From NCBI GenBank assembly GCA_032718475.1, contig JAUCBJ010006683.1, positions 1 through 64,000 on the forward strand: a DNA stretch of 64,000 nucleotides, written 5' to 3'. Each line of letters opens with the position of its first letter. The first letter of the stretch is position 1. This document shows positions 1-64,000 of this stretch, one piece after another. This stretch comes from Nemertoderma westbladi (Eukaryota > Animalia > Xenacoelomorpha). The position numbers and the translations under genes were made by a program. The notes under the pieces were generated by a model. The model did not search any database, was not told the origin of the DNA, and was given only the letters and a program-made list of their open reading frames with translations.

Positions 1-427
1 TCTGAAAGTATTTATTTTTTGTGTTATTTTAACGTGTATTGTAAGAGTACAAAACATATTTCGATTTGGTGTTTTTTTTTTTATTTTCCGCATAATTTGA
101 ATTATATGCAAGTATTTTTCGTGTTTATTTATATTATTTTTATTCTCTTATTGTACGTAAATGAAATTTTTGGCCGCCCCGGAGTGTGTGCAAAATATAT
201 TGCATTTATAGGGGACCCTTTTTCATACTGTAGTTCTTTTAGTTATTCAGTGATTACCGGTATCGTTAGTCAGATACAGCAATATAATATCTGATTTCTG
301 TTAGTATTTCAGTTGTGTGATATACCGGTACTGATTTATGAAATGAAGTAGGCTCGGTATTCTCGGAAAATATAATAAGATTTTATATATCTATTTATTT
401 TCATGTTTTGGTCAATATCCATAACAT
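1..427. other. AT-rich unique/low-complexity flank at the left edge of the satellite array
   Basis: T/A-rich, with no 40-bp periodicity. The only ORF (19-294) is compositionally biased and not credible. Confidence 0.6.
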
Positions 428-3400
428 ACTGGTCCTATATAGGTGTACTGATTCTAACTGCTGTATGATGGTCTCCATATAGAAGTACTGGTTCTGACTG
501 CTTTATGATGGACTCCATATAGGAGTACTGGTTCTATCTGCTGTATGATGGACTCCATATAGGAAGGAGTACTGGTTCTAAATGCTGTATGATGGACTCC
601 ATATAGGAGTACTGGTTCTAACTTATGATTGATGGACTGACTCCATATAGAAGTACTGGTTCTAACTTCTGATTGATGGACTCCATATAGGAGTACTGGT
701 TCTAACTGCTGTATGATGGACTCCATATAGGAGTACTGGTTCTAACTGCTGTATGATGGAATCCATATAGGAATACTGGTTCCTGGTTCTATCTGCTGAT
801 TGATGCTCCATATAGGAGTACTGGTTCTAACTGCTGTATGATGGACTCCATATAGGAGTACTGGTTCTAACAGCTGTATGATGGACTCCATATAGGAGTA
901 TTGATTCTAACTGCTGTATGATGGACTCCATAAAGGAGTACTAGTTCTAACTTCTGATTGATGGAATCCATATAGGAGTACTGGTTCTAACTGCTGTATG
1001 ATTGACTCCATATAGGAGTACTGGTTCTAACTTCTTATTGATGGACTCCATATAGGAGTACTGGTTCTAACTGCTGTATGATGGACTCCATATAGGAGTA
1101 TTGGTTCTAAACTGCTGTATGATGGACTCCATATAGGAGTACTGGTTCTAACTGCTGTATGATGGACTCCATATAGGAGTACTGGTTCTAACAGCTGTAT
1201 GATGGACTCCATATAGGAGTATTGATTCTAACTGCTGTGGACTCCATATAGGAGTACTGGTTCTAACTTCTGATCGATGGACTCCATATAGGAGTACTGG
1301 TTCTAACTGCTGTATGATGGACTCCATATAGGAGTACTGGTTCTAACTGCTGTATGATGGACTCCATATAGGAGTACTGGTTCTAACTTCTGATCTATGG
1401 ACTCCATATAGGAGTACTGGTTCTAACTGCTGTATGATGGACTCCATAAGGAGTACTGGTTCTAACTGCCGTATGATGGACTCCATATAGGAGTACTGTT
1501 TCTAACTGCTGTATGATGGACTCCATATAGGAGTACTGATTCTAACTGCTGTATGATGGACTCCATATAGGAGTACTGGTTCTAACTGCTGTATGATGGA
1601 CTCCATATAGGAGTACTGGTTCTAACTGCTGATTGATGAACTCCATATAGGAGTACTGATTCTAACTGCTGTATGATGGACTCCATATAGGAATACTGGT
1701 TCTAACTGCTGTGTGATAGACTCCATATAGGAGTACTGGTTCTAACTGCTGTATGATGGACTCCACATAGGAATACTAGTTCTAACTGCTGTATGATGGA
1801 CTCCATATAGGAGTACTGATTCTAACTGCTGTATGATGGACTCCATATAGGAGTACTGGTTCTAACTTCTGATTGATGGACTCCATATAGGAGGACTGGT
1901 TCTAACTGCTGTATGATGGACTCCATATAGGAGTTCTAACTGCTGTATGATGGACTCCATATAGGAGTTCTAACTGCTGTATGATGGACTCCATATAGGA
2001 GTACTAGTTCTAACTTTTGTATGATGGACTCCATATAGGAGTACTGATTCTAACTGCTGTATGATGGACTCCATATAGGAGTACTGGTTCTAACTTCTGA
2101 TTGATGGACTCCATATAGGAGTACTGGTTCTAACTGATGTATGATGGACTCCAAATTGGAGTACTGGTTCTAACTGCTGTATGATGGACTCCATATAGGA
2201 GTACTGGTTCTAACTTTTGTATGATGGACTCCATATAGGAGTACTGATTCTAACTGATGTATGATGGACTCCATATAGGAGTACTGGTTCTAACTGATGT
2301 ATGATGGACTCCATATAGGAGTACTGGTTCTAACTTCTGATTGATGGAATCCATATAGCAGTACTGGTTCTAACTTCTGATTGATGGACTCCATATAGGA
2401 GTACTGGTTCTAACTGCTGTATGATGGACTCCATATAGGAGTTCTAACTGCTGTATGATGGACTCCATATAGGAGTACTGGTTCTAACTGATGTATGATG
2501 GACTCCATATAGGAGTACTGATTCTAACTGCTGTATGATGGACTCCATATAGGAAGGAGTACTGGTTCTAACTTCTGATTGATGGACTCCATAAAGGAGT
2601 ACTGGTTTTAACTTCTGATTGATGGACTCCATATAGGAGTACTGGTCCTATATAGGTGTACTGATTCTAACTGCTGTATGATGGTCTCCATATAGAAGTA
2701 CTGGTTCTGACTGCTTTCTGATGGACTCCATATAGGAGTACTGGTTCTATCTGCTGTATGATGGACTCCATATAGGAAGGAGTACTGGTTCTAACTGCTG
2801 TATGATGGACTCCATATAGGAGTACTGGTTCTAACTTATGATTGATGGACTGACTCCATATAGGAGTACTGGTTCTAACTTCTGATTGATGGACTCCATA
2901 TAGGAGTACTGGTTCTAACTGCTGTATGATGGACTCCATATAGGAGTACTGGTTCTAACTGCTGTATGATGGAATCCATATAGGAATACTGGTTCCTGGT
3001 TCTATCTGCTGATTGATGCTCCATATAGGAGTACTGGTTCTAACTGCTGTATGATGGACTCCATATAGGAGTACTGGTTCTAACAGCTGTATGATGGACT
3101 CCATATAGGAGTATTGATTCTAACTGCTGTGGACTCCATATAGGAGTACTGGTTCTAACTGCTGTATGATGGACTCCATATAGGAGTACTGATTCTAACT
3201 GCTGTATGATGGACTCCATATAGGAGTACTGGTTCTAACTGCTGTATGATGGACTCCATATAGGAGTACTGGTTCTAACAGCTGTATGATGGACTCCATA
3301 TAGGAGTATTGATTCTAACTGCTGTGGACTCCATATAGGAGTACTGGTTCTAACTTCTGATCGATGGACTCCATATAGGAGTATTGATTCTAACTGCTGT

Positions 3401-6400
3401 GGACTCCATATAGGAGTACTGGTTCTAACTTCTGATCGATGGACTCCATATAGGAGTACTGGTTCTAACAGCTGTATGATGGACTCCATATAGGAGTATT
3501 GATTCTAACTGCTGTGGACTCCATATAGGAGTACTGGTTCTAACTGCTGTATGATGGACTCCATATAGGAGTACTGGTTCTAACAGCTGTATGATGGACT
3601 CCATATAGGAGTACTGGTTCTAACTGCTGTATGATGGACTCCATATAGGAGTACTGGTTCTAACAGCTGTATGATGGACTCCATATAGGAGTATTGATTC
3701 TAACTGCTGTGGACTCCATATAGGAGTACTGGTTCTAACTTCTGATCGATGGACTCCATATAGGAGTACTGGTTCTAACTGCTGTATGATGGACTCCATA
3801 TAGGAGTACTGGTTCTAACTGCTGTATGATGGACTCCATATAGGAGTACTGGTTCTAACTGCTGTATGATGGACTCCATATAGGAGTACTGATTCTAACT
3901 GCTGTATGATGGACTCCATATAGGAGTACTGGTTCTAACTGCTGTATGATGGACTCCATATAGGAGTACTGGTTCTAACTGCTGATTGATGAACTCCATA
4001 TCGGAGTACTGATTCTAACTGCTGTATGATGGACTCCATATAGGAGTACTGGTTCTAACTGATGTATGATGGACTCCATATAGGAGTACTGGTTCTAACT
4101 GCTGTATGATGGACTCCATATAGGAGTACTGATTCTAACTGCTGTATGATGGACTCCATATAGGAGTTCTAACTGCTGTATGATTGACTCCATATAGGAG
4201 TACTGGTTCTAACTTTTGTATGATGGACTCCATATAGGAGTACTGATTCTAACTGCTGTATGATGGACTCCATATAGGAGTACTGGTTCTAACTTCTGAT
4301 TGATGGACTCCATAAAGGAGTACTAGTTCTAACTTCTGATTGATGGACTCCATATAGGAGTACTGGTTCTAACTGCTGTATGATGGACTCCATATAGGAG
4401 TACTGGTTCTAACTTCTGATTGATGGAATCCATATAGGAGTACTGGTTCTAACTTCTGATTGATGGACTCCATAAAGGAGTACTAGTTCTAACTTCTGAT
4501 TGATGGACTCCATATAGGAGTACTGGTTCTAACTGCTGTATGATGGACTCCATAGGAGTACTGGTTCTAACTTCTGATTGATGGTCTCCATATAGAAGTA
4601 CTGGTTCTGACTGCTGTATGATGGACTCCATATAGGAGTAATGGTTCTATCTGCTGTATGATGGACTCCATATAGGAAGGAGTACTGGTTCTAACTGCTG
4701 TATGATGGACTCAATATAGGAGTACTGGTTCTAACTTATGATTGATGGACTGACTCCATATAGGAGTACTGGTTCTAACTTCTGATTGATGGACTCCATA
4801 TAGGAGTACTGGTTCTAACTGCTGTATGATGGACTCCATATAGGAGTACTGGTTCTAACTGCTGTATGATGGAATCCATATAGGAATACTGGTTCCTGGT
4901 TCTATCTGCTGATTGATGCTCCATATAGGAGTACTGGTTCTAACTGCTGTATGATGGACTCCATATAGGAGTACTGGTTCTAACAGCTGAATGATGGACT
5001 CCATATAGGAGTACTGGCTCTAACTGCTGTATGATGGACTCCATATAGGAGTACTGGTTCTAACAGCTGTATGATGGACTCCATATAGGAGTATTGATTC
5101 TAACTGCTGTGGACTCCATATAGGAGTACTGGTTCTAACTTCTGATCGATGGACTCCATATAGGAATACTGGTTCTAACTGCTGTATGATGGACTCCATA
5201 TAGGAGTACTGGTTCTAACTGCTGTATGATGGACTCCATATAGGAGTACTGGTTCTAACTGATGTATGATGGACTCCACATAGGAGTACTGGTTCTAACT
5301 TTTGTATGATGGACTCCATATAGGAGTACTGATTCTAACTGCTGTATGATGGACTCCATATATGAGTACTGGTTCTAACTTCTGATTGATGGACTCCATA
5401 TAGGAAGGAGTACTGATTCTAACTGCTGTATGATGGACTCCATATAGGAGTACTGGTTCTAACTTCTGATTGATGGACTCCATATAGGAGTACTGGTTCT
5501 AACTTCTCATTGATGGACTCCATATAGGAGTACTGGTTCTAACTGCTGTATGATGGACTCCATATAGGAGTACTGGTTCTAACTTCTGATTGATGGACTC
5601 CATAAAGGAATACTAGTTCTAACTTCTGCTTGATGGACTCCATATAGGAGTACTGGTTCTAACTGCTGTATGATGGACTCCATATAGGAGTACTGGTTCT
5701 AACTTCTTATTGATGGAATCCATATAGGAGTACTGGTTCTAACTTTTGTATGATGGACTCCATATAGGAGTACTGATTCTAACTGCTGTATGATGGACTC
5801 CATATAGGAGTACTGGTTCTAACTGATGTATGATGGACTCCACATAGGAGTACTGGTTCTAACTTTTGTATGATGGACTCCATATAGGAGTACTGATTCT
5901 AACTGCTGTATGATGGACTCCATATAGGAGTACTGGTTCTAACTTCTGATTGATGGACTCCATAAAGGAATACTAGTTCTAACTTCTGCTTGATGGACTC
6001 CATATAGGAGTACTGGTTCTAACTGCTGTATGATGGACTCCATATAGGAGTACTGGTTCTAACTTCTTATTGATGGAATCCATATAGGAGTACTGGTTCT
6101 AACTTCTGATTGATGGACTCCATAAAGGAGTACTGATTCTAACTGCTGTATGATGGACTCCATATAGGAGTACTGGTTCTAACTGCTGTATGATGGACTC
6201 CATATAGGAGTACTGGTTTTAACTTCTGATTGATGGACTCCATAAAGGAATACTAGTTCTAACTTCTGCTTGATGGACTCCATATAGGAGTACTGGTTCT
6301 AACTGCTGTATGATGGACTCCATATAGGAGTACTGGTTCTAACTTCTTATTGATGGAATCCATATAGGAGTACTGGTTCTAACTTTTGTATGATGGACTC

Positions 6401-9400
6401 CATATAGGAGTACTGATTCTAACTGCTGTATGATGGACTCCATATAGGAGTACTGGTTCTAACTGATGTATGATGGACTCCACATAGGAGTACTGGTTCT
6501 AACTTTTGTATGATGGACTCCATATAGGAGTACTGATTCTAACTGCTGTATGATGGACTCCATATAGGAGTACTGGTTCTAACTTCTGATTGATGGACTC
6601 CATAAAGGAATACTAGTTCTAACTTCTGCTTGATGGACTCCATATAGGAGTACTGGTTCTAACTGCTGTATGATGGACTCCATATAGGAGTACTGGTTCT
6701 AACTTCTTATTGATGGAATCCATATAGGAGTACTGGTTCTAACTTCTGATTGATGGACTCCATAAAGGAGTACTAGTTCTAACTTCTGATTGATGGACTC
6801 CATATAGGAGTACTGGTTCTAACTGCTGTATGATGGACTCCATATAGGAGTATTGGTTCTAACTGCTGTATGATGGACTCCATAAAGGAGTACTAGTTCT
6901 AACTTCTGATTGATGGACTCCATATAGGAGTACTGGTTCTAACTGCTGTATGATGGACTCCATATAGGAGTATTGGTTCTAACTGCTGTATGATTGACTC
7001 CATATAGGAGTATTGGTTCTAACTGCTGTATGATGGACTTCATAAAGCAGTACTAGATCTAACTTCTGATTTAAGGACTCCATAAAGGAATACTAGTTCA
7101 AACTTCTGATTGATGGACTCCATATAGGAGTACTGGTTCTAACTGCTGTATGATGGACTCCATATAGGAGTACTGGTTCTAACTTCTTATTGATGGAATC
7201 CATATAGGAGTACTGGTTCTAACTTCTGATTGATGGACTCCATAAAGGAGTACTAGTTCTAACTTCTGATTGATGGACTCCATATAGGAGTACTGGTTCT
7301 AACTGCTGTATGATGGACTCCATATAGGAGTATTGGTTCTAACTGCTGTATGATGGACTCCATATAGGAGTACTGGTTCTAACTGCTGTATGATGGACTC
7401 CATATAGGAGTACTGGTTCTAACAGCTGTATGATGGACTCCATATAGGAGTATTGATTCTAACTGCTGTGGACTCCATATAGGAGTACTGGTCTAACTTC
7501 TGATCGATGGACTCCATATAGGAGTACTGGTTCTAACTGCTGTATGATGGACTCCATAGGAGTACTGGTTCTAACTTCTGATGGATGGTCTCCATATAGA
7601 AGTACTGGTTCTGACTGCTGTATGATGGACTCAATATAGGAGTAATGGTTCTATCTGCTGTATGATGGACTCCATATAGGAAGGAGTACTGGTTCTAACT
7701 GCTGTATGATGGACTCAATATAGGAGTACTGGTTCTAACTTATGATTGATGGACTGACTCCATATAGGAGTACTGGTTCTAACTTCTGATTGATGGACTC
7801 CATATAGGAGTACTGGTTCTAACTGCTGTATGATGGACTCCATATAGGAGTACTGGTTCTAACTGCTGTATGATGGAATCCATATAGGAATACTGGTTCC
7901 TGGTTCTATCTGCTGATTGATGCTCCATATAGGAATACTGGTTCTAACTGCTGTATGATGGACTCCATATAGGAGTACTGGTTCTAACAGCTGTATGATG
8001 GACTCCATATAGGAGTACTGGCTCTAACTGCTGTATGATGGACTCCATATAGGAGTACTGGTTCTAACAGCTGTATGATGGACTCCATATAGGAGTATTG
8101 ATTCTAACTGCTGTGGACTCCATATAGGAGTACTGGTTCTAACTTCTGATCGATGGACTCCATATAGGAATACTGGTTCTAACTGCTGTATGATGGACTC
8201 CATATAGGAGTACTGGTTCTAACTGCTGTATGATGGACTCCATATAGGAGTACTGGTTCTAACTGCTGTATGATGGACTCCATATAGGAGTACTGGTTCT
8301 AACTGATGTATGATGGACTCCACATAGGAGTACTGGTTCTAACTTTTGTATGATGGACTCCATATAGGAGTACTGATTCTAACTGCTGTATGATGGACTC
8401 CATATATGAGTACTGGTTCTAACTTCTGATTGATGGACTCCATATAGGAAGGAGTACTGATTCTAACTGCTGTATGATGGACTCCATATAGGAGTACTGG
8501 TTCTAACTGATGTATGATGGACTCCACATAGGAGTACTGGTTCTAACTTTTGTATGATGGACTCCATATAGGAGTACTGATTCTAACTGCTGTATGATGG
8601 ACTCCATATATGAGTACTGGTTCTAACTTCTGATTGATGGACTCCATATAGGAAGGAGTACTGGTTCTAACTGCTGTATGATGGACTCCATATAGGAGTA
8701 CTGGTTCTAACTGATGTATGATGGACTCCACATAGGAGTACTGGTTCTAACTTTTGTATGATGGACTCCATATAGGAGTACTGATTCTAACTGCTGTATG
8801 ATGGACTCCATATAGGAGTACTGGTTCTAACTTCTGATTGATGGACTCCATAAAGGAATACTAGTTCTAACTTCTGCTTGATGGACTCCATATAGGAGTA
8901 CTGGTTCTAACTGCTGTATGATGGACTCCATATAGGAGTACTGGTTCTAACTTCTTATTGATGGAATCCATATAGGAGTACTGGTTCTAACTTCTGATTG
9001 ATGGACTCCATAAAGGAGTACTAGTTCTAACTTCTGATTGATGGACTCCATATAGGAGTACTGGTTCTAACTGCTGTATGATGGACTCCATATAGGAGTA
9101 TTGGTTCTAACTGCTGTATGATGGACTCCATAAAGGAGTACTAGTTCTAACTTCTGATTGATGGACTCCATATAGGAGTACTGGTTCTAACTGCTGTATG
9201 ATGGACTCCATATAGGAGTATTGGTTCTAACTGCTGTATGATGGACTCCATATAGGAGTATTGGTTCTAACTGCTGTATGATGGACTTCATAAAGCAGTA
9301 CTAGATCTAACTTCTGATTGATGGACTCCATAAAGGAATACTAGTTCAAACTTCTGATTGATGGACTCCATATAGGAGTACTGGTTCTAACTGCTGTATG

Positions 9401-12400
9401 ATGGACTCCATATAGGAGTACTGGTTCTAACTTCTTATTGATGGAATCCATATAGGAGTACTGGTTCTAACTTCTGATTGATGGACTCCATAAAGGAGTA
9501 CTAGTTCTAACTTCTGATTGATGGACTCCATATAGGAGTACTGGTTCTAACTGCTGTATGATGGACTCCATATAGGAGTATTGGTTCTAACTGCTGTATG
9601 ATGGACTCCATATAGGAGTACTGGTTCTAACTGCTGTATGATGGACTCCATATAGGAGTACTGGTTCTAACAGCTGTATGATGGACTCCATATAGGAGTA
9701 TTGATTCTAACTGCTGTGGACTCCATATAGGAGTACTGGTCTAACTTCTGATCGATGGACTCCATATAGGAGTACTGGTTCTAACTGCTGTATGATGGAC
9801 TCCATAGGAGTAATGGTTCTATCTGCTGTATGATGGACTCCATATAGGAAGGAGTACTGGTTCTAACTGCTGTATGATGGACTCAATATAGGAGTACTGG
9901 TTCTAACTTATGATTGATGGACTGACTCCATATAGGAGTACTGGTTCTAACTTCTGATTGATGGACTCCATATAGGAGTACTGGTTCTAACTGCTGTATG
10001 ATGGACTCCATATAGGAGTACTGGTTCTAACTGCTGTATGATGGAATCCATATAGGAATACTGGTTCCTGGTTCTATCTGCTGATTGATGCTCCATATAG
10101 GAATACTGGTTCTAACTGCTGTATGATGGACTCCATATAGGAGTACTGGTTCTAACAGCTGTATGATGGACTCCATATAGGAGTACTGGCTCTAACTGCT
10201 GTATGATGGACTCCATATAGGAGTACTGGTTCTAACAGCTGTATGATGGACTCCATATAGGAGTATTGATTCTAACTGCTGTTGACTCCATATAGGAGTA
10301 CTGGTTCTAACTTCTGATCGATGGACTCCATATAGGAATACTGGTTCTAACTGCTGTATGATGGACTCCATATAGGAGTACTGGTTCTAACTGCTGTATG
10401 ATGGACTCCATATAGGAGTACTGGTTCTAACTGATGTATGATGGACTCCACATAGGAGTACTGGTTCTAACTTTTGTATGATGGACTCCATATAGGAGTA
10501 CTGATTCTAACTGCTGTATGATGGACTCCATATATGAGTACTGGTTCTAACTTCTGATTGATGGACTCCATATAGGAAGGAGTACTGATTCTAACTGCTG
10601 TATGATGGACTCCATATAGGAGTAGTGGTTCTAACTTCTGATTGATGGACTCCATAGAAGTACTGGTTCTAACTGATGTATGATGGACTCCACATAGGAG
10701 TACTGGTTCTAACTTTTGTATGATGGACTCCATATAGGAGTACTGATTCTAACTGCTGTATGATGGACTCCATATAGGAGTACTGGTTCTAACTTCTGAT
10801 TGATGGACTCCATAAAGGAATACTAGTTCTAACTTCTGATTGATGGACTCCATATAGGAGTATTGGTTCTAACTGCTGTATGATGGACTCCATAAAGGAG
10901 TACTAGTTCTAACTTCTGATTGATGGACTCCATATAGGAGTACTGGTTCTAACTGCTGTATGATGGACTCCATATAGGAGTATTGGTTCTAACTGCTGTA
11001 TGATGGACTCCATATAGGAGTATTGGTTCTAACTGCTGTATGATGGACTTCATAAAGGAGTACTAGTTCTAACTTCTGATTGATGGACTCCATATAGGAG
11101 TATTGGTTCTAACTGCTGTATGATGGACTCCATAAAGGAGTACTAGTTCTAACTTCTGATTGATGGACTCCATATAGGAGTACTGGTTCTAACTGCTGTA
11201 TGATGGACTCCATATAGGAGTATTGGTTCTAACTGCTGTATGATGGACTCCATATAGGAGTATTGGTTCTAACTGCTGTATGATGGACTTCATAAAGGAG
11301 TACTAGTTCTAACTTCTGATTGATGGACTCCATAAAGGAATACTAGTTCTAACTTCTGATTGATGGACTCCATATAGGAGTACTGGTTCTAACTGCTGTA
11401 TGATGGACTCCATATAGGAGTACTGGTTCTAACTTCTTATTGATGGAATCCATATAGGAGTACTGGTTCTAACTTCTGATTGATGGACTCCATAAAGGAG
11501 TACTAGTTCTAACTTCTGATTGATGGAATCCATATAGGAGTACTGGTTCTAACTGCTGTATGATGGACTCCATATAGGAGTATTGGTTCTAACTGCTGTA
11601 TGATGGACTCCATATAGGAGTACTGGTTCTAACTGCTGTATGATGGACTCCATATAGGAGTACTGGTTCTAACAGCTGTATGATGGACTCCATATAGGAG
11701 TATTGATTCTAACTGCTGTGGACTCCATATAGGAGTACTGGTTCTAACTTCTGATCGATGGACTCCATATAGGAGTACTGGTTCTAACTGCTGTATGATG
11801 GACTCCATATAGGAGTACTGGTTCTAACTGCTGTATGATGGACTCCATATAGGAGTACTGGTTCTAACTTCTGATCTATGGACTCCATATAGGAGTACTG
11901 GTTCTAACTGCTGTATGATGGACTCCATAAGGAGTACTGGTTCTAACTGCCGTATGATGGACTCCATATAGGAGTACTGGTTCTAACTGCTGTATGATGG
12001 ACTCCATATAGGTGTACTGATTCTAACTGCTGTATGATGGACTCCATATAGGAGTACTGGTTCTAACTGCTGTATGATGGACTCCATATAGGAGTACTGG
12101 TTCTAACTGCTGATTGATGAACTCCATATAGGAGTACTGATTCTAACTGCTGTATGATGGACTCCATATAGGAGTACTGGTTCTAACTGCTGTGTGATGG
12201 ACTCCATATAGGAGTACTGGTTCTAACTGCTGTATGATGGACTCCACATAGGAGTACTAGTTCTAACTGCTGTATGATGGACTCCATATAGGAGTACTGA
12301 TTCTAACTGCTGTATGATGGACTCCATATAGGAGTACTGGTTCTAACTGCTGTATGATGGACTCCATATAGGAGTTCTAACTGCTGTATGATGGACTCCA

Positions 12401-12981
12401 TATAGGAGTACTAGTTCTAACTTTTGTATGATGGACTCCATATAGGAGTACTGATTCTAACTGCTGTATGATGGACTCCATATAGGAGTACTGGTTCTAA
12501 CTTCTGATTGATGGACTCCATATAGGAGTACTGGTTCTAACTGATGCATGATGGACTCCAAATAGGAGTACTGGTTCTAACTGCTGTATGATGGACTCCA
12601 TATAGGAGTACTGGTTCTAACTTCTGTATGATGGACTCCATATTGGAGTACTGGTTCTAACTTCTGATTGATGGACTCCATATAGGAGTACTGGTTCTAA
12701 CTGCTGTATGATGGACTCCATCTAGGAGTTCTAACTGCTGTATGATGGACTCCATATAGGAGTACTGGTTCTAACTTTTGTATGATGGACTCCATATAGG
12801 AGTACTGATTCTAACTGATGTATGATGGACTCCATATAGGAGTACTGGTTCTAACTTCTGATTGATGGAATCCATATAGGAGTACTGGTTTTAACTTCTG
12901 ATTGATGGACTCCATATAGGAGAACTGGTCCTATATAGGTGTACTGATTCTAACTACTGTATGATGACTCCATATAGGAGT
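428..12981 (+). repeat. 40-bp tandem satellite array, left block (about 310 monomers)
   Basis: Head-to-tail copies of CTGCTGTATGATGGACTCCATATAGGAGTACTGGTTCTAA, plus a second major variant with CTTCTGATTGATGG and many small indel variants. Confidence 0.98.
12977..12981 (+). repeat. Left target-site duplication GGAGT
   Basis: Identical to 25568-25572. Removing the element and one TSD copy restores a continuous satellite monomer. Confidence 0.95.
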
Positions 12982-13520
12982 TGTTAGCTTATTCAATCCC
13001 GCTAACCCAAACCCATAAAGTAGGGCGTTAAGCAATATTGGGGGCCACGAAATTGGATAATCAATCACTCGTGTCACCCCAACAAAATGGAAAGGAGAAA
13101 CACACAATGAGGGTCAGGGGCCAAACCCCTAACAGAGAGAGAACAGGTGGAGTGAACGGGAACACTCCAAAGGGCGCCAACAAGGGTATCAACCAATCAG
13201 AGGGGGAAAGGCATCGATTAGGTAGAGTAACAAGGCCAACCCGTGCAATATAGCCAGTTGGCAGTAATCATTTTACTCAGTTATCTCAGTATCATATTGG
13301 TGCTAGTTAGGTTAGTTAGTTTAGCTAGGGAAGGACCGGGACTTTAATTACCGTTTCCCGCCTTCCGTGTACGACATCATATCACCTATATCTATATCTA
13401 TATCTTATACCTAAACATTATACGCGACAAACAACGTAAACCCTTTCACTCTTCACACACGGCGGGGACGCGTGAATTAACAAACCGGATAAATCGGGAT
13501 CCTCCCTGGATCCCGTCACA
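12982..13520 (+). repeat. 5' LTR (539 bp)
   Basis: Starts TGTTAGC and ends GTCACA. Matches 25028-25567 with 5 substitutions and 1 G indel by manual alignment. Confidence 0.97.
13191..13282 (+). promoter_or_regulatory. Putative LTR Pol II promoter: CCAAT box, weak TATA-like element, Inr
   Basis: AACCAATCAG at 13191-13200, AATATA at 13247-13252 and Inr-like TCAGTT at 13277-13282, about 30 nt after the TATA-like site. Motif spacing only. Confidence 0.45.
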
Positions 13521-13572
13521 GTAATTAAACTCAGAGCTGCCGCCCTAGCTAGCTAATCACCAAGCGAGATAA
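13521..13572 (+). other. Non-canonical primer-binding region (no TGG tRNA complement) that is complementary to the LTR
   Basis: The sequence after the LTR is GTAATTAAACTC. GTAATTAAA is the reverse complement of LTR 13343-13351, and further complementary blocks follow (see findings). Confidence 0.55.
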
Positions 13573-13796
13573 ATCAGTCGGGAGAGACGACGCCGACACG
13601 GACCCCGGACGAAGAGCTAACGATCCGCGAGGCCGCAACCAGACGGTACAGGCCCACAACGCCGGACCCATCGGTAACGGGTCATCCGGCAGTTCAGGAT
13701 GAGGGGGTCCGTCTGGAACCCGAGGTCGAGCCGAGAGAAGGAGAGAGCGAGACGGAGAGAGAAGGAGACGAGTCGACACGGGACGTAGGTCGACGT

Positions 13797-14018
13797 ACCG
13801 ACGTCGCCGGCCAGCCACAGGCCGAGGGCGACGAGCGGCCCACCGAAACGGCGACGGTGGGGCCGACGGTACGACGCCGGACCCGGAGAGATGGAGGAGA
13901 TGTTGGTACTGATGTCGCCGGCCAGCCACGGGCCGAGGGCGACGAACGGCCCACCGGAACAGCGACGGTGGGGCCGGCGGTACGACGTCGGACCCGGAGG
14001 GACGGAGGAGAGGTCGGC
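13797..14018 (+). repeat. Two tandem 111-bp (37-aa) repeats in the gag 5' region
   Basis: TDVAGQPQAEGDERPTETATVGPTVRRRTRRDGGDVG followed by TDVAGQPRAEGDERPTGTATVGPAVRRRTRRDGGEVG. Confidence 0.9.
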
Positions 14019-15409
14019 GACGAGGACGTCGGGGTTTCTGAACGACTTCGACGGGCCTACATCACGACCCGGAGACTATTAGAGGAGGCCAGAGGAGGGG
14101 CGACGATAGACAAGGTAAAACTAAAGAAAGGACTAGGTGAGTCGAATAGACATTTTAACTATTTAATGCAATTCGGACAGAGAGAAATGGCCGAAGAGAG
14201 AGCGAGAGGGGTTGCCGAGGAACTGTATGACTTATGGCGGTGTAGGGGTATGGAACCTAGCGTAGTGTACGTAGGGCCATACTTAGTCGATGGCCGGGGA
14301 GTAAAATTAGTGGGTTGGAGGGGACCTGAAGGGGGCGAATCCGAGGTTAACCCCGAGGATTCGGCCTCGTCGGTCGGAGGAAGTTCCGAGAGGCGGGGGA
14401 AAGTTAGTAGGATGGGAAGGCGGAGGGAATTCGTCACAACCGATAAGTCTGCTACATCCTCCGTAAAAGAAAGACGGGTGAGAGAGATAAATGCCACGTA
14501 CCATCTCGACCTGATAGAGCAAGGTCAAAGGGAAATGGATAAACGGTTAGAGGAGTGGAGAACGCGGCTAGAGAGGGAAACGGCATTGATTAGAGAAACC
14601 GGAGAGAGGGCCGAAAGGGCCTTGAAAAGCCTTAGGGAGTGTGAGGAAATAGAGAGGAGGGAACAAGAAAAGCGTGAGGCGGAACGTAAGGAACGTGTAG
14701 CGAGAGAGGAAAACTAGCGCAAAGAACGGGAGGTGAGAGAGGAGGGTGAACGCAGAGAGCGTGAGGCGAGACGAAGGGAGGGAGCTAGAAGAAAGTTGGA
14801 ATTGGCCGAGCAAAGCAAACGGGAGTGTAGGGAGAGAATGGCAAGGGAGGAGTGTGAGCGAAAAGAATTAGAGAGACGCCAAAGTGAGCTTATGGAGCAT
14901 AAGATTAGACGCACGCGCGAGCTGCAACTGGCGCGGGCGGGGGCATCTGAAAGCGGGGCCGACTCGAGTATTTTCGAGGAGCCGGGGGCCGTGGATACAT
15001 TTATTAATACCCCACTTACAGGGACCGCACGACAGACCCAAAACTGGTGTGACCGTACGGGCGGGGGGGGGGGGGGGGTAATAACAATAATGCTACAGTA
15101 GACGTCGTTAATATTAATAGTACCGTATGGGATAACTCTAACCAAACCTTTATTGCAGCAAATAATACTTTACCTAGTAGCAGTAATTTAAATTTAAATA
15201 CAAATAATAATTTCGATTTGAACGTGCAAAATAATCCGAATAATAATTTAAATTTAGAAAATAATAATAATTCAAATAATTTAAATAATGATCCAAGCCC
15301 GAATTTACAAAATAATTCAAATGATTTTGTTTCAAACGAACAAATTAATTCCGTTTCCAATATGGGTGCTATTAACGTAAACACGTCGGGCGTGTATGGC
15401 CAGGCAGAC

Positions 15410-15650
15410 GGGGGCCTGGTAGCCCGTATAATTGGTAGGCCGGAAGTGGCGGGGTTGAGCCAACCCAGAGAGGGCCTGGTAGGCCACGTAGTTGGTAGGC
15501 AGGGAGTGGCTGGGTTGGGTAGACCCAGTGAGGGCCTGGTAGGCCACGTAGTTGGTAGGCAGGGAGTGGCTGGGTCGGGTAGACCCAGCGAGGGCCTGGT
15601 AGGCCACGTAGTTGGTAGGCAGGGAGTAGAGGGCCTGGTAGGCCACGCAA
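15410..15650 (+). repeat. 60-bp (20-aa) tandem repeat in gag, about 4 copies
   Basis: GAGGGCCTGGTAGGCCACGTAGTTGGTAGGCAGGGAGTGG recurs every 60 bp, encoding EGLVGHVVGRQGVAGxGRPS. Confidence 0.9.
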
Positions 15651-18037
15651 TAGCAGAGGGAGAGGCGGGGGTGAATAGACCCGACCGTGGTAGGGTTGAT
15701 GTGTCGACTAGAGAGGGATATAGTAGCGGGGTGAGGGATAGCGAAGTTAGATGTGGCGAGTGGGGGGGGGGGGGCTACAGGGGCCCCACAACAGCGAGTT
15801 AGCGGCAAAAAGGGGGGGGCAGAGAGTGTCCCACAGACGTCAATGGATAATGCGCGGGCCGAAATAGGTAAACCGCAACACCCGGCGACGGAGAGTAATA
15901 GGGGGATTGTGAGTATCCCCAGCGGCGTGCGACCAAGCAGAGAGATACAGGTTGACGTCGTGAGAGGGCGGACGAAGCGTCGAGCCCGATCAGAAGAGGG
16001 AAGAAGAACAGTGGGGTTTAACCGGGAGGTCGACGAGAGATCTCACGAGCGGGAATACTCCACTGAAAGGAGAAGAAGAGAAGACAGTAGTAGAAGCATC
16101 GCCGCGAACGATAGAAGAGCGAGGACGGATAGCGAGCCGTCGGTAGTCGAGATGAGAACGGAGAGTCAGTGGGGTCGGACTCCGGGAGATTGCCGTCGCC
16201 CCGGAGAGATGCGACCTGGTGAGGCGTATTACGCGCCAATGGAGGGGTACGCGATGTACCGGTACGAAGACGAGAACAGTAGAGGGGGGGGGGGGGGGTC
16301 GAAGAGAAACTTTCCGACCGAATACACCTACCGACCGAGAATACGGTAGCCGCAGGGAGGACTGTTCGAGAAGAATAAACTTCGATCCCGAGCGACACAT
16401 GCGACTGTAGGACATACTGTAGGCCTTACTGCACATACCATAGGCCATGCTGACAGAGGCAATGTAGGCGATAGGATAGCGCGGACAACGGGATTAAACC
16501 CAGAAGTCGCGGAATACATACCGGCGGGTAGGCCAGGAGCTGATAGGCCTATACTGGTACCAGTACAGCAGTATGACTACAGCATGCAGGGACATAACAT
16601 ATACCCAGGGGAGGGGGGAATTATTGCGGATAGGTGTATGGGCCCCAACATATTAACATCAACCCCAGTACCAAACATACCGGTGGGGGGGGGGGGGGGG
16701 GCAGGGTGACATTCCCCCATCACAATATCAACAATATACCCCGATAGGAGCAAGAACAACGAGTCCCTTGGATGAAAATAGATCGTGTGATACAGAAATA
16801 TGGAGGGGGCCGCTACCCCCAATGATATACCCAAGTCAAAGAAAGTCAAGGAATAGGACGGACGGGCCGCATCAGACAGGAGAAACCATACAGCATCCAT
16901 CGAACCCATTGGAAGCGCAGGCGATGGGGATGGCCACGTTGATCGATGCGTTGAAAACGAGGATCGAGTTACCACCCGTGGAACCATTCAAATTCGATGG
17001 GAGTAGGCCGGAAGAATATGTACAGTTTCGGCGCATGTATAGTAACGAAATACTAACAAAGAACTTGACGCAGGCGGAGTGCCTAAAGTATCTGCAAGTA
17101 TACACGGGAGGCCCAGCATACGATATCGTGAGGCAATATCAAGGCATAGAGGGCGGTTTCACGACAGCATGGCGGGCACTGGACAGGGAATACGGGCACC
17201 CGGCCAAGATCACCAGACAGACACTGAGAGGCATAACATCGGGTGGCCTACAGGATAATCCCGTTAGCATTAAGACGTTCGCTAACAAAGTCGAAAAGGC
17301 GCTAATCGTGCTGAAGACGCTAGACGCGCCATCCGAGCTCAACGCGTCCAATAACATCACCACGATAGCGCAGGCACTACCGAACTGGCTGCGCAACAAG
17401 TGGAGGAAAATCGCTTTCTCCACTCGAGACAAGAAGGGTGTGGAACCGGGTTTAGAAGAAATGTCAAGCTTCTTAAACTACGAGGCTGAACTAATAACTG
17501 ACCCAGTCTATAGCGAAGATAGCCTGGGAAAGGGACCGAAGACGGATTACCATAGACTGAAACCAGAGCACAATACATCAAACGCATTACCGAGGCTCAG
17601 GCAATCATTGCCATATGCAGCGACGCAGGGGACTACGAGTCCACAGCTAGCCGAAGATAAGACCACACCATGGAACGGACAGGGGAACAATAACAACACG
17701 AATAAATATAACCCCAGTACGTCCAGTAGGCCGAATCCAAACAATAAGAATAGTAGGGACTTTGGTACAAACGCAGCTGCGATACGCGATGCACTGTATA
17801 AGGAGGGCTACGACCCAAAGAGCAAATGCCAGCTACACGCAAATGCGCTTCATCAAACCATGAACTGCAGGTACTGGCAGGCGCTACCTAGGCAAGATCA
17901 GATAGATTATGCGTTGAGCAATAAGATCTGCTCGCGATGTGTGATGAGTGGACATAGAGCTAGGGAATGCAAGGAGAAGCTGGTAAAGTTCGGTCAAAGG
18001 AGAGGCCAAACGATGGCAACGAAGAGGAGAGCGAACG

Positions 18038-21000
18038 GTGTTACATGGAGTAGTACCCGTGCGAGTGATTGGAGAAGGCAATCGATCAGTAACAACATTA
18101 ATGCTGGTTGATAGTGGAGCTGCCTTCACATTAGTCGAGGAATGGGTGGCCGAAGAGATAGGATTGAGAACGAGGCCAAGCAGAATGGCGGTAACAACCA
18201 TCTCTAGCAAAGATGAGATCCTGGAGATGAGAACCGGACGGTGCGCAATTGCAGCAGTGGCACCGGGATGTGACTATGGGGCAACCATCGACCCCATCCA
18301 AGTGATAGAGTCAATTAATATCAATGCCAGGCGGCCAACCAACATCGAGGTCGAGCAATATAAATTCCTGGACGACATTGACTTCTCAATCCCAGATATG
18401 GACGTTAGGAAGGTATCCATCATAGTAGGAATGGACTGCCCAACAGCCCACGAAAGAATGCAAACGGTCTTCGGCGAAGACAAGCAGTGTGACCCGGTGG
18501 CGATATTAAAACCATTCGGGTGGACGCTGAGTGGCCCAATCAAGAGCAAGATACCATTTAGGATGTCGGAGACATCAGGATGCATGTTCGCGGGAACAAT
18601 GCAAGAAATGGGTGATGAGGGAGCAGAGGAGCAGCTTAAAAGACTGCTCAGGCAAGATTTCGAGGGACTGAAAGAGACCGGGGTCGGGACCTCGGTAGAA
18701 GACAAGCAGGCTTTACAAAGTGTGGAGGAATCGATGACATGCGATGAGGGGCGGTATACTATAGGAATGGTATGGAAATTACCGAAAATACCACTGCCCG
18801 ATAATAGAGGGATGGTACTCACGAGACTCCGCAAGCTGAAACAAACACTAAAACGGAGCCCCGAAAAGAATGAGTACATCCACAGAACGATTAAGAAGTA
18901 CGTCGAGAAAGGGTGGGCCGTGGAGTTACCGGTCGACGAACTGAACACGGACAGGACATATTACCTGCCACTCCACGTGGCTTTAGACCCAAAGAAAGGT
19001 AAACTGCGGATGGTAGTTGACGCATCAGCAAAGACCAACGGAAAATGCTTAAACGACTATCTGTTAGAAGGTCCAAACATATACAACTCGGGCATAGAGG
19101 TCCTACTTAGATTTAGGAATGGGAAACACGCCTTCACGTGTGACATAGAAGGCATGTTCAACCAAGTCCGCGTAACGGAGGAAGATAGCGACAGTCAACG
19201 CTTCTTATGGTATAACGGCGAGGAAGAACCGTCGATAATACCGGCATATAAGATGGTAGTACAAAACATGGGAGCCAAGTCGTCTTCATTTACGACGACT
19301 ATGGCAGTGAGAGATACAGTGAAGGGGAAGGAAGATAGATACAGCACTAGGGCCGTCGATATGATTCGACGCGGCTTCTACGTAGACGACGGAATGGAGT
19401 CTGGAAATACGGTTAAGGAGATACTGGACACAGGGCGCGAGGTTCGCGACATCCTAAAAGGATCCGGCTTTAACCTGACCAAATTCCAATCCAGTTCGGA
19501 AGAATTTATCAAGGCGATAGAGGACAAGAGACCAGAATCGACCATGGATAATCCCACAACAGCCAAAGGGCAGGACATGGCGAACAAGAGGACAGAATCT
19601 CAACAGAAGGCACTGGGAATTGTATGGAACAGAGAGACAGACGAACTGAAGTATCAGCTGAGCCAGGAGGGCGCAGACATCCACACGAAGAGGGGCTATG
19701 TGTCGTACATAGCAAGGATATACGATCCCCTAGGTCTAGCATCCCCATTATTAGTCACGGGGAAACAGATACTCAAAAGAGTATACAAATTGAAGGATGA
19801 GTGGGACGTAGAGGTACCAGAGGAAATCAAGAAACAGTGGAGTAAGTGGACAGGAGACTTGGAGAAGATGGGAACATACAACATGCCACGAGTGTATTTC
19901 CCGGATGGGAACATGACGAATCTGGACCTACACATGTTCTCCGATGCGTCGTTGGAGGCGTACGGAGCGGCACTCTATTTAGTACAACGAGAGGGGGCTC
20001 ACAAGCCCAGACTGGCCTTTAGCAAAGCAAAGTCAACGCCGCCAGATTCAGTATCAGTTCCCAAGTTAGAATTGACAGCTGCGAGACTAGGAGTTAGAGC
20101 CACAGCCTACCTAGTGGATACTATTCCCAACATAGTGGAGACACACTACTGGACGGACTCCATGGTAGTGCTTGGTTGGCTACATAACGAAAGGACGAGA
20201 TACCCAATATTCGTCGCGAATAGAGTGGACGAAATAAGGGCGACCACAGAACTGGAAAGGTGGCACTACTGCCCAACGGACGAGAACCCAGCGGACTTGT
20301 TGTCGAGGGGCGTGGTACGCCACACTTTCTTGAAGAAGGAAGTATTGTGGCAACATGGGCCACAATTTCTGAGCGACAAGGAGGCCTGGCCGCCGATGAG
20401 AAAGGTGGACCCGGACTCAGGAGAGGTAGTGTCAGAAGGAGAAGAGGGAGATTCAGAGGGAGAAGAGATATACTCCCAGATGGTGAGGGAGATTAGGGAC
20501 GTGCAACCAAAATCAGAAGAACTGTGCGATAACCCGACAGACAAACTCCTCAGCTACAGCTCTAGTTGGTATAAGACCAAGAAATTAGTGGCGTACTGGA
20601 GAGCCTTCGGGAATTTCCTCGCGGGAGTTGGCAAAGACAAGAAGATCAGAACATCCATAGATCTGGAAGGAGCGGCCAAGGCAGTCATCCGCTATGAACA
20701 ATGGAAGAACTATGGCGACGAGGTGGAACGCGTCGGTAACCAACAGCACCTCCGACGGGACAGCGAGCTGATCACGCTGTCGCCACAACTTAATGACGAC
20801 AGGATTCTAGTAATGAATTCTAGGGTGGGATACAACAACAGCATAATCATACCGCCGAAACCCATCATCATTCCAACAGGATCGCCAATAGTTCACCAGA
20901 TTATCTGGGACTCCCATAAGTCGATATTGCACGGGGGCACCAACCGAACTCTCACGGAGATAAGGAGGACCTATTGGGTCAAGCAGCTGAGGAAGAAGGT

Positions 21001-22024
21001 AAAAGCGGTAGTGGGGCAGTGCCAGACCTGCCAACGAGCGAAGAGGGAGAGAGCCATACAAGAGATGGCACCACTACCAGCGAGTAGAGTAAGACAGCAC
21101 GACCCGCCATTTACACATTGCGGTGTGGACATGTTCGGGCCGATAAAGATCAATGTGATGCGGCACACGGAGAAACGCTACGGTATTATCTTCGTATGTA
21201 ACAACACACGGGCAGTAGGGATAGAACTCGCCCAAGATGCAACCGCATCAGCATTCATTAATGCTTTAGAAAGGTTTAGAGACCGCAAAGGTGGGACGAT
21301 CGCAGTGATATACAGCGACAACGGCACCAATTTTGTGGGGGCAGAGAATGAGATGGCAGAGGCCTTGGACATCATGGAAGGGGAGGAAGTCAGGGCGGCC
21401 ATGAGACGATGACAAGTAAAGTGGGAGAGAAGGACGCCGTATGCACCACATACACTAGGATGCGTCGAGAGACTGGTGGGCAGTTCAAAGCGTCTAATGA
21501 CGAAGCTAATGAACACCCACATGGTCACTGAGGACGTCTTAAGGACAGTGCTTGCGAAGTGCGAGGGGATCATTAATAGCAGACCGCTATATCCGGAGAA
21601 TGATGACCCTGAGTCATTAGATGTGCTGACACCCAGCCATTTTCTAATGGAAAGGCCAGCGACCATCGACATGCGGGGTGTAGATCCAGACGACATACAC
21701 TCCCGCCAAAGTTGGAAAGTCGCTAAAGCAATAAGCGCAGAGTATTGGAGGAGGTGGGTAGAAGAATACCTACCCACGCTCCATAAAAGAAGCAAGTAGA
21801 GGAAGCCGAATAGGGAGTTAAGAGTAGGAGATCTCGTAATCGTTACGGATGATACTATCATCAACAACCAGTGGCGGTTGGCGAGAGTTGTAGGCACTTA
21901 CTCCGATGAGGACGGAAGAGTCCGATCGGTAGAAGTGCGGATAGGTGGTAAGATAGGAGCGAAGGACAGAAAAACCTACAGGAGAGCTGTAGGGAAATGC
22001 TGTCTGTTAGAAGGGGCACCTTAG
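18038..22024 (+). pseudogene. pol: BEL/Pao pol polyprotein: aspartic protease, RT, RNase H, integrase and DUF5641-like C-terminus; two in-frame stops
   Basis: PR LVDSG (about 18110); RT YVDDG (about 19379); RH LHMFSDAS, ELTAA, WTDS; IN H-H-C-C zinc finger, GVDMFGP, SDNG, ERLV. The frame continues past TGA 21410-21412 and TAG 21797-21799 (replacing W in RSKW) through LRVGDLV..W.LARV..DGRVRSVEV to TAG 22022-22024. Confidence 0.95.
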
Positions 22025-22139
22025 TGGAGTTAGAGAAGAGTTTAGTCGTCCAAGCTTTGGACTGAGGGGGGTGGGATTGAGGGCGAGACGCCCTTCCCAC
22101 ACATAAAAAATAGAAAATAAAAATAAAATAATAGTACAT

Positions 22140-22590
22140 AGTAGGTACGCAGTTAGTAGGCAGAAGTTAGTCAGTAAGAAGGTACGTAGTACCTAGAGTT
22201 AGTTAGTTAGTTAGGAGGTACGTAGTACCTAGAGTTAGTTAGTTAGTTAGGAGGTACGTAGTACCGTTAGTTAGGAGAGAGTTAGAGGGTACGTAGTACC
22301 GTGAGTTAGAGGATACGTAGTACCGTTAGTTAGAGAGTTAGAGGGTACGTAGTACCGATAGTTAGAGAAGAGTTAGAGGGTACGTAGTACCGTTAGTTAG
22401 AGAAGAGTTAGAGGGTACGTAGTACCGTTAGTTAGAGAGAGAGTAAGAGTTAGAGGGTACGTAGTGCCGTTAGTTAGAGAGAGAGTAAGAGTTAGAGGGT
22501 ACGTAGTACCGTTAGTTAGAGAGAGAATAAGAGTTAGAGGGTACGTAGTACCGTTAGTTAGAGAGAGAGTAAGAGGTAGAAGGGTATATA
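22140..22590 (+). repeat. Internal tandem array, about 11 units of 25-45 bp, core GGTACGTAGTACC with GTTAGTTAG/GA spacers
   Basis: Cores at about 22181, 22217, 22253, 22288, 22312, 22344, 22379, 22414, 22456, 22498 and 22540. The core is an inverted repeat GGTAC-GTA-GTACC. Confidence 0.92.
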
Positions 22591-22968
22591 ATATAGATAT
22601 TAATTAGCAGTTAGTAGCGAGAGGGGGGCATATGAGTACAGTTGGATAGATCGTGTAGGCCGCGCGACATATACTGCTGTACTGCACAGGCCCACAGAGT
22701 AGGCCAGAATGTGGATTAGGAGATAGAATAATCCATAGGCATTAGCAAGTAATAGGACAGTAGGATTAAAATCAAAATAAAATTAGAATAAGAATAGGGC
22801 TAAGAAGGGGAACAAATTATAGTAACAGTAGTAAGAATAGGCAATAACTCAGAAATTCAGAAAGAGATAGGCCATCGAACTGAACTTAAACCACCTAAAC
22901 CCATCACTCATCACGTTTGCGCCTTGGCAAGGCACCACCTACGGGTGAGCGATCGGGCAGAGTTCGAG

Positions 22969-24316
22969 ATGGCAGGCAAACTTGTGAGAGAGGAGAGAAG
23001 CAGAGGAGAGGGAGGAGGAAGCTAGGGCGCAGAGCTACGGCTTCGAGGAACAAGCAGCCTTAGACTAACTTCGTTGGGCTTCGTCAGGGAGTTTGGGGGA
23101 GTCTCTAGGGAAAGAACTGGGGTGGACGGTGGGATCACCGAAACAGTCGACGTCGGGATTGCAAGCGATGCCCATACCAGCGGGCGCCGAGGGCGACCAA
23201 CCGCAAAGGAGGCTAGGGGAGCTTGAGGAATGGAGAGTTACGGGCAAGAACCAAGGCGGGAAGGGACATAGTGGGTCCACCAGGATACCGGGGTTGGAAC
23301 TCTGTGAGAGGAGGACGAGGACGACGACGGGTTCGGAGAGGATAGGCCACTCAAACACGGACTGGGTTGGCGGGAGGGTGGTGACGGCCAGTGGGGCGAG
23401 GGCCTTCTGGGACAGATCCGGCAAGCGGACCTGAGTGCACGAGGAGCCGGCGATGAATTTCGCGGGGAGCACTATCAGGTTGGGCGAGCAACCGGGGACG
23501 GCACCACGGGTAGTATTCGGGGAGACGATGCCCGAGAGGGGCGGAGAGATCGACGTTCGATCTCTCGAACGTTCGACTGCGACTCCACAGACCGCGGAGA
23601 TCGCTTGGGACGAAAGACGACGTGGGGCGGGAGACATTGGTACTCGGTTGCGACTACTGTGGGAGACAGACCCACCAGGAAAGGAGCTGTTTGTACCGGT
23701 TCCAAAAGGGAACCTTTTGTCTCTACTGCCGCGAGTCGAGCCACAGGATGGGGGCGTGTCCACGGTTGCATAACCGATGTCCGAAGTGCAACTTTTGGGG
23801 ACACTACGGACGCCAGTGCGACTGGATGGACGACAAAGAGAAGTTCAGAAGACGCGCCAGTGCATGAAGGCCCAGGAGTTCAAGTGGGGTTTCTTCCTTA
23901 TCAATCAGGAGGCTCACATGGAAATCATAAAGCGGAGGCTACCGTTTACCTATCAAGAGGTAGCAACGGCGGCGTCGTATGCCGGAGTGATGAATACACA
24001 AAGATATTTGGACAGGTGGACGCCACAGAACCGAGGGGAGTTTAGGGATTTCTTGGCGGAGCACATGCCGCGAGCAATGAAGATGATCCTATGGGACGCC
24101 ACCAGGGGGAGACAACAGGGCCACTCGGAGGGGCCACCGGCAAAGCGATATCGGGCACTAATAACACCAGCGCCCAAGGAGCCAGCAACCGGAATCAGTA
24201 GGGAGGTGGCGGCGAAAGTCCGAAGGCAGAAAGCGGATCCCAGAGGAGCGGTAGTAACCAAGAAACGACCCAGGGAAGAGGATGCCAGAGGGAACTACCT
24301 CCAGAGGGACAAATAG
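22969..24316 (+). pseudogene. Degraded accessory ORF downstream of pol encoding a triple CCHC zinc-knuckle protein
   Basis: Three exact C-x2-C-x4-H-x4-C motifs in 23649-23819. Flanking same-strand ORFs 23093-23434, 23435-23773 and 23777-24316 share one frame. ATG in GAGATGG context at 22969; AATAAA at 24422. Boundaries are inferred. Confidence 0.65.
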
Positions 24317-24989
24317 GTTCCCAGGGCCGGGGGAGAGAAGCTGAGACTTGGACGTGGTATGCCTGGAAGGCGCCGCGTGGGACGTACAAACTATTAAGTA
24401 CAAATTAAACTGATGCAAAATAATAAATAAGTGCAATTATATGTACGTACGTAGTAATCAGTAGTTTAGCAGTAAAATATATGTTCGAAGTAAGTACTAT
24501 AGTCATACAACCTTTCTCAATTAGCTACTGGGACTGGGGGGCTAACTGACTATGGCACTAGGGATGAGACGCCAGACGATTTCACACTTCTTGGGTGCGA
24601 CGGCACAAGAGGGGGGGGGGGGGGTGAGACTCGTCAGAAGGGATAGAGTAGTCAAAGAGAGACGGAGCAACAATGCGAAGTACGGAGAGAGTGCGGATGC
24701 AATTCTAGTGTGGGGAGGGAGGAATAAGAGGCTGAGTGAGGGACGAGGAGGTCCGAGGGTATGCGAGAGTTAGGGTGAGAATGGAGAAGAGATAGGGCGA
24801 AAGTGTTGGGAAAACAAAAGTCGCGTGAGAGGTGAGCGCGATCGGCCCGACAAGGGACGCTAGGCATACAGGGCAGCGTTATCATACCCATAGGGAGCAG
24901 CCTGGAAAGCCGGCTCCGAGAGAAAAGAATTCCACCCCACACCCGATACTAGATCGGGATCCAGCGGGATTGTAGCGCACTTTAGGTGG

Positions 24990-25018
24990 ATGCTATCTTC
25001 TCACCGGGAAGATAGCAT
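24990..25018 (+). other. Perfect 11-bp stem-loop immediately 5' of the PPT
   Basis: ATGCTATCTTC-TCACCGG-GAAGATAGCAT. Confidence 0.85.
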
Positions 25019-25027
25019 GGGGGGGAG
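25019..25027 (+). other. Polypurine tract (plus-strand primer)
   Basis: GGGGGGGAG directly abutting the TG of the 3' LTR. Confidence 0.9.
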
Positions 25028-25567
25028 TGTTAGCTTATTCAATCCCGCTAACCCAAACCCATAAAGTAGGGCGTTAAGCAATATTGGGGGCCACGAAATT
25101 GGATAATCAATCACTCGTGTCACCCCAACAAAATGGGAAGGAGAAACACACAATGAGGGTCAGGGGTCAAACCCCTAACAGAGAGAGAACAGGTGGAGTG
25201 AACGGGAACACTCCAAAGGGTGCCAACAAGGGTATCAACCAATCAGAGGGGGGAAAGGCATCGATTAGGTAGAGTAACAAGGCCAACCCGTGCAATATAG
25301 CCAGTTGGCAGTAATCATTTTACTCAGTTATCTCAGTATCATATTGGTGCTAGTTAGGTTAGTTAGTTTAGCTAGGGAAGGACCGGGACTTTAATTACCG
25401 TTTCCCGCCTCCCGTGTACGACATCATATCACCTATATCTATATCTATATCTTATACCTAAACATTATACGCGACAAACAACGTAAACCCTTTCAATCTT
25501 CACACACGGCGGGGACGCGTGAATTAACAAACCGGATAAATCGGGATCCTCCCTGGATCCCGTCACA
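25028..25567 (+). repeat. 3' LTR (540 bp)
   Basis: Direct repeat of 12982-13520; ends TCACA and is followed by the TSD. Confidence 0.97.
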
Positions 25568-25572
25568 GGAGT
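25568..25572 (+). repeat. Right target-site duplication GGAGT
   Basis: Identical to 12977-12981. Confidence 0.95.
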
Positions 25573-28500
25573 ACTGGTTCTAACTGCTGATTGATGGACT
25601 CCATATAGGAGTACTGGTTCTAACTGCTGTATGATGGCCTCCATATCGGAGTACTGGTTCTAACTGCTATATGATGGACTCCATATAGGAAGGAGTACTG
25701 GTTCTAACTTCTGATTGATGGACTCCATATAGGAGTACTGGTTCTAACTGCTGTATGATGGCCTCCATATCGGAGTACTGGTTCTAACTGCTATATGATG
25801 GACTCCATATAGGAAGGAGTACTGGTTCTAACTTCTGATTGATGGACTCCATATAGGAGTACTGGTTCTTACTTCTGATTGATGGACTCCATATAGGAGT
25901 ACTGGTTCTAACTGCTGTATGATGGACTCCATATAGGAGTACTGGTTCTAACTGCTGTATGATGGACTCCATATAGGAGTACTGGTTCTAACTGCTGATT
26001 GATGGACTCCATATAGGAGTACTGGTTCTAACTGCTGTATGATGGCCTCCATATCGGAGTACTGGTTCTAACTGCTATATGATGGACTCCATATAGGAAG
26101 GATTACTGGTTCTAACTTCTGATTGATGGACTCCATATAGGAGTACTGGTTCTTACTTCTGATTGATGGACTCCATATAGGAGTACTGGTTCTAACTGCT
26201 GTATGATGGACTCCATATAGGAGTACTGGTTCTAACTGCTGATTGATGGACTCCATATAGGAGTACTGGTTCTAACTGCTGTATGATGGCCTCCATATCG
26301 GAATACTGGTTCTAACTGCTATATGATGGACTCCATATAGGAAGGAGTACTGGTTCTAACTGCTGTATGATGGACTCCATATAGGAGTACTGGTTCTAAC
26401 TGCTGTATGATGGACTCCATATAGGAGTACTGGTTCTAACTGCTGTATGACGGACTCCATATAGGAGTACTGGTTCTAACTGCTGTATGATGGACTCCAT
26501 ATAGGAGTACTGGTTCTAACTGCTGTATGATGGACTCCATATAGGAGTACTGGTTCTTACTTCTGATTGATGGACTCCATATAGGAGTACTGGTTCTAAC
26601 TGCTGTATGATGGACTCCATATAGGAGTACTGGTTCTAACTTCTGATTAATGGACTCCATATAGGAGTACTGGTTCTAACTGCTGTATGATGGACTCCAT
26701 ATAGGAGTACTGGTTCTAACTGCTGATTGATGGACTCCATATAGGAGTACTGGTTCTAACTTCTGATTGATGAACTCCATAAAGGAGTACTGGTTCTAAC
26801 TGCTGATTGATGGACTCCATATAGGAGTACTGGTTCTAACTGCTGTATGATGGACTCCATATAGGAGTACTGGTTCTAACTGCTGTATGATGGACTCCAT
26901 ATAGGAGTACTGATTCTAACTGCTGTGGACTCCATATAGGAGTACTGATTCTAACTGCTGTGGACTCCATATAGGAGTACTGGTTCTAACTTCTGATCGA
27001 TGGACTCCATATAGGAGTACTGGTTCTAACTGCTGTATGATGGACTCCATATAGGAGTACTGGTTCTAACTGCTGTATGATGGACTCCATATAGGAGTAC
27101 TGGTTCTAACTGCTGTATGATGGACTCCATATAGGAGTACTGGTTCTAACTGCTGTATGATGGACTCCATATAGGAGTACTGGTTCTAACTGCCGTATGA
27201 TGGACTCCATATAGGAGTACTGGTTCTAACTGCTGTATGATGGACTCCATATAGGAGTACTGGTTCTAACTTCTGATCGATGGACTCCATATAGGAGTAC
27301 TGGTTCTAACTGCTGTATGATGGACTCCATATAGGAGTACTGGTTCTAACTGCTGTATGATGGACTCCATATAGGAGTACTGGTTCTAACTGCTGTCATA
27401 AAGGAGTACTAGTTCTAACTTCTGATTGATGGACTCCATATAGGAGTACTGGTTCTAACTGCTGTTTGATGGACTCCATATAGGAGTACTGGTTCTAATT
27501 TCCGATTGATGGAATCCATATAGAAGTACTGGTTCTAACTGCTGTATGATGGACTCCATATAGGAGTACTGGTTCTAACTTCTGATTGATGGACTCCATA
27601 AAGGAGTACTGGTTCTAACTTCTGATTGATGGACTCCATATAGGAGTACTGGTCCTATATAGGTGTACTGGTTGGTTCCAACAGCTGTATGATGGACTCC
27701 ATATAGGAGTACTGGTTCTAACTGCGGTATGATGGACTCCATATAGGAGTACTGGTTCTAACTGCTGTATGATGGACTCCATATAGGAGTACTGGTTCTA
27801 ACTGCTGTATGATGGACTCCATATAGGAGTACTGGTTCTAACTGATGTATGATGGACTCCATATAGGAGTACTGGTTCTAACTGCTGTATGATGGAATCA
27901 CATAGGAATACTGGTTCCTGGTTCTATCTGCTGATTGATGCTCCATATAGGAGTACTGGTTCTAACTGCTGTATGATGGACTCCATATAGGAGTACTGGT
28001 TCTAACAGCTGTATGATGGATACCATATAGGAGTACTGGTTCTAACTGCTGTATGATGGACTCCATATAGGAGTACTGGTTCTAACTGCTGTATGATGGA
28101 CTCCATATAGGAGTACTGGTTCTAACTGCTGTATGATGGACTCCATATAGGAGTACTGGTTCTAACTGCTGTATGATGGACTCCATATAGGAGTACTGGT
28201 TCTAACTGCTGTATGATGGACTCCATATAGGAGTACTGGTTCTTACTTCTGATTGATGGACTCCATATAGGAGTACTGGTTCTAACTGCTGTATGATGGA
28301 CTCCATATAGGAGTACTGGTTCTAACTGCTGTATGATGGACTCCATATAGGAGTACTGGTTCTAACTGCTGATTGATGGACTCCATATAGGAGTACTGGT
28401 TCTAACTGCTCTATGATGGACTCCATATCGGAGTACTGGTTCTAACTGCTATATGATGGACTCCATATAGGAAGGAGTACTGGTTCTTACTTCTGTTTGA

Positions 28501-31500
28501 TGGACTCCATATAGGAGTACTGGTTCTTACTTCTGATTGATGGACTCCATATAGGAGTACTGGTTCTAACTGCTGTATGATGGACTCCATATAGGAGTAC
28601 TGGTTCTAACTGCTGTATGATGGACTCCATATAGGAGTACTGGTTCTAACTGCTGTGGACTCCATATATGAGTACTGGTTCTAACTTGTGATCGATGGAC
28701 TCCATATAGGAGTACTGGTTCTAACTGCTGTATGATGGCCTCCATATCGGAGTACTGGTTCTAACTGCTATATGATGGACTCCATATAGGAAGGATTACT
28801 GGTTCTAACTTCTGATTGATGGACTCCATATAGGAGTACTGGTTCTTACTTCTGATTGATGGACTCCATATAGGAGTACTGGTTCTAACTGCTGTATGAT
28901 GGACTCCATATAGGAGTACTGGTTCTAACTGCTGATTGATGGACTCCATATAGGAGTACTGGTTCTAACTGCTGTATGATGGCCTCCATATCGGAATACT
29001 GGTTCTAACTGCTATATGATGGACTCCATATAGGAAGGAGTACTGGTTCTAACTGCTGTATGATGGACTCCATATAGGAGTACTGGTTCTAACTGCTGTA
29101 TGATGGACTCCATATAGGAGTACTGGTTCTAACTGCTGTATGACGGACTCCATATAGGAGTACTGGTTCTAACTGCTGTATGATGGACTCCATATAGGAG
29201 TACTGGTTCTAACTGCTGTATGATGGACTCCATATAGGAGTACTGGTTCTTACTTCTGATTGATGGACTCCATATAGGAGTACTGGTTCTAACTGCTGTA
29301 TGATGGACTCCATATAGGAGTACTGGTTCTAACTTCTGATTAATGGACTCCATATAGGAGTACTGGTTCTAACTGCTGTATGATGGACTCCATATAGGAG
29401 TACTGGTTCTAACTGCTGATTGATGGACTCCATATAGGAGTACTGGTTCTAACTTCTGATTGATGAACTCCATAAAGGAGTACTGGTTCTAACTGCTGAT
29501 TGATGGACTCCATATAGGAGTACTGGTTCTAACTGCTGTATGATGGACTCCATATAGGAGTACTGGTTCTAACTGCTGTATGATGGACTCCATATAGGAG
29601 TACTGATTCTAACTGCTGTGGACTCCATATAGGAGTACTGATTCTAACTGCTGTGGACTCCATATAGGAGTACTGGTTCTAACTTCTGATCGATGGACTC
29701 CATATAGGAGTACTGGTTCTAACTGCTGTATGATGGACTCCATATAGGAGTACTGGTTCTAACTGCTGTATGATGGACTCCATATAGGAGTACTGGTTCT
29801 AACTGCTGTATGATGGACTCCATATAGGAGTACTGGTTCTAACTGCTGTATGATGGACTCCATATAGGAGTACTGGTTCTAACTGCCGTATGATGGACTC
29901 CATATAGGAGTACTGGTTCTAACTGCTGTATGATGGACTCCATATAGGAGTACTGGTTCTAACTTCTGATCGATGGACTCCATATAGGAGTACTGGTTCT
30001 AACTGCTGTATGATGGACTCCATATAGGAGTACTGGTTCTAACTGCTGTATGATGGACTCCATATAGGAGTACTGGTTCTAACTGCTGTCATAAAGGAGT
30101 ACTAGTTCTAACTTCTGATTGATGGACTCCATATAGGAGTACTGGTTCTAACTGCTGTTTGATGGACTCCATATAGGAGTACTGGTTCTAATTTCCGATT
30201 GATGGAATCCATATAGAAGTACTGGTTCTAACTGCTGTATGATGGACTCCATATAGGAGTACTGGTTCTAACTTCTGATTGATGGACTCCATAAAGGAGT
30301 ACTGGTTCTAACTTCTGATTGATGGACTCCATATAGGAGTACTGGTCCTATATAGGTGTACTGGTTGGTTCCAACAGCTGTATGATGGACTCCATATAGG
30401 AGTACTGGTTCTAACTGCGGTATGATGGACTCCATATAGGAGTACTGGTTCTAACTGCTGTATGATGGACTCCATATAGGAGTACTGGTTCTAACTGCTG
30501 TATGATGGACTCCATATAGGAGTACTGGTTCTAACTGATGTATGATGGACTCCATATAGGAGTACTGGTTCTAACTGCTGTATGATGGAATCACATAGGA
30601 ATACTGGTTCCTGGTTCTATCTGCTGATTGATGCTCCATATAGGAGTACTGGTTCTAACTGCTGTATGATGGACTCCATATAGGAGTACTGGTTCTAACA
30701 GCTGTATGATGGATACCATATAGGAGTACTGGTTCTAACTGCTGTATGATGGACTCCATATAGGAGTACTGGTTCTAACTGCTGTATGATGGACTCCATA
30801 TAGGAGTACTGGTTCTAACTGCTGTATGATGGACTCCATATAGGAGTACTGGTTCTAACTGCTGTATGATGGACTCCATATAGGAGTACTGGTTCTAACT
30901 GCTGTATGATGGACTCCATATAGGAGTACTGGTTCTTACTTCTGATTGATGGACTCCATATAGGAGTACTGGTTCTAACTGCTGTATGATGGACTCCATA
31001 TAGGAGTACTGGTTCTAACTGCTGTATGATGGACTCCATATAGGAGTACTGGTTCTAACTGCTGATTGATGGACTCCATATAGGAGTACTGGTTCTAACT
31101 GCTCTATGATGGACTCCATATCGGAGTACTGGTTCTAACTGCTATATGATGGACTCCATATAGGAAGGAGTACTGGTTCTTACTTCTGTTTGATGGACTC
31201 CATATAGGAGTACTGGTTCTTACTTCTGATTGATGGACTCCATATAGGAGTACTGGTTCTAACTGCTGTATGATGGACTCCATATAGGAGTACTGGTTCT
31301 AACTGCTGTATGATGGACTCCATATAGGAGTACTGGTTCTAACTGCTGTGGACTCCATATATGAGTACTGGTTCTAACTTGTGATCGATGGACTCCATAT
31401 AGGAGTACTGGTTCTAACTGCTGTATGATGGACACTCCATATAGGAGTACTGGTTCTAACTGCTGTATGATGGACTCCATATAGGAGTACTGGTTCTAAC

Positions 31501-34500
31501 TTCTTCTCGATGGACTCCATATAGGAGTACTGGTTCTAACTGCTGGACTCCATATAGGACTACTGGTTCTAACTGCCGTATGATGGACTCCATATAGGAG
31601 TACTGGTTCTAACTGCTGTATGATGGGCTCCATATAGGAGTACTGGTTCTAACTGCTGTATGATGGACTCCATATAGGAGTACTGGTTCTAACTTCTTCT
31701 CGATGGACTCCATATAGGAGTACTGGTTCTAACTGCTGGACTCCATATAGGAGTACTGGTTCTAACTGCCGTATGATGGACTCCATATAGGAGTACTGGT
31801 TCTAACTGCTGTATGATGGACTCCATATAGGAGTACTGGTTCTAACTTCTGATTGATGGACTCCATATAGGAGTACTGGTTCTAACTGATGTATGATGGA
31901 CTCCACATAGGAGTACTGGTTCTAACTGCTATATAGGAGTACTGGTTCTAACTTCTGATTGATGGACTCCATATAGGAGTACTGGTTCTAACTGCTGTAT
32001 GATGGGCTCCATATAGGAGTACTGGTTCTAACTTCTGATTGATGGACTCCATATATAAGTACTGGTTCTAACTGCTGTATGATGGACTCCATATAGGAGT
32101 ACTGATTTTAACTGCTGTATGATGGACTCCATATAGGAGTACTGGTTCTAACTGCTGTATGATGGACCCCATATAGAAGTACTGGTTCTAACTGCTGATT
32201 GATGAACTCCATATAGGAGTACTGATTCTAACTGCTGTATGATGGACTCCATATAGGAGTACTGGTTCAAACTGCTGTATGATGGACTCCATATAGGAGT
32301 ACTGATTCTAACTTCTGTATGATGGACTCCATATAGGAGTTCTAACTGCTGTATGATGGACTCCATATAGGAGTACTGGTTCTAACTTCTGATTGATGGA
32401 CTCCATATAGGAGTACTGGTTCTAACTGCTGTATGATGGGCTCCATATAGGAGTACTGGTTCTAACTTCTGATTGATGGACTCCATATATGAGTACTGGT
32501 TCTAACTGCTGTATGATGGACTCCATATAGGAGTACTGATTTTAACTGCTGTATGATGGACTCCATATAGGAGTACTGGTTCTAACTGCTGTATGATGGA
32601 CCCCATATAGGAGTACTGGTTCTAACTGCTGTATGATGGACTCCATATAGGAGTACTGGTTCTAACTGCTGTATGATGGACTCCATATAGGAGTACTGGT
32701 TCTAACTTCTTCTCGATGGACTCCATATAGGAGTACTGGTTCTAACTGCTGTCATAAAGGAGTACTAGTTCTAACTTCTGATTGATGGACTCCATATAGG
32801 AGTACTGGTTCTAACTGCTGTTTGATGGACTCCATATAGGAGTACTGGTTCTAATTTCCGATTGATGGAATCCATATAGAAGTACTGGTTCTAACTGCTG
32901 TATGATGGACTCCATATAGGAGTACTGGTTCTAACTTCTGATTGATGGACTCCATAAAGGAGTACTGGTTCTAACTTCTGATTGATGGACTCCATATAGG
33001 AGTACTGGTCCTATATAGGTGTACTGGTTGGTTCCAACAGCTGTATGATGGACTCCATATAGGAGTACTGGTTCTAACTGCGGTATGATGGACTCCATAT
33101 AGGAGTACTGGTTCTAACTGCTGTATGATGGACTCCATATAGGAGTACTGGTTCTAACTGCTGTATGATGGACTCCATATAGGAGTACTGGTTCTAACTG
33201 ATGTATGATGGACTCCATATAGGAGTACTGGTTCTAACTGCTGTATGATGGAATCACATAGGAATACTGGTTCCTGGTTCTATCTGCTGATTGATGCTCC
33301 ATATAGGAGTACTGGTTCTAACTGCTGTATGATGGACTCCATATAGGAGTACTGGTTCTAACAGCTGTATGATGGATACCATATAGGAGTACTGGTTCTA
33401 ACTGCTGTATGATGGACTCCATATAGGAGTACTGGTTCTAACTGCTGTATGATGGACTCCATATAGGAGTACTGGTTCTAACTGCTGTATGATGGACTCC
33501 ATATAGGAGTACTGGTTCTAACTGCTGTATGATGGACTCCATATAGGAGTACTGGTTCTAACTGCTGTATGATGGACTCCATATAGGAGTACTGGTTCTT
33601 ACTTCTGATTGATGGACTCCATATAGGAGTACTGGTTCTAACTGCTGTATGATGGACTCCATATAGGAGTACTGGTTCTAACTGCTGTATGATGGACTCC
33701 ATATAGGAGTACTGGTTCTAACTGCTGATTGATGGACTCCATATAGGAGTACTGGTTCTAACTGCTCTATGATGGACTCCATATCGGAGTACTGGTTCTA
33801 ACTGCTATATGATGGACTCCATATAGGAAGGAGTACTGGTTCTTACTTCTGTTTGATGGACTCCATATAGGAGTACTGGTTCTTACTTCTGATTGATGGA
33901 CTCCATATAGGAGTACTGGTTCTAACTGCTGTATGATGGACTCCATATAGGAGTACTGGTTCTAACTGCTGTATGATGGACTCCATATAGGAGTACTGGT
34001 TCTAACTGCTGTGGACTCCATATATGAGTACTGGTTCTAACTTGTGATCGATGGACTCCATATAGGAGTACTGGTTCTAACTGCTGTATGATGGACACTC
34101 CATATAGGAGTACTGGTTCTAACTGCTGTATGATGGACTCCATATAGGAGTACTGGTTCTAACTTCTTCTCGATGGACTCCATATAGGAGTACTGGTTCT
34201 AACTGCTGGACTCCATATAGGACTACTGGTTCTAACTGCCGTATGATGGACTCCATATAGGAGTACTGGTTCTAACTGCTGTATGATGGGCTCCATATAG
34301 GAGTACTGGTTCTAACTGCTGTATGATGGACTCCATATAGGAGTACTGGTTCTAACTTCTTCTCGATGGACTCCATATAGGAGTACTGGTTCTAACTGCT
34401 GGACTCCATATAGGAGTACTGGTTCTAACTGCCGTATGATGGACTCCATATAGGAGTACTGGTTCTAACTGCTGTATGATGGACTCCATATAGGAGTACT

Positions 34501-37500
34501 GGTTCTAACTTCTGATTGATGGACTCCATATAGGAGTACTGGTTCTAACTGATGTATGATGGACTCCACATAGGAGTACTGGTTCTAACTGCTATATAGG
34601 AGTACTGGTTCTAACTTCTGATTGATGGACTCCATATAGGAGTACTGGTTCTAACTGCTGTATGATGGGCTCCATATAGGAGTACTGGTTCTAACTTCTG
34701 ATTGATGGACTCCATATATAAGTACTGGTTCTAACTGCTGTATGATGGACTCCATATAGGAGTACTGATTTTAACTGCTGTATGATGGACTCCATATAGG
34801 AGTACTGGTTCTAACTGCTGTATGATGGACCCCATATAGAAGTACTGGTTCTAACTGCTGATTGATGAACTCCATATAGGAGTACTGATTCTAACTGCTG
34901 TATGATGGACTCCATATAGGAGTACTGGTTCAAACTGCTGTATGATGGACTCCATATAGGAGTACTGGTTCTAACTTCTGTATGATGGACTCCATATAGG
35001 AGTTCTAACTGCTGTATGACTGGACTCCATATAGGAGTACTGGTTCTAACTTCTGATTGATGGACTCCATATAGGAGTACTGGTTCTAACTGCTGTATGA
35101 TGGGCTCCATATAGGAGTACTGGTTCTAACTTCTGATTGATGGACTCCATATATGAGTACTGGTTCTAACTGCTGTATGATGGACTCCATATAGGAGTAC
35201 TGATTTTAACTGCTGTATGATGGACTCCATATAGGAGTACTGGTTCTAACTGCTGTATGATGGACCCCTTATAGGAGTACTGGTTCTAACTGCTGTATGA
35301 TGGACTCCATATAGGAGTACTGGTTCTAACTGCTGTATGATGGACTCCATATAGGAGTACTGGTTCTAACTGCTGTATCGATGGACTCCATATAGGAGTA
35401 CTGGTTCTAACTGCTGTATGATGGACTCCATATAGGAGTTCTAACTGCTGTATGATGGACTCCATATAGGAGTACTGGTTCTAACTTCTGATTGATGGAC
35501 TCCATATAGGAGTACTGGTTCTAACTGCTGTATGATGGGCTCCATATAGGAGTACTGGTTCTAACTTCTGATTGATGGACTCCATATATGAGTACTGGTT
35601 CTAACTGCTGTATGATGGACTCCATATAGGAGTACTGATTTTAACTGCTGTATGATGGACTCCATATAGGAGTACTGATTTTAACTGCTGCATGATGGAC
35701 TCCATATAGGAGTACTGGTTCAAACTGCTGTATGATGGGCTCCATATAGGAGTACTGGTTCTAACTTCTGATTGATGGACTCCATATATGAGTACTGGTT
35801 CTAACTGCTGTATGATGGACTCCATATAGGAGTACTGATTTTAACTGCTGTATGATGGACTCCATATAGGAGTACTGGTTCTAACTGCTGTATGATGGAC
35901 TCCATATAGGAGCACTGGTTCTAACTGCTGTATGATTGACTCCATATAGGAGTACTGATTCTAACTGCTGTATGATGGACTCCATATAGGAGTTCTAACT
36001 GCTGTATGATGGACTCCATATAGGAGTACTGGTTCTAACTTCTGATTGATGGACTCCATATAGGAGTACTGGTTCTAACTGATGTATGATGGACTCCACA
36101 TAGGAGTACTGGTTCTAACTGCTATATAGGAGTACTGGTTCTAACTTCTGATTGATGGACTCCATATAGGAGTACTGGTTCTAACTGCTGTATGATGGGC
36201 TCCATATAGGAGTACTGGTTCTAACTTCTGATTGATGGACTCCATATATAAGTACTGGTTCTAACTGCTGTATGATGGACTCCATATAGGAGTACTGATT
36301 TTAACTGCTGTATGATGGACTCCATATAGGAGTACTGGTTCTAACTGCTGTATGATGGACCCCATATAGAAGTACTGGTTCTAACTGCTGATTGATGAAC
36401 TCCATATAGGAGTACTGATTCTAACTGCTGTATGATGGACTCCATATAGGAGTACTGGTTCAAACTGCTGTATGATGGACTCCATATAGGAGTACTGATT
36501 CTAACTTCTGTATGATGGACTCCATATAGGAGTTCTAACTGCTGTATGATGGACTCCATATAGGAGTACTGGTTCTAACTTCTGATTGATGGACTCCATA
36601 TAGGAGTACTGGTTCTAACTGCTGTATGATGGGCTCCATATAGGAGTACTGGTTCTAACTTCTGATTGATGGACTCCATATATGAGTACTGGTTCTAACT
36701 GCTGTATGATGGACTCCATATAGGAGTACTGATTTTAACTGCTGTATGATGGACTCCATATAGGAGTACTGGTTCTAACTGCTGTATGATGGACCCCATA
36801 TAGGAGTACTGGTTCTAACTGCTGTATGATGGACTCCATATAGGAGTACTGGTTCTAACTGCTGTATGATGGACTCCATATAGGAGTACTGGTTCTAACT
36901 TCTTCTCGATGGACTCCATATAGGAGTACTGGTTCTAACTGCTGGACTCCATATAGGAGTACTGGTTCTAACTGCCGTATGATGGACTCCATATAGGAGT
37001 ACTGGTTCTAACTGCTGTATGATGGGCTCCATATAGGAGTACTGGTTCTAACTTCTGATTGATGGACTCCATATATGAGTACTGGTTCTAACTGCTGTAT
37101 GATGGACTCCATATAGGAGTACTGATTTTAACTGCTGCATGATGGACTCCATATAGGAGTACTGGTTCAAACTGCTGTATGATGGGCTCCATATAGGAGT
37201 ACTGGTTCTAACTTCTGATTGATGGACTCCATATATGAGTACTGGTTCTAACTGCTGTATGATGGACTCCATATAGGAGTACTGATTTTAACTGCTGTAT
37301 GATGGACTCCATATAGGAGTACTGGTTCTAACTGCTGTATGATGGACTCCATATAGGAGCACTGGTTCTAACTGCTGTATGATTGACTCCATATAGGAGT
37401 ACTGATTCTAACTGCTGTATGATGGACTCCATATAGGAGTTCTAACTGCTGTATGATGGACTCCATATAGGAGTACTGGTTCTAACTTCTGATTGATGGA

Positions 37501-40500
37501 CTCCATATAGGAGTACTGGTTCTAACTGATGTATGATGGACTCCACATAGGAGTACTGGTTCTAACTGCTATATAGGAGTACTGGTTCTAACTTCTGATT
37601 GATGGACTCCATATAGGAGTACTGGTTCTAACTGCTGTATGATGGGCTCCATATAGGAGTACTGGTTCTAACTTCTGATTGATGGACTCCATATATGAGT
37701 ACTGGTTCTAACTGCTGTATGATGGACTCCATATAGGAGTACTGATTTTAACTGCTGTATGATGGACTCCATATAGGAGTACTGGTTCTAACTGCTGTAT
37801 GATGGACCCCTTATAGAAGTACTGGTTCTAACTGCTGATTGATGAACTCCATATAGGAGTACTGATTCTAACTGCTGTATGATGGACTCCATATAGGAGT
37901 ACTGGTTCAAACTGCTGTATGATGGACTCCATATAGGAGTACTGATTCTAACTGCTGTATGATGGACTCCATATAGGAGTTCTAACTGCTGTATGATGGA
38001 CTCCATATAGGAGTACTGGTTCTAACTTCTGATTGATGGACTCCATATAGGAGTACTGGTTCTAACTGCTGTATGATGGGCTCCATATAGGAGTACTGGT
38101 TCTAACTTCTGATTGATGGACTCCATATATGAGTACTGGTTCTAACTGCTGTATGATGGACTCCATATAGGAGTACTGATTTTAACTGCTGTATGATGGA
38201 CTCCATATAGGAGTACTGGTTCTAACTGCTGTATGATGGACCCCATATAGGAGTACTGGTTCTAACTGCTGATTGATGAACTCCATATAGGAGTACTGAT
38301 TCTAACTGCTGTATGATAGACTCCATATAGGAGTACTGGTTCAAACTGCTGTATGATGGACTCCATATAGGAGTACTGGTTCTAACTGCTGTATGATGGA
38401 CTCCATATAGGAGCACTGGTTCTAACTGCTGTATGATTGACTCCATATAGGAGTACTGATTCTAACTGCTGTGGACTCCATATAGGAGTACTGGTTCTAA
38501 CTTCTGATCGATGGACTCCATATAGGAGTACTGGTTCTAACTTATGATTGATGGACTGACTCCATATAGGAGTACTGGTTCTAACTGCTGTATGATGGAC
38601 TCCATATAGGAGTACTGGTTCTAACTTCTGATCGATGTACTCCATATAGGAGGGGTACTGGTTCTAACTGCTGTATGATGGACTCCATATAGGAGTACTG
38701 GTTCTAACTGCTGTATGATGGACTCCATATAGGAGTACTGGTTTTAACTTCTGATTGATGGACTCCATAAAGGAGTGCTAGTTCTAACTTCTGATTGATG
38801 GACTCCATATAGGAGTACTGGTTCTAACTGCTATATGATGGACTCCATATAGGAGTACTGGTTCTAACTTCTGATTGATGGAATCCATATAGGAGTACTG
38901 GTTCTAACTTCTGATTGATGGACTCCATAAAGGAGTACTGGTTCTAACTTCTGATTGATGGACTCCATATAGGAGTACTGGTCCTATATAGGTGTACTGA
39001 TTCTAACTGCTGTATGATGGTCTCCATATAGAAGTACTGGTTCTGACTGCTGTATGATGGACTCCATATAGGAGTACTGGTTCTATCTGCTGTATGATGG
39101 ACTCCATATAGGAAGGAGTATTGGTTCTAACTGCTGTATGATAAACTCCATATAGGAGTACTGGTTCTAACTTCTGATCGATGGACTCCATATAGGAGTA
39201 CTGGTTCTAACTGCTGTATGATGGACTCCATATAGGAGTACTGGTTCTAACTGCTGTATGATGGACTCCATATAGGAGTACTGGTTCTAACTTCTGATCG
39301 ATGGACTCCATATAGGAGTACTGGTTCTAACTGCTGTATGATGGACTCCATATAGGAGTACTGGTTCTAACTGCCGTATGATGGACTCCATATAGGAGTA
39401 CTGGTTCTAACTGCTGTATGATGGACTCCATATAGGAGTACTGGTTCTAACTGCTGTATGATGGACTCCATATAGGAGCACTGGTTCTAACTTCTGATCG
39501 ATGGACTCCATATAGGAGTACTGGTTCTAACTGCTGTATGATGGACTCCATATAGGAGTACTGGTTCTAACTGCCATATGATGGACTCCATATAGGAGTA
39601 CTGGTTCTAACTGCTGTATAATGGACTCCATATAGGAGTACTGGTTCTAACTGCTGTATGATGGACTCCATATAGGAGTACTGGTTCTAACTTCTGATCG
39701 ATGGACTCCATATAGGAGTACTGGTTCTAACTGCTGTATGATGGACTCCATATAGGAGTACTGGTTCTAACTGCTGTATGATGGACTCCATATAGGAGTA
39801 CTGATTCTAACTGCTGTGGACTCCATATAGGAGTACTGGTACTAACTGCTGTATGATGGACTCCATATAGGAGTACTGGTTCTAACTGCTGTATGATGGA
39901 CTCCATATAGGAGTACTGGTTCTAACTGCTGTATGATGGACTCCATATAGGAGTACTGGTTCTAACTTCTGATCGATGGACTCCATATAGGAGTACTGGT
40001 TCTAACTGCTGTATGATGGACTCGATATAGGAGTACTGGTTCTAACTGCCGTATGATGGACTCCATATAGGAGTACTGGTTCTAACTGCTGTATGATGGA
40101 CTCCATATAGGAGTACTGATTCTAACTGCTGTTTGATGGACTCCATATAGGAGTACTGGTTCTAACTGCTGTATGATGGACTCCATATAGGAGTACTGAT
40201 TCTAACTGCTGATTGATGAACTCCATATAGGAGTACTGATTCTAACTGCTGTATGATGGACTCCATATAGGAGTACTGGTTCTAACTGCTGTATGATGGA
40301 CTCCATATAGGAGTACTGGTTCTAACTGATTCTAACTTCTGATTGATGGACTCCATAAAGGAGTACTGGTTCTAACTTCTGATTGATGGACTCCATATAG
40401 GAGTACTGGTTCTAACTTCTGATTGATGGACTCCATATAGGAGTACTGGTTCTAACTGCTGTATGATGGACTCCATATAGGAGTACTGGTTCTAACTGCT

Positions 40501-43500
40501 GATTGATGAACTCCATATAGGAGTACTGATTCTAACTGCTGTATGATGGACTCCATATAGGAGTACTGGTTCTAACTGCTGTATGATGGACTACATATAG
40601 GAGTACTGGTTCTAACTGATTCTAACTTCTGATTGATGGACTCCATAAAGGAGTACTGGTTCTAACTTCTGATTGATGGTCTCCATATAGGAGTACTGGT
40701 TCTATCTGCTGTATGATGGACTCCATATAGGAAGGAGTACTGGTTCTAACTTCTGATTGATGGAATCCATATAGGAGTACTGGTTCTAACTGCTGTATGA
40801 TGGACTCCATATAGGAGTACTGATTCTAACTGCTGTATGATGGACTCCATATAGGAGTACTGGTTCTATCTGCTGTATGATGGACTCCATATAGGAAGGA
40901 GTACTGGTTCTAACTTCTGATTGATGGAATCCATATAGGAGTACTGGTTCTAACTTCTGATTGATGGACTCCATATAGGAGTACTGGTTCTAACTGCTGT
41001 ATGATGGACTCCATATAGGAGTACTGATTCTAACTGCTGTATGATGGACTCCATATAGGAGTACTGGTTCTAACTGCTGTATGATGGACTCCATATAGGA
41101 GTACTGGTTCTAACTGCTGTATGATGGACTCCATATAGGAGTACTGGTTCTAACTTATGATTGATGGACTGACTCCATATAGGAGTACTGGTTCTAACTT
41201 CTGATTGATGGACTCCATATAGGAGTACTGGTTCTAACTGCTGTATGATGGACTCCATATAGGAGTACTGGTTCTAACTCATGATTGATGGACTGACTCC
41301 ATATAGGAGTACTGGTTCTAACTGCTGTATGATGGACTCCATATAGGAGTACTGGTTCTAACTTATGATTGATGGACTGACTCCATATAGGAGTACTGGT
41401 TCTAACTTCTGATTGATGGACTCCATATAGGAGTACTGGTTGTAACTGCTGTATGATGGACTCCATATAGGAGTACTGGTTCTAACTGCTGTATGATGGA
41501 CTCCATATAGGAGTACTGGTTCTAACTTATGATTGATGGACTGACTCCATATAGGAGTACTGGTTCTAACTTCTGATTGATGGACTCCATATAGGAGTAC
41601 TGGTTCTAACTTATGATTGATGGACTGACTCCATATAGGAGTACTGGTTCTAACTTCTGATTGATGGACTCCATATAGGAGTACTGGTTCTAACTGCTGT
41701 ATGATGGACTCCATATAGGAGTACTGGTTCTAACTGCCGTATGATGGACTCCATATAGGAGTACTGGTTCTAACTGCTGTATGATGGACTCCATATAGGA
41801 GTACTGGTTCTAATTGCTGTATGATGGACTCCATATAGGAGTACTGGTTCTAACTTCTGATCGATGGACTCCATATAGGAGTACTGGTTCTAACTGCTGT
41901 ATGATGGACTCCATATAGGAGTACTGGTTCTAACTGCTGTATGATGGACTCCATATAGGAGTACTGGTTCTAACTTCTGATCGATGGACTCCATATAGGA
42001 GTACTGGTTCTCACTGCTGTATGATGGACTCCATATAGGAGTACTGGTTCTAACTGCTGTATGATGGACTCCATATAGGAGTACTGGTTCTAACTTCTGA
42101 TCGATGGACTCCATATAGGAGTACTGGTTCTAACTGCTGTATGATGGACTCCATATAGGAGTACTGGTTCTAACTGCTGTATGATGGACTCCATATAGGA
42201 GTACTGATTCTAACTGCTGTGGACTCCATATAGGAGTACTGGTTCTAACTGCTGTATGATGGACTCCATATAGGAGTACTGGTTCTAACTGCTGTATGAT
42301 GGACTCCATATAGGAGTACTGGTTCTAACTGCTGTATGATGGACTCCATATAAGAGTACTGGTTCTAACTTCTGATCGATGGACTCCATATAGGAGTACT
42401 GGTTCTAACTGCTGTATGATGGACTCCATATAGGAGTACTGGTTCTAACTGCCGTATGATGGACTCCATATAGGAGTACTGGTTCTAACTGCTGTATGTT
42501 GGACTCCATATAGGAGTACTGATTCTAACTGCTGTTTGATGGACTCCATATAGGAGTACTGGTTCTAACTGCTGTATGATGGACTCCATATAGGAGTACT
42601 GGTTCTAACTGCTGATTGATGAACTCCATATAGGAGTACTGGTTCTAACTGCTGTATGATGGACTCCATATAGGAGTACTGGTTCTAACTGCCGTATGAT
42701 GGACTCCATATAGGAGTACTGGTTCTAACTGCTGTATGATGGACTCCATATAGGAGTACTGGTTCTAACTGCTGTATGATGGACTCCACATAGGAGTACT
42801 GATTCTAACTGCTGTATGATGGTCTCCATATAGAAGTACTGGTTCTGACTGCTGTATGATGGACTCCATATAGGAGTACTGGTTCTAACTTATGATTGAT
42901 GGACTGACTCCATATAGGAGTACTGGTTCTAACTTCTGATTGATGGACTCCATATAGGAGTACTGGTTCTAACTGCTGTATGATGGACTCCATATAGGAG
43001 TACTGGTTCTAACTTATGATTGATGGACTGACTCCATATAGGAGTACTGGTTCTAACTGCTGTATGATGGACTCCATATAGGAGTACTGGTTCTAACTTA
43101 TGATTGATGGACTGACTCCATATAGGAGTACTGGTTCTAACTTCTGATTGATGGACTGACTCCATATAGGAGTACTGGTTCTAACTTCTGATTGATGGAC
43201 TCCATATAGGAGTACTGGTTCTAACTTATGATTGATGGACTGACTCCATATAGGAGTACTGGTTCTAACTTCTGATTGATGGACTCCATATAGGAGTACT
43301 GGTTCTAACTGCTGTATGATGGACTCCATATAGGAGTACTGGTTCTAACTGCCGTATGATGGACTCCATATAGGAGTACTGGTTCTAACTGCTGTATGAT
43401 GGACTCCATATAGGAGTACTGGTTCTAATTGCTGTATGATGGACTCCATATAGGAGTACTGGTTCTAACTTCTGATCGATGGACTCTATATAGGAGTACT

Positions 43501-46500
43501 GGTTCTAACTGCTGTATGATGGACTCCATATAGGAGTACTGGTTCTAACTGCTGTATGATGGACTCCATATAGGAGTACTGGTTCTAACTTCTGATCGAT
43601 GGACTCCATATAGGAGTACTGGTTCTCACTGCTGTATGATGGACTCCATATAGGAGTACTGGTTCTAACTGCTGTATGATGGACTCCATATAGGAGTACT
43701 GGTTCTAACTTCTGATTGATGGACTCCATATAGGAGTACTGGTTCTAACTGCAGTATGATGGACTCCATATAGGAGTACTGGTTCTAACTGCTGTATGAT
43801 GGACTCCATATAGGAGTACTGATTCTAACTGCTGTGGACTCCATATAGGAGTACTGGTTCTAACTGCTGTATGATGGACTCCATATAGGAGTACTGGTTC
43901 TAACTGCTGTATGATGGACTCCATATAGGAGTACTGGTTCTAACTGCTGTATGATGGACTCCATATAAGAGTACTGGTTCTAACTTCTGATCGATGGACT
44001 CCATATAGGAGTACTGGTTCTAACTGCTGTATGATGGACTCCATATAGGAGTACTGGTTCTAACTGCCGTATGATGGACTCCATATAGGAGTACTGGTTC
44101 TAACTGCTGTATGATGGACTCCATATAGGAGTACTGATTCTAACTGCTGTTTGATGGACTCCATATAGGAGTACTGGTTCTAACTGCTGTATGATGGACT
44201 CCATATAGGAGTACTGGTTCTAACTGCTGATTGATGAACTCCATATAGGAGTACTGGTTCTAACTGCTGTATGATGGACTCCATATAGGAGTACTGATTC
44301 TAACTGCTGTATGATGGACTCCATATAGGAGTACTGGTTCTATCTGCTGTATGATGGACTCCATATAGGAGTTCTGATTCTAACTGCTGTTTGATGGACT
44401 CCATATAGGAGTACTGGTTCTAACTGCTGTATGATGGACTCCACATAAGAGTACTGGTTCTAACTTCTGATCGATGGACTCCATATAGGAGTACTGGTTC
44501 TAACTGCTGTATGATGGACTCCATATAGGAGTACTGGTTCTAACTGCCGTATGATGGACTCCATATAGGAGTACTGGTTCTAACTGCTGTATGTTGGACT
44601 CCATATAGGAGTACTGATTCTAACTGCTGTTTGATGGACTCCATATAGGAGTACTGGTTCTAACTGCTGTATGATGGACTCCATATAGGAGTACTGGTTC
44701 TAACTGCTGATTGATGGAACTCCATATAGGAGTACTGGTTCTAACTGCTGTATGATGGACTCCATATAGGAGTACTGGTTCTAACTGCCGTATGATGGAC
44801 TCCATATAGGAGTACTGGTTCTAACTGCTGTATGATGGACTCCATATAGGAGTACTGGTTCTAACTGCTGTATGATGGACTCCACATAGGAGTACTGATT
44901 CTAACTGCTGTATGATGGTCTCCATATAGAAGTACTGGTTCTGACTGCTGTATGATGGACTCCATATAGGAGTACTGGTTCTAACTTATGATTGATGGAC
45001 TGACTCCATATAGGAGTACTGGTTCTAACTTCTGATTGATGGACTCCATATAGGAGTACTGGTTCTAACTGCTGTATGATGGACTCCATATAGGAGTACT
45101 GGTTCTAACTTATGATTGATGGACTGACTCCATATAGGAGTACTGGTTCTAACTGCTGTATGATGGACTCCATATAGGAGTACTGGTTCTAACTTATGAT
45201 TGATGGACTGACTCCATATAGGAGTACTGGTTCTAACTTCTGATTGATGGACTGACTCCATATAGGAGTACTGGTTCTAACTTCTGATTGATGGACTCCA
45301 TATAGGAGTACTGGTTCTAACTTATGATTGATGGACTGACTCCATATAGGAGTACTGGTTCTAACTTCTGATTGATGGACTCCATATAGGAGTACTGGTT
45401 CTAACTGCTGTATGATGGACTCCATATAGGAGTACTGGTTCTAACTGCCGTATGATGGACTCCATATAGGAGTACTGGTTCTAACTGCTGTATGATGGAC
45501 TCCATATAGGAGTACTGGTTCTAATTGCTGTATGATGGACTCCATATAGGAGTACTGGTTCTAACTTCTGATCGATGGACTCTATATAGGAGTACTGGTT
45601 CTAACTGCTGTATGATGGACTCCATATAGGAGTACTGGTTCTAACTGCTGTATGATGGACTCCATATAGGAGTACTGGTTCTAACTTCTGATCGATGGAC
45701 TCCATATAGGAGTACTGGTTCTCACTGCTGTATGATGGACTCCATATAGGAGTACTGGTTCTAACTGCTGTATGATGGACTCCATATAGGAGTACTGGTT
45801 CTAACTTCTGATCGATGGACTCCATATAGGAGTACTGGTTCTAACTGCTGTATGATGGACTCCATATAGGAGTACTGGTTCTAACTGCTGTATGATGGAC
45901 TCCATATAGGAGTACTGATTCTAACTGCTGTGGACTCCATATAGGAGTACTGGTTCTAACTGCTGTATGATGGACTCCATATAGGAGTACTGGTTCTAAC
46001 TGCTGTATGATGGACTCCATATAGGAGTACTGGTTCTAACTGCTGTATGATGGACTCCATATAAGAGTACTGGTTCTAACTTCTGATCGATGGACTCCAT
46101 ATAGGAGTACTGGTTCTAACTGCTGTATGATGGACTCCATATAGGAGTACTGGTTCTAACTGCCGTATGATGGACTCCATATAGGAGTACTGGTTCTAAC
46201 TGCTGTATGATGGACTCCATATAGGAGTACTGATTCTAACTGCTGTTTGATGGACTCCATATAGGAGTACTGGTTCTAACTGCTGTATGATGGACTCCAT
46301 ATAGGAGTACTGGTTCTAACTGCTGATTGATGAACTCCATATAGGAGTACTGGTTCTAACTGCTGTATGATGGACTCCATATAGGAGTACTGGTTCTAAC
46401 TGCTGTATGATGGACTCCATATAGGAGTACTGGTTCTAACTGCTGTATGATGGACTCCATATAGGAGTACTGATTCTAACTGCTGTTTGATGGACTCCAT

Positions 46501-49500
46501 ATAGGAGTACTGGTTCTAACTGCTGTATGATGGACTCCACATAGGAGTACTGATTCTAACTGCTGTATGATGGTCTCCATATAGAAGTACTGGTTCTGAC
46601 TGCTGTATGATGGACTCCATATAGGAGTACTGGTTCTAACTTATGATTGATGGACTGACTCCATATAGGAGTACTGGTTCTAACTTCTGATTGATGGACT
46701 CCATATAGGAGTACTGGTTCTAACTGCTGTATGATGGACTCCATATAGGAGTACTGGTTCTAACTGCCGTATGATGGACTCCATATAGGAGTACTGGTTC
46801 TAACTGCTGTATGATGGACTCCATATAGGAGTACTGGTTCTAATTGCTGTATGATGGACTCCATATAGGAGTACTGGTTCTAACTTCTGATCGATGGACT
46901 CTATATAGGAGTACTGGTTCTAACTGCTGTATGATGGACTCCATATAGGAGTACTGGTTCTAACTGCTGTATGATGGACTCCATATAGGAGTACTGGTTC
47001 TAACTTCTGATCGATGGACTCCATATAGGAGTACTGGTTCTCACTGCTGTATGATGGACTCCATATAGGAGTACTGGTTCTAACTGCTGTATGATGGACT
47101 CCATATAGGAGTACTGGTTCTAACTTCTGATTGATGGACTCCATATAGGAGTACTGGTTCTAACTGCTGTATGATGGACTCCATATAGGAGTACTGGTTC
47201 TAACTGCTGTATGATGGACTCCATATAGGAGTACTGATTCTAACTGCTGTGGACTCCATATAGGAGTACTGGTTCTAACTGCTGTATGATGGACTCCATA
47301 TAGGAGTACTGGTTCTAACTGCTGTATGATGGACTCCATATAGGAGTACTGGTTCTAACTGCTGTATGATGGACTCCATATAAGAGTACTGGTTCTAACT
47401 TCTGATCGATGGACTCCATATAGGAGTACTGGTTCTAACTGCTGTATGATGGACTCCATATAGGAGTACTGGTTCTAACTGCCGTATGATGGACTCCATA
47501 TAGGAGTACTGGTTCTAACTGCTGTATGATGGACTCCATATAGGAGTACTGATTCTAACTGCTGTTTGATGGACTCCATATAGGAGTACTGGTTCTAACT
47601 GCTGTATGATGGACTCCATATAGGAGTACTGGTTCTAACTGCTGATTGATGAACTCCATATAGGAGTACTGGTTCTAACTGCTGTATGATGGACTCCATA
47701 TAGGAGTACTGGTTCTAACTGCTGTATGATGGACTCCATATAGGAGTACTGGTTCTATCTGCTGTATGATGGACTCCATATAGGAGTTCTGATTCTAACT
47801 GCTGTTTGATGGACTCCATATAGGAGTACTGGTTCTAACTGCTGTATGATGGACTCCACATAGGAGTACTGATTCTAACTGCTGTATGATGGTCTCCATA
47901 TAGAAGTACTGGTTCTGACTGCTGTATGATGGACTCCATATAGGAGTACTGGTTCTAACTTATGATTGATGGACTGACTCCATATAGGAGTACTGGTTCT
48001 AACTTCTGATTGATGGACTCCATATAGGAGTACTGGTTCTAACTGCTGTATGATGGACTCCATATAGGAGTACTGGTTCTAACTTATGATTGATGGACTG
48101 ACTCCATATAGGAGTACTGGTTCTAACTGCTGTATGATGGACTCCATATAGGAGTACTGGTTCTAACTTATGATTGATGGACTGACTCCATATAGGAGTA
48201 CTGGTTCTAACTTCTGATTGATGGACTCCATATAGGAGTACTGGTTCTAACTTATGATTGATGGACTGACTCCATATAGGAGTACTGGTTCTAACTTCTG
48301 ATTGATGGACTCCATATAGGAGTACTGGTTCTAACTTATGATTGATGGACTGACTCCATATAGGAGTACTGGTTCTAACTTCTGATTGATGGACTCCATA
48401 TAGGAGTACTGGTTCTAACTGCTGTATGATGGACTCCATATAGGAGTACTGGTTCTAACTGCCGTATGATGGACTCCATATAGGAGTACTGGTTCTAACT
48501 GCTGTATGATGGACTCCATATAGGAGTACTGGTTCTAATTGCTGTATGATGGACTCCATATAGGAGTACTGGTTCTAACTTCTGATCGATGGACTCCATA
48601 TAGGAGTACTGGTTCTAACTGCTGTATGATGGACTCCATATAGGAGTACTGGTTCTAACTGCTGTATGATGGACTCCATATAGGAGTACTGGTTCTAACT
48701 TCTGATCGATGGACTCCATATAGGAGTACTGGTTCTCACTGCTGTATGATGGACTCCATAAAGGAGTACTGGTTCTAACTGCTGTATGATGGACTCCATA
48801 TAGGAGTACTGGTTCTAACTTCTGATCGATGGACTCCATATAGGAGTACTGGTTCTAACTGCTGTATGATGGACTCCATATAGGAGTACTGGTTCTAACT
48901 GCTGTATGATGGACTCCATATAGGAGTACTGATTCTAACTGCTGTGGACTCCATATAGGAGTACTGGTTCTAACTGCTGTATGATGGACTCCATATAGGA
49001 GTACTGGTTCTAACTGCTGTATGATGGACTCCATATAGGAGTACTGGTTCTAACTGCTGTATGATGGACTCCATATAAGAGTACTGGTTCTAACTTCTGA
49101 TCGATGGACTCCATATAGGAGTACTGGTTCTAACTGCTGTATGATGGACTCCATATAGGAGTACTGGTTCTAACTGCCGTATGATGGACTCCATATAGGA
49201 GTACTGGTTCTAACTGCTGTATGATGGACTCCATATAGGAGTACTGATTCTAACTGCTGTTTGATGGACTCCATATAGGAGTACTGGTTCTAACTGCTGT
49301 ATGATGGACTCCATATAGGAGTACTGGTTCTAACTGCTGATTGATGAACTCCATATAGGAGTACTGGTTCTAACTGCTGTATGATGGACTCCATATAGGA
49401 GTACTGGTTCTAACTGCCGTATGATGGACTCCATATAGGAGTACTGGTTCTAACTGCTGTATGATGGACTCCATATAGGAGTACTGATTCTAACTGCTGT

Positions 49501-52500
49501 TTGATGGACTCCATATAGGAGTACTGGTTCTAACTGCTGTATGATGGACTCCACATAGGAGTACTGATTCTAACTGCTGTATGATGGTCTCCATATAGAA
49601 GTACTGGTTCTGACTTATGATTGATGGACTGACTCCATATAGGAGTACTGGTTCTAACTGCTGTATGATGGACTCCATATAGGAGTACTGATTCTAACTG
49701 CTGTTTGATGGACTCCATATAGGAGTACTGGTTCTAACTGCTGTATGGTGGACTCCATATAGGAGTACTGGTTCTAACTGCTGATTGATGAACTCCATAT
49801 AGGAGTACTGGTTCTAACTACTGTATGATGGACTCCATATAGGAGTACTGGTTCTAACTGCCGTATGATGGACTCCATATAGGAGTACTGGTCCTAACTG
49901 CTGTATGATGGACTCCATATAGGAGTACTGATTCTAACTGCTGTTTGATGGACTCCATATAGGAGTACTGGTTCTAACTGCTGTATGATGGACTCCATAT
50001 AGGAGTACTGATTCTAACTGCTGTTTGATGGACTCCATATAGGAGTACTGGTTCTAACTGCTGTATGATGGACTCCACATAGGAGTACTGATTCTAACTG
50101 CTGTATGATGGACTCCATATAGGAGTACTGGTTCTAACTTATGATTGATGGACTGACTCCATATAGGAGTACTGGTTCTAACTTCTGATTGATGGACTCC
50201 ATATAGGAGTACTGGTTCTAACTGCTGTATGATGGACTCCATATAGGAGTACTGGTTCTAACTTATGATTGATGGACTGACTCCATATAGGAGTACTGGT
50301 TCTAACTGCTGTATGATGGACTCCATATAGGAGTACTGGTTCTAACTTATGATTGATGGACTGACTCCATATAGGAGTACTGGTTCTAACTTCTGATTGA
50401 TGGACTCCATATAGGAGTACTGGTTGTAACTGCTGTATGATGGACTCCATATAGGAGTACTGGTTCTAACTGCTGTATGATGGACTCCATATAGGAGTAC
50501 TGGTTCTAACTTATGATTGATGGACTGACTCCATATAGGAGTACTGGTTCTAACTTCTGATTGATGGACTGACTCCATATAGGAGTACTGGTTCTAACTT
50601 CTGATTGATGGACTCCATATAGGAGTACTGGTTCTAACTTATGATTGATGGACTGACTCCATATAGGAGTACTGGTTCTAACTTCTGATTGATGGACTCC
50701 ATATAGGAGTACTGGTTCTAACTGCTGTATGATGGACTCCATATAGGAGTACTGGTTCTAACTGCCGTATGATGGACTCCATATAGGAGTACTGGTTCTA
50801 ACTGCTGTATGATGGACTCCATATAGGAGTACTGGTTCTAATTGCTGTATGATGGACTCCATATAGGAGTACTGGTTCTAACTTCTGATCGATGGACTCC
50901 ATATAGGAGTACTGGTTCTAACTGCTGTATGATGGACTCCATATAGGAGTACTGGTTCTAACTGCTGTATGATGGACTCCATATAGGAGTACTGGTTCTA
51001 ACTTCTGATCGATGGACTCCATATAGGAGTACTGGTTCTCACTGCTGTATGATGGACTCCATATAGGAGTACTGGTTCTAACTGCTGTATGATGGACTCC
51101 ATATAGGAGTACTGGTTCTAACTTCTGATCGATGGACTCCATATAGGAGTACTGGTTCTAACTGCTGTATGATGGACTCCATATAGGAGTACTGGTTCTA
51201 ACTGCTGTATGATGGACTCCATATAGGAGTACTGATTCTAACTGCTGTGGACTCCATATAGGAGTACTGGTTCTAACTGCTGTATGATGGACTCCATATA
51301 GGAGTACTGGTTCTAACTGCTGTATGATGGACTCCATATAGGAGTACTGGTTCTAACTGCTGTATGATGGACTCCATATAAGAGTACTGGTTCTAACTTC
51401 TGATCGATGGACTCCATATAGGAGTACTGGTTCTAACTGCTGTATGATGGACTCCATATAGGAGTACTGGTTCTAACTGCCGTATGATGGACTCCATATA
51501 GGAGTACTGGTTCTAACTGCTGTATGATGGACTCCATATAGGAGTACTGATTCTAACTGCTGTTTGATGGACTCCATATAGGAGTACTGGTTCTAACTGC
51601 TGTATGATGGACTCCATATAGGAGTACTGGTTCTAACTGCTGATTGATGAACTCCATATAGGAGTACTGGTTCTAACTGCTGTATGATGGACTCCATATA
51701 GGAGTACTGGTTCTAACTGCCGTATGATGGACTCCATATAGGAGTACTGGTTCTAACTGCTGTATGATGGACTCCATATAGGAGTACTGATTCTAACTGC
51801 TGTTTGATGGACTCCATATAGGAGTACTGGTTCTAACTGCTGTATGATGGACTCCACATAGGAGTACTGATTCTAACTGCTGTATGATGGTCTCCATATA
51901 GAAGTACTGGTTCTGACTGCTGTATGATGGACTCCATATAGGAGTACTGGTTCTATCTGCTGTATGATGGACTCCATATAGGAAGGAGTACTGGTTCTAA
52001 CTTCTGATTGATGGAATCCATATAGGAGTACTGGTTCTAACTGCTGTATGATGGACTCCATATAGGAGTACTGATTCTAACTGCTGTATGATGGACTCCA
52101 TATAGGAGTACTGGTTCTAACTGCTGTATGATGGACTCCATATAGGAGTACTGGTTCTAACTGCTGTATGATGGACTCCATATAGGAGTACTGGTTCTAA
52201 CTTATGATTGATGGACTGACTCCATATAGGAGTACTGGTTCTAACTGCTGTATGATGGACTCCATATAGGAGTACTGGTTCTAACTTCTGATTGATGGAC
52301 TCCATATAGGAGTACTGGTTCTAACTGCTGTATGATGGACTCCATATAGGAGTACTGGTTCTAACTGATGTATGATGGACTCCATATAGGAGTACTGGTT
52401 CTAACTTATGATTGATGGACTGACTCCATATAGGAGTACTGGTTCTAACTTATGATTGATGGACTGACTCCATATAGGAGTACTGGTTCTAACTTCTGAT

Positions 52501-55500
52501 TGATGGACTCCATATAGGAGTACTGGTTCTAACTTCTGATTGATGGACTCCATATAGGAGTACTGGTTCTAACTGCTGTATGATGGACTCCATATAGGAG
52601 TACTGGTTCTAACTTATGATTGATGGACTGACTCCATATAGGAGTACTGGCTCTAACTTCTGATTGATGGACTCCATATAGGAGTACTGGTTCTAACTGC
52701 TGTATGATGGACTCCATATAGGAGTACTGGTTCTAACTGCTGTATGATGGAATCCATATATGAATACTGGTTCCTGGTTCTATCTGCTGATTGATGCTCC
52801 ATATAGGAGTACTGGTTCTAACTGATGTATGATGGACTCCATATAGGAGTACTGGTTCTAACTGCTGTATGATGGACTCCATATAGGAGTACTGATTCTA
52901 ACTGCTGTATGATGGACTCCATATAGGAGTTCTAACTGCTGTATGATGGACTCCATTTAGGAGTACTGGTTCTAACTTTTGTATGATGGACTCCATATAG
53001 GAGTACTGATTCTAACTGCTGTATGATGGACTCCATATAGGAGTACTGGTTCTAACTTCTGATTGATGGACTCCATATAGGAGTACTGGTTCTAACTGAT
53101 GTATGATGGACTCCACATAGGAGTACTGGTTCTAACTGCTGTATGATGGACTCCATATAGGAGTACTGGTTCTAACTGCTGTATGATGGACTCCATATAG
53201 GAGTACTGGTTCTAACTTCTGATTGATGGACTCCATAAAGGAGTACTAGTTCTAACTTCTGATTGATGGACTCCATATAGGAGTACTGGTTCTAACTGCT
53301 GTATGATGGACACCATATTGGAGTACTGGTTCTAACTTCTAATTGATGGAATCCATATAGGAGTACTGGTTCTAACTTCTGATTGATGGACTCCATAAAG
53401 GAGTACTGGTTCTAACTTCTGATTGATGGACTCCATATAGGAGTACTGGTCCTATATAGGTGTACTGATTCTAACTGCTGTATGATGGTCTCCATATAGG
53501 AGTACTGGTTCTATCTGCTGTATGATGGACTCCATATAGGAAGGAGTACTGGTTCTAACTGCTGTATGATGGACTCCATATAGGAGTACTGGTTCTAACT
53601 TCTGATTGATGGACTCCATATAGGAGTACTGGTTCTAACTGCTGTATGATGGACTCCATATAGGAGTACTGGTTCTATCTGCTGTATGATGGACTCCATA
53701 TAGGAAGGAGTACTGGTTCTAACTGCTGTATGATGGACTCCATATAGGAGTACTGGTTCTATCTGCTGTATGATGGACTCCATATAGGAAGGAGTACTGG
53801 TTCTAACTTCTGATTGATGGAATCCATATAGGAGTACTGGTTCTAACTGCTGTATGATGGACTCCATATAGGAGTACTGATTCTAACTGCTGTATGATGG
53901 ACTCCATATAGGAGTACTGGTTCTAACTGCTGTATGATGGACTCCATATAGGAGTACTGGTTCTAACTGCTGTATGATGGACTCCATATAGGAGTACTGG
54001 TTCTAACTTATGATTGATGGACTGACTCCATATAGGAGTACTGGTTCTAACTGCTGTATGATGGACTCCATATAGTAGGAGTACTGGTTCTAACTTCTGA
54101 TTGATGGACTCCATATAGGAGTACTGGTTCTAACTGCTGTATGATGGACTCCATATAGGAGTACTGGTTCTAACTGATGTATGATGGACTCCATATAGGA
54201 GTACTGGTTCTAACTTATGATTGATGGACTGACTCCATATAGGAGTACTGGTTCTAACTTATGATTGATGGACTGACTCCATATAGGAGTACTGGTTCTA
54301 ACTTCTGATTGATGGACTCCATATAGGAGTACTGGTTCTAACTTCTGATTGATGGACTCCATATAGGAGTACTGGTTCTAACTGCTGTATGATGGACTCC
54401 ATATAGGAGTACTGGTTCTAACTTATGATTGATGGACTGACTCCATATAGGAGTACTGGCTCTAACTTCTGATTGATGGACTCCATATAGGAGTACTGGT
54501 TCTAACTGCTGTATGATGGACTCCATATAGGAGTACTGGTTCTAACTGCTGTATGATGGAATCCATATATGAATACTGGTTCCTGGTTCTATCTGCTGAT
54601 TGATGCTCCATATAGGAGTACTGGTTCTAACTGATGTATGATGGACTCCATATAGGAGTACTGGTTCTAACTGCTGTATGATGGACTCCATATAAGAGTA
54701 CTGATTCTAACTGCTGTATGATGGACTCCATATAGGAGTTCTAACTGCTGTATGATGGACTCCATTTAGGAGTACTGGTTCTAACTTTTGTATGATGGAC
54801 TCCATATAGGAGTACTGATTCTAACTGCTGTATGATGGACTCCATATAGGAGTACTGGTTCTAACTTCTGATTGATGGAATCCATATAGGAGTACTGGTT
54901 CTAACTGATGTATGATGGACTCCACATAGGAGTACTGGTTCTAACTGCTGTATGATGGACTCCATATAGGAGTACTGGTTCTAACTGCTGTATGATGGAC
55001 TCCATATAGGAGTACTGGTTCTAACTTCTGATTGATGGACTCCATAAAGGAGTACTAGTTCTAACTTCTGATTGATGGACTCCATATAGGAGTACTGGTT
55101 CTAACTGCTGTATGATGGACACCATATTGGAGTACTGGTTCAAACTTCTAATTGATGGAATCCATATAGGAGTACTGGTTCTAACTTCTGATTGATGGAC
55201 TCCATAAAGGAGTACTGGTTCTAACTTCTGATTGATGGACTCCATATAGGAGTACTGGTCCTATATAGGTGTACTGATTCTAACTGCTGTATGATGGTCT
55301 CCATATAGGAGTACTGGTTCTATCTGCTGTATGATGGACTCCATATAGGAAGGAGTACTGGTTCTAACTGCTGTATGATGGACTCCATATAGGAGTACTG
55401 GTTCTAACTTCTGATTGATGGACTCCATATAGGAGTACTGGTTCTAACTGCTGTATGATGGACTCCATATAGGAGTACTGGTTCTATCTGCTGTATGATG

Positions 55501-58500
55501 GACTCCATATAGGAAGGAGTACTGGTTCTAACTGCTGTATGATGGACTCCATATAGGAGTACTGGTTCTATCTGCTGTATGATGGACTCCATATAGGAAG
55601 GAGTACTGGTTCTAACTGCTGTATGATGGACTCCATATAGGAGTACTGGTTCTAACTTCTGATTGATGGACTCCATATAGGAGTACTGGTTCTAACTGCT
55701 GTATGATGGACTCCATATAGGAGTACTGATTCTAACTGCTGTGGACTCCATATAGGAGTACTGGTTCTAACTTCTGATCGATGGACTCCATATAGGAGTA
55801 CTGGTTCTAACTGCTGTATGATGGACTCCATATAGGAGTACTGGTTCTAACTGCTGTATGATGGACTCCATATAGGAGTACTGGTTCTAACTGCTGTATG
55901 ATGGACTCCATATAGGAGTACTGATTCTAACTGCTGTTTGATGGACTCCATATAGGAGTACTGGTTCTAACTGCTGTATGATGGACTCCATATAGGAGTA
56001 CTGGTTCTAACTGCTGATTGATGAACTCCATATAGGAGTACTGGTTCTAACTGCTGTATGATGGACTCCATATAGGAGTACTGGTTCTAACTGCCGTATG
56101 ATGGACTCCATATAGGAGTACTGGTTCTAACTGCTGTATGATGGACTCCATATAGGAGTACTGATTCTAACTGCTGTTTGATGGACTCCATATAGGAGTA
56201 CTGGTTCTAACTGCTGTATGATGGACTCCACATAGGAGTACTGGTTCTAACTGCTGTATGATGGACTCCATATAGGAGTACTGATTCTAACTGCTGTTTG
56301 ATGGACTCCATATAGGAGTACTGGTTCTAACTGATGTATGATGGACTCCATATAGGAGTACTGGTTCTAACTGCTGATTGATGAACTCCATATAGGAGTA
56401 CTGGTTCTAACTGCTGTATGATGGACTCCATATAGGAGTACTGGTTCTAACTGCCGTATGATGGACTCCATATAGGAGTACTGGTTCTAACTGCTGTATG
56501 ATGGACTCCATATAGGAGTACTGATTCTAACTGCTGTTTGATGGACTCCATATAGGAGTACTGGTTCTAACTGCTGTATGATGGACTCCACATAGGAGTA
56601 CTGATTCTAACTGCTGTATGATGGTCTCCATATAGAAGTACTGGTTCTGACTGCTGTATGATGGACTCCATATAGGAGTACTGGTTCTATCTGCTGTATG
56701 ATGGACTCCATATAGGAAGGAGTACTGGTTCTAACTTCTGATTGATGGAATCCATATAGGGGTACTGGTTCTAACTTCTGATTGATGGACTCCATATAGG
56801 AGTACTGGTTCTAACTGCTGTATGATGGACTCCATATAGGAGTACTGATTCTAACTGCTGTATGATGGACTCCATATAGGAGTACTGGTTCTAACTGCTG
56901 TATGATGGACTCCATATAGGAGTACTGGTTCTAACTGCTGTATGATGGACTCCATATAGGAGTACTGGTTCTAACTTATGATTGATGGACTGACTCCATA
57001 TAGGAGTACTGGTTCTAACTGCTGTATGATGGACTCCATATAGGAGTACTGGTTCTAACTTATGATTGATGGACTGACTCCATATAGGAGTACTGGTTCT
57101 AACTTCTGATTGATGGACTCCATATAGGAGTACTGGTTCTAACTGCTGTATGATGGACTCCATATAGGAGTACTGGTTCTAACTGCTGTATGATGGACTC
57201 CATATAGGAGTACTGGTTCTAACTTATGATTGATGGACTGACTCCATATAGGAGTACTGGTTCTAACTTATGATTGATGGACTGACTCCATATAGGAGTA
57301 CTGGTTCTAACTTCTGATTGATGGACTCCATATAGGAGTACTGGTTCTAACTTCTGATTGATGGACTCCATATAGGAGTACTGGTTCTAACTGCTGTATG
57401 ATGGACTCCATATAGGAGTACTGGTTCTAACGACTCCATATAGGAGTACTGGTTCTAACAGCTGTATGATGGACTCCATATAGGAGTACTGGTACTAACT
57501 TCTGATTGATGGACTCCATATAGGAGTACTGGTTCTAACTTCTGATTGATGGACTCCATATAGGAGTACTGGTTCCAACTGCTGTATGATGGACTCCATA
57601 TAGGAGTACTGGTTCTAACTGCTGTATGATGGACTCCATATAGGAGTACTGGTTCTAACTGCTGTATGATGGACTCCATATAGGAGTACTGGTACTAACT
57701 TCTGATTGATGGACTCCATATAGGAGTACTGGTTCTAACTTCTGATTGATGGACTCCATATAGGAGTACTGGTTCTAACTGCTGTATGATGGACTCCATA
57801 TAGGAGTACTGGTTCTAACTGCTGTATGATGGAATCCATATAGGAGTACTGGTTCTAACAGCTGTATGATGGACTCCATATAGGAGTACTGGTTCTAACA
57901 GCTGTATGATGGACTCCATATAGGAGTATTGATTATAACTGCTGTGGACTCCATATAGGAGTACTGGTTCCTGGTTCTATCTGCTGATTGATGCTCCATA
58001 TAGGAGTACTGGTTCTAACTGCTGTATGATGGACTCCATATAGGAGTACTGGTTCTAACAGCTGTATGATGGACTCCATATAGGAGTACTGGTTCTAACA
58101 GCTGTATGATGGACTCCATATAGGAGTACTGGTTCTAACAGCTGTATGATGGACTCCATATAGGAGTATTGATTATAACTGCTGTGGACTCCATATAGGA
58201 GTACTGGTTCTAACTTCTGATCGATGGACTCCATATAGGAGTACTGGTTCTAACTGCTGTATGATGGACTCCATATAGGAGTACTGGTTCTAACTGCTGT
58301 ATGATTGACTCCATATAGGAGTACTGGTTCTAACTTCTGATCGATGGACTCCATATAGGAGTACTGGTTCTAACTGCTGTATGATGGACTCCATATAGGA
58401 GTACTGGTTCTAACTGCCGTATGAAGGACTCCATATAGGAGTACTGGTTCTAACTGCTGTATGATGGACTCCATATAGGAGTACTGATTCTAACTGCTGT

Positions 58501-61500
58501 ATGATGGACTCCATATAGGAGTACTGGTTCTAACTGCCGTATGATGGACTCCATATAGGAGTACTGGTTCTAACTGCTGTATGATGGACTCCATATAGGA
58601 GTACTGATTCTAACTGCTGTATGATGGACTCCATATAGGAGTACTGGTTCTAACTTCTGATCGATGGACTCCATATAGGAGTACTGGTTCTAACTGCTGT
58701 ATGATGGACTCCATATAGGAGTACTGGTCCTATATAGGTGTACTGATTCTAACTGCTGTATGATGGTCTCCATATAGAAGTACTGGTTCTGTCTGCTGTA
58801 TGATGGACTCCATATAGGAGTACTGGTTCTATCTGCTGTATGATGGACTCCATATAGGAAGGAGTACTGGTTCTAACTGCTGTATGATGGACTCCATATA
58901 GGAGTACTGGTTCTAACTTCTGATTGATGGACTCCATATAGGAGTACTGGTTCTAACTGCTGTATGATGGACTCCATATAGGAGTACTGGTTCTAACTGC
59001 TGTATGATGGACTCCATATAGGAGTACTGGTTCTAACTGCTGTATGATGGACTCCATATAGGAGTACTGGTTCTAACTTCTGATCGATGGACTCCATATA
59101 GGAGTACTGGTTCTAACTGCTGTATGATGGACTCCATATAGGAGTACTGGTTCTAACTGCTGTATGATGGACTCCATATAGGAGTACTGGTTCAAACTTC
59201 TGATCGATGGACTCCATATAGGAGTACTGGTTCTAACTGCTGTATGATGGACTCCATATAGGAGTACTGGTTCTAACTGCTGTATGATGGACTCCATATA
59301 GGAGTACTGGTTCTAACTGCTGTATGATGGACTCCATATAGGAGTACTGGTTCAAACTTCTGATCGATGGACTCCATATAGGAGTACTGGTTCTAACTGC
59401 TGTATGATGGACTCCATATAGGAGTACTGGTTCTAACTGCTGTATGATGGACTCCATATAGGAGTACTGGTTCTAACTGCTGTATGATGGACTCCATATA
59501 GGAGTACTGGTTCAAACTTCTGATCGATGGACTCCATATAGGAGTACTGGTTCTAACTGCTGTATGATGGACTCCATATAGGAGTACTGGTTCTAACTGC
59601 CGTATGATGGACTCCATATAGGAGTACTGGTTCTAACTGCTGTATAGATGGACTCCATATAGGAGTACTGGTTCTAACTGCTGTATGATGGACTCCATAT
59701 AGGAGTACTGGTTCTATCTTCTGATCGATGGACTCCATATAGGAGTACTGGTTCTAACTGCTGTATGATGGACTCCATATAGGAGTAATGGTTCTAACTG
59801 CTGTATGATGGACTCCATATAGGAGTACTGGTTCTAACTGCTGTATGATGGACTCCATATAGGAGTAATGGTTCTAACTGCTGTATGATGGACTCCATAT
59901 AGGAGTAATGGTTCTAACTGCTGTATGATGGACTCCATATAGGAGTAATGGTTCTAACTGCTGTATGATGGACTCCATATAGGAGTACTGGTTCTAACTG
60001 CTGTATGATGGAATCCATATAGGAATACTGGTTCCTGGTTCTATCTGCTGATTGATGCTCCATATAGGAGTACTGGTTCTAACTGCTGTATGATGGACTC
60101 CATATAGGAGTACTGGTTCTAACTGCTGTATGATGGACTCCATATAGGAGTACTGATTCTAACTGCTGTATGATGGACTCCATATAGGAGTTCTAACTGC
60201 TGTATGATGGACTCCATTTAGGAGTACTGGTTCTAACTTTTGTATGATGGACTCCATATAGGAGTACTGATTCTAACTGCTGTATGATGGACTCCATATA
60301 GGAGTACTGGTTCTAACTGCTGTATGATGGACTCCATATAGGAGTACTGGTTCTAACTGCTGTATGATGGACTCCATATAGGAGTACTGGTTCTAACTGC
60401 TGTATGATGGACTCCATATAGGAGTACTGGTTCTAACTTCTGATTGATGGACTCCATATAGGAGTACTGGTTCTAACTGATGTATGATGGACTCCATATA
60501 GGAGTACTGGTCTGGTTCTAACTGCTGTATGATGGACTCCATATAGGAGTACTGGTTCTAACTGCTGTATGATGGACTCCATATAGGAGTACTGGTTCTA
60601 ACTGCTGTATGATGGACTCCATATAGGAGTACTGGTTCTAACTTCTGATTGATGGACTCCATATAGGAGTACTGGTTCTAACTGATGTATGATGGACTCC
60701 ACATAGGAGTACTGGTTCTAACTGCTGTATGATGGACTCCATATAGGAGTACTGGTTCTAACTGCTGTATGATGGACTCCATATAGGAGTACTGGTACTA
60801 ACTTCTGATTGATGGACTCCATAAAGGAGTACTAGTTCTAACTTCTGATTGATGGACTCCATATAGGAGTACTGGTTCTAACTGCTGTATGATGGACTCC
60901 ATATAGGAGTACTGGTTCTAACTTCTGATTGATGGAATCCATCCATATAGGAGTACTGGTTCTAACTGCTGTATGATGGACTCCATATAGGAGTACTGGT
61001 TCTAACTGCTGTATGATGGACTCCATATAGGAGTACTGGTTCTAACTGCTGTATGATGGACTCCATATAGGAGTACTGGTTCTAACTGCTGTATGATGGA
61101 CTCCATATAGGAGTACTGGTACTAACTTCTGATTGATGGACTCCATAAAGGAGTACTAGTTCTAACTTCTGATTGATGGACTCCATATAGGAGTACTGGT
61201 TCTAACTGATGTATGATGGACTCCATATAGGAGTACTGGTCTGGTTCTAACTGCTGTATGATGGACTCCATATAGGAGTACTGGTTCTAACTGCTGTATG
61301 ATGGACTCCATATAGGAGTACTGGTTCTAACTGCTGTATGATGGACTCCATATAGGAGTACTGGTACTAACTTCTGATTGATGGACTCCATAAAGGAGTA
61401 CTAGTTCTAACTTCTGATTGATGGACTCCATATAGGAGTACTGGTTCTAACTGATGTATGATGGACTCCATATAGGAGTACTGGTCTGGTTCTAACTGCT

Positions 61501-64000
61501 GTATGATGGACTCCATATAGGAGTACTGGTTCTAACTGCTGTATGATGGACTCCATATAGGAGTACTGGTTCTAACTGCTGTATGATGGACTCCATATAG
61601 GAGTACTGGTCTGTTCTAACTGCTGTATGATGGACTCCATATAGGAGTACTGGTTCTAACTGCTGTATGATGGACTCCATATAGGAGTACTGGTTCTAAC
61701 TGCTGTATGATGGACTCCATATAGGAGTACTGGTTCTAACTTCTGATTGATGGACTCCATATAGGAGTACTGGTTCTAACTGATGTATGATGGACTCCAC
61801 ATAGGAGTACTGGTTCTAACTGCTGTATGATGGACTCCATATAGGAGTACTGGTTCTAACTGCTGTATGATGGACTCCATATAGGAGTACTGGTTCTAAC
61901 TTCTGATCGATGGACTCCATATAGGAGTACTGGTTCTAACTGCTGTATGATGGACTCCATATAGGAGTACTGGTTCTAACTGCTGTATGATGGACTCCAT
62001 ATAGGAGTACTGGTTCTAACTTCTGATTGATGGAATCCATCCATATAGGAGTACTGGTTCTAACTGCTGTATGATGGACTCCATATAGGAGTACTGGTTC
62101 TAACTGCTGTATGATGGACTCCACATAGGAGTACTGGTTCTAACTGCTGTATGATGGACTCCATATTGGAGTACTGGTTCTATCTGCTGTATGATGGACT
62201 CCATATAGGAAGGAGTACTGGTTCTAACTGCTGTATGATGGACTCCATATAGGAGTACTGGTTCTAACTTATGATTGATGGACTGACTCCATATAGGAGT
62301 ACTGGTTCTAACTTCTGATTGATGGACTCCATATAGGAGTACTGGTTCTAACTGCTGTATGATGGACTCCATATAGGAGTACTGGTTCTAACTGCTGTAT
62401 GATGGAATCCATATAGGAGTACTGGTTCTAACAGCTGTATGATGGACTCCATATAGGAGTACTGGTTCTAACAGCTGTATGATGGACTCCATATAGGAGT
62501 ATTGATTCTAACTGCTGTGGACTCCATATAGGAGTACTGGTTCCGGTATATCTCTGATTGATCGCTCCATATAGGAGTACTGGTTCTCACTGCATGTATG
62601 GAGTACTGGTTCTAACAGCTGTATGATGGACTCCATATAGGAGTATTGATTATAACTGCTGTGGACTCCATATAGGAGTACTGGTTCTAACAGCTGTATG
62701 ATGGACTCCATATAGGAGTACTGGTTCTAACAGCTGTATGATGGACTCCATATAGGAGTACTGGTTCTAACAGCTGTATGATGGACTCCATATAGGAGTA
62801 TTGATTATAACTGCTGTGGACTCCATATAGGAGTACTGGTTCTAACTTCTGATCGATGGACTCCATATAGGAGTACTGGTTCTAACTGCTGTATGATGGA
62901 CTCCATATAGGAGTACTGGTTCTAACTGCTGTATGATGGACTCCATATAGGAGTACTGGTTCTAACTTCTGATCGATGGACTCCATATAGGAGTACTGGT
63001 TCTAACTGCTGTATGATGGACTCCATATAGGAGTACTGGTTCTAACTGCCGTATGAAGGACTCCATATAGGAGTACTGGTTCTAACTGCTGTATGATGGA
63101 CTCCATATAGGAGTACTGATTCTAACTGCTGTATGATGGACTCCATATAGGAGTACTGGTTCTAACTGCCGTATGATGGACTCCATATAGGAGTACTGGT
63201 TCTAACTGCTGTATGATGGACTCCATATAGGAGTACTGATTCTAACTGCTGTATGATGGACTCCATATAGGAGTACTGGTTCTAACTTCTGATCGATGGA
63301 CTCCATATAGGAGTACTGGTTCTAACTGCTGTATGATGGACTCCATATAGGAGTACTGGTCCTATATAGGTGTACTGATTCTAACTGCTGTATGATGGTC
63401 TCCATATAGAAGTACTGGTTCTGACTGCTGTATGATGGACTCCATATAGGAGTACTGGTTCTATCTGCTGTATGATGGACTCCATATAGGAAGGAGTACT
63501 GGTTCTAACTGCTGTATGATGGACTCCATATAGGAGTACTGGTTCTAACTTCTGATTGATGGACTCCATATAGGAGTACTGGTTCTAACTGCTGTATGAT
63601 GGACTCCATATAGGAGTACTGGTTCTAACTGCTGTATGATGGACTCCATATAGGAGTACTGGTTCTAACTGCTGTATGATGGAATCCATATAGGAGTACT
63701 GGTTCTAACTTCTGATCGATGGACTCCATATAGGAGTACTGGTTCTAACTGCTGTATGATGGACTCCATATAGGAGTACTGGTTCTAACTGCTGTATGAT
63801 GGACTCCATATAGGAGTACTGGTTCTAACTTCTGATCGATGGACTCCATATAGGAGTACTGGTTCTAACTGCTGTATGATGGACTCCATATAGGAGTACT
63901 GGTTCTAACTGCCGTATGATGGACTCCATATAGGAGTACTGGTTCTAACTGCTGTATGATGGACTCCATATAGGAGTACTGGTTCTAACTGCTGTATGAT
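25568..64000 (+). repeat. 40-bp tandem satellite array, right block (about 960 monomers, runs off the window) with higher-order duplications
   Basis: Same monomer and orientation as the left block. Rare variants recur at fixed offsets of 2693, 2663, 1447, about 1809, 160 and 4632 bp. Confidence 0.98.

Follow-up and report, generated by a model that had tools for sequence, protein, structure and literature searches.

A BEL/Pao retrotransposon of Nemertoderma westbladi quite probably primes synthesis of its minus strand with its own RNA and not with a host tRNA, and self-priming becomes a distinctly probable reading once a short and a long version of the primer are counted together. The explanation that best covers the observations as a whole, and in our view a probable one, is a self-primed BEL/Pao element whose primer is a clamped piece from the 5' end of the RNA. 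That this piece is intron-less, clamped and about 73 nt long is a proposal on which the sequence leaves us evenly divided; the length follows from the predicted start of the RNA at A13279. Self-priming as such is a known mechanism. What is likely to be new is its occurrence in BEL/Pao, the long clamped primer of the present element and the splice-built primers of its relatives.

An LTR retrotransposon in satellite DNA

The window, that is, the whole stretch of DNA analysed (positions 1-64,000 of the forward strand of contig JAUCBJ010006683.1, assembly GCA_032718475.1), is a 40-bp satellite broken by a single LTR retrotransposon of 12,586 bp (12982-25567). Both flanks, 1-12976 and 25573-64000, are essentially that one satellite, and the insertion is clean, with a 5-bp target-site duplication: the satellite-derived GGAGT at 12977-12981 is found again at 25568-25572. 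The LTRs, coding regions and pairing blocks described below lie on the forward strand. Alignment of the 5' LTR (12982-13520; 539 bp, TGT...ACA) with the 3' LTR (25028-25567; 540 bp) reveals five substitutions and one gap, so the insertion is young. A polypurine tract (25019-25027) adjoins the 3' LTR, and an inverted repeat spotted by eye lies immediately 5' of the tract, at 24992-25018. LTRs of the TG...CA type, a target duplication and a polypurine tract are all features expected of BEL/Pao elements (Belpaoviridae).

The coding content points in the same direction. Pfam and motif searches identify a frame for the gag core (16657-18111), which bears DUF1759 and Cys/His knuckles, and a pol frame (17987-22024) with protease, reverse transcriptase (RT; YVDD), RNase H and integrase in the BEL/Pao order (PR-RT-RH-IN), followed by a DUF5641 tail. 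Pol matches Peptidase_A17 (E 8.8e-41, Pfam), and the Pfam families found in the element include DUF1759, Peptidase_A17, an integrase zinc finger and DUF5641; PF05380 is present in all of the 120 best protein matches listed. In Pfam terms, pol is not of the Ty3/gypsy chromovirus type that marks the Tf1/sushi group. Judged by its proteins, then, the element is BEL/Pao, though it falls outside the ICTV description on two points, primer site and length. The window copy is damaged: pol stops in frame at 21410-21412 and 21797-21799, and the 5' coding region is broken as well.

Two further regions make up much of the remaining length. Between the leader and the gag core (13557-16709), the coding sequence, some 3 kb of it, is acidic, Asn-rich and coiled-coil-like, carries repeats and is spread over several broken frames; this low-complexity region gave no Pfam match in the five frames scanned. 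The other is a 3-kb extra region at the 3' side (22025-25018). It includes an array (22165-22625) of tandem units, 36-42 bp long, in which GTTAGTTAG is abundant; the same word fills R at 13306-13324. A frame in this region (23514-23867) has three CCHC-like zinc knuckles outside gag; it matches zf-CCHC_4 weakly (E 0.03) and is possibly an extra or relic nucleocapsid-like gene.

The family to which the element belongs is abundant in organism A. Its closest RT-RNase H identity, the best among the matches of three protein searches, is 40%. In a quick-method, unrooted tree of 72 rows (the window element, 50 of 80 relative loci and 21 database proteins, without named subgroup references) the element sits on a very long branch (3.16); because of this branch, we do not assign it to a named BEL/Pao subgroup (Suzu, Sinbad, BEL, Pao, Tas, Dan, Flow, Sailor). 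Searches of viral and metagenome contigs yielded no match to the exact LTR-end patterns, and the viral contigs searched contained no BEL relatives.

The primer site, its complement in the LTR and the fold of the leader

A13520 is the last base of the 5' LTR, as shown by the agreement of the two LTRs through GTCACA and by GGAGT flanking both 12982 and 25567. Directly after it comes GTAATTAAAC, which bears out the initial annotation's claim that no TGG follows the LTR. The predicted primer-binding site, GTAATTAAA (13521-13529), is the exact complement, at offset 0, of nine nucleotides of the LTR at 13343-13351 (block 1, the core of the predicted self-primer), so that C13351, the putative 3' end of the primer, does face G13521, the first base past the LTR. 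A complement to the element's own LTR 0-5 nt after the LTR is also the mark of Tf1/sushi elements. Three more blocks, all exact reverse complements in nested, antiparallel order as had been claimed, link the LTR to the leader (arms within 13543-13572). Block 2, with its G-U extension, forms the main clamp (13315-13330, pairing with 13543-13557, of which 13543-13551 is the exact arm); block 3 (13297-13302) complements 13558-13563; and block 4, the outer clamp (13281-13287), complements 13566-13572. Block 2 keeps the register of block 1 to within 1 nt; block 3 departs from that register by 12 nt and block 4 by 19 nt.

Could this arrangement be an accident, or be left over from a short inverted duplication, and have nothing to do with priming? 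The blocks are AT-rich and of low complexity, they were chosen in the initial annotation after being seen, and the R segment pairs better with one other segment of the element than with the leader (-51.0 versus -47.2 kcal/mol). A complement of at least 9 nt at 0-5 nt past the LTR arises in 72 of 5000 dinucleotide-shuffled LTRs, shuffling the leader instead of the LTR gives 7/300, and the outer duplex, taken alone, is modest (44/1000 and 39/1000 shuffles). Against an accident stands the combination: in none of the 5000 shuffled LTRs was a 9-mer anchored at the LTR end joined by another, nested one lying no more than 15 nt out of register, and three had a 7-mer in that position. Moreover, the arrangement recurs with different letters in the relatives described below, and an LTR element needs a primer at this place, yet there is no TGG. 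We regard chance as very improbable.

Two other sources of a primer were considered and rejected. Caenorhabditis elegans Cer7 has a self-encoded tRNA-like primer; in the present element ARAGORN and Rfam returned no tRNA or RNA family match, and the 9-nt primer site has no exact complement in the element beyond the two LTRs. A primer built by splicing was dismissed for the window element, the dinucleotide before the core being AC, not AG; a search of spliced forms of its LTR found nothing longer than the contiguous 9 nt.

How much RNA lies 5' of the core depends on where transcription begins. TATA-like elements and initiators (Inr) have a recognised consensus. The TCAGTT reported at 13277-13282 is indeed there, with A13279 as the predicted start, and a TATA-like element (13249-13253) precedes this A by 30 nt; they are the sole such motifs in the LTR, and a pair spaced 28-32 nt apart turns up in 71/5000 shuffled LTRs. 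From these motifs we infer a start of the RNA at about A13279; the core, 64 nt further downstream, would occupy about +65 to +73. The primer of about 70 nt put forward in the initial annotation thus stands or falls, as to its length, with this predicted start. Were the RNA to begin at about 13340-13343 instead, the element would have a short, Tf1-like self-primer, and blocks 2-4 would pair from the 3' LTR, circularising the RNA for strand transfer. In an RNA begun at 13343 the core helix does enter the minimum-energy fold (mean probability 0.41), and in the available excerpts of PMC7175516 Tf1 is described as using its first 11 bases. The motifs indicate 13279, however, the outer pairing stops at the Inr and the predicted start, and the relatives too pair 5' of their cores; a short primer therefore seems to us quite unlikely.

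For the RNA that would start at 13279, folding upholds part of what had been claimed. None of 100 shuffles of the region folds as well as the native sequence (z -3.88), but the predicted pairs differ from the claimed set, and since the z value spans local hairpins and a competing helix we do not count it in favour of priming. At equilibrium only blocks 2 and 4 form, mostly at 0.95-1.0 (block 2 about 1, its extension 0.84, block 4 about 0.95, or some 0.45 if folding is carried on to 13800); for blocks 1 and 3 the values stay near 0, a local hairpin being predicted in place of block 3. In the minimum-energy fold the partner of the core is a U5 site (13475-13488), where 13475-13480 pairs with 13344-13349 (probability 0.81) and 13485-13488 with 13336-13339 (1.0), leaving the primer site mostly unpaired (13523-13535). 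When the 5' end is set at 13279 the core helix has probability 0, and the price of imposing it is 5.5 kcal/mol at 37 C (about 6 at 10-25 C); four helices formed together, as first proposed, are thus not predicted. Even in the cut 5' fragment the core favours U5 over the primer site. The forced core helix would create a junction with an R-U5 stem that begins at the predicted cut (13352-13362 with 13461-13470) and an 8-bp U5 hairpin shortly before the LTR end (13495-13515, probability 0.99). The window core helix (-5.0 kcal/mol) is the weakest of those compared, the 16 relatives ranging from -8.8 to -16.9, and in four intron-less relatives the same folding test gives the core helix 0.22-0.99.

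Data from family copies take the form of collapsed, unphased contigs that exclude copies less than 80% alike and in which the LTR is covered about five times as deeply as the leader. Among 40 substitutions listed at 4% of depth or above, none falls in 13495-13590, which includes the primer site, or in 13322-13330. One lies in the core: A13347G, at 39% of depth in run X1 and 51% in X3, would turn a pair of the core helix into G-U; no matching change at 13525 is listed at 4% or above in these unphased data. The covariation expected of a conserved helix is accordingly not seen as a compensatory change, and contigs of this kind neither demonstrate nor exclude it. Variation is found in the U5 competitor site and in the leader past the primer site: indels at 13474, 13481, 13482, 13530 and 13533 are among those listed, and in both runs one form of the leader diverges at 13548. 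Six of the joints listed, from three runs, leave the window sequence at 13527-13529 and rejoin it at 13581-13617, a weak hint that the 7-9 nt next to the LTR are retained in diverged copies. A further run, X6, from another organism and RNA by guess only, has no cover over 13228-13719 and is not used as evidence.

These observations bear on another reading, in which the leader structure is real, with a role in packaging, in dimerisation or in the control of translation, and the primer is supplied from outside, for instance by a tRNA fragment. The minimum-energy fold just described, with 13523-13535 free and 13344-13349 held by U5, is what such a reading would expect, and, judged by eye and in unphased data, inserted letters that follow 13474 in some of the family could give G13347 a partner in U5. 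In half-tRNA-primed elements (copia, Osser, Bianca) the site complements a tRNA cut in its anticodon stem. tRNA anticodon loops carry U33 and a purine at position 37; the primer end implied here, if placed on an anticodon arm, breaks this rule in the registers tried by hand, and the element itself contains no tRNA or Rfam match. An outside primer also leaves unexplained why the sites of relatives match their own spliced junctions and share a GT start. Primers made of half tRNAs are known in Ty1/copia, according to the available part of PMC6317226. On balance we think an outside primer unlikely, though a better candidate than either a short self-primer or chance.

Own-LTR complements and introns in BEL/Pao relatives

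Stronger than the geometry of the window element are the complements found in other BEL/Pao elements. Relatives were taken as the best 80 of 552 confirmed loci, at 30-38% identity; terminal inverted repeats did not yield LTR ends for most of them. In 14 of the 80 both repeat copies run past the repeat end, and the eight that end in CA were kept and the other six dropped (L059 and L039 were left out of the resolved set), which gives LTR ends fixed without reference to pairing. Two of the eight (L013, L052) have TGG within 3 nt. The remaining six (L015, L016, L033, L037, L050, L066) have a site starting with GT, 0-4 nt past the LTR, that complements 11-14 nt of the element's own LTR, a result matched by 0-1 of 300 shuffles each; the own-LTR complement noted in the window element thus recurs in six of the eight relatives with fixed ends. 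In five of the six the complement is finished only across a GT-AG intron in the LTR, and the relatives' introns measure 77-222 nt. Such a site matches the spliced form of its own LTR, which points to an RNA partner and makes little sense unless that RNA is the element's own. Two contigs, L050 (1-214, 6769-7265) and L015 (145-326, 6694-7103), each hold an intron-bearing and an intron-less LTR, the junction marking the point at which the primer complement becomes whole.

Ten more relatives came from a scan of candidate ends that was done partly by eye and is hence biased; their matches are 10-15 nt long, seven spliced and three contiguous. Over 17 elements (16 relatives and the window element) sites match their own LTRs for 9-15 nt, against a mean of 4.45 for cross pairs (n=306). 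Cross pairs reach 9 nt in 13 of the 306 cases: the six that reach 11 are among three families with one common site, and five others pit A-rich sites against the LTR of TGG-type L052 and match for 9-10 nt, so matches of that length can be accidental.

Pairing outside the core also recurs. For the 17 elements the second helix averages -3.95 kcal/mol with the own LTR and -2.31 in cross pairs (p 0.0001 in a permutation that ignores relatedness), that of the window element being only -2.1 kcal/mol. This recurrence makes it look as if an RNA end 5' of the core were a trait of the group. A long outer clamp as a general feature was rejected: over 64 nt it reaches p ≤0.05 in 4/16 relatives, with the window element at p 0.06 in the same run. 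The motif A[AT]TAAA lies 3' of the primer end in 13 of the 16 relatives, as strand transfer needs, and of the remaining three one is truncated at that place; no A[AT]TAAA is present in the window LTR. Sites of the TGG type (L013, L049, L052) occupy two places on a quick, unrooted tree of the relatives, and the primer type may have switched more than once.

A model for self-priming and its place among known systems

One could envision the following course of events. The RNA would begin at about A13279, and blocks 2 and 4 would clamp its first 50 nt or so to the leader. Gag or RT would then move 13343-13351 from its U5 partner to the primer site, and the element's RNase H, the motif of which is present, would cut after C13351, as Tf1 does. 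The resulting piece of about 73 nt would prime copying from 13520 back to 13352; strand transfer would follow via R of the 3' LTR, from which the new LTRs would also obtain 13279-13351. The long clamp would offset the weakness of a core helix unable to hold by itself. For this model speak the geometry of the site and, with more weight, the own-LTR complements of the relatives, with which the window element has in common the GT-starting site and the AC primer end; against it counts that U5 outcompetes the core helix. The clamp is common to both states of the core, so the data fit a switch as well as a leader structure unrelated to priming.

It is tempting to speculate further, and we do so tentatively, that much of BEL/Pao is not tRNA-primed, many lineages having a splice-built self-primer and the lineage of the window element a clamped primer of about 73 nt with a two-state switch, off with the core on U5 and on with the core on the primer site, that would time cleavage and the start of reverse transcription. 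The long branch of the window element counts against a claim of shared ancestry with the self-complementary relatives. If correct, the model would make BEL/Pao the third large LTR superfamily with self-priming, present there in two forms or more (splice-built in the relatives, long and clamped here) and beside TGG-type elements on one tree, and LTR finders that demand a tRNA site would miss or misjudge such elements. The phosphodiester bond 13351/13352 and the RNA start at 13279 are predictions that can be mapped directly.

No report of self-priming in BEL/Pao was found in the literature searched, a search whose reach did not extend to most subscription journals, Repbase Reports or GyDB. Older descriptions of Suzu, Catch or Cer elements may bear on novelty. 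A word search of the main text of two BEL/Pao papers (PMC3118150, PMC554778) found no mention of PBS, tRNA or priming, and the available portions of PMC6934838, PMC3601003, PMC8220671 and PMC12451622 contain none of BEL/Pao self-priming.

The ICTV profile of the Belpaoviridae calls replication of these elements poorly understood and describes host-tRNA priming from an 18-nt site for tRNA-Arg or tRNA-Gly and a length of 4.2-10 kb (PMC8742986). The window element resembles the Belpaoviridae and Semotivirus of that profile in its LTRs, polypurine tract, gag followed by PR-RT-RH-IN, overlapping gag and pol frames and BEL/Pao Pfam families, and differs in having no tRNA site and in its 12,586 bp (PMC8742986). 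With Tf1 and Tf2 of Schizosaccharomyces pombe, Tj1 and the Tf1/sushi group of Ty3/gypsy it has in common, going by the available excerpts of PMC7175516 and PMC4600332, the lack of a tRNA site and a site next to the 5' LTR, complementary to the 5' part of its own RNA; as in Tf1, cleavage would place a 3' end opposite the first base past the LTR. Both sites are AT-rich, that of Tf1 beginning ATAAC, and the Tf1 primer is copied into the cDNA end (both from the available part of PMC11042837), a step that would keep primer and site in step. Tf1, however, uses bases 1-11 in those excerpts, whereas the present core consists of 9 bp at about +65 to +73 with outer helices behind it; in addition, the proteins here are of BEL/Pao and not Ty3/gypsy type, and a competing U5 partner is predicted. 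Evidence of the same level stands behind the TAR (Houba, Osr-1; Ty1/copia) and Tcn1 plant lineages, for which, in the accessible part of PMC6317226, self-priming was predicted from complementarity of LTR and primer site alone. These belong to other superfamilies, the survey that defined them required at least 10 bp, of which the 9-bp window core falls short, and that part of the text describes no splice-built primer. The BEL/Pao relatives (L015, L016, L033, L037, L050, L066 and others) share with the window element the GT site, the AC primer end, a second helix and 32-38% RT-RNase H identity. Their cores are 10-15 nt long and mostly split by an intron, and most have A[AT]TAAA past the primer end; the window element, on a long branch outside them, has a 9-nt core with no intron and a longer in-register clamp.
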